Of a DNA stretch of 64,000 nt, positions 1 through 64,000 are shown piece by piece (the stretch's first letter is position 1; the number at the start of each line of letters is the position of its first letter). This DNA comes from Acidobacteriota bacterium (GTDB lineage: Bacteria > Acidobacteriota > Thermoanaerobaculia > Gp7-AA8). A model generated the notes under the pieces. That model saw nothing but the letters and a program-made list of their open reading frames with translations. It ran no database searches and had not been told where the DNA came from. The stretch covers positions 63,587 through 127,586 of the forward strand of contig JAFATB010000014.1 in NCBI GenBank assembly GCA_019244185.1. Direction: 5' to 3'. The position numbers and the translations under genes are program-made.

Positions 1-1
1 C

Positions 2-1183
2 GCGCCCGGTACGACCTCGCAGACCGTGACCGTCGGCGTCGTCGGCGACACTGACGTCGAAGCCAACGAGACCTTCACCCTCGATCTCTCCGCGCCCGCG
101 GGCGCGACGATCGCGCGCGCACGTGGCACGGCCACGATCGTGAACGACGACTACGCGGCGCCGCCGTCAACGCTGCCGGCGCTTCGCATCAGCGACGTGC
201 GCGTCGCGGAAGGCGATCGCGGTCTCAGCGACGCCACGATCGTGGTGACGCTCAGCGCGCCGAGCGCCACCGACGTCACCGCCGACTTCAGCACCGCCGA
301 CGGCACGGCGACCGCCGGCGTCGATTACGCCGCGACGTCCGGCTCGGTCGTCGTTCCCGCCGGCACGCTGTCGCGCGCGATTCACGTGCCGATCGTCGGC
401 GACACCGCGGTCGAAGGCGACGAGACGTTCCACGTCCGCCTCTCCGGCGCGAACGGAGCGACGATCGCGTCCGGCGATGCGACGGTGACGATCGTCAACG
501 ACGATGCGGCCGCCACGGAAACGCGCGCGTACATCGCCGTCGCCGGCGCGACGCCCGGCGCATTCGGCTCGTTCTTCCGCACGACGCTCCAACTGCACAA
601 CGACAGCGACGCCGCGGCGTCGGGCAGCATTGTCTTCCATCTGATGACCGGCGGCACGCCGGCCACCGTTCCGTACACGCTCGCGCCGCACGAGACGAAG
701 GTGCTCGACGACGCGGCGCTGTCCGCCGGCATCGGCACCGCGGATGTCGTCGCGGAAGTCGGCGCGCTGCCGCTCGCGGTCGTGCGCATCACCAGCACGT
801 CGCCGTGTGGCACGGTCGGTCTCGCGACGGAGTCGCTCGATCCGGTGCGCGACGCGCTCACGGTTTCCGACCGTGCGATTCTGCTCGCGCCCTCCGACCT
901 CGGCACGTCGCGCTTCAACATCGGCGTCCGCGCGATCGGTCACGACGCGACGCTGCACCTTACGCTTCGCGATCGCAGCGGCAACGTGAAGACGCGCGTC
1001 GATCGCCAGTTCGACGCCGACACGCTCGTCCAGGTCGCCGCCTCCGATCTCCTCGGCGTCGCCGTCGCCGCGGACGATTCCGTGCTCGTCGAAGTCACGT
1101 CCGGCACGGCCATCGTCTACGCCTCCACCACCGACAACTCCTCGCAGGATCCGGCCATCCAGCTCGCCCGTCCGCTCCCCTGA
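2..1183 (+). CDS. Calx-beta repeat domain protein (C-terminal part; the ORF is open to the window edge, so 5' partial)
   Basis: Repeated blocks ending in GTATI/VNDD and TVTIVNDD are typical of Calx-beta repeats. The frame has no stop upstream of the GTG at position 26 back to position 2. Confidence 0.55.
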   Translation, partial: APGTTSQTVTVGVVGDTDVEANETFTLDLSAPAGATIARARGTATIVNDDYAAPPSTLPALRISDVRVAEGDRGLSDATIVVTLSAPSATDVTADFSTADGTATAGVDYAATSGSVVVPAGTLSRAIHVPIVGDTAVEGDETFHVRLSGANGATIASGDATVTIVNDDAAATETRAYIAVAGATPGAFGSFFRTTLQLHNDSDAAASGSIVFHLMTGGTPATVPYTLAPHETKVLDDAALSAGIGTADVVAEVGALPLAVVRITSTSPCGTVGLATESLDPVRDALTVSDRAILLAPSDLGTSRFNIGVRAIGHDATLHLTLRDRSGNVKTRVDRQFDADTLVQVAASDLLGVAVAADDSVLVEVTSGTAIVYASTTDNSSQDPAIQLARPLP

Positions 1184-1252
1184 GCGGACGGCGACCGGAC
1201 GGCGACCGGACGGCGGGCTGGCGGCGCGAACGTTGATAGAATCCGCCGCCTC

Positions 1253-2551
1253 ATGGCCACGACCACCGTTCGAATCAAGGATTTACCGCAGTACGTCGGC
1301 GAGACCGTCACGGTCAACGGCTGGCTGTACAACAAGCGCAGCTCCGGCAAGCTGCAGTTCCCGATCGTCCGCGACGGCAGCGGCGTCGTGCAGTGCGTCG
1401 TCTCGAAGAAGGAAGTCGACGAGACGTCGTGGAACGATTCCGACCGCGCCACGCAGGAGTCGACGCTCGCCGTGACCGGCAACGTCGTCTCGGAAACGCG
1501 CGCGCCCGGCGGCGTCGAGCTGCACGTGAAGGAAGTGCGCCTCATCGGCCTGGCCGATGCGTATCCGATCTCGCCGAAGGAACACGGCACCGACTTCCTC
1601 ATGAATCACCGCCATCTCTGGCTGCGCTCGATGAAGCAGCATCACGTGCTGCTCATCCGCAACGAGATCGAGAAGGCGATCCGCGACTTCTACTACGACC
1701 GCAACTTCGTCCTCATCGACTCGCCGATCCTCACCGCGAACGCCGCGGAAGGAACGTCGACGCTCTTCGAGACCGATTACTTCGGCGACAAGGCGTACCT
1801 CTCGCAGTCGGGGCAGCTCTACCTCGAGCCCGCGGCCGCGGCATTCGGAAAGGTCTACTGCTTCGGTCCCACGTTCCGCGCGGAGAAGTCGAAGACGCGC
1901 CGGCACCTCATGGAGTTCTGGATGGTGGAGCCGGAAGTCGCGTTCCTCGACTTCGACGGCTTGCAGGCGCTCGCCGAGGAGTTCATCGAGTACATCGTGG
2001 GGCGCGTGCTCGAGCGGCAGATGGAATCGCTCAAAGAGCTCGAGCGCGACATCACGAAGCTCGAACAGGTGAAGCGGCCGTTCCCGCGCATCACGTACCG
2101 CGACGCCATCGAGCTGCTGAAGTCGAAAGGCATGCCCGCGAACTTCGGCGACGACATCGGCGGCGATGAGGAAACCGTCATCGCGAACTCGTACGACCGT
2201 CCGGTGATCATCACGCGCTATCCCGCCGCGATCAAAGCCTTCTACATGCAGCCCGATCCGAACGATCCCGAGCTCGCCCTCGGCATGGACATGATCGCGC
2301 CCGAAGGCTACGGCGAGATCATCGGCGGCTCGCAGCGCATCCACGATCACGACCTGCTGCTGCAGCGCATCCAGGAGCACGGCCTGCCCGTCGACAAGTT
2401 CCAGTGGTACCTCGACGTCCGCAAGTACGGCACCTTCCCGCACTCCGGCTTCGGCATGGGCGTCGAACGCGTCGTCGCATGGATCAGCGGCGTGCCGCAC
2501 CTGCGCGAGACGATTCCGTATCCGCGCATGCTGAACAGGATCTATCCGTGA
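1253..2551 (+). CDS. asnS: asparagine--tRNA ligase
   Basis: 432 aa. N-terminal OB-fold ([17 protein letters not shown]). Class II aaRS motifs [19 protein letters not shown] and [10 protein letters not shown]. Length and C-terminus are typical of AsnRS rather than AspRS. Confidence 0.85.
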
Positions 2552-2568
2552 ACGATGATTGCTGAACG

Positions 2569-4272
2569 ATGAACGATGAACAGGTACCGATGAGCGAGCA
2601 CGCGACCAGCGACGATCGTTCATCGCTCATCGTTCCTCGTTCCTCGTTGCGCGTCATCCCCCTCGGCGGCCTCGGCGAGATCGGGATGAACCTCATGGTC
2701 TACGAGCTCGGCGACACCGCCATCCTCGTCGACTGCGGCATGATGTTCCCCGACGCCGCCACGCTCGGTGTCGACGTCATCGTTCCCGACATGACGTACC
2801 TCTTCGACAATGCGTCGAAGGTCAAGGCGCTCTTCCTCACGCACGGCCACGAAGACCACATCGGCGCCGTGCCGTTTCTCGTCGACGAGCTGCCGCTGCC
2901 GGTCTACGGCACGCCGCTTGCGCTCGGCTTCGTCGCCGACAAGCTCGCGGAGTTCGGCATCGAAGGCATCGAGCTGCGCGAGATCCAGCCGCGCGAGACC
3001 GTGACCATCGACGACTTCCGCATCGAGGCCATTCGCGTGACGCATTCGATCGTCGACGCCGTCGGCTACGCCATCTCGACGCCCGTGGGCACGATCATCC
3101 ATACCGGCGACTTCAAGATCGATCACACGCCGATCGATGCGAAGCCGACCGACCTCGCGCGCTTCGCGCAGTACGGCGAAGACGGCGTGCTGCTGCTCGT
3201 CAGCGACTCGACCAACGCGCTCGTGCCGGGACACGGACCTTCCGAGAAGAGCGTCGGCGGCGCGCTGGATCGACTCTTTGCGAATGCGAAAGGCCGCATT
3301 CTCGTGACGACGTTCGCGTCGCACATCCATCGCGTGCAGCAGGTCATCGACCTCGCGCGCAAGCATCGCCGCAAGGTCCTGCTCGTCGGCCGCTCGCTCG
3401 TCGACAACGTCGAAACCGCGGAGCGCCTCGGCTACCTCAAGTTCCCGCGCGAGACGCGCGCATCCGGCCCCGAACTCGCGCCGCGCGACCTCGTCATCAT
3501 GACCACGGGGACGCAGGGCGAGCCATCGTCCGCGCTCGCGCGCATGGCCGTCGGCGAGCACAAACAGGTCTCGATCGAACGCGGCGATCTCGTCGTCATC
3601 TCCGCGCGCACGATCCCGGGCAACGAGCGCGCCGTCGCGCACGTCATCGACAACCTCTATCGCCGCGGCGCCGAAGTCGTGCATCACGAGCAGCCGGACG
3701 TCCACGTCTCCGGCCACGCGTGCGAGGAAGAGCTGAAGCTGATGCTGAACGTCACGCGGCCGCGCTTCTTCATCCCCATGCACGGCACGCTGCGGCATCT
3801 CATCCACCACGCGCGTCTCGCCGAAGCGGTCGGCGTGCCGCACGGCGTCGTGATCACGAACGGCCAGGTCGCCGAACTGGACGGCGACGCGATCCACGTC
3901 CTCGAAGACCGCGTCGCGCACGGCAAAGTCTTCATCGACTCGGAAGCGGAGGAAGTGCCCGACGTCGTCGTGCGCGACCGCCAGCACCTCGCCGAAGACG
4001 GGTTCGTGATCGTGGTCGTCGCCGTCGACAACAACGGGCGCCTGATCCGCGATCCGGAGATCATCACGCGCGGTCTCGTGCACGTCGATGCGAGTCAGGA
4101 AATCCTCGCCGAGGTGCGCACGCTGCTCGTTGGCATGTTTGACGAAAGTCCGGCGGACGAGCTGCGCGACTCCGATCTGCTGCAGGAGAAGATGCGCGCG
4201 CTGCTGAAACGCTACTTCCGCAAAAGCATGGGACGGCGACCGATGATCCTGCCCGTGATCTGGGAGATGTGA
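2569..4272 (+). CDS. rnj: ribonuclease J (metallo-beta-lactamase/beta-CASP RNase)
   Basis: LRVIPLGGLGEIGMN, HGHEDHIGAVPFL (the MBL HxHxDH motif), an approximately 560 aa length and beta-CASP architecture. The start may be a downstream Met at about 2590. Confidence 0.8.
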   Translation: MNDEQVPMSEHATSDDRSSLIVPRSSLRVIPLGGLGEIGMNLMVYELGDTAILVDCGMMFPDAATLGVDVIVPDMTYLFDNASKVKALFLTHGHEDHIGAVPFLVDELPLPVYGTPLALGFVADKLAEFGIEGIELREIQPRETVTIDDFRIEAIRVTHSIVDAVGYAISTPVGTIIHTGDFKIDHTPIDAKPTDLARFAQYGEDGVLLLVSDSTNALVPGHGPSEKSVGGALDRLFANAKGRILVTTFASHIHRVQQVIDLARKHRRKVLLVGRSLVDNVETAERLGYLKFPRETRASGPELAPRDLVIMTTGTQGEPSSALARMAVGEHKQVSIERGDLVVISARTIPGNERAVAHVIDNLYRRGAEVVHHEQPDVHVSGHACEEELKLMLNVTRPRFFIPMHGTLRHLIHHARLAEAVGVPHGVVITNGQVAELDGDAIHVLEDRVAHGKVFIDSEAEEVPDVVVRDRQHLAEDGFVIVVVAVDNNGRLIRDPEIITRGLVHVDASQEILAEVRTLLVGMFDESPADELRDSDLLQEKMRALLKRYFRKSMGRRPMILPVIWEM

Positions 4273-5097
4273 ATGTCCATCCTCGAAGCGATCGTCCTCG
4301 GCCTCGTGCAGGGCCTCACCGAGTTCATTCCGATCTCGTCGAGCGCGCACCTCAAACTCGTCCCCGAGCTTCTCGGCTGGGGCGATCCCGGCGCCGCGGT
4401 CTCCGCGGTCATCCAGTTCGGCACCATCGTCGCCGTGATCATCTACTTCGCGCGCGACATCCTGCGGCTCATCGCCGGCTTCTTCCGCGGCCTCGTGACC
4501 CGGCGTCCGTTCGCCGATCAGGATTCCGCGGAAGCGTGGTACGTGATCGTCGCCACGATCCCGATCCTCGTCCTCGGCGTGCTGCTCAAGGACTTCATCC
4601 ACGGCGTCTTCCGCAGCACGTGGGTCATCACGATCCAGCTCGTGACGATCGCGGTGCTGCTGCAGCTCGCGGAAGCGTACGCGCGGCGCCGCGGCTTCCG
4701 CACGCGTGAGGACTTCAACATCAAAGACGCCGCGATCATGGGCGCGGGGCAGTGCATCGCGCTCATCCCCGGCTCGTCGCGCAGCGGCTCGACGATCATG
4801 ACCGCGCTCTTCCGCCGCATGACGCACGACTACGCCGCGCGTTTCTCGTTCCTGATGAGCATCCCCGCGATCACCGCCGCGGGCGTGTACGAGCTCTTCT
4901 CCGAACGCGCCGCGCTCGCGAAGATCGGCACGACGCCGATCGTCGTCTCGATCCTCGTCGCCTTCGTCTCCGGCTGGGCGTCGATCTGGTTCCTGCTGCG
5001 CTACCTGCGCACGCACACGACGCACGTTTTCATCTATTACCGCTACGTGCTCGCCGTCGTCGTCGCGATCGCGTTGTGGACGGGCTACATGAAATGA
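4273..5097 (+). CDS. uppP: undecaprenyl-diphosphatase
   Basis: MSILEAIVLGLVQGLTEFIPISSSAHL is the canonical BacA/UppP N-terminus. Multi-TM, 274 aa. Its start sits 1 nt after the rnj stop. Confidence 0.9.
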   Translation: MSILEAIVLGLVQGLTEFIPISSSAHLKLVPELLGWGDPGAAVSAVIQFGTIVAVIIYFARDILRLIAGFFRGLVTRRPFADQDSAEAWYVIVATIPILVLGVLLKDFIHGVFRSTWVITIQLVTIAVLLQLAEAYARRRGFRTREDFNIKDAAIMGAGQCIALIPGSSRSGSTIMTALFRRMTHDYAARFSFLMSIPAITAAGVYELFSERAALAKIGTTPIVVSILVAFVSGWASIWFLLRYLRTHTTHVFIYYRYVLAVVVAIALWTGYMK

Positions 5098-5735
5098 AGC
5101 GCGCCACCGCGATCCTCGTTCTTCTGGCATGCTGCACGCCGATGCCCGCCGCGCCGCACGCCCGCTATCTCGCCCTCGGCGACTCGTACACGATCGGCGA
5201 GAGCGTCGCGGCGTCGGAACGCTTTCCGATGCAACTCGCGGCGCTGCTGAAGCTCGGTGAGCCGGAGATCATCGCTAAGACCGGCTGGACGACCGACGAG
5301 CTGAACGCCGCCATCGACGCCGCGAAGCCGCACGGTCCATACGAGCTCGTCACGCTGCTCATCGGCGTCAACAATCAATACCGCGGCCGCGACACGGAGC
5401 AGTACCGGCGCGAGTTCGCGGCGCTGCTGCAGCGCGCGATCGGCTTCGCCGGCGGCAACGCGAAGCACGTCGTCGTCGTCTCGATTCCCGACTGGGGCAT
5501 CACGCCGTTCGCCGAAGGCCGCGACCGCGCGAAGATCGGCCGCGAGATCGATCGCTTCAACTCAATCAATCGCGAGGAAACGCAACGCGCCGGCGCGCAC
5601 TATGCGGACATCACGCCGGTCTCGCGCCGCGAGACGACGCTCATCGCGCCGGACGGACTCCATCCGTCGGGAGCGATGTACACGAAGTGGGTGGATGTGA
5701 TCGCGCCGGAAGCGCGGGCAGCGCTCGCGCGCTAA
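5094..5735 (+). CDS. SGNH/GDSL-family hydrolase, lipoprotein-like signal
   Basis: MKRATAILVLLACC signal followed by the YLALGDSYTIG GDSL motif. The ATG overlaps the uppP stop (ATGAAATGA). The ORF-track start at 4752 is unlikely because it overlaps uppP. Confidence 0.7.
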   Translation: MKRATAILVLLACCTPMPAAPHARYLALGDSYTIGESVAASERFPMQLAALLKLGEPEIIAKTGWTTDELNAAIDAAKPHGPYELVTLLIGVNNQYRGRDTEQYRREFAALLQRAIGFAGGNAKHVVVVSIPDWGITPFAEGRDRAKIGREIDRFNSINREETQRAGAHYADITPVSRRETTLIAPDGLHPSGAMYTKWVDVIAPEARAALAR

Positions 5736-6277
5736 TCGGACAAAACCTGCACTTCGGGGATGTTGCGGTACTTCTCCGCGAAGTCGAGGCCGTAGCCGAT
5801 CACGAACTGCGGGTCGATGCTGAAGCCGACGTACTCGGGCGTGAACGGCACCTTGCGCGCCTTCGGCTTGTCGAGGAACGCCGCGGTCTTCACTTTCGCC
5901 GCGCCGCGGCTCTCGATGTAGTTGTGCACCTCGCGGATGGAGAGGCCGCTGTCGATGATGTCCTCGACGATCAGCACGCTCTTGCCGCGCATGTCGAGCT
6001 GCGGCTCCTTGAGGATCGTGACCACGCCCGACGAGTATTTCTGGTTGCCGTAGCTCGAGATCTGGATGAAGTCGAGCGCGACGTCCATGGTCATGTTGCG
6101 CACCAGATCGGCGCAGAAGAACATCGCTCCTTTGAGCACGCAGAGCGCGATCAGTTCCGTGCCGGCGAACTCCGCTTCGATCTCGCGCGCCATCTCGGCC
6201 ACGCGCCCGTCGATCTGTTCACGAGAGATTAACGTCGTCTGTGCCATTCGTGCCAGAATCATAGCATCGGGTTTCAA
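5732..6277 (-). CDS. hpt: hypoxanthine phosphoribosyltransferase
   Basis: PRTase motif VLIVEDIIDSGLS, an approximately 180 aa length and HPRT-like N-terminus. The real start may be an internal Met (6262 or 6247), because position 6277 abuts the divergent gene. Confidence 0.8.
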   Translation of the reverse strand: MKPDAMILARMAQTTLISREQIDGRVAEMAREIEAEFAGTELIALCVLKGAMFFCADLVRNMTMDVALDFIQISSYGNQKYSSGVVTILKEPQLDMRGKSVLIVEDIIDSGLSIREVHNYIESRGAAKVKTAAFLDKPKARKVPFTPEYVGFSIDPQFVIGYGLDFAEKYRNIPEVQVLSD

Positions 6278-6278
6278 C

Positions 6279-7841
6279 GTGTCCGTCGCTGACGTCGAAG
6301 CACTCCATGCACGCTACGTGAGGGTCGCCGATCGCTTCAAAGCGATCTGGACGTACCACCAGTTCGCGACGGGAATCTTCCGCAATCTGCTCGACCGGCC
6401 GGCGCCGTATCAGCTCGATTTCAAGCGCGTCTACGAACGCATCCGCAAGGCCGGCGGGAAGCTGAATGAAGCCGAAGCCGCCGACGCGCGCGACGCCCTC
6501 GATGCCGCCGCACGCGCCCTCGACGACGCCACGAAAGCGCTCCTCGGCGCCGACGACGCCATCGCCACCTCGCTCGTCCGCCGCTTCTTCGACAAGCTCA
6601 ATCTCAAAGACGAAGAGATCATCTACTTCCTCATCAAGTTCTATCTCTACGCGGACGCCGTCGAAGGCGACCGCCGCGACAAGCTCGATTTCTTCTTCAC
6701 GCGCATCGGCGAGGAACTGCTGCCCGAGCGCGGCGCCTACATCTCGCGCGAGTCGCTCGAGTTCCGCGAGCGCGTCATCGCCCTCGTCTCCGCGATGCGC
6801 ACCGCGCCCGCGCCGCGCGACGAGGTGCTGCGCATCATCCGCGCGATCCGTTCGATGCGCGACGAGATGCAGCAGGCCACGACGTTCGAGGACCTGACCG
6901 ACCGTCACCTGCTGAAGAACGCGCGCACGTTCAAGCACCGCATCGGCGATCTCTACTTCGACCCCGACGTGCTCCTCGCCGTCGTCGAGCTGAATGTCGC
7001 CGCGAAGAACCGCTTCATCGAGCTCTATCAAATCGAGGAGCAGCGCATCCTCGAGGACTCGCAGAAGCTCCTCGCGCACGGCGACGCGATCGAGCGCAAC
7101 TTCGGCGAGACGAACCCCGAGCTCGCCGAAGCGATCGGCCGGTTCCGCGAATACAAGGAGCGCTTCGACGCGCTGCGCGCGGAGTCGAACGTGAAGCACG
7201 ACCTCGTGACGCAGCTCAAGACCAGCATCGGCGAGGTGCTCTCGCAGCTCGACCGCGGCCTCGCGCAGGACTCGGCCAGCATCGACGACGACGTCGAGGA
7301 ACTGCCGCCGGCGTTCTTCGACGAACAGCAGCAGGTCGAGACGATGAGCGAGCGCTTCGGACGCCACGATCCGCTGCTGCCGCAGCTCGTGCGCATCGCG
7401 TCGGCGCTCGACTATCTCTCCGTCGAGATCGCACCCGAAGAAGTGATCGAGCTGCCCGCCGCGCGCGAGCTGCGCCTCGAGGCGTGGGAAGTGGCCGCGT
7501 ATCAGAAGCTCTTCGAGCGCCGGCCGCCCGACGCGGAAGAGGATACCGAGGAGCTGTGGATGCTGTTCGTGCGCGCGGCGGCGCTGCGGATCAAGGTGGA
7601 CGAAGAGGCGACGATCCTCGCCACGACGATGGCCGCCGGCGTGAGGCCGGAACCGGAGCTGCTCGCGCGCGCGAAGAAGAGCCTCGACCTCGCGAAAGAG
7701 CTCGACGAGCAGTTCGGCGACTTCCTGCAGGAGGCGGTCTACTACTCGAACCGGCCGATCCTGCACCAGCTCTACCGTTCGCGTTTCCGGCTGCTGCGCG
7801 GCTTCTCGGGGCTCTGGCTGATTTATGATCGCCAGTCGTGA
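6279..7841 (+). CDS. hypothetical all-alpha-helical protein (about 520 aa)
   Basis: Long ORF with coding-like codon usage. A GTG at 6279 avoids overlap with hpt. I recognise no family. Confidence 0.5.
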   Translation: MSVADVEALHARYVRVADRFKAIWTYHQFATGIFRNLLDRPAPYQLDFKRVYERIRKAGGKLNEAEAADARDALDAAARALDDATKALLGADDAIATSLVRRFFDKLNLKDEEIIYFLIKFYLYADAVEGDRRDKLDFFFTRIGEELLPERGAYISRESLEFRERVIALVSAMRTAPAPRDEVLRIIRAIRSMRDEMQQATTFEDLTDRHLLKNARTFKHRIGDLYFDPDVLLAVVELNVAAKNRFIELYQIEEQRILEDSQKLLAHGDAIERNFGETNPELAEAIGRFREYKERFDALRAESNVKHDLVTQLKTSIGEVLSQLDRGLAQDSASIDDDVEELPPAFFDEQQQVETMSERFGRHDPLLPQLVRIASALDYLSVEIAPEEVIELPAARELRLEAWEVAAYQKLFERRPPDAEEDTEELWMLFVRAAALRIKVDEEATILATTMAAGVRPEPELLARAKKSLDLAKELDEQFGDFLQEAVYYSNRPILHQLYRSRFRLLRGFSGLWLIYDRQS

Positions 7842-8521
7842 AGACGTATCGCTTCGAGCACAACGGCCGCATCTCCGAATCCTCCGAGCTTCCTGAAGGC
7901 GCGCGACTCCTCGCGCCGGTCACGCCGTCGAAGATCGTCTGCATCGGCCGCAACTACGCCGATCACGCGAAGGAGCTCGGCAACGAGGCGCCGTCCGAGC
8001 CGATCATTTTTCTCAAGCCGCCGAGCGCACTGCTCGATCCCGGCGCGACCATCGTGCGTCCGGCGATGTCGCAGCGCGTCGACTTCGAAGGCGAGCTGGC
8101 GATCGTCATCGGACGCACCGCGAAGAACGTGAAGGCGGCGCAGTGGCGCGGCGTCGTGCGCGGTTTCACCTGCGCGAATGACGTGACCGCGCGCGATCTG
8201 CAAAAGAAGGACGTTCAGTTCACGCGCGGCAAAGGCTTCGACACGTTCTGCCCGCTCGGCCCCTGCATCGAGGACGATCTCGACGTTGCCGATCTGCGCC
8301 TCACGACGCGCGTCGACGGCGCGACGCGGCAGGACGGCCGCACGTCGCAGATGATCTTCGCCTGCGATTTCCTCGTCGAGTTCATCACCTCCATCATGAC
8401 GCTCGTGCCCGGCGATGTGATCCTCACCGGCACGCCCGCTGGCGTCGGCCCGCTGCAAAGCGGCGAGACGGTGGAGGTGGAAATCGAAGGCGTCGGCGTC
8501 CTGCACAATGACGTTCGATGA
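7838..8521 (+). CDS. fumarylacetoacetate hydrolase (FAH) family protein
   Basis: KIVCIGRNYADHAKELG...FEGELAIVIGR motifs of FAH/HpcE-type hydratases. 4-nt overlap with the upstream gene. Confidence 0.75.
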   Translation: MKTYRFEHNGRISESSELPEGARLLAPVTPSKIVCIGRNYADHAKELGNEAPSEPIIFLKPPSALLDPGATIVRPAMSQRVDFEGELAIVIGRTAKNVKAAQWRGVVRGFTCANDVTARDLQKKDVQFTRGKGFDTFCPLGPCIEDDLDVADLRLTTRVDGATRQDGRTSQMIFACDFLVEFITSIMTLVPGDVILTGTPAGVGPLQSGETVEVEIEGVGVLHNDVR

Positions 8522-9600
8522 CGAATTGGCGTGAGCAGCTCACGCAACTCTTCCCCGCGCTCGCGCATCTGAGCGACGACTCCTACGTCGTCGGCGGCGC
8601 GATCCGCGATCTCCTCCTCGGACGCACGCCCGCCGACGCCGACGTGGCCTGTCTCGACCCTCTCACCGCCGCGCGTCGCGTCAGCCCGCGCGTGATCCGC
8701 CTCGGCAATCAGGAGCACCTGAGCGCATACCGCGTCGTGCTCCCGAATCACATCTACGACTTCGCCGCGCTCCTCGACGGCCACATCGACGCCGATCTCG
8801 CGCGCCGCGACTTCACGATCAACGCGATGGCCGTCGATCTTCGCGCCGATGAGCTCCTCGACCCGCACGGCGGCCAGCGCGACGTCGCCGCGCGCACCGT
8901 GCGCATGGTTCGCCCCGAGAACTTCGACGACGATCCGCTGCGGACGCTGAAAGCGATCCGCATGGCCGTGAAGTACGACTTCACCATCGACGACGCGACG
9001 ATCGCCGCGATCCGCTCCCGCGCGCATCGCATCACCGAGGTCGCCACCGAGCGCGTGCTCTACGAGCTGACGGTGATCCTGTCCTCGAACGCGCTCCGCA
9101 AAGCCGTCGCACTCTTCGACGCCACCGCTCTCGCCGAACCCCTCGGCCTCCACCTCCGCGCACTCCACGCCGACGAAGTCCCCCTCGCCGCCGCCCTCGC
9201 GCTGCTCGTCGACGATCCGCGCGCATCCGCCGAACGCTGGCGCTGGAGCGATGCGCTGCTCCACGACGTGCTGGCCCTGCAGCACCTCGTCGACCATCAC
9301 GACCGCATCGCCCTCTTCGACGCCGGCGAATCCGTCGCGCGCCAGCTGCCGCCACTCCTCCGCGCCCTCGGCCGCGACGACGCGCTCGACTTCCCCGACT
9401 TCACGACGCGCGCGCTCCTCACCGGCAACGAGATCGCACAACTCGCGAACGTCCCACGCGGCCCCGAACTCGGCGCGCTCAAACGCGCCCTTCTCGAAGC
9501 GCAACTGCGCGGCGAGGTGGTGACGCGTGCCGACGCTGAGAGATACGTTGGGGAGTCGACCGTGAGGCCTCCGGCGGGCCGGCCCGGCCGGCAGCGCTAA
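8518..9600 (+). CDS. CCA tRNA nucleotidyltransferase / poly(A) polymerase family protein
   Basis: VVGGAIRDLLLGRTPADADVA is the polymerase-beta nucleotidyltransferase head-domain motif. Class II CCA/PcnB-like body. The C-terminal tail is encoded within one arm of a long palindrome. Confidence 0.7.
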   Translation: MTNWREQLTQLFPALAHLSDDSYVVGGAIRDLLLGRTPADADVACLDPLTAARRVSPRVIRLGNQEHLSAYRVVLPNHIYDFAALLDGHIDADLARRDFTINAMAVDLRADELLDPHGGQRDVAARTVRMVRPENFDDDPLRTLKAIRMAVKYDFTIDDATIAAIRSRAHRITEVATERVLYELTVILSSNALRKAVALFDATALAEPLGLHLRALHADEVPLAAALALLVDDPRASAERWRWSDALLHDVLALQHLVDHHDRIALFDAGESVARQLPPLLRALGRDDALDFPDFTTRALLTGNEIAQLANVPRGPELGALKRALLEAQLRGEVVTRADAERYVGESTVRPPAGRPGRQR

Positions 9601-9710
9601 GGGCCTAGCCGCGACGCACGTGCGGCTGCCGTGAACGACGTTAACTGCAGCCGCACGTGCGGATAGGCTAAGCCCTTAGCGCTGCCGGCCGCGCCGGCCC
9701 GCCGGAGGCC
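9568..9710. terminator. Long imperfect inverted repeat (about 60-bp arms, about 17-nt loop) between convergent genes. Candidate bidirectional terminator or REP-like element.
   Basis: Left arm gaggcctccggcgggccggcccggccggcagcgctaagggcctagccgcgacgcacgtgcggctgc. The right arm is its near-perfect reverse complement, centred on gttaac at about 9638. Confidence 0.5.
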
Positions 9711-9733
9711 TCTCGTCGTCTCCTCGTCGTCCC

Positions 9734-10399
9734 TCAGCGACTCAGCGTCACGTTCACTTCGCCGACGGTCGTGTGCACGTTCACGTGGGAGCGGCCGCCG
9801 GTGGGGTTCACGAAGTGCGTGCGGCCGGGGAGGATGCCTTCGCGGTCGACGAGTTGGGTGCCGAGGTTGGCGTGGACCTCGCCGATGCGGCTAGAGGCGT
9901 TGAGCTCGTGGACGGAGTCGCGGGGGACGTTCACGCGGATCTCGCCGGCGCGGAGGCCGATCTCGAGATCGCCGAAGTTGCCGTCGACGTCGATCTCGCC
10001 GGCGGAGGTGGCGAACTCCACGTCGACGCCGGGCGGGAGCTCGATGCGGACGTCGATGCCGGTGAACTTGCGCGCGCGCCAGCTGTCGGCCTGCGGGCCG
10101 AACTTGCGGCGGAGGGTGGCTTGGGCGCCGTTGACGACGAACTCGATCGACGTGTCGTCGACGACCTTCTGCGCCCAGTCACGTTCGTGCTGGCCGTCGT
10201 AGTCGCGGGACGCGATGCCGGAGAGCGCAAGGCGATCGGCGGTGCCGTTGCGGACGGTGAACGTGCCGAAGGGGACGTCGATGAGGACGCGCTGGACCTG
10301 GCCGCGGGGGACGGTGGATTGGAAGCGGTGTTCGACGTCGACGGCGAAGGCGGACGACGCGAGGAGGAGCGAGACGGTGGCGGCGAGGAGGATGCGCAT
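9734..10399 (-). CDS. secreted DUF4097-like (putative beta-helical adhesin-like) protein
   Basis: N-terminal signal peptide MRILLAATVSLLLASSAFA. The repetitive G/D/V-rich beta-strand composition is typical of the DUF4097 family. Confidence 0.5.
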   Translation of the reverse strand: MRILLAATVSLLLASSAFAVDVEHRFQSTVPRGQVQRVLIDVPFGTFTVRNGTADRLALSGIASRDYDGQHERDWAQKVVDDTSIEFVVNGAQATLRRKFGPQADSWRARKFTGIDVRIELPPGVDVEFATSAGEIDVDGNFGDLEIGLRAGEIRVNVPRDSVHELNASSRIGEVHANLGTQLVDREGILPGRTHFVNPTGGRSHVNVHTTVGEVNVTLSR

Positions 10400-10437
10400 G
10401 ATGTCAGTTACGCGGCGACGGCGCGAAAAGTTGCGAG

Positions 10438-10473
10438 AGCAAAAAAGAAAGGCCGGCTTACGCCGGCCTTTCA
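10438..10473 (-). terminator. Rho-independent terminator (minus strand)
   Basis: On the minus strand, the hairpin gaaaggccggcgtaagccggcctttc is followed by TTTTTTG. It lies directly downstream of the small ORF 10506..10595. Confidence 0.7.
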
Positions 10474-10505
10474 GTACGACTCCCCAAAGGTTCGGTGATG
10501 ATCGC

Positions 10506-10595
10506 TTACTTCTTCTTCGACGACTTCTTGCTGCTGCTGCCGCCGCTGGACTTCTTCGACGAAGACTTGGAACCGCCCTTCTTCGAGGCTGCCAT
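10506..10595 (-). CDS. Unannotated small ORF (29 aa). Lys/Ser/Gly-rich peptide MAASKKGGSKSSSKKSSGGSSSKKSSKKK.
   Basis: Strong SD (AAAGGTGGTGA) 6-9 nt upstream of the ATG, a clean TAA stop and an intrinsic terminator 30 nt downstream. An AT-rich promoter-like region lies upstream (TTGACA at about 10775 on the minus strand). It is below the 60-aa cutoff of the ORF track. Confidence 0.55.
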   Translation of the reverse strand: MAASKKGGSKSSSKKSSGGSSSKKSSKKK

Positions 10596-10599
10596 TAGT

Positions 10600-10836
10600 G
10601 CTCACCACCTTTCATGCCGTACGGGACCTCCCGGTCGCGCTTCTTGGCATAACGCGCCGGATCGCTCCGGCAAACTCGTTACCGATGTGCGGGGGAACCG
10701 GGGAAGTGGAGATACGGGTGATGACGACCTGCGACTTGACTGAATCTTTCATCCAGTAGGCGATCATCATGTACTGATCAAAAGTAGGATCGTTAATCCA
10801 TATTGTCAAGCGATTTGTTTATCGAAATCGTAATTC
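10600..10836 (-). promoter_or_regulatory. AT-rich intergenic region with -35-like TTGACA and a possible structured 5' leader for the small ORF
   Basis: Local GC drops sharply (e.g. ttgacaatatggattaacgatcctacttttgatcagtacatgatgatcgcc on the minus strand). There is no convincing protein-coding potential. Confidence 0.35.
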
Positions 10837-11862
10837 TCACCCGTTGTTCCACGATGTTCCACGCTTTCGCGCCTCTTCGTACGCTTCCGCGGTGCGTTCC
10901 GCGCATCGTTTCCAGGTGAAGACGCGCGCGCGCGCGACGCCGCGAGCGGCTAGTTGCGCGCGCAGCGATGCGTCCCGCGCGACGCGCAGCATCGCATCCG
11001 CGAGCACGTGCGCACCGCGCGCGTCGGCGTGCAGCGCGGCGTCGCCGGTGACTTCGACGAGCGCGGGCGCGAGCGAGGTGATGACCGCGGTGCCGCACGC
11101 CATCGCTTCCGCGGCAGGAAGTCCGAAGCCTTCTTCACGCGACGGCATCACCAGCGCGAGCGCGCCGCGGTAGAGCGCGAACAGTTCGTCGTCGCTGACG
11201 CGGCCGCGCGCGACGACGCCGTCGACATGCGCGAATCGCGCGAACGGCGCGCCCGCAAGCACGAGCCGCACGTCCGGCAACTCGCGGCGGACGTGCGCGA
11301 AAGCCTCGACGAGGGTGCCCACGTTCTTGTGCGGCTTGTCATTGCCGACGAAGAGAAAGTCGCGGCCCGGCGACGCGACGCCGGCGGGCACGTCGACGCC
11401 ATTCGGCGTGACGACCACCTCGCGCGCGCCGAGCTCGCGCTCGAGCTGGAGGCGCACGCTCTCGCTCACTGTGAGCACGCGCGCGGCCTTCCGCACCGCC
11501 CGCCGCAGCATCGTCCGCGCGTACACGCGAGCCAGCGGATGCAGCGGCTGGTGCAGATGAATGAGGTCGTGGATCGTGACCACGACCGGCAGCCGCGTGA
11601 ACGGGACGACGTAGTGCGGCGCATGCAGCACGTCCACGCCCGCGCGCTCCGCCGCGCGTCCGACGACGAGCAACTCGCGCACCGAGTAATGCGGCGCATC
11701 GACGACGACGTGCTCGACACCGTCGGGAAGCGCCGCGTCCGCTGGCGCGAACGCGACGTACGTGTCGCCACGCTCCAGCGCGACGAGCCCGCGCAGCAGG
11801 CCGCGGATGTACGTGCCGATCCCAAAGTCGGCGATCTTGCGCGCGTCGATGCCTACGCGCAT
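10837..11862 (-). CDS. glycosyltransferase family 4 (GT-B fold)
   Basis: MRVGIDARK start. EX7E-type C-terminal motif (PSREEGFGLPAAEAMACGTAVI). The ORF-track start at 12630 is a GC artefact. Confidence 0.75.
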   Translation of the reverse strand: MRVGIDARKIADFGIGTYIRGLLRGLVALERGDTYVAFAPADAALPDGVEHVVVDAPHYSVRELLVVGRAAERAGVDVLHAPHYVVPFTRLPVVVTIHDLIHLHQPLHPLARVYARTMLRRAVRKAARVLTVSESVRLQLERELGAREVVVTPNGVDVPAGVASPGRDFLFVGNDKPHKNVGTLVEAFAHVRRELPDVRLVLAGAPFARFAHVDGVVARGRVSDDELFALYRGALALVMPSREEGFGLPAAEAMACGTAVITSLAPALVEVTGDAALHADARGAHVLADAMLRVARDASLRAQLAARGVARARVFTWKRCAERTAEAYEEARKRGTSWNNG

Positions 11863-12854
11863 CGCAGTAGCTCCGCCATCGTTCGCGCGCTCGGCTCCCA
11901 CCCGAACCGCCGCGCGCGTTCCGGTCCGCGCGCGCGCAGGTCGCGGCGCAGCGCGGCGTCGCGCAGGACGCGCGTGAGCGCGTCGCGCAGCGCGTTGCGG
12001 TCGCCCGGTGGCACGAGCAGCGCGGCGTCGCCGGCGAACTCGGGGATCGCGCCGGTGCGCGTGGCGATCACCGGCGCGCCGCACGCCATCGCCTCGAGCG
12101 GCGGAATGCCGAAGCCCTCGTAGTGGGACGGGTAGACGAACGCCTTCGCGCCGCGGTACAGCGCGCGCAGGCGTTCGCGCGGCACGTAGCCGGTGCGCTC
12201 GATGCCGTCGTCGTTCGCCACCTTCGTCTTCCAGCCGGCGTCGCCGCAGAGCACGAGGCGGGGGCGGGGGCGGGGCAGCGAGCGCCACACCGCGAGCAGG
12301 TCGTCGATGCCTTTGCGCGGCTCGAGCGTTCCGGTGAAGAGCACGTAATTCTCTTCCTCGCCGCCAGGCGTGAAGAAGTCGTCGACGCCGTTCGGCACGA
12401 GCTCGAGCTTCGCGGCGTCGACGCCGAAGCCGCGCATCGCCTCGTCCGCGACCGCGCGCGAGACGCACGCGATGCGCGATGCGAGTTCGAGGCTGCGGCC
12501 GATGAACAGGTTGAACGAGAGGATCGTCTGCGCGCGGTGGCGGTGCGGCATGGTGATCGACGTGAAGTCGTGCAGCGTCACGACCGACCGTTTCTTCCAC
12601 GCGACCGGCAGCGTTCCGTGCGGTCCCCACAGCACGTCCGCGTCGATGCGCGGCAGCGCGAGTTGTTGCCAGAGGACGCCGAGCGGCATCGGGTCGACGC
12701 GGAAGGTGCAGCGTTCGAGGCCGGAGCGATCCGCGATCTCCGCGTGCGAGGCGATGAGCGGCGGGTCCGGCAGCCGCCGCGCGATCTCGGCGGTGTGCAC
12801 GCCGATCCCGGTGCGATGTCCGACGAGCGGGCGGCCGTCGATGAGAACGTTCAA
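11853..12854 (-). CDS. glycosyltransferase family 4
   Basis: YPSHYEGFGIPPLEAMACGAPVIAT motif. Start uncertain: a TTG at 12854 avoids overlap with the upstream gene, while the ORF frame is open to 12977. Confidence 0.65.
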   Translation of the reverse strand: MNVLIDGRPLVGHRTGIGVHTAEIARRLPDPPLIASHAEIADRSGLERCTFRVDPMPLGVLWQQLALPRIDADVLWGPHGTLPVAWKKRSVVTLHDFTSITMPHRHRAQTILSFNLFIGRSLELASRIACVSRAVADEAMRGFGVDAAKLELVPNGVDDFFTPGGEEENYVLFTGTLEPRKGIDDLLAVWRSLPRPRPRLVLCGDAGWKTKVANDDGIERTGYVPRERLRALYRGAKAFVYPSHYEGFGIPPLEAMACGAPVIATRTGAIPEFAGDAALLVPPGDRNALRDALTRVLRDAALRRDLRARGPERARRFGWEPSARTMAELLRCA

Positions 12855-12858
12855 CTCG

Positions 12859-14067
12859 TCAGAGTCTAGCGGCCCGCCGCAGCACCGCCAACGTTTCGTC
12901 CGCCGCGCGCGACCACTGGAACTCCGCGGCACGCGCGCGCCCGCGCGTCGCGAGCTCCGCGCGCAGCGCGTCGTCATGCAGCACGCGCGCGAGCAGCGTC
13001 GTCAGCGCATCGACGTCGGTCGGTTCGAAGTACAACGCCGCGTCGCCGCCGATTTCCGGCAGCGACGAGCTCCGCGCGGCGATCGACGGCACGCCATGCG
13101 CCATTGCCTCGAGCAGCGGAAAGCCGAAGCCCTCGTAGAGCGACGGAAAGACGAACGCCTCCGCGTGCTGATAGACCGTCGCCAGCTGCGACGCGCGCAG
13201 ATAGTCGAGGTGCACGATGCCGGGTCCTCGCAATCGTCGCGCGATCGCTTCCGACTTCCAGCCGATCTTGCCGACCACGACGAGCTTGCCGTCATAGCTC
13301 GCGCGGATGCGTTCGTACGCATCGAGCAGCGTGCCGAGGTTCTTGCGCGGCTCGATCGTGCTGACGAAGAGGATGTAGCGCGAGGGCAGTCCGTCGACCG
13401 GCTCCGCGGGCGGGAGCGCGCCGAGGCCGGAGTGGATCGCGAAGGCGCGCGAGGGATCGACGGCGTAGTAGGCGAGGAGATCCCGGCGCGTCGACTCGGA
13501 GACGCAGACGATCGCGTCGGCGACGGCGATCTCGCGCAGCATCTGCCGTTCGAGATTGTCGAGGGTCTCCTTTTGCAGCAGCTCGGGAAAACGCTTGTAG
13601 GTGAGGTCGTGAATCGTGATCACGCGACGCCGCGCGACCGCGCCGTGCAGCCGCGGCAGAAAGTAGTTCGCGCCGAAGAAGACGTCGCAGCCGGCGAGCG
13701 CGAGCCACGCGACGTACGCGGCGGCGGTGAGCGGGCGATCGAAGCGGCCGATGCTCTGTCCGCGCAGATCGAACGTGCAGAGCCTCGCGTTCGCAGGAAG
13801 CGAAGCATGCAGATGCGGCCCGAGATCCGTGGCGCGCGCGTCGCCGAAGAGCAGCAGCTCGATGTCGTCGTGTTTCGCGAGCTCATGCAGCAGGTGATGG
13901 AGGTACCAGCCGACGCCGGTGAGCGGCTCGTAAAACGGGCGGATGTCGACGCCGATGCGCAGCTTGCGCTCGCGGCGCGACGCCGCACCCCATGCGCGGC
14001 GCGCGCGATCGGCGAGCGCCTGGCGTAGAGTGTGAACGACGACCACGGCTGTTCCGCGCAGCGACAT
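12859..14067 (-). CDS. glycosyltransferase family 4
   Basis: FPSLYEGFGFPLLEAMAHGVPSIAA motif. The true start may be downstream of 14067, which lies only 20 bp from the divergent gene. Confidence 0.7.
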   Translation of the reverse strand: MSLRGTAVVVVHTLRQALADRARRAWGAASRRERKLRIGVDIRPFYEPLTGVGWYLHHLLHELAKHDDIELLLFGDARATDLGPHLHASLPANARLCTFDLRGQSIGRFDRPLTAAAYVAWLALAGCDVFFGANYFLPRLHGAVARRRVITIHDLTYKRFPELLQKETLDNLERQMLREIAVADAIVCVSESTRRDLLAYYAVDPSRAFAIHSGLGALPPAEPVDGLPSRYILFVSTIEPRKNLGTLLDAYERIRASYDGKLVVVGKIGWKSEAIARRLRGPGIVHLDYLRASQLATVYQHAEAFVFPSLYEGFGFPLLEAMAHGVPSIAARSSSLPEIGGDAALYFEPTDVDALTTLLARVLHDDALRAELATRGRARAAEFQWSRAADETLAVLRRAARL

Positions 14068-14087
14068 CGGCGCGGGATCGTAGCAGC

Positions 14088-15314
14088 ATGCGCATCGCCC
14101 TCATCATTCTGATCGTTCTCGCGCTGATCGCCGGCGGGCTCGCCGCGTATCTCGCGTTCACGACGCCGCACGCCGCGGCGCCGCTGCGGATGCCGCTCAC
14201 GAACGCGCAGCGCGCGCTCCTCGCGCATGCCGGTGCGGACGCCGACACGCTCGCGTACATCCCGCGCGCGGCGGTGCTCCGCGCGAAGCTGCTCGCGAAT
14301 CCGGTCACGCGCGACGCCGTCGAGCGCTGGACCTCCGCCGAGTCCACCCCGCCGCCCTGGCTCCTCGGCGGCGCCGACGTCGTGCTGTGGCACAGCGAGA
14401 AGCGGACGAGCTACGCCGTGCGCCTCGACGCGTTGCGCGCGTGGCTCGCGCGCGCGTGGCTCTCGTTCGCGACGAATGCCGACGCGCGCTGGGACGGCGA
14501 CCTGCTGCTGATGAATGCTCCGGTCGAGCCGATGATCGGCGACGCCGCGCTCGCGCCGATTCTGCAGCTCGCGAGCGGCTTGCCCGAGGGAGACGTGTTC
14601 ATCGTGCAGCGCGAAGGCGGGCGCGGTGCGTTTCCGCCGATCGCGCGTCCGGCGGTCTCGTCGGTGCGCGTCGCCGCGAGCGATCTCGTCGTGGTCTCGC
14701 GCGCGAACGCCGACGAGACGAACAGCGCGCCGCACGCGCCGGTGGTCGCGCGTTTCCCGCGCGGCGCGCTGCTCTCCGCGACCTTCGCCGCGCCGCCGCG
14801 CATTCTCGGCGACGTCCGCCGGCTGCTCCTCGGTATCGACATTCAGTCGCTCGTCGACGACGGCGGCTCGATCGCGCTCTACGACGTCGACGCCGGCACG
14901 CTGCTGCCGCGCCCGAACGGCGTCATCGTCATCCCCGCGAACGAGAAGACGCGCGCCGCGGTCGACCCGATCGTCCGCGCGGCCGAGCTCGTCGGCGAAA
15001 CGCGCGATACCGGCAGCGAGCTCCTCGTCGCGGTCGACCGCACCAGCCTTCCCCTGTATTTAAAGGATACGTTCGTCCCCGCGACGTGGCCGGCCAACGG
15101 CTGGGCGCTGCGGATCGACCCGAAACGCTTCGTTCCGCTGCTGGGAAAGCTCGGCGACAACACGGGCCTGCGCTTCGCCGCGCCGCGCATCCATCGCGCC
15201 GCGCGCGACCTGCGCCGCTGGATCGGCGCGCTCGAGCAGGCCGAGGCGATCGAGGCGGCTGACTCCGTCAACGGCGGCGTCGAGGAACTGCGCGTGCGGG
15301 TTGCATCGAAATAG
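14088..15314 (+). CDS. membrane-anchored hypothetical protein
   Basis: N-terminal TM MRIALIILIVLALIAGGLAAYLAF, followed by about 380 aa with no recognisable motifs. Confidence 0.5.
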   Translation: MRIALIILIVLALIAGGLAAYLAFTTPHAAAPLRMPLTNAQRALLAHAGADADTLAYIPRAAVLRAKLLANPVTRDAVERWTSAESTPPPWLLGGADVVLWHSEKRTSYAVRLDALRAWLARAWLSFATNADARWDGDLLLMNAPVEPMIGDAALAPILQLASGLPEGDVFIVQREGGRGAFPPIARPAVSSVRVAASDLVVVSRANADETNSAPHAPVVARFPRGALLSATFAAPPRILGDVRRLLLGIDIQSLVDDGGSIALYDVDAGTLLPRPNGVIVIPANEKTRAAVDPIVRAAELVGETRDTGSELLVAVDRTSLPLYLKDTFVPATWPANGWALRIDPKRFVPLLGKLGDNTGLRFAAPRIHRAARDLRRWIGALEQAEAIEAADSVNGGVEELRVRVASK

Positions 15315-15359
15315 ATTGGCCTCCCGGCCAGTTACGGCTTCGGCTCAGCCGGACGCAAC

Positions 15360-15920
15360 ATGAACGACATCATCAGTTTCGACGAGATCGACGAACACGG
15401 GTCGCAGACCGTGCGCGGCGCGTACGACGTTCCGCCCGCGGAGCTCGACCGCGACGAGGCGGCCGGCGGTGCGCGCGTCGAGATCCAGGCGACCGTCGCG
15501 AAGGGCGATCTCGAAGGGGAGTACGTCGCCGACGGCACCGCCGTCGTCACGGCCGACCTCGAGTGTTCGCGCTGCGTCGAGCCGTATCCGTTTGCGAACA
15601 CTTCCGGCTTTCACGTAAGATTCCGCCCTCGTCTCGAGGTCTCCGAGGAGAACGAGGAGATCGAGATCACCGACAAGGAAGAGCTGGACGTTGAGTTCTA
15701 CACGGAACGAACGATCCCGCTGCGCGAGTTCGCGCTCGAGCAGGTCCAGCTGGCGATCCCGATGAAGCCTCTGTGCGACGAGAACTGCCTCGGCCTTTGC
15801 CCCACATGCGGCGCCGTCCGCTCGCGCGAGAAGTGCTCGTGCGAGAACTCCATCGTCGATGAACGATGGGGCGCGCTGCAGGGCATTCGCGAGGAGCTGT
15901 CGAAGAAGAAAGACGTTTAA
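15360..15920 (+). CDS. yceD: YceD/DUF177 family protein (23S rRNA accumulation protein)
   Basis: C-terminal CxxC...CxxC (CDENCLGLCPTCG). Its conserved position immediately upstream of rpmF-plsX. Confidence 0.75.
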   Translation: MNDIISFDEIDEHGSQTVRGAYDVPPAELDRDEAAGGARVEIQATVAKGDLEGEYVADGTAVVTADLECSRCVEPYPFANTSGFHVRFRPRLEVSEENEEIEITDKEELDVEFYTERTIPLREFALEQVQLAIPMKPLCDENCLGLCPTCGAVRSREKCSCENSIVDERWGALQGIREELSKKKDV

Positions 15921-15941
15921 CCTCAATCAGGAGTCATCACC

Positions 15942-16127
15942 ATGCCGAATCCCAAACGACGCCATTCGAAGGCGAGAACCCGCTCGCGCCGCGCGCACGA
16001 CTTCCTCGACGCGAAGTCGCTCTCGACGTGCCCGCAGTGCCACGAGGCGAAGGAGCCGCACCGCGTCTGCCCGAAGTGCGGGTACTACAAGGGCCGCGAA
16101 GTCCTCACCGTCAAGGACGCGCTCTAG
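15942..16127 (+). CDS. rpmF: 50S ribosomal protein L32
   Basis: MPNPKRRHSKARTRSRRAH...CPQCHEAKEPHRVCPKCGYY, 61 aa. Confidence 0.95.
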   Translation: MPNPKRRHSKARTRSRRAHDFLDAKSLSTCPQCHEAKEPHRVCPKCGYYKGREVLTVKDAL

Positions 16128-16139
16128 TTCCTCGACGCG

Positions 16140-17195
16140 ATGGCTGCTGACGGAACGCCTGCCGTCCGCATCGCGCTCGACGCGATGGGAGGCGACAACG
16201 CGCCCGACGAGATCATCAAAGGCGCGTTGCTCGCCGCCGGCGAGTCCCCCGTGGCCATCACGCTCGTCGGCCGCGAAGAAGTCATCGCGGAGAAACTGAA
16301 AGCCTTCGCCGGCGGCAATCCGTCGTCCGCGATCGACATCGCCGACGCGCGCGAAGTCGTGGAGATGGGCGACACCGCGCTCGCGCCGTTGCGCCGCAAA
16401 CGCAACTCGTCCATCCGCATCTGCGCGAACCTCGTCGCCGAAGGGAAAGCGGATGCGATGGTCTCCGCGGGCCACACCGGCGCCGCGATGACCAGCGCGT
16501 ACAAGGTCCTCGGCACGATCGAAGGCGTGAGCCGCCCCGCGCTCGCCGCCATTCTGCCGAGCGCGAAAGGGCATACCGTGCTGCTCGACGTCGGCGCGAA
16601 CGTCGACTCGAAGCCCGCGTATCTGCGCGAGTTCGCGGTCATGGGCCACTTCTACGCGCAGATGATCTTCGGCATCGAGGCGCCGCGCGTCGGCCTGCTC
16701 TCGATCGGCGAGGAAGAAGGCAAAGGCAACGAGCTCACGAAAGAGACGTTCCGCGTTCTCAAGGAAACGGGACTCAACTTCATGGGCAACGCCGAAGGGC
16801 GCGACGTCTTCAACGGCAACGCGGACGTCATCGTCTGCGACGGCTTCATCGGCAACGTCGTGCTGAAGGCAGGCGAAGCCCTCGGCGAGATGGTCAGCAA
16901 GATGCTGCGCGCCGAAGTCACGCGCACGCCGGTGCGCAAGGCCGGCGCGCTGATTCTCCGCGGCGCGTTCGACGACATCAAGAAGCAGATGGACTACTCC
17001 GAATACGGCGGCGCGCCGCTCCTCGGCGTCAACGGCGGCTGCATCATCTCGCACGGCCGCTCGAACGCGAAGGCGGTGAAGAACGCCATCCGCGTCGCGC
17101 GCGAGTTCGCCTCGAACCGCGTCGACGCGAAGATCCGCGCGAAGATCGGCGACCTGCACACGCGCGAGCACGCGTCGGCCATCCTCGCCCAGTAA
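16140..17195 (+). CDS. plsX: phosphate acyltransferase PlsX
   Basis: RIALDAMGGDNAP and GFIGNVVLK motifs, 351 aa. Confidence 0.9.
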   Translation: MAADGTPAVRIALDAMGGDNAPDEIIKGALLAAGESPVAITLVGREEVIAEKLKAFAGGNPSSAIDIADAREVVEMGDTALAPLRRKRNSSIRICANLVAEGKADAMVSAGHTGAAMTSAYKVLGTIEGVSRPALAAILPSAKGHTVLLDVGANVDSKPAYLREFAVMGHFYAQMIFGIEAPRVGLLSIGEEEGKGNELTKETFRVLKETGLNFMGNAEGRDVFNGNADVIVCDGFIGNVVLKAGEALGEMVSKMLRAEVTRTPVRKAGALILRGAFDDIKKQMDYSEYGGAPLLGVNGGCIISHGRSNAKAVKNAIRVAREFASNRVDAKIRAKIGDLHTREHASAILAQ

Positions 17196-17233
17196 GCGCG
17201 GGAAGCCGCGGGCCGCGCTATCATCCGCGCGCC

Positions 17234-18163
17234 ATGGAACACAACACCGCCTTCGTCTTTCCCGGCCAGGGCAGCCAGTACGCCGGCATGGGGAAAGACG
17301 TCGCCGAAAAATACCCGGCTGCGCGCCGCGTCTTCGACGAGATCGACGCCGCCCTCGGCTTCTCGATCTCGCAGCTCTGCTTCGAAGGTCCCGACGAGCA
17401 GCTCAAGCTGACGCAGAACACGCAGCCGGCCATTCTCGCCGTGTCGAGCGCGATTCACGCCGTGCTCGAAGAACGCGGAGCCGCACGACGCGATCTCGTC
17501 GCCGGGCATTCGCTCGGCGAGTACAGCGCCATCGTGAGCGTCGGTGGACTGACGCCGGCGGACGCCGCGAAGATCGTCCACGCGCGCGGCACGTTCATGC
17601 AGGACGCGGTTCCCATCGGCACCGGCGGCATGGCCGCGCTCATCGGCCCGAGCGTCGACGACGCGCGCGCGATCTGCGAGGAAGCGGCGCAGGGCGAGAT
17701 CGTCTCCGTCGCGAACATCAACGCGCCGGGACAGATCGTCATCGCCGGCACGAAAGCCGGCATCGAGCGCGCGATCGAAGTGGCGAAGAAACGCGGCGTG
17801 CGCCGCGCGCTGCCGCTGCCGGTCTCCGCGCCGTTCCACTGCGAGCTGATGAAGCCCGCGGAAGAGCGACTGCGGCCGATCCTCGACGACGCGCCGTTCA
17901 AGGACCTCTGGACCTCGCTCGTGTCGAACGTCGACGCGTCGCCGATCGGCACCGCGACGGCCGTGCGCAATGCGCTGCTGCGGCAGGTCGCGTCGCCGGT
18001 GCGCTGGGTCGAGTCGGTGCAGAAGATGGTGTCGATGGGCGTGAGGCGTTTCGTCGAAATCGGCCCCGGCAACGTGCTCACGGGACTCATCAAACGCATC
18101 GATCCGAACGTGGAGCTCGTGAACGTCTCGGACGTTCCGTCGCTCGAGGCATTTCTCGCATGA
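17234..18163 (+). CDS. fabD: malonyl-CoA:ACP transacylase
   Basis: FVFPGQGSQYAGMG with the GHSLGEYSA active-site serine motif. Confidence 0.9.
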   Translation: MEHNTAFVFPGQGSQYAGMGKDVAEKYPAARRVFDEIDAALGFSISQLCFEGPDEQLKLTQNTQPAILAVSSAIHAVLEERGAARRDLVAGHSLGEYSAIVSVGGLTPADAAKIVHARGTFMQDAVPIGTGGMAALIGPSVDDARAICEEAAQGEIVSVANINAPGQIVIAGTKAGIERAIEVAKKRGVRRALPLPVSAPFHCELMKPAEERLRPILDDAPFKDLWTSLVSNVDASPIGTATAVRNALLRQVASPVRWVESVQKMVSMGVRRFVEIGPGNVLTGLIKRIDPNVELVNVSDVPSLEAFLA

Positions 18164-18888
18164 ACATCGATCTCACCGGAAAGACCGCTCTCGTCACCGG
18201 CGCCTCGCGCGGCATCGGCGAAGCCATCGCGCGCGGGCTGGCGCAGTCGGGCGCGCACGTGCTCTGCGCCGCGCGCTCCGCGGAGCGCGTGAACGAGCTC
18301 GCCGCGCAGCTCGGCAACGCCACCGGCGTCGCGCTCGACATCGCCGCGCCCGACGCGCGCGAACGCGTGGCCGCGCTGGTAAAGGAGCGCGCCGTCGACA
18401 TCCTCGTCAACAACGCCGGGATCACCGAGGATGATCTCTTCATCCGCATGAAGCCGGAGGCGTGGACAAACGTCATCCGCACGAACCTCGACTCCGCGTT
18501 CGCGGTCACGCAGGAAGTGGTCAAGAAGATGATCCGCGCTCGCTGGGGCCGCGTCATCAACATCTCGTCGGTGGTCGGCCTGATGGGCAATCCCGGCCAG
18601 GTGAACTACGCGAGCTCGAAGGCGGCGATCATCGGCTTCACGAAAGCGCTCGCGCTGGAGATCGGCTCGCGCAACGTGACCGTCAATGCGATCGCGCCCG
18701 GCTACATTCAGACCGCGATGACCGACGCCCTCGGCGACGACGCGCGCGAGAAGCTCGCCGAGCGCATCGCCCTGAAACGCCTCGGCACGGTCGAAGACGT
18801 CGCGAACGCCGTCGTCTTCCTCGCGAGCGAGCAGGCCGGCTACATCACCGGCACGGTCGTCAACGTGAGCGGCGGCCTGTACACGTAG
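18160..18888 (+). CDS. fabG: 3-oxoacyl-ACP reductase
   Basis: TALVTGASRGIGEAIA Rossmann motif and the SDR catalytic YxxxK region. 4-nt overlap with fabD. Confidence 0.9.
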   Translation: MNIDLTGKTALVTGASRGIGEAIARGLAQSGAHVLCAARSAERVNELAAQLGNATGVALDIAAPDARERVAALVKERAVDILVNNAGITEDDLFIRMKPEAWTNVIRTNLDSAFAVTQEVVKKMIRARWGRVINISSVVGLMGNPGQVNYASSKAAIIGFTKALALEIGSRNVTVNAIAPGYIQTAMTDALGDDAREKLAERIALKRLGTVEDVANAVVFLASEQAGYITGTVVNVSGGLYT

Positions 18889-18903
18889 CGCTATACGTAG
18901 CGC

Positions 18904-21900
18904 TCACATCGCGGTGGCCATCTCGACGTAGCGGCACAAGCCGTTGACGAGCTTCATCTGCTCCGGCGTCTTGCACGCGACGTCGAGCAGCCGCGGATTC
19001 GCGACGACGACTGCCAGACAGCGCGCGCGGGAAATCGCGACGTTGAGCCGGTTGCGGCTGAAGAGAAAGTCGATGTCGCGCGGCAGCTCCGCGCCGCTCG
19101 ACGTGGCCATGCTGAAGAAGACCACCGGCGCCTCGCGGCCCTGAAACTTGTCGACCGTTCCGACCGGCACGTCTGCGAGGCCTCGCGCGGCGAGCGCCTG
19201 CGTGAGATGCCGCACCTGCGCGTTGTACGCGGCGACGACGAGAAAGCTCGTCGCGCGCAGCGGCGCCGTCGCGCCGTCGCTGTTCGTGAATGCGCCGCGG
19301 ATCATGCGCGCGATCTCGTCCGCGATGCGCGCTGCTTCCTCGTCGGACGACTGCGTGTTGCCTTCGTGCGCGACGGCGAGGAAGCGCAGGCCGGTCGCGC
19401 GCGCGCCGTCGATCGTCACCGCCTGCCGCGCGCAGCTCTCGTGCGAATGCAGCCGCGACTCGTAGACGACTTCGGAGACGAACGCGCAGACGTCGGGATG
19501 CATGCGCCGCGTGTGCTCGAGGAAGATGCCGCGCGACGGCCGCACGGTCGCGTCGTCGCCGAGGAGATGTTCGAGGACCGAGCACGCGGCGCCGTCGGGA
19601 TGCGAGCCTTGCGAAACCTGCGCGAGCTGCAGCGGATCGCCGAGGAGCACCACGTTGCGCGCGGACGTCGCGACGGCGAGCGCGGTCGCGAGCGACATCT
19701 GCCCCGCTTCGTCGAGAAAGAGATAGTCGAGCGACGCATCCATCGCGTCGTCGGAGAAGAGCCACGCGGTGCCCGCGACGAGCTGCATCGCGCGGTCGGC
19801 GCACTCCTTCGTTTCGCTGGTGGACTCGATCATCGGATTCGGCAGCTTCGAGACGAAGCGCGTCCGCGTGTCGGAGCCTTTCTTGAGGCCGCGCAACCAG
19901 TAGCCTTGCGCGCGTGCGACGTCTTCGACGGCATGCAGCAGGTTGTGAATCGCGGCGTGCGAGTTCGACGTCACGCCGACGCGCTTGCCGGCGCGCAGCA
20001 GCTTCACGATCGCGTGTGCGCCGTTGAACGTCTTGCCGGAGCCGGGAGGTCCTTGCACGAAGATGTACGAGTCGTCGAGCCGCTGCGCGGCGCTCGTGAC
20101 GTCGTCGCCGAGCGCGCCGTCGCGAACGCGCGGCTCGCGTGCGAGCAGGATGTCGTACGCGGCGCGGTACGTCGTCGCATCGCCGTCGCGTACGATCGAC
20201 GTTGCCAAGCGCTGCAACGCTTCGCGAATGGGCGCGGTGGAGATGTCGGGCTTCATGAAGAGCGCGTCGGGCGGCGGCAGGTCCTTCAGTTTCGGTCCGC
20301 GCCGCAAGCGCACGATGCCCTTCGCGTCGTCAATCGATTCGATCGTGCCCGCGGAGTTCGCGCGGTCGTGCACCGCGTCGCCCGGATCGAGCTTGTGCTC
20401 CTGCGGCGGAAACGTGTACGTGACGATGACCGACTTCTTGACCGGCTCGTCCGGCGTGTTCGGATCGGGCGCGAGTCCGCCGAGGCATTCGCTGTCGGCG
20501 ATCAGCTCCTCGTCGGTCATGTTCGTGCGGCGGTCGAACCAGCGCCACCACGCCGGCCGTTCCTCGCGCCGGTGGTAGTAGAGCAGTTGGGCGAGGAGCG
20601 GCATGCCGCGCGCAACGAGCTCCTGGAACAGCGCGTCGTTGCGCTGCTCCTCGGCGATGCGATCCTCGGCGCGCTCCTGCGCCGGCGGCGGCTCTTTCCA
20701 CGCCACGTCGTCGGGGCGGATCGACACGAGCCAGCGCCGCATCTCCACGATCGAGACGCAGTCTTCGCGGTTGTACGACTCGATCTCCGCGAGCATCGCG
20801 CGGTCGTTCGTCTCGAGCCACTGCTCGTACGCGAGCACGGCGCCGCCGGCGTCGGCGACGCCTTCCGACTTGCGCGTGAAGTAGAACGTCTCGATTTTCT
20901 TGAGGCCGTAGCTCGCGTGCGAGACGCGCATCCCCTGGCGGACGATCGACGCGAGGTCGACGAACGCCTCGCGGCGCAGCAGATCGTCGAGCTGCGCCTC
21001 GCGCGTGCCGTGCCGTCCCATCAGCCGCTCGAGCGACGACTTCTCCAGGCCGCCGTAGTGGTAGATGTGCGCGCCCGCTTCAGCGGTGAGCCGCGCGACG
21101 AGGAAGTCCATCACCGACTCGAATGACGCGCGTTCTTCCGCGGCGTCATGCGCCCACCACGCGCGGTACTGCGTCGAGCCGTTTTCCTCCCACGCCGCGC
21201 CGAACAGATACGTGATGCCGTCGCCGAGGAACGGATCGCCTTCGAGATCAAGAAAGACGTCGCCGGGGGAGGGGCGGGGCAGACGAAAGAAGCCGCGGTC
21301 TTTCTCGCGCGGCAGCAGCTCGAACGTGTGCTCGCCGGTGCGGCGCTGCTGCAACTGCAGGCGCGCCTGTTCGTGCAGCGTGACGAACGACTCCTCGGGC
21401 AGCTTGGCGATGCGCGTCGTCAGCGGCGACTCCGCGAGCGCGGTGAGCGTGTGGATGTCGCCGCGTTCGAGCCGCGTCACCTGCGCGCGCTGGATGTTCG
21501 CGACGAGTGAGAGATGATCGACCGCGCGCCAGTGCGCGGAACAATGCGCCCACCAGTCGCACAGCGCGCAGAACTCGACGGGATACGGCGCCGGCGCCCG
21601 GCCGTTCGCGACGAAGTGTTCGAGCGACGTCCGCACGTGCCGGTAGTACGCGGCAAAGTCGGCGACGCGAAACGACTGCCGCTCCTCGGTGCCGATGACG
21701 ACGTGCATCGACTCCGGCGCGACGCCCTGCAGCCGCGCGAGATGCATGCTGTAGTCGGCGAGCTGCAGCAGAAAGTGTGCGCGGACGCTGCGCGCGAGCT
21801 TCGTGTCGATGACCTCGTAGCCGTACGCGCCGAACGCCGGCGAGGGACGCTCGACGCGCATCAGCAGATCGGCGTAACCGATCCAGCGTCCGTCGAAGAA

Positions 21901-22224
21901 CGCGGCCTGATAGACATAGTCGGCGCCGGCCCGCATCGCGGCGAGCGTCTGCGTTTCCGCGCGGCGCAGCGCCTCGGGAGTCCACGGCGCGGGCTCGATC
22001 GCGACGACGCGCTTGCCGTCCGCGCGCAGCTTGTCGACGTACGCGCGCTCGTGCTCCTCGCCCTTGCGCGCGATCAGCTCGTCCATGGCGGACGGCGGCC
22101 GGTACGCGAGCGGCGCGACGCTGCCGCTGAGCGTGCCGCGATCGAGGAACGTCGCGTGATCGCAGCGCACGAACTTCGTGAGGTCGCTGGTGGCGAGAAC
22201 GAGGTCATTGCCGAAGAGCCGCAT
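18904..22224 (-). CDS. Multidomain nuclease-helicase: Cas4/RecB-like PD-(D/E)xK nuclease with Cys cluster, RNase H-like (TM0106-type) domain and Upf1/Dna2-like SF1 helicase
   Basis: N-terminal FCALCDWWAHC Cys cluster typical of Cas4/RecB nucleases. DVFLDLEGDPF... RNase H-like segment. C-terminal GPPGSGKT (Walker A), FLDEAGQ (Walker B), TRRMHPDVCAFVSEVVYESRL and VDKFQGREAPVVFFS...NVAISRAR (SF1 motifs V/VI). Start taken at the Met giving MRLFGND. The frame is open up to 22335. Confidence 0.75.
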   Translation of the reverse strand: MRLFGNDLVLATSDLTKFVRCDHATFLDRGTLSGSVAPLAYRPPSAMDELIARKGEEHERAYVDKLRADGKRVVAIEPAPWTPEALRRAETQTLAAMRAGADYVYQAAFFDGRWIGYADLLMRVERPSPAFGAYGYEVIDTKLARSVRAHFLLQLADYSMHLARLQGVAPESMHVVIGTEERQSFRVADFAAYYRHVRTSLEHFVANGRAPAPYPVEFCALCDWWAHCSAHWRAVDHLSLVANIQRAQVTRLERGDIHTLTALAESPLTTRIAKLPEESFVTLHEQARLQLQQRRTGEHTFELLPREKDRGFFRLPRPSPGDVFLDLEGDPFLGDGITYLFGAAWEENGSTQYRAWWAHDAAEERASFESVMDFLVARLTAEAGAHIYHYGGLEKSSLERLMGRHGTREAQLDDLLRREAFVDLASIVRQGMRVSHASYGLKKIETFYFTRKSEGVADAGGAVLAYEQWLETNDRAMLAEIESYNREDCVSIVEMRRWLVSIRPDDVAWKEPPPAQERAEDRIAEEQRNDALFQELVARGMPLLAQLLYYHRREERPAWWRWFDRRTNMTDEELIADSECLGGLAPDPNTPDEPVKKSVIVTYTFPPQEHKLDPGDAVHDRANSAGTIESIDDAKGIVRLRRGPKLKDLPPPDALFMKPDISTAPIREALQRLATSIVRDGDATTYRAAYDILLAREPRVRDGALGDDVTSAAQRLDDSYIFVQGPPGSGKTFNGAHAIVKLLRAGKRVGVTSNSHAAIHNLLHAVEDVARAQGYWLRGLKKGSDTRTRFVSKLPNPMIESTSETKECADRAMQLVAGTAWLFSDDAMDASLDYLFLDEAGQMSLATALAVATSARNVVLLGDPLQLAQVSQGSHPDGAACSVLEHLLGDDATVRPSRGIFLEHTRRMHPDVCAFVSEVVYESRLHSHESCARQAVTIDGARATGLRFLAVAHEGNTQSSDEEAARIADEIARMIRGAFTNSDGATAPLRATSFLVVAAYNAQVRHLTQALAARGLADVPVGTVDKFQGREAPVVFFSMATSSGAELPRDIDFLFSRNRLNVAISRARCLAVVVANPRLLDVACKTPEQMKLVNGLCRYVEMATAM

Positions 22225-22283
22225 GCCCGCTTTCGACACGCCGCGCAACCGCTTGTGGCGCGCGCCACCTTTCGCGCGGAAGC

Positions 22284-24497
22284 GTGTCGTCAAAGCGGGG
22301 GGAGTTCTTGGACATCGCAAGGGGATCCGCCGCACCGACGCGGCTCGAGCGCATCCTGCAGGCGTCGATCGACCGGAAGCGCAAGCTCGAAGCGCTCGCG
22401 CGGCAGGCCGCCGAAGTCGTCGCGCCGCCGCAAACGCAACCGCGCGCCGCGACGACTGGCGAGTGGCTGCCGCGGGGAACGAGCGCCGGCGTGCACGGCT
22501 TCGCCACCGGCGACTTCGTCTACGTCGGCAACAAGCTGCGCGCGCTGAACGGCTACGGCGTCGAGCCGTCGCTCATCAATCCCGCGCTCCTCGTCGACTC
22601 GACGAACGCCGACGCCTCGGGCAGTGACGTCTCGTACTGGCCGTCGTACACGAACCTCTCGCCATCCAGCCGCCGTGCGTATCTGCAGTGGCTCGCGGGC
22701 GGACGCAACGATCCAGAGATCTCGATCGGCTACGTCTTCGTCTTCTTCTACGGCCTCGAACGCCGCGTCTGCGAGTACGTGCGCGATCGCGGCTCGGACG
22801 CGGACGAGGTGCTCGCGATCGCGCACGAGGTCGCGCGTCTGCTCGACCTCTACGCGACGACGAGCCATTCGTTCGCGTCGTACGCGCGGGCGCTGCTGGA
22901 ATTGATTGCCACGATCGAGCCGCGCTCGCGCACGCTGCTGCGTGGACGCGACGACGACTACACGTACGGTCCGTCGCAGCGGCTGAAGCTCGCCCTAGGC
23001 GAGCTCGCCGTCGCGCACAAGCCGATCCCCGCCGCGCTCGCGTTGCGTTGGGTTCGCGCGTCCTACGCGCGGACGACGCCGATGAAACGCTGCGCCGCCG
23101 AATTCGAGCTGCTCTTTCACGTGCGCTACGCGACGCAGTTCGGCGATGGGCTCGTGGTCAAGCCGAACAAGACGTACGTCGACGCGACCTACTCTGCGGC
23201 GAGCAGCGCGCTCGACACGCTCGTCGTGACGCAGCAGCGCGTCCCCGACATCACGCAGCTCGCGCGTCCGATCGCGAAGCTCATCGCGCTCGCGCAGGAA
23301 TGCACGAACGCGCTCGATCCCTTCAGCCGCTTTCTCGGCCGCAACCCGCAAGGGCGGCAGTCGCTTTCGGCGTTCGCGCTGTTACCCGAGGACCTCGTGG
23401 AGGCGACGCCGTCCGCGGACGCGGCGTCGCTCGCGTCGCTGGTGCGTTCGCGACTCGACGGCGACGGGCTCGCGCTGCTCGGCGCGGGCGAGCTTCTGCC
23501 CTTCGTCCGGCTCGCGCGCCCGGGCAAAGTGTCGAAGAGCGAGTCGATGTTTCTCGCGCAGGCGCTCGAGAAGCTCGGCTACGGCATCGAGCCCGACGTG
23601 CGCCTCGGCGGTCCTGCATTCGACGTCAACGGCCGCGCGATTCTGTTCCGCCGTCTGCCGGATTGTCCGTCCGTCGCATCCGTTGAATATGCGCTGGCGA
23701 TGCTCTGCATGCGCCTCGGCGCGATCGTCAGCGCGGCGGACGACGACGTCTCCGCGGTGGAGCGCGCGCTCCTGCAGAAGCACATCGCCGACACGCTGCA
23801 ACTCTCCGCGGGCGAACGGCAGCGCCTCGCCGCGCATCTCGCGTGGCTGCTCGAAGAGAAGCCCGGCACGAGCGGCCTGAAGAAACATCTCGCCGCGCTG
23901 ACGACCGACGCGCGCCATCACATCGGCCGCCTGCTCATCACCGTTGCCACGACCGACGACGTCGTCGATCCGCGCGAGATGAAGATGCTCGAGAAGCTCT
24001 ACGCGCTCATCGGACTCGACACGGCCGCGCTCTACGCCGACCTCCACGCCGCGCTTGCGACCGACGACGAACCGGTCGCCGTCGATGCGTCGCCTGCCGT
24101 CGCGAAAGGCTTCGCCATTCCGCCGCGTGCGCCGGCGACGGCCATCGACATGAACCGCGTGCGCCTCAAGCTCGCGGAAACGCGGCAGGTGTCGTCGCTC
24201 CTCGCCGAGGTGTTCGCGGAGGAGGAAACGTCCGCGCCGGTGGCGCCAAAGGCCGCGCAGGCGAACGCGATCGGCACGCTCGACGCCGCGCAGTCGGAAC
24301 TGCTGCGGCGTCTCGCGCAGCGCGCCTCGTGGTCGCGCGACGACGTCGAGCATCTCGCCGGCGAGCTCGCGCTGCTGCCCGACGGCGCGCTCGAGGCGAT
24401 CAACGACTACGCGTACGCCACCGCCGGCGAGCCGGTGTGGGAAGACGAAGACCCGCTCACCATCAACACCAACGTCGCCAGGGAGCTCATCGCATGA
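22284..24497 (+). CDS. TerB-N / TerB / TerB-C domain protein (Shango SngA-like)
   Basis: N-terminal segment YWPSYTNLSPSSRRAYLQWL (TerB-N-like). Central bipartite acidic/helical TerB-like region (VEYALAMLCMRLGAIVSAADDDVSAVERALL ... DPREMKMLEKLYALIGLD). Acidic C-terminal TerB-C-like region. First gene of a three-gene cassette. Confidence 0.65.
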   Translation: MSSKRGEFLDIARGSAAPTRLERILQASIDRKRKLEALARQAAEVVAPPQTQPRAATTGEWLPRGTSAGVHGFATGDFVYVGNKLRALNGYGVEPSLINPALLVDSTNADASGSDVSYWPSYTNLSPSSRRAYLQWLAGGRNDPEISIGYVFVFFYGLERRVCEYVRDRGSDADEVLAIAHEVARLLDLYATTSHSFASYARALLELIATIEPRSRTLLRGRDDDYTYGPSQRLKLALGELAVAHKPIPAALALRWVRASYARTTPMKRCAAEFELLFHVRYATQFGDGLVVKPNKTYVDATYSAASSALDTLVVTQQRVPDITQLARPIAKLIALAQECTNALDPFSRFLGRNPQGRQSLSAFALLPEDLVEATPSADAASLASLVRSRLDGDGLALLGAGELLPFVRLARPGKVSKSESMFLAQALEKLGYGIEPDVRLGGPAFDVNGRAILFRRLPDCPSVASVEYALAMLCMRLGAIVSAADDDVSAVERALLQKHIADTLQLSAGERQRLAAHLAWLLEEKPGTSGLKKHLAALTTDARHHIGRLLITVATTDDVVDPREMKMLEKLYALIGLDTAALYADLHAALATDDEPVAVDASPAVAKGFAIPPRAPATAIDMNRVRLKLAETRQVSSLLAEVFAEEETSAPVAPKAAQANAIGTLDAAQSELLRRLAQRASWSRDDVEHLAGELALLPDGALEAINDYAYATAGEPVWEDEDPLTINTNVARELIA

Positions 24498-25837
24498 CGC
24501 AAAGCGAGACCGCGATCAAACCGAAGCACCGCGAAGCCATCATCCAGTCGTTGCGCGCCGGCGTCGTGCCGCGCGCGGGGCAGCAGCACATCCAGGTCGG
24601 ACGCCACGCCGAAGTGAAGGCGCTCCTCGGCGACATCGACCGCATCGCCGCGGGCGGCTCCGCGATCCGCTTCATCATCGGCGAGTACGGCTCGGGCAAG
24701 ACGTTCTTCCTGAACCTGATTCGCGCCATCGCGCTGGAGCGCAACCTCGTCGCCATCAACGCCGATCTCTCGCCCGACCGCCGCCTGCACGCGACCGGCG
24801 GCCAGGCGCGCTCGCTGTACGCGGAGCTGATGCGCAACCTCGCCACGCGCTCGAAGCCGGAATGCGGCGCGATGGCGAGCGTCGTCGAGAAATTCGTCAG
24901 CAGCGCGCTCGGCGAGGCGCGCGGCAGCGGACGCAGCGTCGACGAGATCATCCGCGCGCGGCTCGCATCGCTGCAGGAGCTCGTCGGCGGCTACGACTTC
25001 GCGCAGGTCATCGAGGCGTACTGGCGCGGCCACGACAGCGGCAACGAAGAACTGAAAGACGCCGCGCTGCGCTGGCTCCGCGGCGAGTACGCGACGAAGA
25101 CGGACGCGCGCGCGTCGCTCGGCGTGCGCACCGTCGTCAGCGACGCGAACGTCTACGATCAGCTGAAGCTCTTCGCGCGCTTCGTGCGTCTCGCGGGTTA
25201 CGCCGGGTTTCTGGTCGTGCTCGACGAGCTCGTGAACCTCTACAAGCTCGCCAACGCGCAGGCGCGCAACAGCAACTACGAACAGATCCTGCGCATCTTG
25301 AACGACGTGCTGCAGGGCAGCGCGGAAGGCCTCGGCGTCCTCCTCGGCGGCACGCCGGAGTTTCTCCTCGACACGCGCCGCGGCCTCTACAGCTACTCCG
25401 CGCTGCAATCGCGCCTGGCGCAGAACCAGTTCGCCGCGAACGGCTTCGTCGACTACAGCGGCCCCGTGCTCTCGCTCGCGCAGCTGACGAAGGAAGACCT
25501 CTACGTGCTGCTCGGGAACATCCGCAACGTCTACGCGTGCGGCGACGCCGCGAAGCATCTCGTGCCCGACGAGGCGCTCGAGGCGTTCATGCAGCACTGT
25601 TCGACGCGCATCGGCGACGCGTACTTTCGCACTCCGCGCAACACCGTCACCGCGTTCGTGAGCCTGCTCTCCGTGCTCGAACAAAACGCGCACGCCGACT
25701 GGCGCGAGCTCCTCGGCGCGGTGACGATCGCGCCGGAGCACAACCCCGATCTCGAAGGCGAGATCGTCGACGACGCGGCGCCGGCAGCAGGCACAGCGAA
25801 GGACGAGGACGACGACCTTGCCACCTTCCGCATCTGA
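24494..25837 (+). CDS. P-loop ATPase (Shango SngB-like)
   Basis: ATGA overlap with the upstream gene. Walker A GEYGSGKT and Walker B-like VVLDELVNL. The ORF-track start (23843) is inside the upstream gene. Confidence 0.65.
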   Translation: MTQSETAIKPKHREAIIQSLRAGVVPRAGQQHIQVGRHAEVKALLGDIDRIAAGGSAIRFIIGEYGSGKTFFLNLIRAIALERNLVAINADLSPDRRLHATGGQARSLYAELMRNLATRSKPECGAMASVVEKFVSSALGEARGSGRSVDEIIRARLASLQELVGGYDFAQVIEAYWRGHDSGNEELKDAALRWLRGEYATKTDARASLGVRTVVSDANVYDQLKLFARFVRLAGYAGFLVVLDELVNLYKLANAQARNSNYEQILRILNDVLQGSAEGLGVLLGGTPEFLLDTRRGLYSYSALQSRLAQNQFAANGFVDYSGPVLSLAQLTKEDLYVLLGNIRNVYACGDAAKHLVPDEALEAFMQHCSTRIGDAYFRTPRNTVTAFVSLLSVLEQNAHADWRELLGAVTIAPEHNPDLEGEIVDDAAPAAGTAKDEDDDLATFRI

Positions 25838-28013
25838 GGCGTCGTCGTCGTTCGCGCTGCTGCACGAGCGCGTGCGCCGCTGGATCTGGGACCAGCAATG
25901 GTCCGAGCTGCGCGACGTGCAGGAGCTCGCGATCCAGACGATTCTGCGCGGCGACGGCGACGCGATCGTCACCGCGGCGACGGCGGCGGGCAAAACGGAA
26001 GCGGCGTTTCTGCCGATCTGCTCGACGCTCGTCGGCGACGCCGCGCCCGGCGTGCAGGTGCTCTACGTCGGCCCGCTGAAGGCGCTCATCAACGATCAGT
26101 GGCGGCGGCTCGACGGCCTCTGCGAGTCGCTGGAGATTCCGGTGCATCGCTGGCACGGCGACGTCACGATGAGCGCGCGGCAGAAGCTCATCCGCGATCC
26201 GCACGGCATCCTGCTCATCACGCCGGAGTCGCTCGAAGCCTTGTTCGTGCGCCGCGGCAGCGAAGTCGGCCGCATCTTCGCGGCGCTGCGCTTCGTGGTC
26301 ATCGACGAGCTGCACGCCTTCATCGGCAGCGAGCGCGGCATGCAGCTGCAGTCGCTGCTGCACCGGCTCGAACGCGTGCTGCACCGCCGCGTGCGGCGCG
26401 TCGGCCTCAGCGCCACGCTCGGCGACATGACCGTCGCCGCCAATTTCCTCCGTCCGCCGAACGATCGCGCGCAGGCGCCCGCGATCGTGAAATCGGAGGA
26501 AGCGGGCACCGGCGTGAAGCTGCGCCTGTACGGCTTTCGCCATCCGCTGCATGCCGATGACGAGACGAAGAAAGAGAAAGACGATCCCACGCTCGCGTCG
26601 ATCGCGCGACATCTCTTCGAGCATCTGCGCGGCTCGAACCATCTCGTCTTCGCGAACGCGCGCGGCAGGGTCGAGGGACTCACCGACCGCCTGGCGCGCA
26701 TGTGCAACGAGGCGAAACTGCCGCAGGAGTTCTTCGCGCATCACGGGAGCCTCTCGCGCGAGCTGCGCTTCGAAGTCGAAGATCAGCTCAAGCGCGGCGA
26801 GCGTCCGCTGACCGTGATCTGCACGAGCACGCTGGAGATGGGCATCGACATCGGCGCGGTGAAGAGCGTCGCGCAGATCGGCGTTCCTCCCGGCGTCGCC
26901 GCACTGCGCCAGCGTCTCGGCCGCTCCGGACGCCGCGGCGAGCCCGCCATCCTGCGCATCTACATTCAGGAAGAAACCGTGACCGATCGCTCCGCCCCGC
27001 AGGATGCGATCCGCGCGACGCTCGTTGAAACCATCGCCATGGTGAACCTGATGCTCGAGAAATGGGTCGAGCCGCCGCTCGCGGAACTGGTGCACGGCTC
27101 GACGCTCGTGCAGCAGCTCCTCTCGCTCATCGCGCAATACGGCGGCATCACCGCCGCCGACGCGTACGCGCTGCTCTGCGCGAGCGGGCCGTTCCGCCAC
27201 GTCCCGCGCGCGATGTTCACGTCGCTCGTCGAGCAACTCGAAACGCGCGAGTTGATTCGCAGGGAGCGCGACGGCCTGCTGCTGCACGACGAGAAGGGCG
27301 AGAAGGTCGTCAACCATCACGACTTCTACAGCGCGTTCAAGAGTCCCGACGAATACCGCCTCGTGAGCGGCGGCCGGCAGCTCGGCACGCTGCCGATCGT
27401 GAATCCGGTCAGTGAAGGCTCGTTCCTCATCTTCGCCGGCCGGCGCTGGCGCATCGTCGCCGTCGACGCGGAGAAGCGCGTCATCGACCTCGTGCCGTCG
27501 GCCGCCGGCCGCCTCCCCATCTTCGATCCGAGCGATGGTCCCGACGTGCACGACCGCGTGCGCCGCGAGATGCTCGCGATCTACACGAGCGACGACACGC
27601 CGGTGTATCTCGATGCCGAGGCTGCCGATCTCCTGCATGAGGGCCGCCGCAACTTCGCGCGCTTCGCGCTCGCAAACACGAACTTCATCGCCCGCGGCGA
27701 CGGCGCGCTGTACTTTCCGTGGTACGGCACGCGCGCGATGAACACGCTCGCGCAGCAGCTCGCCGCGCGCGAGATCAAGGTCTCGATGGAAGGTCTCGCG
27801 CTCGTCGCGCTGCACATCACGCCCGACGCTTTGCGCGACGCGGTCGACGCGTGCGAGCGCGAGCGCCCCATCGACACCATCGCGCTCGCGGCGAAAGTGA
27901 AGAACACGCTCGAGGAGAAGTGGGACTGGGCGCTCGATGACGCGACGCGTTTCGCCTCGTACGCGAGCCGCAAGCTGGAGCGGAATCCCATGCCGTCCGC
28001 GCGAGCGCGCTAA
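25818..28013 (+). CDS. DEAD/DEAH-box superfamily-2 helicase (Shango SngC-like)
   Basis: TAATAAGKTEAAFLP (motif I), VIDELH (motif II, DEAH-like), SATLGD (III), helicase C motifs QRLGRSGRRGEP. 20-nt overlap with the ATPase gene. Confidence 0.75.
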   Translation: MPPSASEASSSFALLHERVRRWIWDQQWSELRDVQELAIQTILRGDGDAIVTAATAAGKTEAAFLPICSTLVGDAAPGVQVLYVGPLKALINDQWRRLDGLCESLEIPVHRWHGDVTMSARQKLIRDPHGILLITPESLEALFVRRGSEVGRIFAALRFVVIDELHAFIGSERGMQLQSLLHRLERVLHRRVRRVGLSATLGDMTVAANFLRPPNDRAQAPAIVKSEEAGTGVKLRLYGFRHPLHADDETKKEKDDPTLASIARHLFEHLRGSNHLVFANARGRVEGLTDRLARMCNEAKLPQEFFAHHGSLSRELRFEVEDQLKRGERPLTVICTSTLEMGIDIGAVKSVAQIGVPPGVAALRQRLGRSGRRGEPAILRIYIQEETVTDRSAPQDAIRATLVETIAMVNLMLEKWVEPPLAELVHGSTLVQQLLSLIAQYGGITAADAYALLCASGPFRHVPRAMFTSLVEQLETRELIRRERDGLLLHDEKGEKVVNHHDFYSAFKSPDEYRLVSGGRQLGTLPIVNPVSEGSFLIFAGRRWRIVAVDAEKRVIDLVPSAAGRLPIFDPSDGPDVHDRVRREMLAIYTSDDTPVYLDAEAADLLHEGRRNFARFALANTNFIARGDGALYFPWYGTRAMNTLAQQLAAREIKVSMEGLALVALHITPDALRDAVDACERERPIDTIALAAKVKNTLEEKWDWALDDATRFASYASRKLERNPMPSARAR

Positions 28014-29578
28014 AACTCGCGATCGCGCAGATGGAACGGCGAGTGTCCGCGCTGGATCGCGGGCGCCCAGACGACGGCGAGCTTCTCGCGCGGTCCCGCG
28101 AAGCGATGCGCGCCGCTCGCGAGCGTACGCGCGCCGGTGAACGGCGTGCCGTCGAGCGTGCCGCGCACTTCGCCGCGCTCGCTGACGATCGTGTACTCGC
28201 CCGGCACCGCGATGGTGAACGTGCCGTCGTCGCGCAGCCATTGTCCCGACGCGCGCAGGCGTCCCATGTCGAGAAAGTTCGCGCTGAGGAACGCGCGTCC
28301 CTGCGGCGGCCACATCGGGCCGTCCGCCTGCGCGACGTGCGTGCGCGTGCGAATCACATCCGCCGCGAGCGTGTCGGGGATCAGGCCGTGCGCCATCTGC
28401 GCGCGGGTGATGTTCTCGAGGACGTAGTAGAACGGGCGACGCCGATAGATCGTCTCGCCCTTGAGGTCGAGCAGCAGCTCGCCGGGATGCGTGAGCCGCA
28501 GCGCCTGCGCCATCATGGTCGTGTGCCAGCGCGTGTCGTTGCGGAACTGATTCGCGTAGTGCACGAGCGCGAGCAGCAGCACGACGACGGCGATCGCGAA
28601 CGCCTGCAGCGGATTGCGCGCGCGCACGAGCATCGCCGCGACGAAGATCGCCGCGAGCGGCATGAGCGAGAGCAGGTCGCGCGGCGAGATCAGCACCCAG
28701 AAGCCGCCCAGCGTGATGACGTACACGCCGATGGCGACGGCGAAGAAGAAGCGCGCGGAGTCGTGCGTCTTCGGACGCAGCCGCATCGCCGCGTAAACCA
28801 GCGCCGCCATCGCGAACGGCCACGCCACGCGGCCGATCCAGACGCTGCGCCGCGTCAGCACGATGTTCTCGTTGAACGTGAAGACGCACCACACCAGGCG
28901 ATCCCACGCGCCGAGCGCCACGAAGAGCACGACCAGGATCGCCGGCACGAGGACGAGGCCGCCCAGCAACGGCAGCAGCGGCGAGAGCGCATCGCCCCGC
29001 TTCTCGATCCAGCGCACGATCGCCGCGGCACCCGCGAGCGTCGCGAGGAGCAGCGTCGTCTTCAGCGAGACCGACATCGCGCATCCGAGGAGCAGGCCGG
29101 CGAGGAACGTCCAGCGCGGCGTCCACGGCTTCAGCGCGAGCACGACCAGTGCCGCCATCCAGAACGCGTTCCACAGATTGTCGGTGCGGTACTCGAGCGA
29201 CTTGAGAAAGAACGGCGGAAAGAGCGAGAGCAGCACCGCCGCCCACGCCGCCACGCGCGCGTCGTAGAGCCGCCGCGCGAGCGCATACGTCGCCCACACC
29301 ACGAAGGCGAAGAGCGCGAGCATCGGCACGCGCATCCAGAGCAGGATGTTTGCGCGCTCGCCGAACAGCGCGAGGATCGGCGCGGTCAGCAGATGAAAGA
29401 GCGGCGCGTGGTTGTCGAAGTAGTCGCGATACTGCACGAGCCCCTGCGTCCATCCCCACGCCACGTGCAGGTGCTGCTGCTCGTCGGAGTCGAAGCGGTA
29501 GCGGAAGAGCGCGACGAGGCGCAGCACGACCGAAGCCGCGCCCGCCGCCGCGAGCAGGATGCGTTCCGCTTTGCTCAA
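28010..29578 (-). CDS. GT-C fold membrane glycosyltransferase (ArnT/PMT-like), putative
   Basis: More than 10 predicted TM helices. Acidic loop motif RFDSDEQ after the first TM. Start placed at a TTG (29578), because the ORF-track N-terminus (to 29737) runs across the tRNA-Arg gene and is therefore not real. Confidence 0.45.
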   Translation of the reverse strand: MSKAERILLAAAGAASVVLRLVALFRYRFDSDEQQHLHVAWGWTQGLVQYRDYFDNHAPLFHLLTAPILALFGERANILLWMRVPMLALFAFVVWATYALARRLYDARVAAWAAVLLSLFPPFFLKSLEYRTDNLWNAFWMAALVVLALKPWTPRWTFLAGLLLGCAMSVSLKTTLLLATLAGAAAIVRWIEKRGDALSPLLPLLGGLVLVPAILVVLFVALGAWDRLVWCVFTFNENIVLTRRSVWIGRVAWPFAMAALVYAAMRLRPKTHDSARFFFAVAIGVYVITLGGFWVLISPRDLLSLMPLAAIFVAAMLVRARNPLQAFAIAVVVLLLALVHYANQFRNDTRWHTTMMAQALRLTHPGELLLDLKGETIYRRRPFYYVLENITRAQMAHGLIPDTLAADVIRTRTHVAQADGPMWPPQGRAFLSANFLDMGRLRASGQWLRDDGTFTIAVPGEYTIVSERGEVRGTLDGTPFTGARTLASGAHRFAGPREKLAVVWAPAIQRGHSPFHLRDREF

Positions 29579-29601
29579 GATGAAGAAGCCGCCGTTTTCG
29601 A

Positions 29602-29677
29602 TGGCGCGCCCTGAGGGATTCGAACCCCCAACCAGCGGTTCCGAAGACCGCTGCTCTATCCGTTGAGCTAAGGGCGC
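29602..29677 (-). tRNA. tRNA-Arg (anticodon UCG)
   Basis: Cloverleaf folded by hand: acceptor GCGCCCT/AGGGCGC, D-stem GCTC/GAGC, anticodon stem GCGGT/ACCGC with loop CTTCGGA, T-arm GGGGG-TTCGAAT-CCCTC, discriminator G and an encoded CCA. 76 nt. Confidence 0.85.
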
Positions 29678-29758
29678 GCAGGCGCCGCGCCATCGTACTC
29701 GACACGCCGCCGCTCCGTGAATAGAATGCGCGCCCACGCTGTTCCGGTGGTTCCTTAC

Positions 29759-29834
29759 GCCGATGTAGCTCAGTTGGTAGAGCAGCTGATTCGTAATCAG
29801 CAGGTCACCGGTTCGAGTCCGGTCATCGGCTCCA
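29759..29834 (+). tRNA. tRNA-Thr (anticodon CGU)
   Basis: GCCGATGTAGCTCAGTTGGTAGAGC 5' half. Anticodon stem GCTGA/TCAGC with loop TTCGTAA. T-arm ACCGG-TTCGAGT-CCGGT. Acceptor GCCGATG/CATCGGC plus T-CCA. 76 nt. Confidence 0.85.
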
Positions 29835-29848
29835 TCTGCATCAACGAC

Positions 29849-30373
29849 TTAGCGCCGGCCGTGAGGCCGGCGTTCTCGTTTTCCCACAAGATTTCCCACA
29901 AAAGTCAGCAGTTCGTCGACGGCAGCATCGACGCCGGCGCACTCTTTCGCCGCGCCACCGATGCATCGTTCCGGCGCGATCGCGTACGCCGCCGCGGCCT
30001 CAGTCGGCGTTTGCGTAAGCGGCAGGTCCTGCTTGTTCACGAGGTACACGATCGGACGCCGATCCGCCGCCGCGTTGAAGAGCGTGAGCGCCGCGAGATT
30101 GTGCGCGTGCCTCGCGACTTGCGCGTCGAGCACGAAGAGCACGCCGTCCGCCGCACGATAGAACTCGACTGCCGCCGCGGCCGCGGCATCTGTGGCCGCG
30201 GCATCCAGGGTTTCGAAGTACCGGTTGCCGGGCAGCACCCGCGCGAGCTGCACGCGATGAACGCCGCGCTGGATCGACACGAAGTCGCTCGCCGTCGCGG
30301 AGGACGTCCGCGCGAGGCATTTCATGACTTCCGACCGCCCCGACATCGGCGGGCCGGCGACGGCGATTCGCAT
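29849..30373 (-). CDS. Ras-like small GTPase (MglA/Roc/Arf-like family)
   Basis: MRIAVAGPPMSGRSEVMK (P-loop G1-like) and LVNKQD (G4 NKxD). About 175 aa. Divergent from the large operon at 30451. Confidence 0.6.
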   Translation of the reverse strand: MRIAVAGPPMSGRSEVMKCLARTSSATASDFVSIQRGVHRVQLARVLPGNRYFETLDAAATDAAAAAAVEFYRAADGVLFVLDAQVARHAHNLAALTLFNAAADRRPIVYLVNKQDLPLTQTPTEAAAAYAIAPERCIGGAAKECAGVDAAVDELLTFVGNLVGKRERRPHGRR

Positions 30374-30450
30374 CCAACCAAGATAAGCCGCGCGTCCGTC
30401 ACGCCACAAAAAAATCCGCGCCGTGTCTCTGCACTTCCGAAGGGGAACGC

Positions 30451-31044
30451 ATGCGGAGATGGATCGGCGGTTGGATCGCTGCGGTGCTGTTGTTGTTCGC
30501 GTTCGGTGTGCCGTGGCTGCGCGCGCAGTCGAACGCGGCGCGCGTGACGACGACGCAAACGGAAGAAACCGTCGACGCGACGGGGACGGACGGGGTGCAA
30601 ACCACGTCGACGACCACCACCACGACGTCCGTCATCGAAGGCGGCATTCCGTCGACCTCCGCCGCGCCGCCGCCCGCGTGGACGCACCTCGTGCGCATCG
30701 CCGCGAACGCCGGACCGATCGCGTTCCTGCTGCTGGCGTGGCTCATCGGCGGAATCATCCACGTGCGCATGGTCCGCCGCGAGCAGGCGCAGTTCCCGGT
30801 GCTGCGCGGCAGCCGCGCGCCGCAGACGGTGCCGATGATCGTCAGCGCGCTCCTGTTCCTCGTCCCGGCCATCCTCTTCATCGTCTTCGAGGTGCGCTCG
30901 CGCTACGAGATCCGCCGCGGCCTCGCCGGCGTCGTCGACGAATGGCAGCCGGTCACGGTGCACGCGTGGACGGCGCTCGTGATCTGTCTCGCGCTCGCGT
31001 TGATCCCGTGGCTGCTCGCGCGCCGCGCGGACACGGTCGCATAG
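30451..31044 (+). CDS. membrane protein with signal peptide, Thr-rich linker and 3 TM helices
   Basis: MRRWIGGWIAAVLLLFAFGVPWLRAQS, then TTSTTTTTTS, then three hydrophobic helices. 13 bp upstream of the giant gene. Confidence 0.5.
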   Translation: MRRWIGGWIAAVLLLFAFGVPWLRAQSNAARVTTTQTEETVDATGTDGVQTTSTTTTTTSVIEGGIPSTSAAPPPAWTHLVRIAANAGPIAFLLLAWLIGGIIHVRMVRREQAQFPVLRGSRAPQTVPMIVSALLFLVPAILFIVFEVRSRYEIRRGLAGVVDEWQPVTVHAWTALVICLALALIPWLLARRADTVA

Positions 31045-31057
31045 GAAGGACGGAATC

Positions 31058-34000
31058 GTGGCGAACTACCTCATTGCGGTCGGCGGCACCGGCCAGCACG
31101 TCGCACTCGCGGTGGCCGATTTCATCGCGCTCGCGTACGAGATCTACACCGAAGAATTTCCGAACGTTCAGATGATTCTCGTCGACGCCGATCAGGCGGC
31201 GGACACGGATCAGCCATCAGCGTGGCAGGAGGCGCGCGCGCGGCTCAACGCGCTCGGTCTGCTCGCCGGCGACAGCTTCGAATGCGTCCCGCTTCCGGTG
31301 CACTCGCAGCTCGCCGACTCGCGGCGCATGTACGAGTTCGTGAATCGCCTCGGCGCGTCGTTCGGTCCGAACGCGGCGGACGCGCTGCTGCTGCGCGAAC
31401 AGCGCGAGGTCGACGTGACGACCGGCTTCTACGCGCAGCCACGCGTCGGCGCGATGATGGCCGAATGGCTCTTCAATGAAGTGACGCGCGGCGACGGCGT
31501 GAACCCGCAGCTCGCGCGCATCTTCGCGCTCGCCGGCGATCCGGCGAATCGCATCGTCGTCGCGGGGTCGGGCGTCGGCGGCACCGGCGCGGGCTTCGCG
31601 CCCGCGCTCGTGCGGCGGCTCTCGGCGGCAAGCGGTGGTGGCCGGCTGATGGCGCTCATGGCCACGGAATGGTTCCGCCTCTCGGGCCTGTGCGCGAACC
31701 GCCTTTCGGAATCGGTGCAGAAGAGCAACGCGAACTCCGCGCTGTGGCACGCGGCGCATTCGGGCTCGAGCGCCGTGCGCACGATTCTGTTCGGACATCC
31801 GTCCGTCTCGCGCGCGCCGGAGGAGGAATGCCAGAGCGGCGCGTTCCAGGCGCGCAAGCGCAACCTCACCATTCCGTACTATGCGGCCGCGGCGGCGCTG
31901 TCGTTCTTCGCCGGCGATGCGAATGGCGGCACGCACGTGCCCGCGGCGACGCTCGCGGGCGACGTCGTTGCGCTGCCGAAGTCGCTGCGGATCACGCCGC
32001 GTCTGACGTTGCGCGAGCTCGTCGAGTCGAACGTCGAAGCGGTCGGGCGACTGACGCTCGCATCGGAGTATCTGCGCGGTCGCTATCAGGGATTCGTGCT
32101 GCCGTTCTCGTCGCTGAGCGGCCGGATCGCGGCGCTCGATCAGACCGACCGCCAGCGCATCGACGGTCCGCTCGCCGCGAAGCGCGCGGCCTTGCGCAAC
32201 CTCGGCGTCTCCGACGAGAAGCTGCCCGTCGTGCCGCGCATTCATCGCGGTCTCGCGACGCTGCGCGGCTGGGTCAACGGCAGAGTCGATCGTCCGTACG
32301 ATCTCTGGAAGGACGTTCCGGTCGTGCCGCCGCAGACGACCGAGCGCAAGGCTGAAGCCGTCGCGGCCGACAGCGACACCGCGGCGCTGCTCATCCGCAA
32401 GATCGGTTATGCCAGCCGCGTGACCGGCGGCAACGTCGTTCCGATCACGCAGGCGCAGGTGCGCGAGCTCGTGACCGTCGACGACGTCGACGTATCGAAA
32501 GTGCCGGCGTCGGACGCGGTGGAGCTCACGCTCGGCGACATCTTTCGCAATTGGGAAGCGCGCAACGGCGAGGAGAAGGCCGAGCTCGCGGCGCTGCTCG
32601 TCGAGGACGGGCGCGTGCGGCGTCCAGTGCTCGTCTCCGGTGACAAGGGCGACCGTCCGCGCGAATGGCTGAAGCGCTGGCTGCTGCTCGCGAACCTGCT
32701 CGTCGAGAACAAGCTGACGGTCGAACCGAAATCGCTGCCGTTCACGACGGGAAAGATTCTCTCGTTTCGCGGCATCCCGATCGGCGAGCTCTCGCGCGAG
32801 TTCGTCTGCCTGCCGCTCGTCAACGGCTACTGGAACGACGAGGCGACGATCGGCGCGCTGTGGAATGCGGCGTCGCGGCTCGAGTCGCTCGCGACGTGGT
32901 GCCGCAACACGGCCGCGGTCGCGCGCTGCCGAACGGCCGCACTGCCGGCGTGGCTCGACGTGCTGCTCTTCGCGACCTCGCGCTACGCCGGCGTGACCAA
33001 GCAGTTCACGTCGCAGAGCGTGACTGTGCGCTGGCCCGGCATCGCGGAGCCGGTCTCGCTGCCGCTGCCGAATGCCGCCGCCGGCAGTGCCGACGCGAAA
33101 GACTGCGTAGCCGCGGCGGCGGAGGCGTTCGGCGTGCTCACGCCGCAGCCGTCGCCCGCGGAGATGTCGCCGGCCGTGCGCGCGGTGGTGCAGGAGATCG
33201 CGCGCATCGCGCTCCCGGTTCCGCGGCTCGGCGGCGGCGAAACGAAGAGCATCGTCTTCTCGGAGTTGCTGCCGCCGGCGGCGCGCGACTGCCTCTTCGG
33301 CGAGATCGTCGTCGACACCGACGCGCGATGCGCGTGGCGGCTCGAAGCGACCGCGCGCATCGTCACGTCCGTCGCCGGCGAGTTGCTGACGGAGAACGTC
33401 GGCTGCTTCCGCAACGAGCAGCGGACGGAGTGGCTGACGCCGCTGCGGCGCGAGTACGTCCCGCTGCTCAAGTCGGGCGTCGTTGACGTGCGCAGCGAGG
33501 AGCACGGCCAGGAGCTGCGCGTCAGCGTGAGAGTCCACGACCGCACATTCGTCGAGTCGTACGCGGCGTCGCGCGTGCGTGCGATCAATCCGCTGCTGTT
33601 GCATTGGCCGGCGGCCGTCGCCAGTCCGTCGGCGAGCCTCACGGTGCTTTTCGACGTGCCGGAGCATCGCTACAGCCCGCAGACGGTGTACGCCGTGATG
33701 CACGACGCGCAGGCGAAGGCGTGGACGCTCTCCGCGCCGCTGAGCGAGCGGCACTCGCTGCACTACCTCGCCACCGACGGCAACGTGCCGCACAGCCTCT
33801 CGTTCGACCTCGAGCGTCACGACGTCGGCTTCGTGAAGATCGAGCGCGCGGTGCAGCACCTCGAAGACGCCACGCAGCGCGTCGCCGTCGACTTCGGCAC
33901 ATCGGCAACCGTCGTCGCGATCGACGGCGCGCAGAAAACGGAAGTGCTCGATCTCCTCGCCGCCGGCGCCGATGCGACCGCCGAGGTGTGGAAGGGGAGC

Positions 34001-35344
34001 GCGCTGGAAGCGTTCCAGTGGTACGGGACGCGTCCGGTGGATTCGACGATCCGCGAGAAGCGTCGCGCGCCGAGCGCGCTGGTCTATCTCGGATCGGCGA
34101 AAGATGCGCGTCCGCCGCGGCCGCAGTACGGCGATCACGTCCTGCTCGATCAGGACGACTGGCAGTGGAAGAGCGACGGCACGTCGCTGCTCTTCGACAT
34201 CAAGTGGACGCGCGAGCGCGCGTATCGCGAGGCGTTTCTCGTCCACCACCTCGAGCAGTGCATCGCCGCCGCACTCAGCAAAGGCATCGTGCACAGCCGC
34301 CGGCTCTCCGTCATCTTCACGATGCCGCTGCGGCAGCGCGCCCGCGCGGCGGATTTCGTCGCGGAGATCGAAGGCGTCATCGCGACCTTGCACCGCCGCA
34401 CCGGACTGCAGCTCGAGTCGCGGTTCGCGTACGAGTCGGAAGTCATCGCGCCGATCGAAGCGCCGGCGACCGATGTCGACGCGATCGTGATCGCGGACCT
34501 CGGCGGCGGAACGCTCGATTTGTTCGCGAAGCACTTCGGCCGCGGACGCAGGGGCGGCGCGCGCAACGTCGTCTTTGAGAGCGCGCGCATCGGCGGTCAC
34601 TCGCTCGTCGAATGGCTGACGCGCGACTTCGGCGGCACCGAGCTCGCGGAGTATCGCCGCAAGCTGCGCATCGGCTCCTTGCCGCAGCTCGACGAAGCGT
34701 CGTCGCGCATCGCCGCGAGTTACTTCGACGTCGTGAAGCGCTTCACCGCGCTCTGGATGGATTCGGTCTGGCGCTACTGGACCGGCGGCGACCAGCCAGG
34801 CCGCGTGCACGTGCAACTCCTCGGCATGGGCTGGTCGCTGCCGGCGTCGCCGGACGAGCAGATGGCGCTGCATCTCACCGACATCGCGCGCGCCCTCGGC
34901 TCGCAACTCGCGTACAGCCGCTACGAGGATCCGACGCTGCCCGGCAATCCGAAGGAGCTGCTGGCGCGCCGCACGATCCTGCACGGCGGCGCGACGCGCG
35001 GCGACTTCGTCGCGTTCGAACCGGCGGCGGTGAACGGCATCGAAGTCAGCGTCGCGGGCGAAGTCCGCCGCGACGACGAGCCGCTGCGCGGGCTCGGCGC
35101 GAACACGCCCGCCGTCGGCATCACCGCGAACGGACTGCAGCGCATCGCGAAGCTGACCGGCGCGCGCGAGGAGATCGTCGCCGCCGTGCGCGACGGCACG
35201 CGCATCGCGCTCACCACGCGCTCGACCGGCGTCGACAAACACGACGGCGCCGTGCTCGAAGGCGTGAACGTCTGGGTCGCCAGCCCGCTGGCCATCGCCG
35301 CGGAAACGTACACGCGCCAGGTGCTGCTGCAGGTGCACGCATGA
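31058..35344 (+). CDS. Giant (1428 aa) protein with N-terminal tubulin/FtsZ-like GTPase signature and C-terminal Hsp70/actin-like ATPase signature
   Basis: N-terminus IAVGGTGQHVALAV (T1-loop-like GGxGxx). VVAGSGVGGTGAGFAPALV matches the FtsZ/tubulin T4 signature GxGGGTGxGxAP. C-terminal region: AVDFGTSATVVAIDG (phosphate-1-like DxGT[ST]) and IVIADLGGGTLDLFA (Hsp70 phosphate-2 DLGGGTFD-like). These are motif-level assignments only. Confidence 0.6.
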   Translation: MANYLIAVGGTGQHVALAVADFIALAYEIYTEEFPNVQMILVDADQAADTDQPSAWQEARARLNALGLLAGDSFECVPLPVHSQLADSRRMYEFVNRLGASFGPNAADALLLREQREVDVTTGFYAQPRVGAMMAEWLFNEVTRGDGVNPQLARIFALAGDPANRIVVAGSGVGGTGAGFAPALVRRLSAASGGGRLMALMATEWFRLSGLCANRLSESVQKSNANSALWHAAHSGSSAVRTILFGHPSVSRAPEEECQSGAFQARKRNLTIPYYAAAAALSFFAGDANGGTHVPAATLAGDVVALPKSLRITPRLTLRELVESNVEAVGRLTLASEYLRGRYQGFVLPFSSLSGRIAALDQTDRQRIDGPLAAKRAALRNLGVSDEKLPVVPRIHRGLATLRGWVNGRVDRPYDLWKDVPVVPPQTTERKAEAVAADSDTAALLIRKIGYASRVTGGNVVPITQAQVRELVTVDDVDVSKVPASDAVELTLGDIFRNWEARNGEEKAELAALLVEDGRVRRPVLVSGDKGDRPREWLKRWLLLANLLVENKLTVEPKSLPFTTGKILSFRGIPIGELSREFVCLPLVNGYWNDEATIGALWNAASRLESLATWCRNTAAVARCRTAALPAWLDVLLFATSRYAGVTKQFTSQSVTVRWPGIAEPVSLPLPNAAAGSADAKDCVAAAAEAFGVLTPQPSPAEMSPAVRAVVQEIARIALPVPRLGGGETKSIVFSELLPPAARDCLFGEIVVDTDARCAWRLEATARIVTSVAGELLTENVGCFRNEQRTEWLTPLRREYVPLLKSGVVDVRSEEHGQELRVSVRVHDRTFVESYAASRVRAINPLLLHWPAAVASPSASLTVLFDVPEHRYSPQTVYAVMHDAQAKAWTLSAPLSERHSLHYLATDGNVPHSLSFDLERHDVGFVKIERAVQHLEDATQRVAVDFGTSATVVAIDGAQKTEVLDLLAAGADATAEVWKGSALEAFQWYGTRPVDSTIREKRRAPSALVYLGSAKDARPPRPQYGDHVLLDQDDWQWKSDGTSLLFDIKWTRERAYREAFLVHHLEQCIAAALSKGIVHSRRLSVIFTMPLRQRARAADFVAEIEGVIATLHRRTGLQLESRFAYESEVIAPIEAPATDVDAIVIADLGGGTLDLFAKHFGRGRRGGARNVVFESARIGGHSLVEWLTRDFGGTELAEYRRKLRIGSLPQLDEASSRIAASYFDVVKRFTALWMDSVWRYWTGGDQPGRVHVQLLGMGWSLPASPDEQMALHLTDIARALGSQLAYSRYEDPTLPGNPKELLARRTILHGGATRGDFVAFEPAAVNGIEVSVAGEVRRDDEPLRGLGANTPAVGITANGLQRIAKLTGAREEIVAAVRDGTRIALTTRSTGVDKHDGAVLEGVNVWVASPLAIAAETYTRQVLLQVHA

Positions 35345-36045
35345 ACCAGATGCCGGTGATCCTCGCGCTCGCGGTTCTCGCGCTGACGATCGTGCTCACC
35401 GCGCTCGCGCTGACGATGCGCCTGCGCGCGCTCGAGAAAAGCGTCCACGCGGCGCAGGACCGCGGCCGCGCGTCGAAGGACAAAGACACGCGGCGCGAAG
35501 AGCTGGCGCAGCTGAAGAGCGAGCTGCAGAAGAGCATCGAGTCGCTGCGCTCGACGATCGTGAATGTGCCGGTGGAAGTGGTGCGTCGGCTGCCGCGGCA
35601 AAACTTCGATGCAGCTCCGCCGCGCGCGATGAATCCGCCGCCGGCATCGCGCAGCGTGTTCCGCGATGAGCGCCAAGCCGAGCATTACGCTGAGTCAGTC
35701 TCCGCGGAAGACGGAGCCGCGCAGCTGCTTGCGCTCGCGAACCGCATCGTGCAGCAGAACTCCACCACGCTCGACGCCGTGCGCGCGAGCACCGACGCTC
35801 TCGCCGCGCACGTCACCGTCTGGCCGCCGTCGGGGGAAGGCACTCCGATCGCGTTCATCGTCGAGCATCGCGGCACGTGGTACGCGGTCCCGAACGTCGT
35901 CAAGCCGGCGCGGCTGCCGAACGACTGGTTCAACCGCGCCGACTTCGGCGTGAACGACGAGATCCGCCGCGTCGAATCGCTGCCGCGCCTCACGCGCCGC
36001 GGCGACGACTTCGAAGTGCAGCACGCCGGAGTGTTCTCGCGATGA
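35341..36045 (+). CDS. single-pass membrane protein with coiled-coil segment and C-terminal globular domain
   Basis: ATGA overlap with the giant gene. N-terminal TM MNQMPVILALAVLALTIVLTALALT, then heptad-like ELAQLKSELQKSIESLRS. Confidence 0.5.
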   Translation: MNQMPVILALAVLALTIVLTALALTMRLRALEKSVHAAQDRGRASKDKDTRREELAQLKSELQKSIESLRSTIVNVPVEVVRRLPRQNFDAAPPRAMNPPPASRSVFRDERQAEHYAESVSAEDGAAQLLALANRIVQQNSTTLDAVRASTDALAAHVTVWPPSGEGTPIAFIVEHRGTWYAVPNVVKPARLPNDWFNRADFGVNDEIRRVESLPRLTRRGDDFEVQHAGVFSR

Positions 36046-37427
36046 CGGTGCTCTCGCTGCAGGCTCCTCGGCCTCCGGCGCGGCGGCTCTTCTGGGAGCC
36101 GTGGCTCGCCGTCGTCGTCGCGGCGGCGCTGTACCTGCGCGTCGCGGCCGGCCAGTGGGGCGGGCTCGCCGCGCTCGCATGCGAGCTCGCGCTCGCGGTG
36201 ATCCTGCGCGCGCAGCTGTTGCGGCGCGCGGACGAAGAGGCGGAGCTGACGGAGCGCCTCGCATCGCGCGACCTCTCGATCACCGACGTCGATCGCCTGA
36301 TCGGCAGCACCGCGGAGCGTGTGCAGGGGATGTTCGCCACCGCGTCGAGCGCCGTGCTGGCCACGGGGATGGCGGCGTCCGCGTTTCTGCTGCTGTTCTA
36401 CGCGAGCGCCGGAACGACCGGCGGCGGCATCGTGTCGGTCGCGCCGAAGGCGTTCGTCGCGACCGGCTACGCGATCCTCTGCGCGCTGGCGCTGACGCGC
36501 GACGCGCATCACCTGAACGCGACGATCTTCGAGCCGCTGCGGCGGAAGAAACTCGACGACGCGAATCGCGAGCCGACGCCGGCGACGCGATCCGCGGTCG
36601 CGCCGGAGTCGCGGACGTCGCGCGTCGAGGAGCTCATCGAACAGCTCGTCTCGATGCAGATCAGCCAGCTGCAGGCGCTCCACGAAGCGAATCAGCAGCT
36701 CGCCGCCGCCGCGTCGGAACGCGTCGACGAAGAGTCGGGCGCGGTGCGCGTGAAGCTCGCGAAGGGACTCACCGATTTCCGCAAATCGGTCGAGCAGCTG
36801 AACGAGATCGTGCAGTCGCTCAACGCGCGTTTCGACGCACTCACGCACGAGGACGCGGCGCTCTTCGAGCAGCACCGGCGCGAGCTCGTGAGCGAGATCG
36901 TGCGGTTACCGCAGCAGGTCATCGACCGCACCGCGGGACTCATCGCCACGTCGGTGACGCGGGTCGAGGAGCAGTTCCGCGCGACGCTGCAGACGATTCA
37001 CGACGACGAGATCCGCCGCGCGCGCGATCTGCTGGCCGGCGAATTCCGCACGCTGCGCGATCAATTCGAGCTCACGGAGCATTCCGTCTCCGCGATCAGC
37101 ACGCGCTTCAACGACGTCGTCTCCTCGCTCGACGCGCTCGCCTCCGCGTTCGACCGCGGCGCGAAGTCGGTTGTCGGCAGCGCCGCGGAGTTCACGCGCG
37201 AGGCGGAGTCGCTCGTCGCGTCCGTCACCACGGCGTTGGGCCGGCTGGGCGACGCGGACGAGACGAACGCGTCGCTGCTCACGCCGCTCACCGAAGCCGC
37301 GACCGCGGTGCGCAAAGCGTCGTCGCTCGTCGCCACCGACATGCGCAAGGTCGCCGCGGAACGCGAGCGCCTCGGCCGCGTGCGGCTGAAGCTCCTCGAG
37401 CTGCTGCCGAACGGGCAGGAGAACTGA
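36042..37427 (+). CDS. MotA/TolQ/ExbB-like membrane protein with long C-terminal coiled-coil tail (ZorA-like architecture)
   Basis: N-terminal 4 TM helices. The last two (LATGMAASAFLLLF and GIVSVAPKAFVATGYAILCALALT) resemble the TolQ LGTVxGIxxAF and GIAPxIAEALxATAxGL helices. About 300 aa of heptad-rich sequence follow. ATGA overlap with the upstream gene. Confidence 0.5.
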   Translation: MTVLSLQAPRPPARRLFWEPWLAVVVAAALYLRVAAGQWGGLAALACELALAVILRAQLLRRADEEAELTERLASRDLSITDVDRLIGSTAERVQGMFATASSAVLATGMAASAFLLLFYASAGTTGGGIVSVAPKAFVATGYAILCALALTRDAHHLNATIFEPLRRKKLDDANREPTPATRSAVAPESRTSRVEELIEQLVSMQISQLQALHEANQQLAAAASERVDEESGAVRVKLAKGLTDFRKSVEQLNEIVQSLNARFDALTHEDAALFEQHRRELVSEIVRLPQQVIDRTAGLIATSVTRVEEQFRATLQTIHDDEIRRARDLLAGEFRTLRDQFELTEHSVSAISTRFNDVVSSLDALASAFDRGAKSVVGSAAEFTREAESLVASVTTALGRLGDADETNASLLTPLTEAATAVRKASSLVATDMRKVAAERERLGRVRLKLLELLPNGQEN

Positions 37428-37429
37428 CG

Positions 37430-38155
37430 ATGTTCGGGCGCGGCGTCAACTACTGGATCTCGTGGGCCGACCTCACGTTCATGCTCTTCATCGGCGGACT
37501 CGCGGCCGTCGCGTTCAGCGACGAGCAGCGGACGGCGGCGCAACAGGAACTCGCGGCCGCGAAGGGTGCGCTCGCGGAAGCGCGCGGCGAGCTCGACGTC
37601 CTCCGCAGCCACAGCAATCCGTGCGCGGATGCGAGTCCGTTCCTGGCCGGCTTCTCGAGCTGCGTCGCGCGGGCGACCGGCCGCAGACAGGTGCCGGGCA
37701 GCGGCTGCTTCGTGACCGTCGGCGAAGACGTGATCCGCTTCGAGAAGGGGAAGGCCGTGCCGCTCGACGCGTCGTCCGCCGACGCCGTGGCCGGCTGCCT
37801 CTACACGAACGCGCTGCGGTTCGCGGCGGCGGATCCGCGCTCCTTCAACGCGATCACGATTCACGTCGACGGACATACCGACTGCGTCGGCACGCGCGCG
37901 GGAAACGAGAAGCTCGGCGCGGACCGCGCGTTCAGCGTGTACGCGCGCCTCCTCGAACGCGCGGAGAGCGATCCGGTCTGGCTATCGCCGAAGCAGCGGC
38001 GCGCGTTCCTCGGACGCATCGCCGTGCGCTCGTTCGGCGACACGCGTCCCGTCGAAGGCTCACGGTGCATCGCGCCGTTCGGCTGGGAAGGCGATCGCCG
38101 CGTCGTCGTCTCCGTGCAGCTCGCGACCGAAGGCGCCGCGGGGAGGCGCGGGTGA
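37430..38155 (+). CDS. MotB/OmpA-family protein (stator MotB/ZorB-like)
   Basis: YWISWADLTFMLFIGGLAAVAF matches the MotB plug/TM region with the conserved proton-accepting Asp (ADL). C-terminal OmpA-like peptidoglycan-binding motif ITIHVDGHTDCVGTRAGNEKLGADRAFSVYARL. Confidence 0.75.
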   Translation: MFGRGVNYWISWADLTFMLFIGGLAAVAFSDEQRTAAQQELAAAKGALAEARGELDVLRSHSNPCADASPFLAGFSSCVARATGRRQVPGSGCFVTVGEDVIRFEKGKAVPLDASSADAVAGCLYTNALRFAAADPRSFNAITIHVDGHTDCVGTRAGNEKLGADRAFSVYARLLERAESDPVWLSPKQRRAFLGRIAVRSFGDTRPVEGSRCIAPFGWEGDRRVVVSVQLATEGAAGRRG

Positions 38156-38331
38156 TCTCGACGATCGTGATGGTCGCCGTCGTCGTGCTGCTCGCGTTCA
38201 CGCTCGCCGCGGCGCGGCGTTCGTGGCAGCGGCAGCTCGAACTGGAACGCGCAAACGAGACGATGCAGCGCGAGCTACAGCGCCACCGCGACACCGTGCA
38301 TTCGATTCTTCGGGAGTTGCAGAATCCATGA
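38152..38331 (+). CDS. small single-TM protein (59 aa), unannotated
   Basis: GTGA overlap with the motB-like stop. VISTIVMVAVVVLLAFTLAAA TM plus a charged helical tail. ATGA overlap with the next gene. Confidence 0.45.
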   Translation: MISTIVMVAVVVLLAFTLAAARRSWQRQLELERANETMQRELQRHRDTVHSILRELQNP

Positions 38332-39545
38332 GAAAGCCTGCGTTGCTGCTCGCGGTCTGGTTCGTCGTGACGGCGTGCGGTGGAGGTGAAGAACGCGCCG
38401 TCACCGTCGAATGCCGGCCGTCCGTGAGCGTCGTCATTCCGGCCGCGGGCAACGCGCGACGCAAGGCGGAGGCGGCGCAGGCGCGCGAAGTCGTGCAGGT
38501 GTACTGGGACGTCTCACGATCGATGCGCGATTTCGCGGTCGCGCGCAAGCATGGCGGCGGCGCGGAAGCGACCGACGATCTCACGCCGGTAGTCGAAGCG
38601 CTCGACAGCGGTGTCTTGCTTTCCGCGCATGCGGAGGCGGTCGAACAGTACGGCGTCGGCGAATCGATCGCGCGGCTGGCCACCGCGCGCGCGGCGCTGC
38701 ATCCCACCGCGAACCGCACCGCGCTGCATCTCGCCGCGGAGCAACTCGGCGACGCGCTCGCAACCGGCCGCGCGCAAGCCGCGATCGTCGTCTCCGACAT
38801 GGAGCTCGATACGCCGCCGCGCGCGTCGACCGACGCCACGGTCTGCGGCGGCGTGCCGCTGCCGAGCACGCCGCTGGCGGGCTCGCTGTTCGGCCGCTGC
38901 TTCGAGAACGCGGTGCTCGCCGTCGACGCGCCGAGCGCCATGCGCGCGCGCCTGCTCGCGCACGTCTTCCGCAAGGCCTCGCACGGACGCGAGCTGTTCA
39001 TCCTCCTGCTGGCGACGGACCACGCGTTCGGCCAGCACATCTCCGAACAGATCGTGAGCCGTCTCGACTTCGAGCGGCAGGTCATCTTCGATGCGAACGC
39101 GGTGGCGGCGTCGAACGTCCGCGGCTGCCGCTTCACGATCCCCGAGTCGCGCGTGCGTCCGCGCGATCTGCCGCGGTGCGGCGCGAAGTGCTTCGATCGC
39201 GACGCATCCATCGAAACCGAATGCGATCTGCGCCGTCCGGCGAACGATGCTTGGATCGAGCCCGCGGGACGCGGCTCGACCGGCACCTCGTACGAGTCGC
39301 TGCAGAAACGGGCAGGCGACCGCGAGGAGCCGGCGCGCATGCGATTCACGATTCCGTGCAGTACGCCGCCTGGGCGATTCGACGCGTCCGTCTCGTTCAC
39401 ATGGCGCCGGCGTTTAGCGCGCAACGCAGCCGAGCCGTTCGCGCAAAAGGAAAGTGTGCGCGATCTCTTCGACAGTCTCTCCGACGCGATCGTGCGCGTC
39501 GTCGCGCCGCGCACGCTGCGCGTCAGCGTGAATCTCCACCAATGA
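38328..39545 (+). CDS. vWA-domain lipoprotein
   Basis: Lipobox LAVWFVVTAC. MIDAS DxSxS motif (YWDVSRSM) shortly after the signal. 4-nt coupling with both neighbours. Confidence 0.6.
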   Translation: MRKPALLLAVWFVVTACGGGEERAVTVECRPSVSVVIPAAGNARRKAEAAQAREVVQVYWDVSRSMRDFAVARKHGGGAEATDDLTPVVEALDSGVLLSAHAEAVEQYGVGESIARLATARAALHPTANRTALHLAAEQLGDALATGRAQAAIVVSDMELDTPPRASTDATVCGGVPLPSTPLAGSLFGRCFENAVLAVDAPSAMRARLLAHVFRKASHGRELFILLLATDHAFGQHISEQIVSRLDFERQVIFDANAVAASNVRGCRFTIPESRVRPRDLPRCGAKCFDRDASIETECDLRRPANDAWIEPAGRGSTGTSYESLQKRAGDREEPARMRFTIPCSTPPGRFDASVSFTWRRRLARNAAEPFAQKESVRDLFDSLSDAIVRVVAPRTLRVSVNLHQ

Positions 39546-39658
39546 ATGACGCTCCCACGCCGGCGACCGACGGCCTGCTCAGCTGCGCGATCGCCGCGGG
39601 CGTGCTCTGTCTGACGCTCGTCGTGCTCGCCGTGATCGCGCTCAGCGCGGCGTCGTGA
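39542..39658 (+). CDS. small hydrophobic peptide (38 aa), unannotated
   Basis: ATGA overlap with the vWA stop. MNDAPTPATDGLLSCAIAAGVLCLTLVVLAVIALSAAS is a single TM helix. Confidence 0.4.
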   Translation: MNDAPTPATDGLLSCAIAAGVLCLTLVVLAVIALSAAS

Positions 39659-39724
39659 ACGCCCCAAGGTAGGGACTCGCCCGCTTCCCGACTCTCCATG
39701 GTTGTGGAACGTAAAGGAGACGTG

Positions 39725-41266
39725 ATGAGTCGACGTGTAATCCGAGGTTTGGCCGCGCTCGTTTTCCTCGTTGGGGCTCTTTCCTGCAAGCAAGAGACGC
39801 CGTCGCCGGCGGTCGACAAGGCGCCGCCGCCCGCGCCGAAGCCGGCGGTGGTGACGACGGTGAATCTGCCGCCGAACTCGTGGCAGGTGCCGGTCGACGT
39901 CAGTCCCACCCCGCCGCCCAATCCGCCGCAGAACAACTACCTCAACCTCGGCTGGCAGACCTTCGTCGCGCTCAACTGGCCGGCGCTCTCGCCGTCGTCA
40001 GGCGGACAGAACGCGCAGCCGGACACGAACTCCGTCATCGGCGCGGTGGCACCGAACGGCGCGATCGTGCCGACGGTGTGGAACACGTACCGCGATCTCA
40101 GCACGATCATGCTCGATCAGGGCGCCGATCCGGGATCGACGTACACGCAGCAGGTTTCGATCCCGTCCGCGTGCGCGGCGATCACGCCGGCCAATCCGGT
40201 CGCGCCGGGCTTCCAGCCGATGTACATCGACGGCTCGACGTTCCAGACCGCGACGATCGTGCGCGACTACATCAATCAGGCCACCGGCAATCCGCTCGTC
40301 GATCAGAAGGGGTGGTACACGATCACGGACATCCGCGTCGATCCTTCCGAGTACGCGTACATCCAGCAGAACGGCTACTACCTCGGCGCGAATCAGGTCG
40401 CGGCGTACAACAAGTCGGGCCAGTTGCAGCCGTTCCCGAAGAACGGCACCGAGATCACGCCGCCGCTGCCGTCGTACGCGCAGTACGGCGCGCTCGAGGT
40501 GAAGGCGACGTGGCGCGTGCTGAATCCCTCGACCGACTCCGCGATCATCCCGCGCTACTACACGCAGTGGGGTTACTTCATGCAGCCGGACGGCAAGACC
40601 TGCCAGGGACCGGCGCTGTTCGGCCTCATCGGCATGCATATCCTTCGACTCACACCGTCGATGGGCGGCACGTGGTTCTGGGCGAGCTTCCAGCAGGTCG
40701 ACAACGTCGCCGCACCGAACGGCATCGCGCCGACGCTCGCGAAGCTGGGCACGCCGAACGGCAACTGCGGCGGCAACTACAACAAGAAGCCGCCGCAGGT
40801 CACCGGCAACATTCCGTGGAACGGCAACAACACGCCGGACGACATCTGCCAGGTCAAGAACATCCCGAGCGAAGTGCAGCAGGTCAATCAGACGTGGCAG
40901 AAGAATCTGAGCGGCACGGTCTGGCAGTACTACGAGATGGTGCACACGCTCAACCCTTGCCCGTCGGGCGCGAAGGAATGCTACGTCTTCCCGCCGATCA
41001 AGGATCAGAACAACAAGATCGATCTGAAGATCTTCGGCAACAACGCCATCGAGACGTACTTCCAGACCAGCAACTGCATGACCTGTCACGGCTCGGCGTC
41101 GGGCAACGGCGCGCCGTCGCCGCTGACCGGCACGAACCAGATCTTCACGTTCGTCCTGCTCAACGCGTACATGCCGCAGACGACGCAGACGAACGCGAAG
41201 CGCAGCGAGATCAAGCGGCTGCTCGAGGTGCTGCCGCAGAGCGACGCCGTCGCCATGCATCCGTAG
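39725..41266 (+). CDS. secreted lipoprotein, Pro-rich linker, N/Q/T-rich body, single C-terminal CxxCH motif (possible c-type haem site)
   Basis: RBS AAGGAGA. Lipobox LVGALSC. PAVDKAPPPAPKPAVV linker. NCMTCHG near the C-terminus. Codon and amino-acid composition shifts to lower GC relative to its neighbours. Confidence 0.5.
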   Translation: MSRRVIRGLAALVFLVGALSCKQETPSPAVDKAPPPAPKPAVVTTVNLPPNSWQVPVDVSPTPPPNPPQNNYLNLGWQTFVALNWPALSPSSGGQNAQPDTNSVIGAVAPNGAIVPTVWNTYRDLSTIMLDQGADPGSTYTQQVSIPSACAAITPANPVAPGFQPMYIDGSTFQTATIVRDYINQATGNPLVDQKGWYTITDIRVDPSEYAYIQQNGYYLGANQVAAYNKSGQLQPFPKNGTEITPPLPSYAQYGALEVKATWRVLNPSTDSAIIPRYYTQWGYFMQPDGKTCQGPALFGLIGMHILRLTPSMGGTWFWASFQQVDNVAAPNGIAPTLAKLGTPNGNCGGNYNKKPPQVTGNIPWNGNNTPDDICQVKNIPSEVQQVNQTWQKNLSGTVWQYYEMVHTLNPCPSGAKECYVFPPIKDQNNKIDLKIFGNNAIETYFQTSNCMTCHGSASGNGAPSPLTGTNQIFTFVLLNAYMPQTTQTNAKRSEIKRLLEVLPQSDAVAMHP

Positions 41267-41365
41267 ATCGTTTCAACACGAACGCGGCGTCCGGGCGCAA
41301 GGCTCGGGCGCCGCGTCACAGGAACGCTACAAACGCTTCGCCGCGCGTGCGCCTATCGTGAGCGG

Positions 41366-42421
41366 ATGCGCAAATTCGTCGTCTGTGCTCTGGTGATGTT
41401 CGCGGCCGCCGTTGCGTCCGCGGCCGATCTGCAACTCACGAAAGAGACGCTGGCGGACGGCGTGTATCTCTTCCGCGCGCCGTCGGATCTCGATCTGTGG
41501 ACGGCGACGAACGTCGTGGCCGTCGTCGGCGACCGCGACGTGACGGTGTTCGACACGTGCACGCGCCCGGTCACCGCGCGCATGGTCATCGCGGAGATTC
41601 GCAAGATCACGGACAAGCCGGTGCGCACGATCATCAACTCGCACTGGCACATGGACCACTGGATGGGCAACGCGGAGTTCGCGAAGGCGTATCCTGGCGT
41701 CGAGATCATCGCCACGGAAGAGACGCGCGCGTACATGCAGCGCATGGGCAACGCGTTCTTCTCCGGCTCGATCGCGAAGGGTGTGGCGCGGCGGCGCGCC
41801 GACCTCGCGAACGCGACGAGCGACGCGCAGCGCAAGCAGCTCGAAGACGAGATCGCGTTGTACGACGCGTTCGCGAAGGAGAGCGCCGAGGTGCCGCACG
41901 TGCTGCCGACGCTGACGTATCGGGAGGAGCTCACGTTCTGGCGCGGCAAGCGCGAGTTCCGGCTGATGAGCGTCGTGGGCGACGCGACGGGATCGACGGC
42001 GCTGTTTCTGCCCGCGGAGAAAATCCTCGTCACCGGCGACGCGCTCGTGCATCCCGAGAGCGGCGACGGACCGCCGCCGTGGACGACGAACTCGTACGCG
42101 ATCACGCCGTGGCTGGCCACGCTGCGGAAGTTCCAGGCGCTCGACGCGCGCGTGATCGTCCCGGGTCAGGGGCCGGCGTTTCACGACGAGGCGTATCTCG
42201 ATCTGACCGCGGAGCTCTACCAGTCGATCCTCGATCAGGTGCACGGCGCGATGGAGCGCGGGCTGACGACGCTGGCGGACATTCAGGCGGCGGTGAACGT
42301 CGATGCGATCGGCCTGCGCTACACGCCGGGAGCGACGGCCCCCGATCCCGACTTCAAGCGTCTCGTCGGCGTGCTGACGAAGAAGGCGGCGCAGGAGGCG
42401 TTCGACGGCGTGGAGCGCTGA
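41366..42421 (+). CDS. secreted MBL-fold metallo-hydrolase
   Basis: Signal peptide plus INSHWHMDHWMGN (HxHxDH). Confidence 0.75.
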   Translation: MRKFVVCALVMFAAAVASAADLQLTKETLADGVYLFRAPSDLDLWTATNVVAVVGDRDVTVFDTCTRPVTARMVIAEIRKITDKPVRTIINSHWHMDHWMGNAEFAKAYPGVEIIATEETRAYMQRMGNAFFSGSIAKGVARRRADLANATSDAQRKQLEDEIALYDAFAKESAEVPHVLPTLTYREELTFWRGKREFRLMSVVGDATGSTALFLPAEKILVTGDALVHPESGDGPPPWTTNSYAITPWLATLRKFQALDARVIVPGQGPAFHDEAYLDLTAELYQSILDQVHGAMERGLTTLADIQAAVNVDAIGLRYTPGATAPDPDFKRLVGVLTKKAAQEAFDGVER

Positions 42422-42439
42422 GCGTCATTTGCTGAGCGG

Positions 42440-44023
42440 TCATTTGCGCGCGTCGAGCTTCAGCCGCAGCCCGTTCTTCGCCGTGCCGACCGGATTTCCC
42501 TGCACGTCGACGTAGAGCGTCGCGCCGCGCGCGGTGGTGATGGCGATGTCCAACTTCGTGTCGTGATTGCGATCGGCGACGTGCAGGCTGGCGATGGTCT
42601 CCGTGCGCGGCATCAGGTGTCCCGACCAGAGCGGCTTCGCGTCGCGCAGCTTCTTGGGATCGTAGACGAGCACGCGGTTCGCGCCCGCGACGGCGATGCG
42701 CGGCGCGTAGTGCGGACCGGCGCGGTAGATCTCGACGGCGCGCAGTTTCTCGGGCGCCTCGCACGTGTCGCCGCGGCCTCCTTCCGCATCGTAAATGGCG
42801 ATGTGCCCACCCCACAGCGCGACGAAATGGTGATGACCGTTGCGGAACAGATCGCCCGCGGTGAGCTCGCGCAGCGGCTCGGGTCCGGTGATCGTCCAGA
42901 CGCGCGTGCCGATGCGGTCGAAGCCGATGAGTGCTTTGCGCGTGCCGGCGACGATGGTGCCGTCGGCCTGCGCGGTGTGCGTGATCGGAGCCTCGACGTC
43001 GTTGCGCCAGAGCAGCTTGCGCGGCGACTTGAGAAAGGTGCGAAGCGTATGTCCACTCGCAACCACGATGACAGGCGGTGGAGGCGGAACGCTGCAATCG
43101 GCGAGCGGCATGTTCTTGGCCTCGCCGTCGAGGCTGATCTGCGTCGCCGAGCCGATCGCGTGGTCGACGTGGTCGCGGATCCACTTGCGCACGCTGCGCT
43201 CGACGTACGCGTGCAGCGTCGTCGCGGTCACGCGCTTCCGTAACGTCGTGGCGTTGCACTGCAGCCCTTCCATCACCGCGGCGGTGAAGACGCCGTTGCG
43301 CCGGTCCGGATCGTCGTATGCGGCGCCTACGGTCGAGAGCACGACCTGTCCGTGGACGCGCGGCATCTGCTTCGCGAGCGTCATCCCCGCGTACGACAGC
43401 GCGTCGACGCCGCGGCTGCCGGCGATGCGCTGCTTGCACGCGTCGATGAGGATGAGCGAGCGCGGCACGCGGTGCGCGGCGATGACGTCGAGCAGCGCCG
43501 CGGTCGACACCGGTTGTCCCGACGCCGCCACGACGTGCTGGATGCCGCCGCGGACGAAGCCGTGCGTCGCGAACGAGACGATGAGAAAGCCGTGGCTGCC
43601 CGCGATCGCCGCCTGCTGCCCGGCGAGGGCGAGGATGTGGTGCGGCTCGGCTTTCGCGACGCGCGCGCCGGCGCGGATCAACTCGCGCAGCCGGTTGCTT
43701 GACTCCGGTTTGTCCGGCGCGCCGGAGAGCGCGAGCACGATGCGCTGCGGCGGCACGAGGCGCACGCGGCGATCGAAGGCGAAGAGATACGCGAGATCGA
43801 TCGCATCGTCGACGGCGTACGGGATCTCGCGCAACGCGCCGCGGTCGAAGGTGCGGATGCCGACGAAGAGCGCCGCCGCGCGGCCGCCGTCGGCCGGCGC
43901 GGACGTGCTAGCGTCGACGAGTGAGAGCGGCGTCACCGAGCGCTGTCCCGCAAACTCCGCGGCGCCGAATGCGGCCGATAGACAGGCGAAGGCGACGAAC
44001 GTCCAGCGCTTCACGGAGCTCAC
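42440..44023 (-). CDS. caspase-family (peptidase C14) secreted protein with C-terminal beta-rich domain
   Basis: Signal peptide. Catalytic dyad context SFATHGF (His-Gly) and LILIDACKQ (Cys). Confidence 0.6.
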   Translation of the reverse strand: MSSVKRWTFVAFACLSAAFGAAEFAGQRSVTPLSLVDASTSAPADGGRAAALFVGIRTFDRGALREIPYAVDDAIDLAYLFAFDRRVRLVPPQRIVLALSGAPDKPESSNRLRELIRAGARVAKAEPHHILALAGQQAAIAGSHGFLIVSFATHGFVRGGIQHVVAASGQPVSTAALLDVIAAHRVPRSLILIDACKQRIAGSRGVDALSYAGMTLAKQMPRVHGQVVLSTVGAAYDDPDRRNGVFTAAVMEGLQCNATTLRKRVTATTLHAYVERSVRKWIRDHVDHAIGSATQISLDGEAKNMPLADCSVPPPPPVIVVASGHTLRTFLKSPRKLLWRNDVEAPITHTAQADGTIVAGTRKALIGFDRIGTRVWTITGPEPLRELTAGDLFRNGHHHFVALWGGHIAIYDAEGGRGDTCEAPEKLRAVEIYRAGPHYAPRIAVAGANRVLVYDPKKLRDAKPLWSGHLMPRTETIASLHVADRNHDTKLDIAITTARGATLYVDVQGNPVGTAKNGLRLKLDARK

Positions 44024-45084
44024 ACGATACCGTTGCCCTGCGTCTGCGCCGTGACGCCGCCGAGGAATCGCACCGCCGCCGCGAATCCTTCTGCGATCCC
44101 CGATTGCGACACCTGCACGACTTCCTGCAAGCCGCCCGCGCTGCGCAGCTGCAGTTCGTCATAGAGGCAGATCGGCAGCCGCGGATTGCTGGCGAAGCGG
44201 CGATCCGGACCTCCGTCGCGGTTGACGTAACGCCAGGTGTAACCGACGACCAGGGCGTCGAACGGCGCGGGAGGGGTTTGGATCATCCGCGACTCGGTGA
44301 CGCTGAGCTCGAGCGAGCGGTATGCGAGCGCGCCGATGCTGCGGCCGTCGTCGATGAGCAGGCGATCGGGTAGGAAATAGAGCGTTCGCGCGCCCAGGGC
44401 GAGGCTGGGGATCGCGACATTCGTGCGTAGATAGGGCGGTGCGGCGAAGCGCATGCGCGTGAGCTCGCGCGGCACCAGCGGACTCGCGCCGGCGTTGTAC
44501 TTCCAGTCGTACACGCCGCCCGATGCCTCCACGTGCCAGAGCCGCTCCGACACCGCGAGCGCCTGCGACCACTCGAGCAGGCGGTGAAACGCCTCCGCCG
44601 CCTGCGACTGAAGGTCGTACAGGACGACGACGTGCCTACGCCGCACGTCGCTGTACTTCGCCGCCGCGATCGCGGCGATGCCGACGGCGAACGCGAACAA
44701 GATGAAATCGGCCGATCCCGTCGAAGCAGCGTAGAGGAAGAAGAGAAACGCGCCGACGATCACCGGCAGCGTGATTCTGGTCGCGCTCCGCGCCGCGCGA
44801 ATTTGTTCGAGGAGCTGCATCGAGGACGAGTCGGCGAGCGACGCCGCGTCAGGGCCGCTCGTCTGCAGCGGCAAGAGCGCCGGCGTTGCGACGCGCGTGG
44901 GTGCATGCGCGCGCGGCAGCGTGTGGTGATACGACACGCCGCCGAGGCCCATGCGCACGTAGTTGCCGCGCGGTCCGGTGCCGACGCGGAAGCCGCGCAC
45001 GCCGACGGACATGCCGACGCCGGAGCCGGAGAGATTGAAGCGGAACGGACCGACGGAGACGCTCTTGCGGTACGAAAAGCCCAT
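44020..45084 (-). CDS. DUF4236 domain protein
   Basis: N-terminal MGFSYRKSVSVGPFRFNLSGSGVGMSVGVRGFRVG is the hallmark DUF4236 repeat. 4-nt overlap with the downstream caspase gene. Confidence 0.6.
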   Translation of the reverse strand: MGFSYRKSVSVGPFRFNLSGSGVGMSVGVRGFRVGTGPRGNYVRMGLGGVSYHHTLPRAHAPTRVATPALLPLQTSGPDAASLADSSSMQLLEQIRAARSATRITLPVIVGAFLFFLYAASTGSADFILFAFAVGIAAIAAAKYSDVRRRHVVVLYDLQSQAAEAFHRLLEWSQALAVSERLWHVEASGGVYDWKYNAGASPLVPRELTRMRFAAPPYLRTNVAIPSLALGARTLYFLPDRLLIDDGRSIGALAYRSLELSVTESRMIQTPPAPFDALVVGYTWRYVNRDGGPDRRFASNPRLPICLYDELQLRSAGGLQEVVQVSQSGIAEGFAAAVRFLGGVTAQTQGNGIV

Positions 45085-45090
45085 GCGCCG

Positions 45091-47298
45091 TCAGACACCG
45101 CCGCCTCGCTTTTGTGGCGTCGACTCCCACGTCGTCCGCTCAATCGACCAGTTCGACGGCGTGACGACGGCGCGCGTGGAGCTGCCGAGCGACGCGAGTA
45201 GCTCTTCGAGCGGTGTCGACGGCCGCGTGCCGTTCGACCGCACGCCGTTCCATTCGAGAAGCGACGGATTCGGCAGCGGCTGATCGGTGGTCAGCAGCAC
45301 GTACGTGTCGACGCCGTACGGCGGCGAGACCTCGAAAGCGCAGAGCGGGATCTCGGCGGGCGGCGCTACCGACGGGTCGATCGGGAAGCGGTTCTCCACC
45401 GAGCCGCTCGCGGCGCGCGGATAAAGAAGGATGCTCTGGCCGCGGCTGTCGATCACGAAGAGGTAGACGAAGCGGCCGTCGACGCGCGGCGGCAGATTCA
45501 CGCCGCGCAGCACCGCCTGATAGCGCTCGTGTCCCATGACGCTCGTTCCGTGCACGAGCGCGTTGTCGTGCGCGCGCCGCAACGCGAGGTGATACGGCGA
45601 GCGCGCCGCGGGCGGCGAGTCGAGCAGTTGCCACGCGGCGATGCGGCGCAGGCGGAGCGCGGTGTCGCGCAGCGTCTCCGCGTCGCTCGTCCACGCGCTG
45701 CGCACCGGCAGGCCCGACTTGCGGCGATCCGCGCGCGTGACGCCGGGGCGGATCCACGCGTACGCGAGCCGCCCGTTCACGAAGCGTCCGGTGAGGATGT
45801 AGTCGGCCTCGGCGGGATCGTTCGCGACATCGTTCGGCGGAATGGCGAGCCGTTCGACGATGGCCTGCGGCGCGGGCAGCTGCACGAAGAGCGACGCGCC
45901 TTCCGGCACCGCGCGCACGGCGTTCTCCGCGCCGTCGGTATCCGGCGTGAACGCCGTTGACGCGCCGCGCGGGCGCAGGAGCTCCCACTGCTCGTTACCG
46001 CGTCGCAGCACGTACTGCGGCGTCGTGGCGGTGGGATCGTGAATCCAGCGCAGACCGCGTTGCGCCGCGATGCGCGTGAGCGCGCGCGCGAGTCCGCCGA
46101 TCGAGACTTCGCCCAGCGCGACTTGCGGCAGCGCGACGCGCAGCGGTCGCGCGGGCGCGGCGAGCCAGCCGGACGGTTCGAGCAACGTCCCGGCGTCGAC
46201 GCGTCCTTCTTCCACACGCGCCTCGGCATTGCCGAGTCCGACCAGCGCCGTGACGCGGACGCGCGTGCGCGGATCTCCGGCCACGCGCAGCACGCTGCCG
46301 GCGGAGAGTCCGTTCGCCCAGCCGCCCTGCAGCAGCACGTTGCCGTTCGCGAGGAGTTTGGCCACCGCGACGCGCGTGCGTTCGTCGCCACGTGCACTAC
46401 GGCGTTCGTCACGCGTGCCGAGGAACGGCGTGTTGCGCGCGGAAGCAGTCGCGGCGAACACCGGCTCCTGAAACGGCATCTCCGTGCGCAGGCGCGCCTG
46501 CGTGCGCAGAAACATCTCGAACGCCGACTCGTCCGGCGCGGCGTCGCGCATCGCGCGCATCCAGCCCCACGTGAACGCGCCGTGCAGATTGTTGCGGTCG
46601 TCGCGTTTCTCGCGCGCGTCCTCGAAGTCCTGCGACGCGGCGATGACGACGGCGCCGCGCGACTCCGGACGCGGTCCCGCGTCCGCGCCGTCGGCGACGT
46701 CGCGCTGATCGGGCTTGATGCCGCGCGCGACCGCGCCGGTCGGCAGTCCGCGCGCACCGGAGCCGCTGTGGCAGTCGTCGAGCATCACCGTGAGGCGCGC
46801 GCCGCGATCGAGGACGCGGTTGAAGAGGCGGCGCAGTTCCTTGTCGCGGATGTCGGGCGCGCCGCGACGCGAGTCGGCGGGGACGATCGATTCGTCGAGA
46901 TGATCCGGCTCGTCCGAGCGCGAGTTGCGCACCTGCGAGCCGTGGCCCGCGTAGTAGAAAAACACGATGTCGCCTTCGGCCGCCGTCGCGACGAGCTGCG
47001 TTTCGATCGCGCGCAGGATCGCCGCGCGCGTCGCCGCCTCATCGGTCAGCGTCACGATGTCCTGCAGTGCGAAGCCGCGCAACGCGACGAGCAACTGCCG
47101 CATCGCCTCGACGTCGTTGACCGCGCCGCCGAGGGGCGGCCAGTCGCGTTCCGGCGCGGCGGGTCCGAGCGACGGGAGATGCGAGGCCGAGTAGTCGTTG
47201 ATGCCGACGAGCAGCGCGCGTTTGTGCGGCGCGGCGGCCGCGTCGTGGGCGAAGATCACGGCGCAGAGGAGCGCGAAACAGGCGTGCTTCAGCGACAT
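45091..47298 (-). CDS. caspase-family (peptidase C14) secreted protein, large C-terminal extension
   Basis: Signal MSLKHACFALLCAVIFA. ALLVGINDY, YYAGHGSQ and MLDDCHSGSG are canonical caspase/metacaspase His and Cys motifs. The ORF-track start at 47637 is upstream of the signal peptide and unlikely. Confidence 0.75.
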   Translation of the reverse strand: MSLKHACFALLCAVIFAHDAAAAPHKRALLVGINDYSASHLPSLGPAAPERDWPPLGGAVNDVEAMRQLLVALRGFALQDIVTLTDEAATRAAILRAIETQLVATAAEGDIVFFYYAGHGSQVRNSRSDEPDHLDESIVPADSRRGAPDIRDKELRRLFNRVLDRGARLTVMLDDCHSGSGARGLPTGAVARGIKPDQRDVADGADAGPRPESRGAVVIAASQDFEDAREKRDDRNNLHGAFTWGWMRAMRDAAPDESAFEMFLRTQARLRTEMPFQEPVFAATASARNTPFLGTRDERRSARGDERTRVAVAKLLANGNVLLQGGWANGLSAGSVLRVAGDPRTRVRVTALVGLGNAEARVEEGRVDAGTLLEPSGWLAAPARPLRVALPQVALGEVSIGGLARALTRIAAQRGLRWIHDPTATTPQYVLRRGNEQWELLRPRGASTAFTPDTDGAENAVRAVPEGASLFVQLPAPQAIVERLAIPPNDVANDPAEADYILTGRFVNGRLAYAWIRPGVTRADRRKSGLPVRSAWTSDAETLRDTALRLRRIAAWQLLDSPPAARSPYHLALRRAHDNALVHGTSVMGHERYQAVLRGVNLPPRVDGRFVYLFVIDSRGQSILLYPRAASGSVENRFPIDPSVAPPAEIPLCAFEVSPPYGVDTYVLLTTDQPLPNPSLLEWNGVRSNGTRPSTPLEELLASLGSSTRAVVTPSNWSIERTTWESTPQKRGGGV

Positions 47299-47735
47299 TT
47301 GACGAGCCTCTCTGCTTCGTCCTGGGTCACGTCGCCGTACGTCCAGATGCATTTGGAGACGTCTTTGTAGGCGACGCCGCGGAATTCGTGCAGGCGCAGG
47401 AAGCGCTTCACGCCGCCGCCGTACGCGTCGTATTCGCCGGCGCCGTAGTGCATCGCTTCGATCATCGAGCCGTCGAGGATGATCCCGGTCTCGAGGAGCA
47501 GCACGCGGCAGTCGCGGCCGGCGGCGTTCGCGCGGATGTGCCACGCGTGGAAGCGCGACGCGTCGTACAGCTGGGCAAGCGACCGGGCCGCCGCGACGTG
47601 CTGGCCGGCGTTCGCGGCCGAGCGCTTCGCGGTGCATTGCGCGCCGCCGAGGATCAGGAGTGCGCCGAGGAGGAATGTGCGCGCCAAGGGTTGATCCTTT
47701 CGAAAAGGTGCGCCGCCCGTTGCCGGGCGGCGCAC
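47289..47735 (-). CDS. small secreted hypothetical protein
   Basis: Hydrophobic N-terminal segment LARTFLLGALLILGGAQC. Sits in an operon between caspase-family genes. Confidence 0.4.
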   Translation of the reverse strand: MRRPATGGAPFRKDQPLARTFLLGALLILGGAQCTAKRSAANAGQHVAAARSLAQLYDASRFHAWHIRANAAGRDCRVLLLETGIILDGSMIEAMHYGAGEYDAYGGGVKRFLRLHEFRGVAYKDVSKCIWTYGDVTQDEAERLVKCR

Positions 47736-47748
47736 CGCGGAAACGAAA

Positions 47749-48825
47749 TCAGTGCGTCGGCGGGCAGAGGATGCGGTCGTCGGGGCCGCGGCCGACGTTG
47801 AGGCGCAGTCCGTTCAGCAGATCGGACCAGAGCTCCGTCGTCGGGTGGATCGTCGCCCAGCTGACCTGCGGATACGAGCCGACGGTGGACGCGGGACCGG
47901 CGAACGGCACGAGGCGCTCTTCGCGCGCCGGCGCGTTGTCGGCGAGGTCGTAGTACAGCTCGAAGTGCTTGCCGGGCGCGGGCGACGGATTGCCGGTCGT
48001 CAGCGGCGGCGTGCGCGACGGCAGGTTCACCACCGCGAGCTCGATCTTGCCGTCTTCGTCGGGCGTGAGGTGCATCGTGCGTCCCGGATCGCCGTCGAAC
48101 TTCGTCTCGACGAGATCGATGCTGTCGCCGGTGACCTCGATGTCCGCGCCGACCCACGTGGCGATCGCCTGCGAGTACGTCGAGACGCTGCCGGTGCCGT
48201 CGAGGCGGCGGAAGTTCACGGGCGTGACGTCGCTGCCGATGCGCGCGACGGAGTACGTGAAGAGGTTCCCCGAGCGCAGTTTGAAGCGCGCCACCACGAG
48301 CCCCTCGGGCGGCGTCGACGAGGTGAGCGCCGACTTGAACGTGCAGTCGGGGCAGATGGACTGAAGCGCGGCCACCCACGAGAAGTCGCGGCGCTCGGTG
48401 GCCGTCGTCGGAATGACGGACGTCACCCCGTTGACGACCGCGCGGTCGCCGGTCTCGATGGTGAGCGACGGCAGATCGGCGGCCGACGTGCTGCCTTTGC
48501 GCAGCGTGAGATCGGAGGCGTCGAGCAGCCACGCACCGCCGCCATCGATGGCTGCCTCGAGCGACGCGAGCGCCGCCGTCGACGACTGATCGGGATACAT
48601 GAACGCCGCAATGGCGCTGTCGTTGGTCGGGCAATCGCCCGTGCAGCTGCCGCCGCGCGCGAAGACGAGCGGTTTGTGCGGCGGCAACGCGGTGCCGTCC
48701 GACATGTGGTAATGCTGCGCGCAATCGCCCGCGCTGAGCAGCACGACGTCCATTTCCGTCCCGTTCTGCGACGGAATGAATGCAATGAGACCACTGAAAA
48801 CGATGTGCAGAATGAAACTACCCAC
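47749..48825 (-). CDS. secreted hypothetical protein (about 358 aa)
   Basis: GTG start with RBS AAAGGAGA 7 nt upstream. Signal-like FILHIVFSGLIAFIPS. The overlapping track ORF 47654..48724 (-) is rejected. Confidence 0.5.
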   Translation of the reverse strand: MGSFILHIVFSGLIAFIPSQNGTEMDVVLLSAGDCAQHYHMSDGTALPPHKPLVFARGGSCTGDCPTNDSAIAAFMYPDQSSTAALASLEAAIDGGGAWLLDASDLTLRKGSTSAADLPSLTIETGDRAVVNGVTSVIPTTATERRDFSWVAALQSICPDCTFKSALTSSTPPEGLVVARFKLRSGNLFTYSVARIGSDVTPVNFRRLDGTGSVSTYSQAIATWVGADIEVTGDSIDLVETKFDGDPGRTMHLTPDEDGKIELAVVNLPSRTPPLTTGNPSPAPGKHFELYYDLADNAPAREERLVPFAGPASTVGSYPQVSWATIHPTTELWSDLLNGLRLNVGRGPDDRILCPPTH

Positions 48826-48844
48826 GGTTGTTCTCCTTTTTCGT

Positions 48845-51800
48845 TTACCGCGCGGGCGCGAACGGTGACGAGCCATGGCCGATCACCTGAAACGGAGCCC
48901 ACACGAGCACCGACTGGAGGCCGGAGGAGTTGTTTTTCCGGAGCAGTTCGATTTGCGCTTTCTGCATCGCCACTGCCGCGTCGTCGCCCATCCTGTAGTG
49001 CTGATGGAAAGACACGAGCAGGGGCTCCACTGTGGCGTCGCCGATGTTCCATAACGTCCCGACGACGGCTGGGACGCCATTGGCGATGAGCGGCCGTACG
49101 AGCGGACCGACGCCTTCCGCGCCGACCGGCATACCGGCCGCGCTGCTGCACGCCGCGAGCACGACCAGCCGCGCGCGCCCCGGCTTCAATTGCGACAGCA
49201 GATGAGCGGCGTCGAGAGCGCCTGGTTGTCCCGGCGTCTGCGCGAAATGCAATGAGGAACTGGAAGGCGTCTGTGCGTCGACGATCGCGTGCGCGGCGAC
49301 ATGAACGATCGCATCGTCGCGGACGCCTGTAATGAACGCGTCCGCCGTGGCGTCCGCTCCCGTCCGCACGACCGCCCCTGCATACGATTGCGCGATCGCG
49401 TGCACTTCCGCCTCGGCACCGGGCAAATGCGCGCCGTCCGGATTCCCGATCAGCAGCGCCGACGTGTCGCGCGGTAATTGCGCGTCGCGCGTGACCGACA
49501 GCGTGTACAGTGCCGCGCTCCCGGCCGTTTCGACCGGAGCATCTTCAATGACATAGCGGCGCGTCTCCGGATTGCGCAGCGCGGAAAACGGCAATCCGTA
49601 CATCGGTCCGTCCGGCACGAATACCAGCCGCGCGGCGCCGTTCGTCATTTGTGCCACGGCGCGCAACGGCTCGGCGAGCAAGGCGTCGTATGCGGCGAAC
49701 AGCGTGGCATCGAGTGTCGTCGTATCGCGCGTCGGCACCGCGCGCGACAACGCATTGTTCCAGCGCTCGACGTCGCGCTGCCGCACGCCGAGCGGGAGCA
49801 ATCGCCACGCGTCGCGGCTGATGACCCACGCGTACGTGCGGTCCTCCATCACCGTGTATTCAATGAGAAACGTTCCGGGCGGCAAGGTGCGCTGCAGCGC
49901 GGGCAGGTCGAGCTGGCTCGGCGCGTTCGGCGGCGGCGCGAGCTTCAAGGCGAGATTGAGCGGCTCGAACGCGCGCGAGCGGTCGGCATAGACGAACGCC
50001 TCCGCCTGCCGGTTCGTCTCGATCAGCTCGCGGATGAGGACGTGATACGCGTCCTCAAAGCGCGAGAAGTAATCGCTCCAGAGGATGTCCTCCCCGCCGC
50101 GGACGCGCTTCTCGAGGACGCGCGCTTCCTCCTGATGGAGCAGGTCGAGCGCCGCGCGCAGATCGGCCTCGCTCTCCCGCTCCAGCCCGGCGCGCCGTTC
50201 CGCCGCGGCGCGTTGTGCATAAAGGGACGCGCGAAACGCGCTGTATTCGAGGCCGCGCGAGAGATCGATGGCGGACGTGAACGCGGCCACGGCGCGTCGC
50301 GGATCGCGCGGTGCATAGGCCTGAGCTTCCACCTCGGCAATGCGCGCGTCGAGCGCGACGCGGTATTGCGGAGAAGGATCTCTTGCGCTGAGCCGCCTGG
50401 CTTCGGCGAGATCCTGCAATGCGGCATGGTTGTGGCCGGTCAGGAGCTGATAGTCGGCGCGCCGGCGGAGTGCAATGGCGATGTTCGTCTGCAGATACGC
50501 GATCGCCACGAGCCGGTCGGGCGGCGTTTCGACGGACATCTGCTGGACGAAGCGGACGCCTTCATTGGCGTACTGCAGTGCGGCTTGCGGATGGCCGAGG
50601 GCAAGCGCCGATGCGGCCGATTCACCGAGGACGAGGTGCCGGTCGCGCGGTTGTCCGAGGAAGCGGCGATTGCGAACGGTGGCGAGCGCGTCGCTCCAGC
50701 CGCGCTCGGACTGGCCGAGGACGCGCAGGATGCCGAAGCGGCGCGTGGCGGTCGCGGTGAGACCTTCCGGATCGTGCAGCCGCCGGTACATCGCGCTGGC
50801 CTCGTCATAATGGGCCAGCGCCTCGAGATGCCGGTCCTGTTGCCAGAGCTGATACCCGGCGCCGGAAGTGAGCCACGCCTCGATGTTGGCGTAACCCCGC
50901 GCGTGCGTCTCGCGGCGCATGGCCTCGATCGCCGCGACGTCCTTCTTGGAGAAGGCCAGCCCGCCTCGGGCGTACAGAGCCGCGGGACTGCCGCCGAGCT
51001 GTAATTGCGGGACCGCCGCCGCGTAATACGTGTTGATACCGGGAAACGTCGTAATGCGCCCGTCGCGCAGCGCCGCGTAGCCCGCCTTCAATGCCGCGCG
51101 TTGCGCCGGATTCGCGGACGCCACCGCCGCGATCTCGTCGCGCGCGTAATGATTTCCGGTGATCCGCGTCCATGCGTCGGCGAGCGTGCGCGCATAAGGC
51201 AATTGATCGGGCAGCAGCTCGTCTTCCATGTACAGCAGCGCGCTCGACGGATGCAGGCGGACGATGCGCTCGACCGCGCGGCGGTCGCCGGCGCGCAGCG
51301 CGGCGTGGAGCCACCGCGGCGACCATTGTTCGTCCCTCTGTTGTTGCAGCCGCCGCAGACGCTCGCGGGAGGTGGCGTCCTCGTTCTGCAGCGCGCCGAA
51401 GATCGCCATTGCGTCGGTCGTTAATCCCAGCGCTTCCTCGCACAAGGCGAGATTGAAGCGCGCGGCGGCCGGCGGCGGGATCGCGTTCGCGGCGTGAAAC
51501 GCGGCGTCGAAGGCATTGAGGTAATCGGCGGGCCGGTTCTGCCGCTGCGCGCGGATGTAATACGCGGCGGCGAGATCGCTCATGGCCGTGGCGTCGCGGT
51601 CGGCGAAATTCTTCAATGCCGCGATGCCGGCGTCGCTGCACGCCGTCTGGGCAATGGCCACGGAGACCGCCTGCTGCTCGGTGCGGATCGGGCGGCAATC
51701 CTTCTGGTCGGCAAGGCTCCAGTCGACCTCGACGCTCAGGCGCGGCTCGAGCCCCCACTCTTTGCGCGCATTCGTGTCTGACTTGGTGCAGTCGATCGAT

Positions 51801-51859
51801 AGACTGCAGAGGACGGCAGCGATGGCGATGAACGCGGAAGCTCTCAAGACTCTCATACG
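48845..51859 (-). CDS. CHAT-domain (caspase HetF-associated with TPRs) protein with N-terminal TPR repeats, lipoprotein-like signal
   Basis: C-terminal CHAT His/Cys motifs (VHVAAHAIVD...; LVVLAACSSAAG). Long TPR-like helical repeats. Start taken at MRVLRASAFIAIAAVLCSLSIDC. Confidence 0.7.
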   Translation of the reverse strand, partial: RMRVLRASAFIAIAAVLCSLSIDCTKSDTNARKEWGLEPRLSVEVDWSLADQKDCRPIRTEQQAVSVAIAQTACSDAGIAALKNFADRDATAMSDLAAAYYIRAQRQNRPADYLNAFDAAFHAANAIPPPAAARFNLALCEEALGLTTDAMAIFGALQNEDATSRERLRRLQQQRDEQWSPRWLHAALRAGDRRAVERIVRLHPSSALLYMEDELLPDQLPYARTLADAWTRITGNHYARDEIAAVASANPAQRAALKAGYAALRDGRITTFPGINTYYAAAVPQLQLGGSPAALYARGGLAFSKKDVAAIEAMRRETHARGYANIEAWLTSGAGYQLWQQDRHLEALAHYDEASAMYRRLHDPEGLTATATRRFGILRVLGQSERGWSDALATVRNRRFLGQPRDRHLVLGESAASALALGHPQAALQYANEGVRFVQQMSVETPPDRLVAIAYLQTNIAIALRRRADYQLLTGHNHAALQDLAEARRLSARDPSPQYRVALDARIAEVEAQAYAPRDPRRAVAAFTSAIDLSRGLEYSAFRASLYAQRAAAERRAGLERESEADLRAALDLLHQEEARVLEKRVRGGEDILWSDYFSRFEDAYHVLIRELIETNRQAEAFVYADRSRAFEPLNLALKLAPPPNAPSQLDLPALQRTLPPGTFLIEYTVMEDRTYAWVISRDAWRLLPLGVRQRDVERWNNALSRAVPTRDTTTLDATLFAAYDALLAEPLRAVAQMTNGAARLVFVPDGPMYGLPFSALRNPETRRYVIEDAPVETAGSAALYTLSVTRDAQLPRDTSALLIGNPDGAHLPGAEAEVHAIAQSYAGAVVRTGADATADAFITGVRDDAIVHVAAHAIVDAQTPSSSSLHFAQTPGQPGALDAAHLLSQLKPGRARLVVLAACSSAAGMPVGAEGVGPLVRPLIANGVPAVVGTLWNIGDATVEPLLVSFHQHYRMGDDAAVAMQKAQIELLRKNNSSGLQSVLVWAPFQVIGHGSSPFAPAR

Positions 51860-51889
51860 ATACGCGTTTCGCGGAATCGAGAGCAGGCG

Positions 51890-52447
51890 ATGATGCGGAG
51901 GAGACACGGAGACCGCGACGACGCGCGCTTCGAGGCGTTGTACCGGAAGTATTACGCGCGCGTATACCGCTTCTTTCGCGGCTACGGGCTCGCCGACGAT
52001 CAGGCGCAGGACCTCGCCCAGGCGACGTTCACGCGGATCTACGAGAGTTTCGACCAGTACCGCGGCGAGGCGGAGTGGGGCTTCATCCAGACCACGGCGC
52101 GCAACGAATTACTGAACTGGATCCGCTCGCGCAAGACCGCCAAGCGCAACGCCGACGTCCAGAGCATCGATGAAGTATTGACCAGCGAAGAGCCGCGCGT
52201 CGAGGAAGGCCCCGACCTCGCCGAACGGCAGCAATCACAACTGCGCAAGGCACGCCTCTGGGCGGCCATCGCCGGACTGCCGGAAGGGCAGCGTCAGTGC
52301 ATGGAGCTCTGGCTGAGCGAGGCGAAGTACGAGGGCATCGCGCGGACGCTCGGCATCACCGTCGATGCCGTCAAGTCGCGCATCCGGGACGCCAAACGAT
52401 CCTTGCGCAGCACACTGGGAGAAGCCCTCCCGGAGGACGACGAATGA
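51890..52447 (+). CDS. ECF-type RNA polymerase sigma-70 factor
   Basis: Region 2 ([18 protein letters not shown]...DLAQATF) and region 4 HTH ([43 protein letters not shown]). Confidence 0.8.
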
Positions 52448-53202
52448 TCACCAAGGCGGAACTGCAGGCAATTCACGGGCAGGTCCAGGCGGAACGGCGA
52501 AGGCTGCTCGCGCCGCCGACGAATGAAGAACTGTTCGCGTTCATGCGCGGCGAACTGAAGCCGGAGGAGGAGGCGCGCGTCCGCGAACTGCTCATCGCGT
52601 ATCCCGAGCTCGTGCGAGCGATGACCGAGCCGTTCCCCGTCGACGACGCGCGGCCGGGCGACCCCGGCTATCTTTCGGAGAGCGATCTCGACGTGCAGTG
52701 GCGCTCGCTGCAGACGCGCATCCACGGCGATGCGTCGACGTCGAACCTGCGCTTCTGGCGGCGGACGTCGTTCGCGCTCGCGGCCGCGCTGGTCGTGGCG
52801 TTCGGCGGTCTCGTGTGGCAGTCGACGCGCGCGCGGCAGGCCGGGCTCGCGCCGCGCGTGGCCATCGACGGACAGCAACTGCTCCCCGACGGCGAGCGCG
52901 GCGCCGCGCAGCCGGTGACGCTCCTCGCGCGCGGCGACACGTTCCTGCTGTACACCTCGCTCATCAACCCGCCGGGCTTCGCGTCGTACCGGCTCGAGCT
53001 CGTGCGCGAAGACGCGCCGGCGCATCCCATCTGGAGCAGTCCGCCGCTGCCGCGTCCCGCGAACGATACGTTCCAGGTCGTCGTCCCCGCCGCCTTCCTC
53101 GCGCCGGGCCGCTACCAGATGATCGTCCTCGGCGTGAGCGGCGCGCGGCAGGAGCGGCTCGCAACGTACTCGTTGCACGTCGCCGACACGCGTCCGATGT
53201 GA
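52444..53202 (+). CDS. putative anti-sigma factor (single TM)
   Basis: ATGA overlap with the sigma gene. Central [18 protein letters not shown]. Typical size and position. Confidence 0.55.
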
Positions 53203-53225
53203 GGCGGTTACCATGATGCCACGCC

Positions 53226-55817
53226 ATGCGTGGCTCGCTCGCCCTCGCTCTCGTGCTCACCGCGTTCTCCCTTTCCGCACAGGAGCGTGAGCTCGACGCC
53301 GCAACGACTCGCGATCTCGATTTCGCACTGACCCCGCGCACGGCGAAGCTGTCGGGCGATGCGTCCGTGATCCCGATCGAGATCGCGATCCCCGCGGACG
53401 AGCTGCAGTTCGTCGAGGAGGGCGGCGTGCTCGCCGCGACGTTCTCCGTGCGCGCGGAAGCGCGCGGACAGACGACGCGGCTCGACGAGCCGCAGCGCAT
53501 CACCGCGCCGCGCGGCACGACGCCCGCGGGCGCGGTGACGCGGCGCTTCGACGTGCATGTGGAGCGCGGCACGACCACGATCGACGTCGTGCTGCGCGAC
53601 GAAAACGCGCAACGCGAGGCGCGCCGCACGCTGGCCATCGACGGACACGAGGTGCATCTCGTCGACGTGGCCGACGTGCGCGCGGCGGATGCGCTCTGGC
53701 GCGACGCGCTCGACCGCGCGCAGCGCGAGCACAAACCGATCGTGGTCTTCTTCGAGACGCGCCCGTGCAGCCGCTGCCGCACGTTCGCGAGCGCCACGCT
53801 GCCGCATCCCGCGATCCAGCGCCGCCTCCCGCCCGTGGTCGTCGTCACATTGCCGGCGCAGGCCGGCGAGGCGGCGCGGCAGTGGCAGTCCGCCGACGCG
53901 GGTGTCGCGTTTTTCGATCGACGCGGCGTGCTGCGCGCGCGCTGGCCGATCGTCCCCGACACGACCGACTTCGGCATCATCCTCGACTCCGTCGCCGCGG
54001 TCGCGAATGACTTCGAGCGCGCCGCGCAGCTCTTCGACGCGAACGACCCGGGCGCCGCGGAGCTCGCCGTCGCGAACGGATTCGGACGCCTGGGGCGCAT
54101 CGCCGACGCGCGTGCGGCGCTCGCCCGCGCGCAGGCGTTGCAGGATCGCGCGACGCAGCAGGCGGCGCTGGTCATCGGCGCGATCTTCGACGCGAACGAA
54201 GGCAGAGTCGCGGACGCGCTGACGCTGCTCCAGCCGCTCGCCGCCTCGGCGGTGAATGCGCAAATCGCCGCGGATGCGTGGCTCGCGATCGGCGCGCTGC
54301 AGCGCGCCCGCGGCGCGAACGACGCTGCCGCACGCGCGTTCACCGCGGCGCTCGAACATCTCGACCCGAATGCGCCGCGCGCGGCGGACGCACGGCAGGC
54401 GCTCGATGAGCTGCGCAACGGGATGCGCGTCGCCGGCGCCGTGCGCGTGTTGCCGCCGTCGCGACAGGTCGTCAGCGGCCGGCAGCTCGTACGCACGCAC
54501 GTCGGCTCGCCCGCCGTCGCGCGCGTGGCGTTTTCCATCGATGGCAAGGAAGCCGCGCGCGTGACGCGGCCGCCGTTCTCGGCCACGCTCGATTTCGGCG
54601 ACGTGCCGGAACGCCACGTCATCCGCGCGGTCGCCGTCGATCGCAAAGGCCGCGCGATCGGCCGCGACGAGCGCGCGGTCAACGACGCCGGCGAGACGTT
54701 CTGGCTGCACTTCGTCTCGCCGCGGGAAGGTCCCGCGGACGGCAGCAAGGTGCACGTCGCCATGAACCTGCGCGTGCCGCCGACGCAAACGCTGCGGCGG
54801 CTCGTCGTGTCGTGGAACGATGCCGAGCGCGCGGTGCTGCAGGCGCCGCCGTGGGAGACGGACGTCGCCATTCACAACGGCGAAGTCGGCGTGTTGCGCG
54901 CGGTCGCGGAGCTGAACGATGGGCGCACGTCGGAAGACGCGGTGCTCCTCAACGCCGGCGGCGCCGCGGGCCGCGCGGACGTGCAGCTCGTCGAGCTGCG
55001 GATGACGATCGCCGGCCGCGACGGCAACGCATCCGCCGTCACCGCGCAGGACATCGTCGTCCGCGAAGGCACGCGCTCGCGCCGCGTCGAATCGATCGCC
55101 TCCGCCGGGGAAACGCCGCTCACGATCGGACTGCTCATCGACGTCTCCGCGAGCATGCAGGCCTCGCTCCTCGACGTGCAGGAAGCCGCCATCGGTTTCC
55201 TCGAGTCGATCCTCGGCCCGCGCGACCGCGCGTTCGTCATCACCTTCGACACGCGCGCGCGCCTCGTGCAGCCGGCGACCTCCGACGTCGCGCAGCTCCG
55301 CCGCCAGATCATGACGCTGCGCCCCGACGGCCTCACGTCGATCCACGACGCGATGGTCCTCGGCCTCCTGCAGTTCGAAGGCGTGAAAGGCCGCCGCGCG
55401 ATGATCGTCTTCACCGACGGCCTCGACATCACCAGCGAGTACAAAGTCGCCGACGTGCGCGAGCTCGCGCGCCGCGTCTACGTGCCGATCCACGTCATCG
55501 CCTCGACGCCCGGCACCGCCGCGCGATTGCGCGCGTCGAGCGAGCCGCCGAAAGCGGAGCGCAGACTCGACGCGCCGAACGCGGAGCTGATGTCGATCGC
55601 GCGGGCCACCGGCGGCTCCGCGCAGACGCTCGACAACCTCGCCGAGCTCCCGCGCCTCTACGCGCAAATCGAGTCCGCCCTGCGCGCGCAACTCCTCGCC
55701 TTCGTCCGCACCGACCCCGGCACGCGCGCCAACGAATGGCGCCCGGTTACCGTGCACGTGAACGGCCGCAAAGACGCGGAGGTGTTTGCGCCCGAGGGGT
55801 ATTACGCGCCGTGGTGA
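53226..55817 (+). CDS. secreted protein with thioredoxin-like CxxC segment and C-terminal vWA domain
   Basis: Signal peptide. VVFFETRPCSRCRTF (Trx-like). vWA MIDAS LLIDVSASM ... IVFTDGLD. Confidence 0.6.
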   Translation: MRGSLALALVLTAFSLSAQERELDAATTRDLDFALTPRTAKLSGDASVIPIEIAIPADELQFVEEGGVLAATFSVRAEARGQTTRLDEPQRITAPRGTTPAGAVTRRFDVHVERGTTTIDVVLRDENAQREARRTLAIDGHEVHLVDVADVRAADALWRDALDRAQREHKPIVVFFETRPCSRCRTFASATLPHPAIQRRLPPVVVVTLPAQAGEAARQWQSADAGVAFFDRRGVLRARWPIVPDTTDFGIILDSVAAVANDFERAAQLFDANDPGAAELAVANGFGRLGRIADARAALARAQALQDRATQQAALVIGAIFDANEGRVADALTLLQPLAASAVNAQIAADAWLAIGALQRARGANDAAARAFTAALEHLDPNAPRAADARQALDELRNGMRVAGAVRVLPPSRQVVSGRQLVRTHVGSPAVARVAFSIDGKEAARVTRPPFSATLDFGDVPERHVIRAVAVDRKGRAIGRDERAVNDAGETFWLHFVSPREGPADGSKVHVAMNLRVPPTQTLRRLVVSWNDAERAVLQAPPWETDVAIHNGEVGVLRAVAELNDGRTSEDAVLLNAGGAAGRADVQLVELRMTIAGRDGNASAVTAQDIVVREGTRSRRVESIASAGETPLTIGLLIDVSASMQASLLDVQEAAIGFLESILGPRDRAFVITFDTRARLVQPATSDVAQLRRQIMTLRPDGLTSIHDAMVLGLLQFEGVKGRRAMIVFTDGLDITSEYKVADVRELARRVYVPIHVIASTPGTAARLRASSEPPKAERRLDAPNAELMSIARATGGSAQTLDNLAELPRLYAQIESALRAQLLAFVRTDPGTRANEWRPVTVHVNGRKDAEVFAPEGYYAPW

Positions 55818-55852
55818 GGGGCGCGGTGTAACCTCCGCGCAGCCATTGCGGC

Positions 55853-58800
55853 ATGACAGGCCGTGCCGGGAGCCTGATGCGTGCGGCTTCGGGTCGCAAA
55901 GGTTCATACTGCCCCCATCCCATGAACTCCATCGGCGGGGGCTTCGACGACACCGAGCGGCTCGGGGCGGGCGGGGACGGCGCGGCGTTGCCGTTCGAGG
56001 ACGAGCGGCGGATGCCGGCGAGTGTCGGGCGGTATCAGATCGGCGTGCTCCTCGGGGCGGGCGGGATGGCGGAGGTGTATCGCGCGTTCGATCCGATGCT
56101 GAACCGCGCGGTCGCGTTGAAGTTTCTGCGCGAGACGAATCGCGAGCATCTGACGCGGTTTCTGCGCGAGGCGCGGGCGCAGGCGCAGGTGGGGCACGAC
56201 AACATCTGCGACGTCTACGAGGCCGGCGTCGCCGACGGGCACGCGTTCATCGCCATGCGCTGCATCGACGGCGAGACGCTCGCCGACGCGGCGCCGCGCA
56301 TGTCCGTCGACGAGAAAGTCGCGGTGCTGGCCGATGTCGCGGAAGCGGTGCACGCGGCGCATCGCACGGGGCTCGTGCATCGCGATCTCAAGCCGAACAA
56401 CATCATGGTCGAGGCGAGCCCCGAGGGCGGGTGGCATGCGTGGGTGCTCGACTTCGGGCTCGCGCGCGACTCGTCGATGGACACCATGACCACCATCGGC
56501 ACGATCATGGGCACGCCGCCGTACATGGCGCCGGAGCAGGCGCGCGGCGAGCGCGCCAGCATCGACCGCCGCACGGACGTTTACAGCCTCGGCGCCACGC
56601 TCTTCGATCTGCTCAGCGGACGTCCGCCGTTCGTCGCCGACTCCAGTGTCGCCGTGATGCTGAAGGTGATGAACGAGGACGCGCCGTCGCTGCGCGCGCT
56701 CGATCCGTCGATTCCGCTCGACCTCGAAACGATCGTCCTCAAGTGCCTCGAGAAAGATCCGCAGCGCCGCTACGACTCCGCGCGCGCGCTCGCGGAAGAC
56801 CTCCGCCGCTACCTCGACGGCGAGCCGATCGCCGCGCGGCGCACGACGTTCGTCTATCGCTGGATGGTCCGCGCGCGCAAGCAACCGGTCATCGCCACGC
56901 TCCTTGGCATCGCGTTCGTGGCGGTGCTCGCGTCGATGGCGTGGGCGGTGACGACGTCGATCCGTTCCGCGGAACGCCAGCGCGCCGCGCAGCGCTTCGG
57001 CCAGGAGATCGAGCGCATCGAGGCCGTGGCGCGTTACGCGAACATGCTGCCGCTCCACGACGTGCAGCGCGAGCGCCGCCGCATCCGCAATGCGATCGGC
57101 ACCATCGAGCGCGAGATGCGCACGCTCAACGCGACGTCGGCCGCGCCCGCGCATTACGCGATCGGCCGCGGCTACCTCGCGCTGCGCGAATATGACCTCG
57201 GCCGCCGCCATCTCGAGGCCGCCTGGAACGGCGACTACCGCGCGCCGGAAGTCGCGTACGCGCTCGGCCGCGTCATCGGCGCGCAGTATCAGGAGCAGCT
57301 CGAGGAAGCGGACCGCATCGCCAACGCCGACGCGCGCGCGGCGCGGCGCAAGCAGGTCGAGCAGCAGTATCGCGACGCGGCCCTCGGCTGGCTGCGGCGC
57401 AGCTCGAGCGCGGCCGGCGAGTCGCCCGCGTACGGCGAGGCGCTGATCGCGTTCTACGAGAAACGCTACGACGCCGCGCTCGCGCGGGCGCGGCAGGCGT
57501 TCGCGGACGTGCCGTGGATGTACGAGGCGAAGACGCTCGAAGGCGACATCTGGACCGAGCGCGGCACCAATCAGTTCAACAGCGGCGCCGTCGACGACGC
57601 CGTGGCGAGCTACACGCGCGCGGGCGATGCGTATCGCGAAGCGGAAGCGATCGCGTCGAGCGACGAGACGGTGATGCTCGGCGAGGCGGAGCAGGCGTTC
57701 CGGCTGATGGTCGTGGCCATCGCGCGCGGCGGCGATCCGACGGAGATGTTGCAGCGCGGCCTCGCCGCGGCCGAGCGCGCGACGGCCACGCGCGGCGATC
57801 TCGAGGCGAGCTATCGCGAGGAAGCGCTGCTCCTCCAGCGCTACGCCGACTGGCAGCAGTCGCAGGGACAGTCGCCGCTCGCCAGTCTCGACCGCGCCAT
57901 CGCGTTCGGACGCAACGCCGTCGCCGCGGACCCGAAGAGCGGCGCCGCGTTCCTCGCGCTCGGCTCCGCGCTCTTCATCCGCGCGCGCTACGCGGCGATG
58001 CACGGCGAGGATGCGATTCCGCTGTACGACGCGTCGATCGCGAACCTGCGGCGCTCCGTCGCGCTCGAACCGCGCAACGCGAACATCCTCATGAGCCTCG
58101 CGAACTCGCTGCGCAGAAAAGCGGAGGCGCTGGGGGAGAAAGGCGGCAATCCGCTGGCGCTGCTCAACGAGTCGATCGTGTACTACGACCGCGCCACCGC
58201 CGCGAATCCGCAGTGGCCGAACAGCTTCAACGACCGCGGCCTCGCCTTCATGACGCGCGGCGAATGGGAAGCGAACAACGGCATCGACCCGACCGCGTCG
58301 TACGAGGAATCGGCGCACAGCCTCGAGCGCGCGATCGCCATCAATCCGCGCTTCTCCGTCGCGCTGCTCAACCTCGGCACCGTGCACGTCGACCGCGCCA
58401 GCGCGGCGCTGCAGGCCGGACGCGATCCGCGACCGGCCGTGCAGCAGGCGAACGACACGTTTGCGGCGGCGCTGCAACTGAATCCGAAGCTCGCCTTCGC
58501 GTACTCGAACGCCGGCATCGCCAGCGTCATCGGCGCGCAGTGGGCGCTCGACGTCGGCGACGATCCGCGCCCATGGCTCGAGCGCGGCAAGGCGGCGTTC
58601 GCGCACGCGCTGGAGATCAATCCGCAGCACGCGAACTCGTATCTCTACACCGCCTCGCTCCTGCTCGCCGGCGCGCAGTGGACGGCGCGCAACGGCGGCG
58701 ATCCGACGGCGCTGCTCGACGAGGCGCGCGCCAACGTGCGCCGCTCGGATGCGATCCGTCCCGACAGCGGCGACACGCTGCAGGTCGCGGCGTCGATCGA

Positions 58801-59167
58801 GGCGGAAGCGGCGCGCTACGCGCTCGCGCAGCATCGGTCCGCGGATGCGGCGCTGCGCGCGGCGCAGGCGTCCATCGACCGCGCGCGGCAGCAGAACGCG
58901 AGCGACGCGAAGATCTTCTACACGGCGGCGGACGTCGCGTACTTGCGCGGTAACGACGCCGACGCGATGCAGTTCGTCGATCGCGCGCTGGCGCTCGATC
59001 CGCGCGACAGCGACAGCCACGCGCTGCGCGGCGAGCTGCTGCTGCGCGGCCACGACGCGAAGGGCGCGCTCGGGGAGATCGACCGCGCCATCGCGCTCAA
59101 GCCGCCCGCGCGCGGCAAATGGGCGGCGCTGCGCGAAGAGGCGCGGCGTGCTACTTTCCCGCCATGA
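55853..59167 (+). CDS. Ser/Thr protein kinase with TM segment and extensive C-terminal TPR repeats
   Basis: Kinase subdomains: GAGGMAEVYRA...VALK (I/II), HRDLKPNNIMV (VIb), DFGLAR (VII), PPYMAPE (VIII). TM IATLLGIAFVAVLASMAWAV. Then more than 15 TPR-like repeats. Start may be an internal Met. Confidence 0.8.
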   Translation: MTGRAGSLMRAASGRKGSYCPHPMNSIGGGFDDTERLGAGGDGAALPFEDERRMPASVGRYQIGVLLGAGGMAEVYRAFDPMLNRAVALKFLRETNREHLTRFLREARAQAQVGHDNICDVYEAGVADGHAFIAMRCIDGETLADAAPRMSVDEKVAVLADVAEAVHAAHRTGLVHRDLKPNNIMVEASPEGGWHAWVLDFGLARDSSMDTMTTIGTIMGTPPYMAPEQARGERASIDRRTDVYSLGATLFDLLSGRPPFVADSSVAVMLKVMNEDAPSLRALDPSIPLDLETIVLKCLEKDPQRRYDSARALAEDLRRYLDGEPIAARRTTFVYRWMVRARKQPVIATLLGIAFVAVLASMAWAVTTSIRSAERQRAAQRFGQEIERIEAVARYANMLPLHDVQRERRRIRNAIGTIEREMRTLNATSAAPAHYAIGRGYLALREYDLGRRHLEAAWNGDYRAPEVAYALGRVIGAQYQEQLEEADRIANADARAARRKQVEQQYRDAALGWLRRSSSAAGESPAYGEALIAFYEKRYDAALARARQAFADVPWMYEAKTLEGDIWTERGTNQFNSGAVDDAVASYTRAGDAYREAEAIASSDETVMLGEAEQAFRLMVVAIARGGDPTEMLQRGLAAAERATATRGDLEASYREEALLLQRYADWQQSQGQSPLASLDRAIAFGRNAVAADPKSGAAFLALGSALFIRARYAAMHGEDAIPLYDASIANLRRSVALEPRNANILMSLANSLRRKAEALGEKGGNPLALLNESIVYYDRATAANPQWPNSFNDRGLAFMTRGEWEANNGIDPTASYEESAHSLERAIAINPRFSVALLNLGTVHVDRASAALQAGRDPRPAVQQANDTFAAALQLNPKLAFAYSNAGIASVIGAQWALDVGDDPRPWLERGKAAFAHALEINPQHANSYLYTASLLLAGAQWTARNGGDPTALLDEARANVRRSDAIRPDSGDTLQVAASIEAEAARYALAQHRSADAALRAAQASIDRARQQNASDAKIFYTAADVAYLRGNDADAMQFVDRALALDPRDSDSHALRGELLLRGHDAKGALGEIDRAIALKPPARGKWAALREEARRATFPP

Positions 59168-60459
59168 GAATTGCAGCGCTCGCCCTCTCGCTCTCGCTCG
59201 CTCTCACCGCGTTCGCGCAACGTCCGGCGCAGACTCCCGCGGCGCCGCATGTCATCGCGCTCAAGGCCGCGCGCATGTTCGACGGCACGTCGAACGACGT
59301 CGTCGCGCCGGGACTCGTCGTCGTGGAAGGCTCGCGCATCCGCGCGATCGGCGGCGCGGTGCCGGCCGGCGCGGAAGTCATCGATCTCGGCGACGTCACG
59401 CTGTTGCCCGGCTTCATCGACGCGCACACGCACCTCTCGTTCGAGTCGGGCGACAACTTCTACCGCGAATACTTCGAAGGGCTGATGCGCCATCCGCCGG
59501 AGCAGGCGCTGCTCGCGTCGACGTACGCGCGTAAGACCATCGAAGCCGGCTTTACCACCGTGCGCGACGTCGGCTCGAACCAGTACATCGACGTCTCGCT
59601 GCGCAACGCCATCAACGCCGGCATCATCGTCGGACCGCGCATGCTCGTGGCCGTGCACGCGATCAGCGCGACCGGCGGCCACGGCGACTCCGACGCCTAC
59701 CCGCCGTCGCTCGGCATCCCGCAGTCGGGACCGATCGACGGCATCTGCAACGGTCCTGAAGAGTGCCGCGCGGCGGTGCGCTACCAGATCAAATACGGCG
59801 CGGACGTGATCAAGGCCATGCCCTCGGGCGGCGTGCTGTCGCTCGCCGATCCGGTCGACGTGCCGGAGCTGACGAAGGACGAGATCACGGCCATCGTCGA
59901 GGAAGCGCACGCGTGGAAGCGCAAGGTCGCCGCGCACTGCCACGGCGACGCGGCGGCGAAGACGGCCATCACCGCGGGCGTGGACTCGATCGAGCACGGC
60001 ACGTTCCTGCAGCCCGACACGCTGGCGATGATGCGCGACAAGGGCACGTATCTCGTGCCGACGCTGCTCGCGGCGGAGACGCTGAAGACGAAGCTCGACG
60101 GGCTTCCGCCGGCCGTCGCGAACAAGGCGCGCGCGGCCATCGCGGCGCGCGACACGATGTTCCGCAACGCGCTCAAGAGCGGCGTGAAGATCGCGTTCGG
60201 CACCGACTCCGCGGTCTCGCGCCACGGCGTGAACGCGCGCGAGTTCGCGCTGATGACGAGCCTCGGCATGTCGCCCGCCGCCGCGCTGCGCACGATCGGG
60301 ACGAGCGCCGCGCTCCTCGGCGTCGACGACCGCCTCGGCTCGCTCGCCGCCGGCAAGCTCGCCGACGTCGTGGCGGTGCCGGGTAATCCGCTCACCGACA
60401 TCACCGCGACCGAGCGCGTGTCGTTCGTGATGAAGGAAGGGACGATCGTGAAGCGATGA
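59164..60459 (+). CDS. secreted metal-dependent amidohydrolase family protein
   Basis: ATGA overlap with the kinase gene. Signal peptide. GFIDAHTHL metal-binding motif. Confidence 0.75.
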   Translation: MRIAALALSLSLALTAFAQRPAQTPAAPHVIALKAARMFDGTSNDVVAPGLVVVEGSRIRAIGGAVPAGAEVIDLGDVTLLPGFIDAHTHLSFESGDNFYREYFEGLMRHPPEQALLASTYARKTIEAGFTTVRDVGSNQYIDVSLRNAINAGIIVGPRMLVAVHAISATGGHGDSDAYPPSLGIPQSGPIDGICNGPEECRAAVRYQIKYGADVIKAMPSGGVLSLADPVDVPELTKDEITAIVEEAHAWKRKVAAHCHGDAAAKTAITAGVDSIEHGTFLQPDTLAMMRDKGTYLVPTLLAAETLKTKLDGLPPAVANKARAAIAARDTMFRNALKSGVKIAFGTDSAVSRHGVNAREFALMTSLGMSPAAALRTIGTSAALLGVDDRLGSLAAGKLADVVAVPGNPLTDITATERVSFVMKEGTIVKR

Positions 60460-61013
60460 CCTTCCAGTGGATCTTCATGTTGTGGGGCGTGAGCGAGATC
60501 GTGCTCGCGATCGCGAAGCGCTCCGGCAGCACCGGCGCGACGCGTAAGGATCGCGGCTCGCTGTCGCTCCTGTGGCTCGCGATCGGAGGTGGGATTGCGC
60601 TCGCGGTGTGGCTGGCGTACGCGCAGCTCTCGCCGATCGCGCTGCCGCGCCGCACGATCCTCGCCGTCGCGGTGTCGCTGCTCCTCGCGGGTGTCGTGCT
60701 GCGCGTCGCCGCCATTGCGACGCTGAAGAAATCGTTCACCGTCGACGTCGCCGTGCGCGCCGATCAGACCATCATCCAGCACGGGCCGTATCGCTGGATG
60801 CGGCATCCGGCGTACACCGGCGCGCTGCTGTCGTTCTACGGCTTCGCGCTGTCGTTCGGCGACTGGCTGAGCGTCGCGGCGGTCGTCGTGCCGGTGACGC
60901 TCGCGTTTGCGTATCGCATCCGCGTCGAAGAGCGCGCGCTCGTCGAGCAGTTCGGCCGCGAGTACGAGGACTACATGCGCCGCACGAAGCGCCTCGTGCC
61001 CGGCGTGTTCTGA
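60456..61013 (+). CDS. isoprenylcysteine carboxyl methyltransferase (ICMT)/phospholipid methyltransferase family membrane protein
   Basis: RHPAYTGALLSFYGFAL ... EERALVEQFGREYEDY are typical of the ICMT/PEMT family. Confidence 0.7.
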   Translation: MTFQWIFMLWGVSEIVLAIAKRSGSTGATRKDRGSLSLLWLAIGGGIALAVWLAYAQLSPIALPRRTILAVAVSLLLAGVVLRVAAIATLKKSFTVDVAVRADQTIIQHGPYRWMRHPAYTGALLSFYGFALSFGDWLSVAAVVVPVTLAFAYRIRVEERALVEQFGREYEDYMRRTKRLVPGVF

Positions 61014-61064
61014 GCGGCGCGCGCGTTTTCGCGCGCGCCGCGTTCGCGGCGATAATCTCCGGAA

Positions 61065-61877
61065 TTGCTGCGAGAAGGATCGGTCCTCCGCCTCAGCGAA
61101 ACAGTCGTCGCGGCGTTGCTCGCCATCATCTGCGCGACGTTCGCCTTGCGCGCGCCGCAGGCGCTGCCGCTGCACGCGGCGCTGTTCATCGCATTCCTCG
61201 CGACGGCCGCGCTCGCGCGGCGGCATGACGGCATCCGCGCATTCGCACTCGTGGCGGTGCTGATGACGCTCTACTCGACGCTGGCCGAGCCGGCGTTCGT
61301 GGCCATGCGCGGCGCGAAGGACGCGACGCTCGCCGCCGTCGACCGCGTGCTGGCGTTCGGCCACGATCCCGCGCTCGTGGCGCAGCACTTCGTCACGCCG
61401 GCGAACCTCGAGTTCTTCTCGTTCATCTACGGCTTCTTCATCCCGTATCTGTGGATATCCATCTTTCTCGGCTGCGTCGGACGTCCGCGCCCCGAGCGCG
61501 CCGCGTTCCTCCTCGGCCTCACCATCACCTACACGCTCGCGTACCTCGGCTATCTCTTCGTCCCCGCGCGCGGGCCGGTCGAGTGGTACGCGTTCGCGGC
61601 GCCGCTGCACGGCGGCCGCTTCCACCGCATCGTGCTCGACTCCGTCGTCGCCACCGGCGGCAACCACGGCGCGTTCCCGAGCCTGCACGTCGGCGCGTCG
61701 GCGTATCTGTGTCTCTTCGACCTGAAACGCAATCCGCTGCGCGGGATGACCTACGTGCCGATGGTGCTGCTCATCACCGTCGCCACGATCGTGCTGCGCT
61801 ATCACTACGTCATCGACATCCTGACCGGCCTCGCCATCGCGTTCCTCGCCTTCACGGCGACGGAGCGTGCGCGATGA
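61065..61877 (+). CDS. multi-TM membrane protein, possibly PAP2-superfamily-like
   Basis: Six or more hydrophobic helices. FPSLHVGAS resembles the PAP2 PSGH region. Assignment weak. Confidence 0.35.
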   Translation: MLREGSVLRLSETVVAALLAIICATFALRAPQALPLHAALFIAFLATAALARRHDGIRAFALVAVLMTLYSTLAEPAFVAMRGAKDATLAAVDRVLAFGHDPALVAQHFVTPANLEFFSFIYGFFIPYLWISIFLGCVGRPRPERAAFLLGLTITYTLAYLGYLFVPARGPVEWYAFAAPLHGGRFHRIVLDSVVATGGNHGAFPSLHVGASAYLCLFDLKRNPLRGMTYVPMVLLITVATIVLRYHYVIDILTGLAIAFLAFTATERAR

Positions 61878-63136
61878 CGCTCTTCCGCGCGCTCGCGCGC
61901 GCCGGCACTTCGCTCTTCTTCGACGCCATCGAGATCGAAGGCGCGCCGCCGGCGGACGGGCCGCTGCTCGTCGTCGCCAATCACACCAACGGCCTCGTCG
62001 ACGGACTCGTGATCACCGCGGCGATACAACGGCGCGTGTCGCTGACCGCGAAGAGCACGCTGAAGAAGAACCCGCTGCTCGCCGCCATCATCTGGCTGGC
62101 GGACGCGGTGCCGCTCTATCGCAGGCAGGACGCGGTGGACGTGGCGAAGAACCTCGACTCGTTCGCGGCCGTGCGCGCGCGGCTCGCGGGCGGCGGCGCG
62201 GTATGCATCTTCCCGGAAGGGCAGAGCCACTCCGACGCGTCGATGCGCGAATTCAAAACGGGCGCGGCGCGCATCGCGCTCGGCTGCCGCGGCATCGGCC
62301 TGAAGATCGTGCCGGTGGGACTCGAGTACGACGCGAAGCAGCGCTTTCGTTCGTCAGTCATCGTGCGCTTCGGCGACGCGATCGACGCCGACGCCTTCGA
62401 CGACATCCACGCGCTGACGAACGAGCTCGAGGCGCGCGTCGGACAGCTGGCGACGCAGTTCCGCAGCGTGCGCGAGATGCTGTGGCTGCGATGGACGGCG
62501 GAACTGCTGGCGACGAATGCCGAGAATCCGCGTCCGCTGGATCGCGAATCGAGCACGTTTGCCGCGCGCGCGAAACGCATCGCGGAGCTGCGCGACGCGT
62601 ACGAACGCGCGAACCGCGACGACGTCGTCGATCTCGTCGCGGAACTGCGCGCGTATCGCCGCGAGCTGCGGCGCCTCGGCATCGCGCCGCACGAAGTGTG
62701 GCTATCCATGCATCCGCTGCAGGCGCTCTTCTTCACCATCCGTGAGCTCGAACTGCTGCTCGCCGGCGGCGCGATCGCCGCGATCGGCGCGGTGCAGCAC
62801 GGACTGGCGTTCCTCGCCGATCGCGTCGTGACGAAGAAGACCTCCATCGATCTCGATCACTGGGCGTCGAACGCGATCTTCTACGGCTTCGCGCTCTTTC
62901 CGCTCGTGACGATTCTCGGCATTGCCATCGTGGCCGCGCTCGCGGGCTGGCGGTGGGCGCTGCTGTACGCGCTCGCGGCGCCGTTCACGCTCGTCTATTC
63001 GATCCGGTGGAGCGAACGCATCGCCCGCGCGGCGCGGCGGGCGCGCACCTTTTTCACGTTCCTCGTGCATCGCGGCCTGCAGCGCGAGCTGCAACGGCGC
63101 GGACGCGCGCTGATCGACGCGATCTCGCGCGCATGA
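61874..63136 (+). CDS. lysophospholipid acyltransferase (PlsC/AGPAT family) with C-terminal membrane extension
   Basis: ATGA overlap with the upstream gene. HxxxxD motif (VANHTNGLVDGL) and FPEG motif (VCIFPEGQSHSD). Confidence 0.7.
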   Translation: MTLFRALARAGTSLFFDAIEIEGAPPADGPLLVVANHTNGLVDGLVITAAIQRRVSLTAKSTLKKNPLLAAIIWLADAVPLYRRQDAVDVAKNLDSFAAVRARLAGGGAVCIFPEGQSHSDASMREFKTGAARIALGCRGIGLKIVPVGLEYDAKQRFRSSVIVRFGDAIDADAFDDIHALTNELEARVGQLATQFRSVREMLWLRWTAELLATNAENPRPLDRESSTFAARAKRIAELRDAYERANRDDVVDLVAELRAYRRELRRLGIAPHEVWLSMHPLQALFFTIRELELLLAGGAIAAIGAVQHGLAFLADRVVTKKTSIDLDHWASNAIFYGFALFPLVTILGIAIVAALAGWRWALLYALAAPFTLVYSIRWSERIARAARRARTFFTFLVHRGLQRELQRRGRALIDAISRA

Positions 63137-63161
63137 AGCGCATGAGACGACAGGAGAACCG

Positions 63162-64000
63162 ATGATTCTTCCCTTCGACGATCCCGCGGCCACGCAACTC
63201 GCCGTCAGCGGCGGCAAAGGCGCGTCGCTGGCGAAGCTCTTCCAGGCCGGCTTCGACGTCCCGCCCGGCGTCATCATCCGCGCGTCGGCGACGATGCCCG
63301 ACGACGCGGCGTTCGCCGATTCCTTGCGCGACGCCACCGCAGCCCTCCTCGCGCGCGGCGCCGTCGCGGTGCGCAGCTCGTCGACGATGGAAGATCTCGC
63401 CGGCGCCGCGTTCGCCGGTCAGCACGACACCTTCCTCGGCATCACCACGTTCGAGCAGCTGCTCGACGCCGTGCGCAACTGCTTCGCCTCGCTCTGCACC
63501 GACCGCGCGGTTGCGTATCGCGAGGCGCGCGGCTTCGATCACGCGAAAGCGACCATGGCCGTCGTGGTGCAGTCGCTCGTGCACGCCGACGTTGCCGGCG
63601 TCGCGTTCTCGATGAACCCGATCACCGGCAACCTCGGCGAGATCGTGCTCAACGCGTCGTACGGCCTCGGCGAGACGGTCGTCTCCGGCGAAGGCGACGT
63701 CGATCAGTTCATCCTCGACAAGAAGAGCGGCGCCGTGCGCGAGCGCTCGATCGGCGCGAAGCTGCGCAAGATCGTCGCGAGCGGCGACGGCACGACGCGC
63801 GAGGTCGAGCTCACCGAAGACGAACGCGGCGCGTCGTCGCTGAGCGGAGCACAGCTCGAACAACTGCGCGCGCTCGTCGTCCGCGTCGAACGCTTCTACG
63901 CGTTTCCGCAGGACATCGAATGGGCGTTCGCGGGCGGCTCGCTTTACCTGCTGCAATCGCGGCCGATCACGAAGTTTCCCGCGCGCTGGACGCGCGGCGA
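63162..64000 (+). CDS. PEP-utilising enzyme (pyruvate,water dikinase/PPDK-like N-terminal domain), 3' partial
   Basis: RBS AGGAGA. ATP-grasp-like N-terminus LAVSGGKGASLAKL ... RSSSTMEDLAGAAFAGQHDTFLGI. Runs off the window end. Confidence 0.65.
   Translation, partial: MILPFDDPAATQLAVSGGKGASLAKLFQAGFDVPPGVIIRASATMPDDAAFADSLRDATAALLARGAVAVRSSSTMEDLAGAAFAGQHDTFLGITTFEQLLDAVRNCFASLCTDRAVAYREARGFDHAKATMAVVVQSLVHADVAGVAFSMNPITGNLGEIVLNASYGLGETVVSGEGDVDQFILDKKSGAVRERSIGAKLRKIVASGDGTTREVELTEDERGASSLSGAQLEQLRALVVRVERFYAFPQDIEWAFAGGSLYLLQSRPITKFPARWTRG

Follow-up and report, generated by a model that had tools for sequence, protein, structure and literature searches.

A predicted double-nuclease helicase of the TM0106 family inherited together with the Shango defence genes in the clade of an acidobacterium

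The window analyzed here, a 64,000-nucleotide stretch of an Acidobacteriota genome, carries a long gene, hereafter nucHel, divergent from a cassette of Shango defence genes. The locus raises the question of what a single protein with two predicted nucleases and a helicase motor does in such a place: whether it is a repair enzyme of the cell, a defence gene of its own, or a part of the neighbouring system.

The longest form of the minus-strand open reading frame runs from a GTG at 22335 to 18904 and encodes 1143 aa, and the ATG at 22224 shortens the product to the form given in Table 1. The N-terminus coincided with this ATG in 20 of the 22 homologues aligned, which supports the start chosen in the first-pass annotation. 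The frame has a GC3 of 0.87, usual for real genes in a window with 69% GC. A protein 100% identical to NucHel (P0001) is present on public contigs, and more than 6000 relatives were found in public data. NucHel is a real gene, far beyond chance.

Table 1. Features of the nucHel–Shango locus, with positions in the window and residues in NucHel.
Feature	Position	Strand	Extent and basis
NucHel CDS, predicted nuclease-exonuclease-helicase	18904..22224	-	intact, 1106 aa + stop; ORF/translation
Predicted Cas4-type ("iron-staple") PD-(D/E)XK nuclease	21520..22224	-	aa 1-235
Helical linker	21325..21519	-	aa 236-300; helices 246-296 in AF2 models
Predicted RNase H-fold DEDDy 3'-5' exonuclease domain, PolB-exonuclease-like	20719..21324	-	aa 301-502
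Helical stalk (520-576) and beta-barrel (593-657)	20125..20718	-	aa 503-700; AF2 secondary structure
Predicted SF1B helicase core	18907..20124	-	aa 701-1106; Pfam, PDB sequence matches, invariant motifs
54-bp nested palindrome	22235..22288	.	divergent nucHel/sngA intergenic region
sngA, TerB_N/TerB/TerB_C protein	22284..24497	+	737 aa; Pfam; PADLOC SngA E=1.6e-89; start codon uncertain
sngB, BrxC/BrxD-type ATPase	24494..25837	+	447 aa; Pfam BrxC_BrxD E=1.8e-156; PADLOC SngB E=3.8e-182
sngC, DEAD/DEAH SF2 helicase	25818..28013	+	731 aa; Pfam DEAD, Helicase_C; PADLOC SngC E=2e-263

The translation includes all the motif strings quoted in the first-pass annotation (EFCALCDWWAHC, GPPGSGKT, FLDEAGQ, VDKFQGREAPVVFFS and ISRAR), and its description of the protein as a fusion of approximately 1100 aa, joining a Cas4/RecB-like nuclease, an RNase H-like domain and an Upf1/Dna2-like SF1 helicase, was backed by profiles, alignment and structure. 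In the N-terminal nuclease the cysteines of the predicted cluster are C21, C219, C222 and C228 and the catalytic residues D119, E137, D140 and K142, accompanied by the RecB-family Q154...Y158; the fold resembles those of the AddB and AdnAB nucleases, and also the Cas4 fold is similar. The linker, with conserved columns L238, L263, Q286, A287 and Q290 in the homologue alignment, carries what may be a helix-hairpin-helix-like signature (consensus GIxTLxxLA) and probably touches DNA. The DEDDy domain, matched by Pfam RNase_H_2 (PF13482) at aa 323–499 (E=4e-23), includes the motifs Exo I (D326-x-E328) and Exo III (Y484-x3-D488) together with the invariant residues D330, H386, Y388, H389, Y390 and D413.

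The modelled stalk and beta-barrel appear to correspond to the stalk and the 1B domain in helicases of the Upf1/Dna2 type. This region has the conserved motif YHRRExRPxWW (columns Y550, R553, E554, P557 and W560), and Foldseek alignments with IGHMBP2 and Upf1 covered 620–690 columns, reaching N-terminal of the RecA core. The core itself was matched by Pfam AAA_12, AAA_30 and AAA_11 (aa 714–1077, E from 8e-28 to 7e-10) and by the PDB sequences of IGHMBP2 (1.4e-16), Upf1 (1e-13) and Dna2 (7e-10, confined to the last helicase motifs at aa 990–1074), and it has Walker A (GPPGSGK731T), Walker B (D838-E839), Q842, motif V (G1022-TVDKFQG) and motif VI (S1065-R1066). All the catalytic motifs of NucHel were invariant across 97 homologues. 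As judged from motifs and structural models, NucHel is a Cas4-type nuclease, a DEDDy exonuclease and an Upf1/Dna2-type SF1B motor, all predicted intact.

The best whole-length fold match was eukaryotic Dna2 (PDB 5EAN, 5EAW and 5EAX; Foldseek E=6e-30, about 1230 columns), with an identity of 12–14% and a whole-length TM-score of only 0.39–0.40. These values, and the absence of the DEDDy domain from Dna2, led us to reject a close relation or orthology.

The fusion is not new, as both its family and its architecture have already been annotated or described. The NCBIfam profile TIGR03491, "TM0106 family RecB-like putative nuclease", aligned from position 2 to 462 of its 462 positions with aa 11–499 (261.8 bits against a cutoff of 97.45, E=1.2e-77). 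The two features of TM0106/COG2251, a four-cysteine Cas4-like PD-(D/E)XK nuclease and then a PF13482 domain, are both present in NucHel, and the public homologues bear the TM0106-family name. The architecture of COG2251 was noted in 2014 within the RNase H-like family F.13 (Majorek et al., PMC3985635). By these profile features NucHel is a member of the TM0106/TIGR03491/COG2251 family, which is annotated without an assigned function and, at 50% identity, comprises about 1,700 clusters that match the two-nuclease module with E<=1e-30. No mention of a defence-island context for TM0106/COG2251, or of a link to Shango, was found in the literature searched. The new part is the linkage of NucHel to Shango, not the fusion.

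Among the defence models of PADLOC and NCBIfam, NucHel matched only through its generic helicase core. The best PADLOC match was Mokosh MkoA, an Upf1-like RNA helicase (E=1e-40), in which aa 720–1095 aligned with profile positions 633–1092 of 1112 and the N-terminal 700 aa remained unmatched. Mokosh was ruled out, since the helicase half alone matches and neither NucHel nor its neighbours have a PLD domain (no MkoB). Also a CRISPR-associated Cas4 was ruled out (PADLOC Cas4 E=0.012, no cas genes among the neighbours). Nhi combines an N-terminal nuclease with an Upf1-like SF1 helicase; no match to it was obtained at E<=0.1 in the PADLOC and NCBIfam versions used, which may contain no Nhi model.

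The divergent cassette, previously called Shango-like, is a genuine Shango by PADLOC, with near full-length matches over 22284–28013. Published Shango consists of three genes (Millman et al. 2022; Johnson et al. 2022/2023), and the cloned three-gene system protects by itself (10.1101/2022.11.11.516204; 10.1101/2022.05.11.491447), so that NucHel is not generally required for Shango. Nor is it a defined component of the system, as no Sng model matches NucHel. Pfam found no nuclease domain in the SngA, SngB and SngC of the window. In Pseudomonas aeruginosa PA14, Shango is adjoined by PA14_RS11730, a "large multi-domain helicase". The ApsAB/DdmDE proteins near Shango in E. coli islands belong to another family (SF2 helicase, C-terminal nuclease). 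A blastn "distant" search of E. coli with a Pseudomonas homologue gave no match, a result that is uninformative given the divergence.

The first-pass annotation had treated NucHel as a gene separate from the divergent Shango. This did not hold: in all 11 loci where the orthologue is at least 59% identical, nucHel and sngA are arranged head-to-head between outer flanks that are unrelated. NucHel is inherited with Shango as a four-gene module in the clade of this organism. The linkage was also found in five distant lineages with operon-like arrangements in both gene orders, sngABC-nucHel in two loci (L012 and L082) and nucHel-sngABC in three (L033, L063 and L090), in which 2–45 bp separate nucHel from the gene beside it (in L063 an ORF of 93 aa). 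The members linked to Shango are polyphyletic in the family tree. Most of the family stands apart from Shango, however, and vice versa. Shango does not adjoin NucHel in 74 of the 80 genome loci of the family, and NucHel is absent from 46 of the 49 informative metagenome Shango loci outside the close clade. SngB was found on 686 plasmids and NucHel on 69, and in the two plasmids with both among the matches listed the genes are far apart. Given this general lack of linkage, the module is best regarded as a lineage-fixed four-gene variant.

The intergenic region shared by nucHel and sngA is filled by a conserved palindrome of the form GACAC-N15-GTGGCG-CG-CGCCAC-N15-GTGTC, 11 nt away from the NucHel ATG at one end and running over the putative GTG start of sngA at the other. 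In the 2.8 Mb searched, it was present once per locus and only here, in the window and in L100, L101, L175 and L177; variant copies occupy the equivalent position in L004, L005, L006, L097 and L099. Its arms are invariant in sequence and its spacers variable, with essentially no covariation and an RNA fold z of -0.97. On these grounds a reading as RNA structure was rejected and a DNA operator preferred; the palindrome is probably an operator. Scans of 18700–22600 for sigma-70 promoters and terminators gave nothing. To the right of the module lie two tRNA genes, Arg (29602–29677) and Thr (29759–29834). Neither an att-like direct repeat nor an integrase was found at the borders of the module, and therefore no defined insertion can be demonstrated; likewise, since a search of the window for an acpP-like motif was empty, an insertion into the fab operon is not demonstrable.

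We lean, with modest confidence, towards NucHel being a Dna2-like single-polypeptide machine for processing DNA ends that is used against mobile DNA. Both the defence role and the cooperation with Shango we infer from genomic context. The best biochemical model is Bad of Geobacillus stearothermophilus (1245 aa), as its Fe-S content and its activities as a 5'-3' helicase and single-stranded DNA endonuclease have been measured (PMC7430649). By analogy with Dna2 and Bad, and judging from the conserved residues and the fold, the motor would load at a free single-stranded 5' end or a flap and travel 5'->3' with the Fe-S nuclease leading, so that the tracked strand is cut. With the DEDDy domain trimming the 3' ends, neither strand of an exposed DNA end would survive. 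Such ends could be those of phage genomes, of intermediates in replication or conjugation, or of breaks that a partner system makes. The substrate could also be RNA, since this is a possible substrate of Upf1-like helicases and MkoA, the best match in PADLOC, is an RNA helicase.

Because NucHel always travels with Shango in the relatives of this organism, it may be the missing DNA-cutting part of that system: it would supply the nuclease activity visibly missing from SngA (TerB), SngB (ATPase) and SngC (SF2 helicase), and the same protein may be plugged in as the terminal gene behind other ATPase- or helicase-based defence operons. Our tentative proposal is that NucHel is the nuclease effector or fourth subunit ("SngD") of a Shango subtype and, more generally, a portable Dna2-like double-nuclease motor for unrelated ATPase/helicase sensors (Shango, type III R-M, DUF1156/DUF499, E1/E2 ubiquitin-like). 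Such partners were seen in the operons of other family members: L011 and L013 have type III Mod-Res, L179 has a DUF1156-DUF499/HEPN-helicase operon, and a Phenylobacterium plasmid carries one with E1/E2/multiubiquitin genes.

It is rather unlikely that NucHel is instead a defence or anti-plasmid enzyme acting on its own as a single gene, like Nhi or Hna, which occurs in the same defence islands as Shango, type III R-M and other systems but cooperates with none of them physically or functionally. This reading agrees with the approximately 90% of the family that have neither a Shango neighbour nor another recurrent partner, with the lack of NucHel in most Shango systems and the protection given by three-gene Shango alone (10.1101/2022.11.11.516204), and with the presence of motor and nucleases in one chain, which in principle needs no partner. 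Chance co-location, however, leaves unexplained the linkage in 11 of 11 loci at 59–100% identity with changing flanks, and it sits poorly with the closely packed, co-directional genes of five distant lineages, where both orders occur, and with the conserved palindrome in the shared promoter region. Also, no other defence system recurs beside NucHel at a comparable rate, and the Shango genes were the only recurring neighbour families specific enough to inform.

The wider neighbourhoods and the distribution of the family bear on whether NucHel belongs to the housekeeping genes. At least 552 relatives were found in one-genome-per-species data, patchily spread over at least 10 phyla, including Acidobacteriota, Actinomycetota, Chloroflexota, Eremiobacterota, Proteobacteria, Bacteroidota, Cyanobacteria and others. 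Plasmids carry 60 full-length copies, and 26 of the 69 matching plasmid records are of conjugative type. Among the neighbours are type I and type III R-M, McrBC, BrxL, MmeI, JetD (Wadjet), dGTPase, RES and patatin, and further TIR, BREX, GmrSD and toxin-antitoxin genes, some in plasmid islands; two loci (L008 and L178) look ordinary. The NucHel family is accessory, horizontally moving and found among defence genes.

A bacterial Dna2- or AddAB-type enzyme of repair or replication, engaged in end resection or flap processing with incidental defence neighbours, appears improbable against this background. Dna2 is the best structural match and the nuclease is AddB/AdnAB-like, and a few loci have neighbours of repair type: in L005 a DnaE-like polymerase follows immediately downstream, L177 has LigD and a ligase nearby, and both L004 and L005 have LexA-like S24 peptidases. 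Across the family loci compared, however, no repair gene and no core gene was found in conserved synteny. The yceD-rpmF-plsX-fabD-fabG operon adjoins the module in this genome only, so that core-gene synteny with it was rejected, and in the seven orthologous loci with called genes the outer flank is different in each. Universal orthologues in conserved synteny, which the first-pass annotation had named as the mark of a core repair gene, were thus not observed; the family is patchy and plasmid-borne, and the linkage to fabG is not kept. Together with the defence islands, these results favour a horizontally acquired defence effector over a core repair gene, and the horizontal acquisition suggested earlier is likewise favoured by the patchy, plasmid-borne family and the changing outer flanks. 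Also the authors describing Bad thought a DNA2-like housekeeping role unlikely in bacteria (PMC7430649).

That NucHel serves its carrier mobile element, in plasmid or island maintenance, inter-element competition or anti-defence, is very improbable: it is frequent on plasmids, conjugative ones included, beside integrase, VapBC and conjugation genes, but most copies are chromosomal and have neither an integrase nor transfer genes beside them, att repeats and integrases are likewise missing from the borders of the module in the window, and the gene is practically absent from phages. With no match in 50,697 phage records and only about six full-length copies in IMG/VR, a phage origin was rejected.

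As no description of the mechanism of Shango was found in the literature searched, a double-nuclease motor as its partner provides a concrete hypothesis for the effector step, and if NucHel were "SngD", the four-gene module would show how Shango kills phage DNA. Culturable hosts with operon-like linkage are Bradyrhizobium nitroreducens TSA1 (L082) and Mucilaginibacter phenanthrenivorans (L090). Shango aside, a large annotated family gains a likely role in defence against mobile DNA, with eukaryotic Dna2 as its closest structural relative. An independent defence gene would be a routine addition to the nuclease-helicase defence candidates.

In comparison with known systems, NucHel has the same Cas4-like (DUF83) and PF13482 pair as the TM0106/COG2251 family, with no structural difference. 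It shares the layout of Dna2 and Bad, an N-terminal iron-staple RecB-family nuclease and a C-terminal SF1B helicase with beta-barrel and stalk. Dna2, however, is an essential core factor of replication and repair without a DEDDy exonuclease domain, whereas the NucHel gene is accessory and mobile. Bad has the same three parts (iron-staple nuclease, central domain, SF1B helicase) and is likewise sporadic, and the type III-like methyltransferase encoded beside it (PMC7430649) resembles the type III Mod-Res neighbours of NucHel relatives in L011 and L013. For the central domain of Bad its authors detected no homologue of any kind (Wilkinson et al. 2020, PMC7430649), while that of NucHel is a readily recognizable PF13482 domain, Bad being compared by its description only. 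The "second class in Mycobacteria and Rhodococcus" of the same paper might be the NucHel family. As in Nhi, Hna, DdmD/ApsA, Hachiman HamAB and Gabija, a helicase motor is coupled to a nuclease that would degrade the nucleic acid of the invader, but all these lack the Cas4 and DEDDy double nuclease, and ApsA/DdmD differs further in having an SF2 helicase and a C-terminal nuclease. Beside the canonical three-gene Shango, the module of the window would be a four-gene subtype.

The minus-strand frame of NucHel, the gene for a nuclease-exonuclease-helicase protein, stops at 18904, and its longest open reading frame begins at a GTG at 22335. The ATG at 22224 gives a protein of 1106 aa, and 20 of the 22 aligned homologues start at this position with the same MRL... 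N-terminus. Because the homologue N-termini coincide there, the coordinates of the first-pass annotation, 18904–22224 (−), were accepted. Codon-position GC (GC3 0.87, window GC 69%) marks NucHel as a real gene, and public metagenome contigs encode a protein 100% identical to it, its relatives numbering in the thousands; the open reading frame seen in the first pass is thus confirmed.

Every motif string quoted at that stage was found in the translation. Also the three-domain description (Cas4/RecB-like nuclease, RNase H-like segment, SF1 helicase) was correct, with agreement between profiles, AlphaFold2 and Foldseek results and the invariant residues, which were judged on an alignment of 97 sequences with an identity range of 47–100%. 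Sequence matches in the PDB were confined to the helicase (IGHMBP2, Upf1, Dna2 and Sen1). The AlphaFold2 model of the whole protein was confident (pLDDT 89.5, pTM 0.82), and aa 503–700, which have no profile match, were modelled as a helical stalk and a beta-barrel. The best Foldseek match in the PDB along the entire protein was Dna2 (5EAN, E = 6e-30, TM 0.39–0.40), with IGHMBP2 and Upf1 next for the C-terminal 600–700 residues. As the latter two fold matches span this part, the modelled stalk and barrel are the counterparts of the Upf1/Dna2 accessory domains. The fuller order is Fe-S nuclease, HhH-like linker, DEDDy exonuclease, stalk and barrel, and SF1B motor; the three catalytic modules are intact and the domain order is Dna2-like.

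Features of NucHel (amino acid positions) and of the window (nucleotide positions)
Feature	Position	Description
TIGR03491 "TM0106 family RecB-like putative nuclease"	aa 11–499	NCBIfam, 261.8 bits, cutoff 97.45
RNase_H_2 (PF13482)	aa 323–499	Pfam
AAA_30, AAA_11, AAA_12	aa 714–1077	Pfam
Cas4-type cysteines	C21, C219, C222, C228	invariant, 97-sequence alignment
Nuclease residues	D119, D140, K142, Q154, Y158	invariant, 97-sequence alignment
DEDDy residues	D326, E328, D330, D413, Y484, D488	invariant, 97-sequence alignment
Helicase motifs	GPPGxGK731, E839, Q842, R907, GTVDKFQG1029, R1059, S1065-R1066	invariant, 97-sequence alignment
Nested palindrome GACAC-N15-GTGGCG-CG-CGCCAC-N15-GTGTC	22235–22288	NucHel–sngA divergent gap
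sngA	22284–24497	short form
GT4 glycosyltransferases	12859–14067 (−) and neighbours	L001 18179–21388
yceD-rpmF-plsX-fabD-fabG	15360–18888	fatty-acid/ribosomal operon, last gene fabG
Mechanical 575-aa ORF	28010–29737	overruns tRNA-Arg; 522 aa in public gene calls
tRNA-Arg(TCG)	29602–29677 (−)	
tRNA-Thr(CGT)	29759–29834 (+)	
Co-directional ORF run	30451–41266	no Pfam or PADLOC family
1428-aa protein	31058–35344	sub-threshold Tubulin_2 match only
516-aa protein	35877–37427	weak ZorA/MotA-ExbB-like match, E = 2e-4

The three genes divergent from NucHel matched the PADLOC models of SngA (1.6e-89), SngB (3.8e-182) and SngC (2e-263), and also Pfam models; judged by these profiles, the cassette is a genuine system of the anti-phage type Shango. 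NucHel lies head-to-head with sngA in 11 of 11 orthologues at least 59% identical and with readable flanks (the window locus L001 and the public loci L004, L005, L006, L097, L099, L100, L101, L175, L176 and L177). Among 80 diverse genome loci Shango was found in six more, in five of which it is tightly packed and co-directional with nucHel, 2–45 bp separating the latter from the adjacent gene, in the order sngA-B-C-nucHel (L012, L082) or nucHel-sngA-B-C (L033, L063, L090). In a neighbour-joining tree covering 87 members of the family, the Shango-linked ones did not form one group but were scattered over no fewer than three or four positions; the association would either have arisen repeatedly or be old with frequent loss. 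Where SngB was at least 81% identical, NucHel was present at 4 of 4 informative metagenome loci, against only 3 of 49 where SngB was 61–72% identical. SngB occurred in 686 plasmid records and NucHel in 69, and two of those listed carried both, with the genes far apart. By these counts canonical Shango is a three-gene system, in line with the literature, and the four-gene form is fixed in the window lineage and sporadic elsewhere. [quoted passage not shown]

The 59 bp between the start codons of NucHel and sngA are nearly filled by a nested palindrome. Its pattern was present in five orthologous loci, one copy each, and nowhere else in 2.8 Mb of fetched sequence, and five more loci had recognisable variants in the same place, 8–14 nt ahead of the NucHel ATG. 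An RNA-structure reading was rejected: the arms are invariant and the spacers variable, a compensatory change was found in one pair only, and the fold was no better than that of shuffled sequences (z = −0.97). We read the palindrome as a putative protein-binding operator in a divergent promoter region, which would argue for co-regulation of NucHel and Shango. SngA is about 705–737 aa long in the window locus and at L175 and L177; at L100 and L101 the same form is suggested by how little space separates it from the NucHel start. The start of this form is uncertain because its putative GTG overlaps a palindrome arm. Elsewhere in the clade SngA has about 1017–1077 aa (L004 6739–9831, L005 6776–9904, L006 6620–9853, L176 4673–7726), the extra 300 or so N-terminal residues having no Pfam match.

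NucHel has the genomics of an accessory, defence-island gene and is co-inherited with Shango, and on balance we lean towards an enzyme that acts in defence or against mobile DNA and has a functional tie to Shango in the window genome. The alternative, a self-standing defence gene that just happens to lie beside Shango, seems rather unlikely. In 26 loci without Shango, 130 ORFs lie at most three genes from the homologue, and among them PADLOC and Pfam models identified type III and type I R-M, McrBC, BrxL, MmeI-type enzymes, JetD, dGTPase, RES toxins and patatin. L011 is surrounded by TIR, type III R-M and BREX, L010 by GmrSD and toxin-antitoxin pairs, and separate plasmid contexts included VapBC/integrase/HNH and WYL regulators with a restriction enzyme; the neighbourhoods of L008 and L178 looked ordinary. 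At L011 (4770–13402) and L013 (4991–13354) a type III Mod-Res pair is followed by the nuclease-helicase as the final, co-directional gene, with gaps of 60–120 bp; at L179 (1–11330) the nuclease-helicase comes last after a DUF1156 – DUF499/HEPN_Swt1 – helicase operon, from which 12 bp separate it. These arrangements echo Bad, the bacterial DNA2-like helicase-nuclease of Geobacillus stearothermophilus, whose gene adjoins a type III-like methyltransferase gene (PMC7430649). On a Phenylobacterium plasmid (NZ_CP101284.1, L093, 5600–12333), a ubiquitin-like conjugation operon appears to terminate in a TM0106 nuclease-helicase, the genes (multiubiquitin, E2/UBC, ThiF E1, DUF6527, hypothetical, nuclease-helicase) being all co-directional and overlapping or about 20 bp apart.

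On its other side NucHel is met by the converging operon that ends in fabG, the stop codons being just 15 bp apart. Within the window fabH, acpP and fabF do not follow fabG, and the 15 bp hold no terminator-like hairpin. Three consecutive glycosyltransferases left of this operon match Pfam PF20706 "GT4-conflict" (Family 4 glycosyltransferase in conflict systems) as well as ordinary GT4 models. In orthologues of 74, 69, 67, 64, 63 and 62% identity the fab-side flank is wholly different, its place being taken by a hypothetical gene and an ABC ATPase, a DnaE-like polymerase, a peptidase, two different CarboxypepD_reg proteins and a COQ7-like protein. The polymerase (L005 13336–16647; polymerase III alpha homologue with PHP, DNA_pol3_alpha and HHH_6) is on the same strand 30 bp past the nuclease-helicase and has a LexA-like S24 peptidase close by, which hints at a damage-response link without parallel at other loci.

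A scan of one genome per species found at least 552 NucHel relatives, the best 80 of which came from at least 10 phyla, mostly as a single species per genus. In an all-against-all clustering of 1318 neighbouring ORFs, Shango genes and generic ABC ATPases were the only neighbour families to recur. Full-length copies were found on 60 plasmids, and of the 69 plasmid records with a match 26 were typed conjugative; phage genomes contained no relative and IMG/VR about six. At E ≤ 1e-30 the two-nuclease module matched 1,667 of 1.84 billion clusters (50% identity), and over half of the top 150 had the full fused length of about 1100 aa. These features are those of an accessory gene that moves horizontally, rather than of a core gene. 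A check for universal presence with conserved synteny returned a patchy distribution and differing fab-side flanks, and the first-pass interpretation, a horizontally acquired nuclease-helicase of phage defence or repair, gained support from this distribution and the defence-gene neighbours and was sharpened by the co-inheritance with Shango. A housekeeping repair enzyme is very improbable, given the patchiness, the plasmid carriage and the lack of conserved neighbours beyond those named.

To the right of Shango, a divergent tRNA pair lies beside a PMT_2 glycosyltransferase gene, and a search of 18–30 kb of the window for att-like repeats of either tRNA was negative. The co-directional run beyond could be another uncharacterised system adjoining the pair.

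Bad contains an Fe-S cluster, acts as a 5'-3' helicase and an ssDNA endonuclease, and prefers 5' overhangs (PMC7430649). By analogy with Bad and Dna2 (5EAN), the motor of NucHel would engage a 5' single-stranded end and translocate 5'→3' behind the nuclease; the DEDDy domain would meanwhile trim 3' ends, so that exposed DNA ends would be destroyed on both strands. Since the Shango proteins have no Pfam nuclease domain, NucHel may supply the nuclease step of the module, and enzymes of this type might act as plug-in terminal genes for other ATPase/helicase defence operons. RNA is a conceivable substrate, as MkoA, the Upf1-like RNA helicase of Mokosh, was the best defence-library match of the helicase half. 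The result is unsurprising in kind, and offers a concrete handle on the Shango mechanism and on a large family.

The profile match assigns NucHel to TIGR03491/COG2251, whose architecture, in which an AAA (helicase) extension is common, has been on record since 2014 (PMC3985635) and whose TIGR03491 name is already used in RefSeq annotation; the fusion itself is therefore known. The literature search found no paper testing the family or tying it to Shango, and neither PADLOC nor NCBIfam has a defence model over the N-terminal 700 aa. A mode of action like that of Dna2 and of Bad is presumed for NucHel, which is nevertheless no orthologue of Dna2 and has a second nuclease in addition. We rate it as a putative double-nuclease version of a nuclease-helicase defence effector, and NucHel together with Shango as a four-gene Shango subtype.

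Follow-up and report, generated by a model that had tools for sequence, protein, structure and literature searches.

The three genes that fill positions 22284–28013 of the window (the whole stretch of 64,000 nt that was analysed) probably form a complete and intact Shango (SngABC) anti-phage operon on the chromosome of an uncultured, Thermoanaerobaculia-like Acidobacteriota. Judged from sequence, this reading has a probability of about 85%. All three genes (sngA, sngB and sngC) lie on the plus strand and are tightly coupled. The assignment comes from a scan with the PADLOC HMM library, read by E-value and profile coverage. The best matches are SngA for the first product (1.6e-89, residues 41–735), SngB for the second (3.8e-182, residues 5–447 against profile positions 3–439 of 439) and SngC for the third (2e-263, residues 9–723 against profile positions 3–711 of 720). 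These nearly full-length matches bear out the original prediction of a Shango cassette at this place. From the E-values and coverage, the full PADLOC and DefenseFinder pipelines would very likely call Shango here, and the Pfam E-values of the three genes exclude chance. The trio is an ordinary copy and a new member of an already described system, a routine instance from a poorly studied phylum that is within reach of standard defence-finder tools.

Gene order is the same as in Shango loci elsewhere, as had been proposed, and the spacing matches too. The genes follow one another on one strand with overlaps of 4 and 20 nt and no ORF between them, according to the ORF list and the sequence. Read directly from the sequence, the sngA/sngB overlap is ATGA (24494–24497) and the sngB/sngC overlap occupies 25818–25837. 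The three genes are translationally coupled. The 4-nt overlap is kept in two close relatives, one of which also has the 20-nt overlap.

The first gene, sngA (22284–24497, plus strand), has a GTG start and encodes 737 aa, the same as in the public gene call. An alternative start, TTG at 22308, is preceded 3 nt upstream by GGGGGGAG. The three TerB-type regions proposed for this protein are all matched by Pfam, each above its gathering score. TerB_N covers residues 65–259 (22476–23060; PF13208, 2.5e-46) and contains a YGLERR motif (Y156–R161) that is invariant in an alignment of 54 sequences. The central TerB helical bundle covers residues 476–582 (23709–24029; PF05099, 1e-10), with invariant acidic residues D486, E493, D558 and E565, and TerB_C covers residues 616–735 (24129–24488; PF15615, 9.3e-22). 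The AF2 model of SngA has a mean pLDDT of 87.4, and on this model (pLDDT 87) the TerB fold of residues ~467–592 is confirmed. No solved structural relatives were found for TerB_N or TerB_C, and nothing in the fold searches suggested an activity; a PDB sequence search for SngA, SngB and a 1428-aa neighbour found nothing. Compared with the 528-position PADLOC profile, SngA seems to carry an insertion of ~200 aa. This does not mark a variant, since SngA of enterobacterial plasmids aligns to it in one unbroken piece over residues 39–735.

The second gene, sngB (24494–25837, plus strand, ATG start), encodes a 447-aa BrxD-like AAA+ ATPase of the ORC/Cdc6 type. Both its Walker A (GEYGSGKT, residue 63) and Walker B (LVVLDE, residue 240) motifs are intact, in agreement with its description as a P-loop ATPase beginning at an ATGA overlap. 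The third gene, sngC (25818–28013, plus strand, TTG start), encodes a 731-aa SF2 helicase with Pfam matches to DEAD (1.2e-30) and Helicase_C (1.1e-16). Motifs I (AAGKT), II (DELH, 163), III (SAT, 198) and VI (QRLGRSGR, 365) are intact. The SF2 assignment and the 20-nt overlap stand, but the DEAD-box label does not, as motif II reads DELH and the protein is a DExH helicase of Lhr/BrxHI type. Among solved structures it is closest to Lhr (5v9x, 2.6e-34) and MrfA/YprA (6znp). The SF2 DExH core is common to SngC and these DNA repair helicases (PDB 5v9x, 7lhl, 6znp), and the match to the Lhr-type winged helix is weak. The likeness is confined to the helicase core, whereas SngC is placed in a defence operon and in one defence helicase clade with BrxHI, DruE and DpdJ (PMC12278908).

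The resemblance of SngB and SngC to BREX proteins raises the question of whether the trio is left over from type 2 BREX (Pgl), or is a satellite of that system, which likewise employs BrxD as ATPase and BrxHI as helicase. SngB matches PF10923 BrxC_BrxD at 5.4e-157 and PADLOC BrxD at 6.8e-52, and SngC matches PADLOC BrxHI at 8.9e-123 (residues 10–711). In type 2 BREX the ATPase and helicase genes are likewise adjacent and linked; BrxD is an ORC/Cdc6 AAA+ ATPase that is tightly paired with BrxHI and has been proposed as its loader (PMC12839542). However, the Sng profiles far outscore the Brx profiles for both proteins, and SngB reaches only 170.4 bits against the NCBIfam BrxD equivalog NF033438, for which the cut-off is 350. 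Upstream of the ATPase–helicase pair stands a TerB protein, the defining feature of Shango, in place of the methylation-based core of type 2 BREX. Among the listed matches the locus has no gene for PglZ, PglX, BrxC or PglW: of the 35 families matched in the PADLOC scan of the 26 other called genes, the 25 listed include neither PglZ nor PglX nor BrxC, and the only PglW match among these (2.3e-24) probably comes from a protein kinase gene at 55853–59164. A BREX origin is rejected on the profile scores, the sub-threshold BrxD match, the listed matches and the upstream TerB gene, and we consider it extremely improbable.

The Shango assignment also agrees with the systems described from P. aeruginosa PA14 and E. 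coli (Johnson et al. 2023, PMC10250203; Millman et al. 2022), which likewise consist of a TerB_N/TerB_C protein, an ATPase and a DExH helicase, encoded in this order by tightly coupled genes. The annotated sizes of enterobacterial Shango proteins (769, 438 and 731–740 aa) are similar to those found here (737, 447 and 731 aa). Sequence identity to the enterobacterial plasmid proteins is only ~32% for SngA and roughly 60% for SngB, the latter estimated from the 60–80% band into which most plasmid matches of SngB fall. The PA14 system lies in the cDHS1 hotspot, whereas the present locus lies in a chromosomal housekeeping context, belongs to an uncultured Acidobacteriota, has a divergent TM0106-type nuclease–helicase as neighbour and is known from its genes alone. 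Published anti-phage data concern the PA14 and E. coli systems only, which lower phage plating 10–100-fold (PMC10250203; bioRxiv 2022.05.11.491447).

The three genes are kept together in many phyla and also on plasmids. Of 68 assessable species-representative related loci, 64 have them contiguous in the order A-B-C; these loci come from Acidobacteriota, Actinomycetota, Pseudomonadota, Cyanobacteria, Spirochaetes and others. SngB is 62–70% identical across phyla and has matches in 699 plasmid records, of which 545 are conjugative. A search of 50,697 phage records found no SngB match, and a PHROGs search gave generic matches only. Even close relatives show a patchy distribution, and the chromosomal context differs in each; in two of these the trio stands alone among housekeeping genes. 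All-vs-all clustering of flanking ORFs from 80 loci, polluted by GC-rich shadow ORFs, revealed no widely conserved family beyond SngABC.

This distribution bears on a second alternative, in which the cassette is not an immune system but a housekeeping or stress-response module for DNA processing under metal or tellurite stress. The TerB domain does derive from a tellurite-resistance cassette, Anantharaman et al. 2012 (as cited in PMC10250203 and bioRxiv 2022.05.11.491447) link Ter domains to DNA processing, and the present flanks are housekeeping genes devoid of mobile-element marks. However, homologous trios have measured anti-phage activity (PMC10250203; bioRxiv 2022.05.11.491447), and the patchiness, the varied contexts, the cross-phylum identity of SngB and its abundance on conjugative plasmids are typical of a defence cassette that moves horizontally. 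No terZ, terA, terC, terD or terE gene lies nearby. A ter operon as such is ruled out, since TerB is embedded in a 737-aa protein and no other Ter families occur among the neighbours. A stress module is therefore highly improbable, and a Shango defence operon is the preferred reading.

The locus may belong to a defence island, as had been suggested, though the case for this is weak. Only one candidate defence gene adjoins Shango, the nuclease–helicase, and it gives only partial MkoA matches; at a distance of 14 kb there is a caspase/CHAT cluster. Past the nuclease–helicase come housekeeping genes (rpmF-plsX-fabD-fabG, followed by a PMT_2 glycosyltransferase), and neither an integrase nor a boundary repeat nor a GC shift was found around the locus. 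The boundary-repeat search returned only low-identity, GC-rich chance repeats, none of them a direct repeat derived from a tRNA, and terminator-like sites around the locus are no commoner than in shuffled sequence. The tRNA genes cited in favour of an island are present, but they lie 1.6 kb off, beyond a glycosyltransferase gene, and do not directly adjoin the trio.

The mechanism of Shango was unpublished as of 2025 (bioRxiv 2025.09.30.679545). We tentatively propose, with rather less than even confidence, that SngB loads or activates SngC on foreign DNA and that SngA serves as a TerB-based sensor or scaffold, each step being drawn from the domain families. SngB, as a BrxD-family, ORC/Cdc6-type AAA+ protein, would oligomerise and then load or activate SngC, which would act as a 3'-5' DExH translocase of Lhr/BrxHI type on phage DNA or replication intermediates. 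SngA, with its metal-binding-type TerB bundle between TerB_N and TerB_C, may be the sensor or scaffold that keeps the ATPase–helicase pair inactive until an infection cue. No nuclease, toxin or membrane-spanning segment was found in SngA, SngB or SngC, nor any hydrophobic stretch resembling a membrane helix (maximum 19-residue Kyte-Doolittle mean 1.66). Because of this, interference would take place directly on foreign DNA, by unwinding or displacement, or through a recruited nuclease, and not by cell killing.

A TerB-type domain with a proposed sensing role, possibly at the membrane, is also found in Bunzi (BnzA) and Dionysus (DinB) (bioRxiv 2022.05.11.491447; bioRxiv 2025.09.30.679545). In these two systems the partners of TerB are membrane or pore-forming proteins, whereas in Shango they are an ATPase and a helicase. 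In addition, the present TerB domain is flanked by TerB_N and TerB_C, and the present SngA has no membrane segment. About half of its closest relatives carry an N-terminal membrane-anchored extension that is absent here, so that the sensing step may differ between the short and the membrane-anchored long SngA. The short soluble form and the long form in close relatives are a natural pair for the question of membrane sensing.

The trio does adjoin a nuclease–helicase, as predicted. This gene (18904–22224, minus strand) lies 59 bp from sngA and encodes a 1106-aa TM0106-family nuclease with an SF1 helicase (TIGR03491, 1.3e-77; PF13482; AAA_11/12). Its modules are a Cas4-like four-cysteine PD-(D/E)xK nuclease, an RNase_H_2 domain and an Upf1/IGHMBP2-like helicase. 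Its start is probably the ATG at 22224 and not the start of the longest ORF at 22335. The public annotation of an identical metagenome contig shows these four genes with the same lengths. Assignment to Mokosh was rejected: the MkoA match is partial, covering the C-terminal helicase residues 839–1132 of the 1143-aa longest-ORF translation, and there is no PLD domain. The protein lies outside canonical Shango, and may be Shango-associated.

A stronger version of this association is that the trio and the nuclease–SF1 helicase form a four-gene working unit in the host lineage, the latter providing the missing nuclease effector. The two are divergent and share an intergenic region, and the gene is linked to Shango in 11 loci, including several Thermoanaerobaculia genomes with two different arrangements. 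The divergent block occurs in at least three chromosomal contexts: between fabG and PMT_2 in the window, between Glycos_transf_2 and an unknown gene in a second locus, and between Peptidase_S41 and a methyltransferase gene in a third. In another locus a homologue of 52% identity lies 3' of sngC on the same strand, its ATG overlapping the 3' end of sngC by 65 nt. Both close metagenome homologues (69% identity) adjoin Shango, and the PA14 gene immediately 5' of Shango, described as a 'large multi-domain helicase' (PMC10250203), is a possible homologue. However, the gene is missing from 69 of 80 genome loci, including the two close relatives in which the trio stands alone, and from enterobacterial plasmid Shango loci. 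One locus has it truncated at 193 aa beside an intact Shango, and two loci with homologues have no Shango within 10 kb. Full-length homologues (~41% identity) also occur on plasmids without Shango, where their neighbours are other genes of defence type, namely ubiquitin-like Bil-type genes, DUF2357, HEPN and a restriction endonuclease. The pattern fits equally well two separate systems travelling together, and a four-gene unit is unlikely. It is similarly doubtful that Thermoanaerobaculia Shango has recruited the TM0106-family protein as a fourth, effector component, encoded either on the other side of a shared 59-bp control region, in the divergent direction, or as part of the operon downstream of sngC; if true, such recruitment would suggest where the nuclease step missing from Shango immunity is to be found. 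The recurrent link does make the nuclease–helicase a testable candidate for the effector absent from the trio.

The divergent intergenic region itself (22225–22283) is 59 bp long and contains a perfect 14-bp palindrome, GTGGCGCGCGCCAC, at 22255–22268. Its significance is modest, as 24 such 14-nt palindromes occur in the 64 kb. Related GTGGC...GCCAC half-sites are found at the equivalent place in two of the other loci with a linked nuclease–helicase.

The forward strand between 22284 and 28013 is occupied without gaps by three open reading frames: sngA (22284-24497, 737 aa, GTG start), sngB (24494-25837, 447 aa, ATG start) and sngC (25818-28013, 731 aa, TTG start). The TGA of sngA and the ATG of sngB overlap as ATGA at 24494-24497, and the TTG of sngC lies 20 nt ahead of the sngB stop; both overlaps had been described in the original prediction and are read directly in the sequence. 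The 4-nt overlap is kept in two close relatives and the 20-nt overlap in one of these. The frames of sngA and sngC are backed by third-position G+C, and sngB was not returned by the corresponding scan because its open frame runs upstream into a non-coding frame. An identical metagenome contig of 291 kb has been annotated publicly with the same set of genes, at 1106, 737, 447, 731 and 522 aa. The start of sngA is the sole uncertainty in these three models: an alternative TTG at 22308 has GGGGGGAG 3 nt upstream, and the public gene call is the GTG at 22284.

The three TerB-like regions proposed for the first gene are all matched in Pfam (TerB_N, 2.5e-46; TerB, 1e-10; TerB_C, 9.3e-22). SngB matches BrxC_BrxD (5.4e-157) and retains intact Walker A (GEYGSGKT) and Walker B (LVVLDE) motifs. 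In SngC, DEAD (1.2e-30) and Helicase_C (1.1e-16) are found together with a weak match to the Lhr winged helix; among solved structures the protein is closest to mycobacterial Lhr and to MrfA/YprA of B. subtilis. Its helicase motifs (AAGKT, DELH, SAT, QRLGRSGR) are intact, in agreement with the SF2 assignment. However, the earlier label 'DEAD-box' does not hold, since DELH marks a DExH helicase of the Lhr/BrxHI type. In the PADLOC library the top matches are SngA (1.6e-89), SngB (3.8e-182) and SngC (2e-263), in that order along the locus; for SngB and SngC the match runs from end to end, and Brx profiles score far below the Sng profiles. These results confirm the observed gene set and support its interpretation as a further example of the already known Shango system.

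With each species represented by a single genome, a scan for SngB gave 217 relatives, and the best 80 (62–87% identity) were kept. These 80 derive from Acidobacteriota, Actinomycetota, Pseudomonadota, Cyanobacteria, Spirochaetes, Myxococcota and other phyla, the closest (82–87%) being from Thermoanaerobaculia and Acidobacteriota metagenome-assembled genomes, the group from which the window probably derives. Gene order could be counted in 68 loci of this set with enough flank, and sngA-sngB-sngC is contiguous in 64. Elsewhere, sngA and sngB are separated by an insert of 6.7 kb in a Desulfuromonadales locus (L025, 3238-10001) and of ~1 kb in another (L030), sngC is split in a third (L048), and sngC was not detected in 10 kb of flank in a Burkholderiaceae locus (L071). 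SngB also matches 699 plasmid records, chiefly from Klebsiella and Salmonella, of which 545 are conjugative; a search of phage records gave no matches. At first sight SngA is ~200 aa longer than its PADLOC profile. However, residues 39-735 align as one piece to SngA of enterobacterial plasmids, where the annotated Shango proteins are of 769, 438 and 731–740 aa. The idea of a lengthened variant was therefore rejected, and the architecture is canonical.

Among the relatives nearest to SngA, roughly half (P0002, P0005-P0012, P0014 and others; loci L001, L002, L009, L014 and L081) are 1010–1090 aa long and carry an N-terminal extension of ~300 aa that is lacking in the window. The extension is made up of a hydrophobic stretch that probably forms two membrane helices and, behind it, a conserved module marked by WLYANKDGSPDRRRxNNR. 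No Pfam family matches the extension, and among close relatives the short and long forms are intermixed. The existence of short and membrane-anchored forms offers a modest lead for work on the mechanism of Shango.

Divergent from sngA, and separated from it by 59 bp, is a gene for a nuclease-helicase (18904-22224, minus strand, 1106 aa), whose ATG start at 22224 is supported by public gene calls as well as by alignment with homologues. The protein is a member of the 'TM0106 family RecB-like putative nuclease' group (TIGR03491, 1.3e-77) and combines a Cas4-like four-cysteine module (C21, C219, C222, C228) with an IDTK motif, an RNase_H_2 domain, and an Upf1/IGHMBP2-like SF1 helicase with motifs GPPGSGKT and LFLDE. 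Comparison with known defence proteins gave no full-length match. In Thermoanaerobaculia a protein of this family travels with Shango, either divergent upstream or co-directional and overlapping the 3' end of sngC. The divergent block occurs in three distinct chromosomal settings (the window and loci L103 and L104), the two close homologues of the nuclease-helicase from metagenomes (L081, L089) both adjoin Shango, and in L014 a 52%-identical homologue (13489-16917) is co-directional, its ATG overlapping the sngC 3' end by 65 nt. These associations speak for a link. However, the gene is absent from 69 of the best 80 loci among the 217 SngB relatives, including two close relatives in which the trio is flanked by housekeeping genes alone, and likewise from the Shango loci of enterobacterial plasmids. 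It is also truncated in L019, and full-length homologues occur on plasmids without Shango, beside other defence-type genes in settings that resemble defence islands. A true four-gene system is improbable, and two separate systems travelling together are the likelier explanation. The recurrent partner is nonetheless a modest lead for mechanistic work.

The setting had been described as a defence island next to tRNA genes. The nuclease-helicase does adjoin the trio, but the tRNA genes do not: downstream, a PMT_2 glycosyltransferase gene runs convergently to sngC with an overlap of 4 nt, and only beyond this and a small ORF are tRNA-Arg(TCG) and tRNA-Thr(CGT) found. Upstream lie yceD, rpmF, plsX, fabD and fabG, and the remaining genes of the window are mostly housekeeping. 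G+C is ~69% throughout, and no integrase, boundary repeat or composition shift was found in the window; 'defence island' therefore probably overstates the setting. The fatty-acid synthesis cluster (16140-18888, plus strand) has the order rpmF-plsX-fabD-fabG, without fabH between plsX and fabD or acpP-fabF after fabG, and the block of nuclease-helicase and Shango genes starts 15 nt past fabG. The 59-bp divergent intergenic region contains a perfect 14-bp palindrome, GTGGCGCGCGCCAC, at 22255-22268, with half-sites resembling GTGGC...GCCAC at the matching place in L006 and L007. TTTCGCGCGGA-GCGTGTC is conserved immediately ahead of sngA. The palindrome may be an operator, a candidate of modest significance given that the window holds 24 such palindromes.

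Shango was discovered independently in P. aeruginosa PA14 (PMC10250203) and in E. coli (Millman et al.). In PA14 it shifts efficiency of plating 10–100-fold and protects liquid cultures (PMC10250203). How TerB proteins protect was still described as unclear in a 2025 preprint (bioRxiv 2025.09.30.679545), and no paper on the mechanism of Shango was found in the literature to mid-2026. BrxD, which shares its Pfam family with SngB, is assigned to the ORC/Cdc6 AAA+ ATPases and is tightly linked, as a pair, to BrxHI, for which it is the proposed loader (PMC12839542); SngC, BrxHI, DruE and DpdJ make up one defence-associated helicase clade (PMC12278908). In a tentative model, SngB would oligomerise and load or activate the SngC translocase on foreign DNA, with SngA serving as sensor or scaffold. 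In an alignment of 54 SngA sequences, acidic pairs in the TerB bundle (D486/E493 and D558/E565) and YGLERR in TerB_N are invariant, and an EPDxR motif is also seen. The three proteins of the window contain no membrane-like hydrophobic stretch and, by family scans, no nuclease or toxin domain. Direct interference with DNA, or recruitment of a nuclease, is therefore favoured over cell killing, as a tentative guess.

Several other genes in the window deserve mention. Five co-directional genes (42443-51907, minus strand) encode a 527-aa unknown, a DUF4236 protein (354 aa), a caspase/Peptidase_C14 protein (848 aa; PADLOC 'caspase', 6.1e-23), a 375-aa unknown and a CHAT-domain protein (1020 aa), and may represent a protease-based conflict system. 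Just past the tRNA genes, a 1428-aa protein (31058-35344, plus strand) has nothing significant in Pfam, NCBIfam, PADLOC, PHROGs or PDB sequences, its sole match being a sub-threshold one to Tubulin_2 at residues 6-56. A Ser/Thr protein kinase with TPR repeats (55853-59164, plus strand, 1104 aa) is probably the single source of the many PD-T4-6, PglW and MkoA matches in a window-wide PADLOC scan; these were not counted as evidence of a defence gene because the kinase domain is generic.

Follow-up and report, generated by a model that had tools for sequence, protein, structure and literature searches.

Operons encoding FtsZl1, vWA and OmpA proteins were predicted by Makarova and Koonin in 2010, and a membrane-remodelling role was assigned to them from context; the partners on record for the Tubulin_2/FtsZl1 family are OmpA-family, vWA and transmembrane (TM) proteins (PMC2875224). 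Together with Zorya, the mechanism of which is described in PMC11946911, these operons are the closest precedents of the gene cassette analysed here. Tubulin, HSP70 and vWA components have been predicted within conflict systems (PMC7159879), vWA 'force transducers' have been put forward as partners of TolQR-type motors, and precedents for motor-vWA coupling and for a gliding vWA adhesin have been summarised (PMC12204202). A sequence-only reading of this DNA, which could match the gene set to no described system, was nearly right, but missed the clear precedent of the FtsZl1-vWA-OmpA operons.

Extent and conservation of the operon

The cassette lies in a 64,000-nt stretch of an Acidobacteriota contig (the window) and is an operon of eight genes on the + strand, spanning 30451-39658. 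The GC3 pattern (0.82-0.92 across the operon genes), our own translation and an independent public gene call for the same genome agreed on this gene set. From the first gene (w1) to the last (w8), the successive junctions measure +13, -4, -4, +2, -4, -4 and -4 nt, and the coupling of these eight genes is therefore as tight as had been claimed. The claim had included a ninth gene, w9, encoding a CxxCH lipoprotein and ending at 41266, with its start at 39698 or, more probably, 39725. Since w9 begins 39-66 nt past w8, deviates in composition (GC1 of 0.56, as compared with approximately 0.70 in the operon genes), and was found beside the cassette in none of the other genomes whose loci were compared, it is a neighbour only, outside the system, and the unit ends at 39658 rather than 41266. 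A scan of 29500-41600 revealed no promoter- or terminator-like sites beyond shuffle expectation.

The synteny check that had been proposed showed that the cassette recurs in about 55 species-level genomes from several phyla, with Acidobacteriota, Rhodothermales, Gemmatimonadota and Latescibacterota among the groups represented. The genes that travel together and are translationally coupled encode a small TM protein (t), the giant protein, a tethered protein (c), V, a ZorA-like protein (A) and a ZorB-like protein (B). Of 35 independent loci with sufficient DNA downstream, 33 have V, 31 have A and 27 have B. In the median, c follows giant and A follows V at -4 nt, B follows A at +3 nt, and giant follows t at +12 nt. 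There are two gene orders, window-type and type-B, the parts of which are homologous one-to-one in hhalign comparisons, while non-corresponding families, compared as controls, gave probabilities of no more than 2.8%. The arrangement is far beyond chance, and giant, A, B, c, V and t are inherited as a single block in several phyla. The flanks of the cassette are unrelated from genome to genome, and tandem and multiple copies occur within one Rhodothermales genome (loci L021 and L037).

The giant protein and the stator pair

The giant gene (w2; 31058..35344, +) has a GTG start and a AGGAAGGA ribosome-binding site, and encodes a cytoplasmic protein of 1428 aa. Its motifs and structural model identify a tubulin/FtsZ-like (Tubulin_2-type) GTPase domain fused, beyond a middle region of approximately 630 aa, to an Hsp70-type nucleotide-binding domain and putative ATPase. 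No fold was recognised for the middle region, where the invariant residues of the aligned giants (W592, P795, P851) look only structural. A search of 1.84 billion representatives returned relatives co-linear along the entire protein (456 matches at E<=1e-3, 86 at E<=1e-30), and hhalign aligned the window giant with the type-B giants at a probability of 100% (E 1.7e-67).

The N-terminal tubulin/FtsZ-like domain (31058..31870, +; aa 1 to approximately 270) carries a T1-like loop, GGTGQH (aa 9-14), and a T4 signature, GSGVGGTGAG (aa 170-179), both invariant over 37 divergent giants. On its own, w2 fell below the Pfam Tubulin_2 threshold (E 9e-4, 19 bits; cutoff 27). Tubulin_2 (PF13809) was matched by 15 of 36 giant family members (best E 3.5e-10) and Tubulin (PF00091) by 10 of the 36 (best 8.5e-6), and CetZ, FtsZ and gamma-tubulin account for 55 of the 58 PDB matches of the family profile (best E 0.016). 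The C-terminal Hsp70-like (ASKHA/actin-fold) module (33755..35344, +; aa 900-1428, approximately 530 residues) contains candidate phosphate-1 (VDFGTS, aa 944-949), phosphate-2 (DLGGGTLD, aa 1147-1154) and adenosine (LLGMGWSL, approximately aa 1254-1261) motifs. Residues D945, G947, K1049, E1126, D1147, G1149-1151, D1154 and G1256 are invariant over the 37 giants, and all of the predicted nucleotide-binding motifs of the protein are conserved. The AF2 model of this module (pLDDT 85.3, pTM 0.87) was compared with the PDB by Foldseek, giving 268 matches at E<=1e-3, ParM among them, with Hsp70 nucleotide-binding domains ranking first (E 1.6e-9, probability 1.00). Pfam HSP70, MreB and Actin matched neither w2 nor any of the 36 family members. 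The tubulin/actin-like fusion proposed from the sequence is borne out by the Tubulin_2 and Tubulin matches of relatives and by the FtsZ/CetZ/tubulin list from the PDB, and the suggested modelling of the C-terminus narrows its actin-fold part to the Hsp70 type.

The stator A gene (w4; 36042..37427, +; 461 aa) encodes a remote member of the MotA/ZorA superfamily, in which an N-terminal domain of four TM helices (aa ~20-155) leads into a helical tail of approximately 300 aa that is predicted to be cytoplasmic. In the AF2 model the TM part has a pLDDT of 72-88 and long helices occupy residues 194-454, in agreement with the long tail read from the sequence. ExbB, MotA, TolQ and PomA are enriched among the top Foldseek matches of this model, all of which have E>=0.1 and are not significant. 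The family profile of the A TM domain matched MotA (7.3e-5 and 8e-5) and ZorA (8vvi_F, 3.4e-4; 8qyh, 1.1e-3) in the PDB, and a profile built from type-B sequences only found ZorA at 0.0044. The window-type and type-B A families align at an hhalign probability of 96.8% (E 2.8e-10). The PADLOC ZorA1 match of w4 (1.5e-4) is confined to the tail, and none of 39 A members matched Pfam MotA_ExbB; the MotA-like call thus holds in family profiles, but not in Pfam or single-sequence searches.

The stator B gene (w5; 37430..38155, +; 241 aa) encodes a protein with a ZorB/MotB pore helix, bearing an invariant proton-carrying Asp, and an OmpA-type peptidoglycan anchor. The N-terminal helix (WISWADLTFML) leads through a coiled linker to an OmpA-like peptidoglycan-binding domain (GHTD...N..LG..RA) that exceeds the Pfam OmpA cutoff (30.3 bits, cutoff 27.2). 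PADLOC ZorB1 matched w5 at 6e-7, ZorB (8qyd_F) ranks first in the PDB for the N-terminal family profile (E 8.4e-5), and all 25 sequences compared share R4, W9 and D14. The MotB-like call, with its TM Asp and OmpA domain, was therefore upheld by Asp14, the Pfam match and the ZorB match. In many lineages the OmpA anchor of B is swapped for a different Cys-containing domain.

It could be argued that there is no single system, the genes being juxtaposed by chance or the domain calls being artefacts of high G+C content or coiled coil, as single-sequence Pfam, NCBIfam and PADLOC matches are mostly sub-threshold or lie in coiled-coil. The likelihood of this is negligible: synteny and 4-nt overlaps are kept in at least 35 independent loci, the profile-level matches to MotA, ZorA, ZorB, Tubulin_2 and the Hsp70 fold are both significant and specific, and the hhalign controls stayed low. 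Chance juxtaposition or artefact is effectively refuted by the synteny and profile results.

Accessory proteins and genomic setting

The t gene (w1; 30451..31044, +; 197 aa), supported by translation and GC3, encodes a membrane protein whose N-terminus resembles a signal sequence and which also has a Thr-rich linker and 3-4 TM helices. Window-type t always lies immediately upstream of the giant gene and w1 is conserved in nine window-type loci; a small TM protein occupies this position in 21 of the 35 loci. Its hhalign match to the type-B t family is weak (probability 27%, E 6.6e-4), and w1 had no Pfam match past threshold. The c gene (w3; 35341..36045, +; 234 aa) overlaps the giant gene by ATGA, and its product starts with a TM helix, continues through a charged/Pro-rich linker of variable sequence, and ends in a conserved C-terminal domain (approximately 110 aa), predicted by the positive-inside rule to be cytoplasmic. 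This domain can be aligned over both cassette types (hhalign of the two c families: probability 92.7%, E 4e-7), with P184, W196 and F197 invariant, and domain- and defence-model searches found no known family for w3.

Two micro-proteins complete the unit. The first (w6; 38152..38331, +; 59 aa), with a single TM helix and a charged helix, overlaps w5 by GTGA, is present in the public annotation, and is conserved in window-type loci (cluster 12). The second (w8; 39542..39658, +; 38 aa), a single-TM protein encoded by the closing gene, overlaps w7 by ATGA, was independently called, and is conserved at three loci of the window type (cluster 21). Four loci (L001, L012, L039 and L057) have a small TM and coiled-coil protein of 112-149 aa between c and V.

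The V gene (w7; 38328..39545, +; 405 aa), called by translation, encodes a predicted extracytoplasmic, Cys-containing lipoprotein (lipobox VVTA-C17) with the motif DVSRSM...D157, of the DxSxS…D type. D61, S63 and D157 are invariant in the V family, C191, C288, C344 and W359 nearly so, and the two V types align at an hhalign probability of 97.6% (E 2.7e-12). The vWA fold called earlier found no support in Pfam (0 of 36 V members) or in the PDB profile search; the motif and lipobox remain, and a vWA fold is suspected.

The combination of an ion-driven stator and a GTPase with an actin-fold ATPase, and with a lipoprotein that lies outside the cytoplasm and carries a MIDAS-like motif, recalls the Agl-Glt machinery of Myxococcus, in which a MotAB/TolQR-like motor and a cytoplasmic actin-like/GTPase scaffold move a periplasmic/outer-membrane vWA adhesin, and motor-vWA coupling and a vWA gliding adhesin both have precedents (PMC12204202). 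By this analogy the cassette might transduce force for surface adhesion or gliding. We consider this improbable, as the conserved block lacks an outer-membrane beta-barrel, a secretin and any component for adhesin export, the vWA fold of V is only suspected, the cassette has just 6-8 genes and is often multi-copy, and A has a long cytoplasmic tail unlike Agl/Tol-type architecture.

In the window, a complete Shango system lies beside the cassette (SngA, SngB and SngC at E 1.6e-89, 3.8e-182 and 1.3e-259), and a Mokosh-like MkoA helicase (1.3e-40) and caspase/CHAT genes are nearby. The flanks in other genomes are for the most part metabolic or housekeeping, with few IS66, caspase or AIPR genes, so that the case for a defence island draws mostly on the present window. 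A search for the cassette on viral contigs or plasmids found none. PADLOC did not recognise giant, c, V or t, and its models revealed no counterpart of the ZorC/D/E-type effectors, as had been stated from the sequence. No nuclease, protease, NADase or pore-former effector was recognisable in the cassette proteins.

The cassette could instead be a housekeeping machine, in which a peptidoglycan-anchored motor and the tubulin-Hsp70 protein act on the inner membrane or envelope, by shaping, constricting or repairing it, with no invader involved, for example in vesicle formation, Tol-Pal-like outer-membrane homeostasis or stress repair. The ordinary flanks in most genomes and the missing toxin-like effector agree with this, as does the placing of the giant N-terminal domain in the Tubulin_2/FtsZl1 group, whose OmpA, vWA and TM partners gave it a remodelling role by context (PMC2875224); so do the proposed TolQR-type motors with vWA force transducers (PMC12204202). 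We nevertheless regard it as rather unlikely. A patchy presence in distant phyla, with unrelated flanks and one multi-copy genome, is not usual where a core envelope function is concerned; for both A and B, the nearest solved relatives include the defence proteins ZorA and ZorB; A carries a Zorya-type long tail, absent from Tol/Exb motors; the window copy sits in a defence island; and V is only a suspected vWA protein.

Proposed mechanism and comparison with known systems

The cassette is most likely a new, uncharacterised machine for envelope-triggered defence or envelope remodelling, a function that we infer. With a probability of roughly one half, it is an envelope-anchored, ion-driven motor following the logic of Zorya, coupled to a cytoskeletal-type tubulin-Hsp70 NTPase in a self-contained, coupled eight-gene cassette. 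We counted for the Zorya-like motor the coupling, the profile and fold matches of A, B and giant, the conserved block, unrelated flanks and copy number, together with the defence-island setting in the window and the literature (PMC11946911, PMC7159879). Counted against it were the lack of a recognisable effector, the blindness of PADLOC to giant, c, V and t, the metabolic flanks elsewhere, the absence from viral contigs and plasmids, and the frequent replacement of the OmpA anchor of B.

In such a motor, A and B would be held to the cell wall as a stator-like complex of 5:2 stoichiometry, with the A tail reaching into the cytoplasm. An envelope disturbance, for instance the attachment of a phage or its injection, would be sensed by V, perhaps along with t and the micro-proteins, and this signal would unplug the motor. 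Ion flow would then turn or reconfigure the A tail, which with tethered c may recruit or activate the giant NTPase. The giant would assemble or remodel at the disturbed site in a GTP/ATP-dependent manner, and could then stop the invader or, by way of the small TM proteins, damage the membrane and so kill the cell.

Tol/Exb motors differ from the cassette in having no long tail, whereas the A protein has one of the Zorya type. The FtsZl1-vWA-OmpA operons share with it a Tubulin_2-type domain and an OmpA partner, the vWA domain of V being only suspected here. Zorya shares the ZorA/ZorB-like stator with a long A tail, but in the cassette a tubulin-Hsp70 giant would take the place of the ZorC/D/E/F/G effectors.

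Gene content and limits of the cassette

The window has a G+C content of approximately 69%, and because of this the raw ORF lists were full of spurious frames. Genes were called using codon-position G+C content (GC1 ~0.7, GC2 ~0.5, GC3 ~0.88) together with direct translation, giving a run of eight genes on the plus strand. The first, w1 (30451-31044), encodes a 197 aa small polytopic membrane protein (family t) and is followed by w2 (31058-35344), which has a GTG start with AGGAAGGA ahead of it and encodes a giant protein of 1428 aa. Downstream lie w3 (35341-36045; 234 aa, family c), w4 (36042-37427; 461 aa, family A), w5 (37430-38155; 241 aa, family B) and w7 (38328-39545; 405 aa, family V). 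On either side of w7, w6 (38152-38331; 59 aa) and w8 (39542-39658; 38 aa) encode single-TM micro-proteins, m59 and m38, that are kept among close relatives. The public gene call of this genome agrees, down to the micro-proteins of 59 and 38 residues, and a codon-usage gene caller trained on the giant gene recovered the run from w1 to the following gene, w9. The tight coupling claimed in an earlier sequence-only reading of this region was borne out, as the junctions consist of five 4-nt ATGA/GTGA overlaps and gaps of +13 and +2 nt. A pattern scan of 29500-41600 gave no promoter- or terminator-like sites above shuffle expectation.

The same reading had counted w9 (39698/39725-41266, plus strand) as a ninth member of the unit, and this part of the claim was not upheld. 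This gene begins 39-66 nt past w8, a larger gap, has a GC1 of 0.56, and is found with the cassette in no other genome; it was rejected as a cassette component since it is not conserved with the cassette, and the unit is 30451-39658. The w9 product, a lipoprotein of 505-522 aa, carries a single CxxCH motif close to the C-terminus and matches Pfam Cytochrome_CBB3 with an E-value of 0.026 at best, and both the GC1 of this gene and its total G+C content are below those of the adjoining genes. Since no w9 relatives are found beside the cassette elsewhere, w9 may be a separate, possibly acquired gene.

The giant protein and its partners

Searched as a single sequence, w2 matches Pfam Tubulin_2, the model of the 'FtsZ-like 1' (FtsZl1) family of Makarova and Koonin (PMC2875224; PMC9871819), with an E-value of 9e-4 and 19 bits against a 27-bit cutoff, over residues 6-56 only; single-sequence PADLOC and NCBIfam searches gave no match. 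A word-indexed protein search returned 33 close Thermoanaerobaculia relatives and two proteins approximately 30% identical to w2, both of which match the two ends of the giant, and a rerun of this search with an alignment added no further members. The family seemed tiny in the word-indexed search, but its true size was shown by an exhaustive HMMER search of cluster representatives with a profile of giant residues 1-1175, which found 456 homologues at E<=1e-3 and 86 at E<=1e-30 (50% identity clusters). The majority have 1450-1970 residues and align co-linearly with the query from end to end. Standalone versions also exist, both as tubulin-like proteins of ~450-500 aa and as Hsp70-like proteins of ~600 aa. 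Extra domains were seen among the giant and tubulin-like relatives: TerD in two, a protein kinase in one, and a type I restriction HSDR_N-like domain in one.

All aligned giants carry a T1-like GG[TS]G motif and a T4-type GSxxGGTG[AS] motif. At the N-terminus, Tubulin_2 (PF13809) was matched by 15/36 family members (best E-value 3.5e-10) and the Tubulin/FtsZ GTPase model (PF00091) by 10/36 (best 8.5e-6). When the family profile was compared with all PDB sequences, 55 of the 58 matches were to CetZ, FtsZ or gamma-tubulin, with a best E-value of 0.016 and alignments covering the T4 loop and the next strand. These Pfam matches in relatives, the FtsZ/CetZ/tubulin structures and the invariant GGTG and GSxxGGTG motifs support the tubulin-like domain that had been proposed for this protein, and place a tubulin/FtsZ-like GTPase domain at its N-terminus.

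The actin phosphate-1 motif D[FL]G[TS]S and an LxGNG[WF]-type adenosine motif are likewise present in all aligned giants, and the phosphate-2 motif D[LMI]GGG[TS]xD is present in 28/35 by strict pattern match. HMMER aligns both phosphate motifs with those of DnaK. A whole-giant sequence profile, compared with the PDB, gave DnaK at an E-value of 0.35 and ParM at about 1, and nothing better; because these matches are weak, the fold was shown by structure prediction instead. An AF2 model of residues 900-1428, built from a 45-sequence alignment, had a pLDDT of 85.3 and a pTM of 0.87. In Foldseek this model matched Hsp70 nucleotide-binding domains (Ssz1, Ssb, DnaK, BiP) with an E-value of 1.6e-9 and a probability of 1.00, and there were 268 matches at E<=1e-3, ParM among them. 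The Hsp70/actin-like part of the fusion, also proposed previously, is thus found as a two-lobed Hsp70-type nucleotide-binding fold in the C-terminal 530 aa. D945-x-G-T-S, D1147-L-G-G-G-T-x-D1154, G1256-x-G-W, K1049, E1126 and T1152 are invariant in giants, and D945, K1049, E1126, D1147, T1152 and D1154 follow the sequential order of the Hsp70 catalytic set; K1049 and E1126 would be the one-to-one equivalents of the Hsp70 catalytic Lys and Glu. Since the Pfam HSP70, actin and MreB models match neither w2 nor any of 36 relatives, the domain is considered to be an Hsp70-like fold and not a member of the Hsp70 family. No family was detected in the middle of the giant (residues ~300-900), where W592, P795 and P851 are the only invariant residues, and Pfam assigned neither a coiled coil nor any other family to the giant.

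The w4 product shares 100% identity with JO197_01175, a protein of an 'Acidobacteria bacterium' MAG. For w4, whose nearest relatives are all from Thermoanaerobaculia, a MotA-like channel protein with a long tail had been suggested, and the outcome depended on the search used. A TM-domain profile of the widespread A relatives matched ZorA first among PDB chains (8vvi_F, E 0.0044), followed by other ZorA and MotA chains; 8vvi_F is the ZorA of the Zorya paper PMC11890865. Window-type A and the widespread A families matched each other in hhalign with 96.8% probability (E 2.8e-10, 177 columns). A merged A profile reached MotA at 7.3e-5 and 8e-5 and ZorA at 3.4e-4 (8vvi_F), 1.1e-3 (8qyh_A), 4.6e-3 and 7.8e-3, with PomA next. 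The alignments span the pre-TM helix and the TM hairpin (G-x-G-G-T, A-L-x-x-S-x-x-G), placing G-I-G-G-T-M opposite G-M-V-G-T-L and A-L-x-A-S-x-x-G-V opposite A-L-I-T-T-F-Y-G. Among 39 A-family members Pfam returned no MotA_ExbB match, just coiled-coil and apolipoprotein-type matches, and only 2/26 A-family TM domains matched PADLOC ZorA1 at E<=0.01. The MotA-like assignment of w4 therefore holds for family profiles, which reach MotA and ZorA, but fails with Pfam MotA_ExbB and in single-sequence searches. Foldseek with the w4 model showed a suggestive family enrichment, yet all matches were at E>=0.1. The AF2 model has a long tail, with helices at residues 194-226, 232-286, 291-401 and 409-454, and the tail matches PADLOC ZorA1 positions 337-593 with an E-value of 1.5e-4. 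By the positive-inside rule this tail is predicted to be cytoplasmic, and it would be pentameric.

The case for w5 as a MotB-like protein with a TM Asp and an OmpA anchor, also made in the sequence-only reading, was confirmed. Its N-terminus reads W-I-S-W-A-D-L-T-F-M-L; R4, W9 and D14 do not vary among 25 relatives, and the usual sequence in these is WPAFADLMT. A 69-position profile of the B N-terminus found ZorB first in the PDB (8qyd_F, E 8.4e-5), with two more ZorB-type chains next, and w5 itself matches PADLOC ZorB1 at 6e-7. The w5 C-terminus is OmpA-like, scoring 30.3 bits in Pfam against a cutoff of 27.2, with the motif GHTD...N..L..RA. OmpA-type B is confined to the window type and to the type of loci L001, L012 and L039. 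In Vicinamibacterales, Rhodothermales, Longimicrobiales and others (loci L014-L059) the ZorB-like protein keeps the WPAFADLMT pore helix while its OmpA-like domain is swapped for a Cys-conserved C-terminal domain (PCLG...C.F), as at L018 (19497-20147). A canonical flagellar or Tol/Exb stator was considered and rejected, given the long A tail, best matches that include ZorA and ZorB, and no flagellar or Ton/Tol partner genes nearby.

Since w7 has a lipobox (VVTA-C) and conserved cysteines, V is taken to be extracytoplasmic. It carries DVSRSM, with an invariant Asp (D157) 96 residues further on; window-type V has D61-x-S63-x-S65, the third Ser being replaced by Pro in most relatives. Pfam vWA models matched 0/36 V-family members, a PDB profile search with the family returned no vWA structure, and hhalign of V against a weak VWA_2-positive neighbour gave 2% or less. 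The vWA/MIDAS domain of w7 is accordingly putative and unproven, the DVSRSM motif and the invariant Asp being the sole features that point to it. The remaining partner, w3, is TM-anchored; its linker varies, and its C-terminal domain of ~110 residues is conserved.

Distribution and genomic neighbourhood

A pattern scan, in which each GTDB species was represented by a single genome, gave 55 loci, a sample that omits the most distant giants (DMGGGTTD type, 1750-1970 aa). The hosts include Thermoanaerobaculia, Vicinamibacterales, Bryobacterales, Rhodothermales and other Bacteroidota, Longimicrobiales/Gemmatimonadota, Latescibacterota, Oligoflexales, one Enterobacterales MAG and one Methanosarcinales MAG. 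Gene calling and clustering showed that the commonest gene order is t - giant - c - V - A - B, while ten loci have the window-type order t - giant - c - A - B - m59 - V - m38. Profile-profile comparison between the two orders gave probabilities of 100% for the giant, 97.6% for V, 96.8% for A, 92.7% for c and only 27% for t, against 2.8% or less for mismatched-family controls. At the level of family profiles, this comparison shows that the cassette parts correspond one to one between the two gene orders, and the gene set noted in the sequence-only reading is seen to co-occur in other genomes. Among 35 independent loci for which 6 kb or more of downstream sequence was available, V was found in 33/35, A in 31/35, B in 27/35, c in 22/35 and t in 21/35, all of which are undercounts because MAG frameshifts and the coverage filter drop some genes. 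The median junctions at these 35 loci are -4, -4, +3 and +12 nt. No cassette relatives were found on viral contigs or plasmids.

Several loci depart from these arrangements. On the Rhodothermales chromosome OZ241874.1 a tandem array (L021; 94-20420) has the order giant-V-A-B-giant-giant-V, with three giant genes, and a second cassette (L037) is located elsewhere on the same chromosome; together they look like a paralogous expansion of the system. Four Rhodothermales loci (L019, L037, L048 and L056) have an extra conserved protein of ~250-290 aa (cluster k19) inserted after the ZorA-like gene, either between A and B or simply following A. The Enterobacterales (L010, CAZRFD010000034.1) and Methanosarcinales (L036, CAYHWL010000117.1) MAGs, one gammaproteobacterial and the other archaeal, are both far from the main hosts (Acidobacteriota, Rhodothermales and Gemmatimonadota), and their cassette relatives could be due to horizontal transfer or to binning contamination. 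The V gene is on the opposite strand in L010 and L009.

In the window the cassette is located in a defence island. A complete Shango system was identified 5' of it by PADLOC, comprising SngA (22284-24497, E 1.6e-89), SngB (24494-25837, E 3.8e-182) and SngC (25872-28013, E 1.3e-259). Ahead of Shango, within 18904-28013, the minus strand encodes a 1222 aa Mokosh MkoA-like protein with RNase H-like and SF1 helicase domains (E 1.3e-40). Between Shango and the cassette are a PMT_2-type glycosyltransferase gene (28010-29578/29737, minus strand), a 165-aa ORF with no assigned function (29849-30346, minus strand) and a terminator-like hairpin (29851-29874, plus strand). A stretch 3' of the cassette (44020-52108) may be another conflict module. 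Its minus strand encodes a DUF4236 protein (44020-45084), a caspase-domain protein (45091-47298/47748; match at 4.4e-23), a 358-377 aa protein without a family and a TPR and CHAT protein of ~1000 aa with a weak BovA-like match (48845-51856). Elsewhere the cassette flanks vary between genomes and are mainly metabolic, with occasional IS66, caspase or AIPR genes, and 111 flanking proteins from 24 loci gave no coherent defence-island signal in PADLOC and Pfam, as judged from summaries and not from counts. Since flanks in other genomes are mostly metabolic, the association with defence is suggestive, not general.

Possible role and comparison with known systems

Ion-driven 5:2 motors power flagella, Ton/Tol transport, gliding and Zorya immunity. 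The set of cassette parts and their joint inheritance are established; the mechanism proposed for them is drawn from Zorya by analogy. A and B would form a Zorya-like motor, with V, and perhaps also t and the micro-proteins, linking this motor to envelope state. The A tail, with the tethered c, would engage the giant NTPase, and the output would be a change in the giant's conformation, or its assembly, dependent on GTP and ATP. On this analogy a role in conflict or defence is our main reading, at a probability of about 0.5. A more specific form of it, put forward tentatively and with more doubt than confidence, is a fourth Zorya-type immunity in which a proton-driven ZorAB-like rotary motor would sense an envelope breach and its tail would switch on the tubulin-Hsp70 fusion; GTP/ATP-driven assembly of the fusion at the membrane would then itself be the immune output, a prokaryotic 'cytoskeletal' effector replacing the nuclease. 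No recognisable effector was found among the cassette proteins. If this is a defence system, the effectors served by Zorya-type sensing would come to include a non-nucleolytic one of polymer or chaperone type. The cassette would make a fusion of a tubulin/FtsZ-like GTPase and an Hsp70-like ATPase a cytoplasmic client of 5:2 motors, and it is widespread and odd enough to merit experiments.

Zorya types combine ZorAB with ZorC/D, ZorE or ZorF/G (PMC11946911, PMC11890865). ZorAB is a peptidoglycan-anchored 5:2 proton-driven motor, and the long cytoplasmic ZorA tail passes on an envelope-perturbation signal, which recruits soluble effectors (PMC11946911). The cassette resembles Zorya in having a MotA-family A with a long helical tail and an adjoining MotB-family B with a pore-helix Asp and a peptidoglycan-binding domain, in that ZorA and ZorB rank among the top solved structures matched by the A and B profiles, and in being compact and coupled, with the window copy in a defence island. 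Unlike in Zorya, the partners are the tubulin-Hsp70 giant, the tethered c, the extracytoplasmic V and small TM proteins; the divergence of A puts it beyond Pfam MotA_ExbB and leaves it barely reaching the PADLOC ZorA models, and B has no OmpA domain in many lineages. The A tail is also shorter, at about 300-400 aa, whereas that of E. coli ZorA is about 500 aa. The known Zorya partners had been reported as missing from the sequence alone, and PADLOC likewise found no match to ZorC, ZorD, ZorE, ZorF or ZorG for any cassette protein. Because these type-defining effectors are absent, the cassette is not a Zorya of types I-III.

Operons of FtsZl1 with vWA and OmpA-family partners were predicted to be membrane-remodelling systems (Makarova & Koonin 2010, PMC2875224), and often include a kinase or P-loop GTPase as partner (PMC2875224). 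A comparable role for the cassette, as an envelope or membrane-remodelling machine, is the less probable alternative to defence, at roughly half its likelihood. The likeness lies in the diverged FtsZ/tubulin GTPase domain with a GGTG-type signature, N-terminal in a very large protein, and in the OmpA-family, TM and putative vWA partners with a patchy distribution across phyla. To our knowledge FtsZl1 has been labelled 'membrane-remodelling' since 2010 without any experiment, and a ZorAB-like stator would give it a concrete, directly testable partner; if the cassette is an envelope machine of this kind, it would newly connect the proton motive force with a cytoskeletal element of bacteria, in soil phyla that have had little study. 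On the other side, w2 itself is under the Tubulin_2 gathering score, and no kinase or P-loop GTPase was found in the cassette with Pfam and NCBIfam. The typical FtsZl1 protein has a coiled coil and an alpha-helical C-terminal domain after the GTPase domain (PMC2875224), whereas the C-terminus of the giant is an Hsp70-like nucleotide-binding domain; because this replaces the coiled coil and helical domain, the giant is not a typical FtsZl1 protein. Furthermore, the OmpA-family partners in the 2010 description are of the membrane transport/porin type, with no mention of a MotA/ZorA-like subunit (PMC2875224), while the OmpA-family protein of the cassette is the B subunit of a ZorAB-like stator, beside a ZorA-like A.

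A further comparison is with the DO-GTPase/GAP1-N2 systems, predicted conflict systems which include tubulin, HSP70 NTPases and membrane-associated vWA proteins and for which NTP-dependent assembly has been proposed as the output (Kaur et al. 2020, PMC7159879). The cassette similarly unites tubulin- and HSP70-superfamily NTPases with a putative vWA membrane protein. In those systems tubulin and HSP70 are separate genes and alternative themes, found in Firmicutes and Actinobacteria and built around DO-GTPases and GAP1 (PMC7159879), whereas here both are in a single polypeptide with a ZorAB-like motor as partner. Membership was rejected since there is no GTPase, no P-loop GTPase family being matched in Pfam or NCBIfam (GAP1 has no model there).

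An ion-driven 5:2-type motor genetically coupled to an extracytoplasmic protein with vWA-like features is shared with the TolQR/ExbBD-like motors that have vWA 'force transducers' (PMC12204202) and with Agl-Glt, a likeness that would suit an adhesion or gliding-type force transducer. This role is improbable: those motors lack a long A tail and a tubulin-Hsp70 partner, whereas the cassette has both, and V, unlike the force transducers of PMC12204202, has no visible SHLS or pore-helix motif, its vWA fold being unproven. The paper library searched gave no account of a protein that fuses tubulin and Hsp70, nor of one paired with a ZorAB-like motor. The cassette combines an FtsZl1-type operon and Zorya; one may see in it an FtsZl1-type operon in which the 'OmpA' partner serves as B subunit of a ZorAB-like stator, or equally a ZorAB-like module with a new client.
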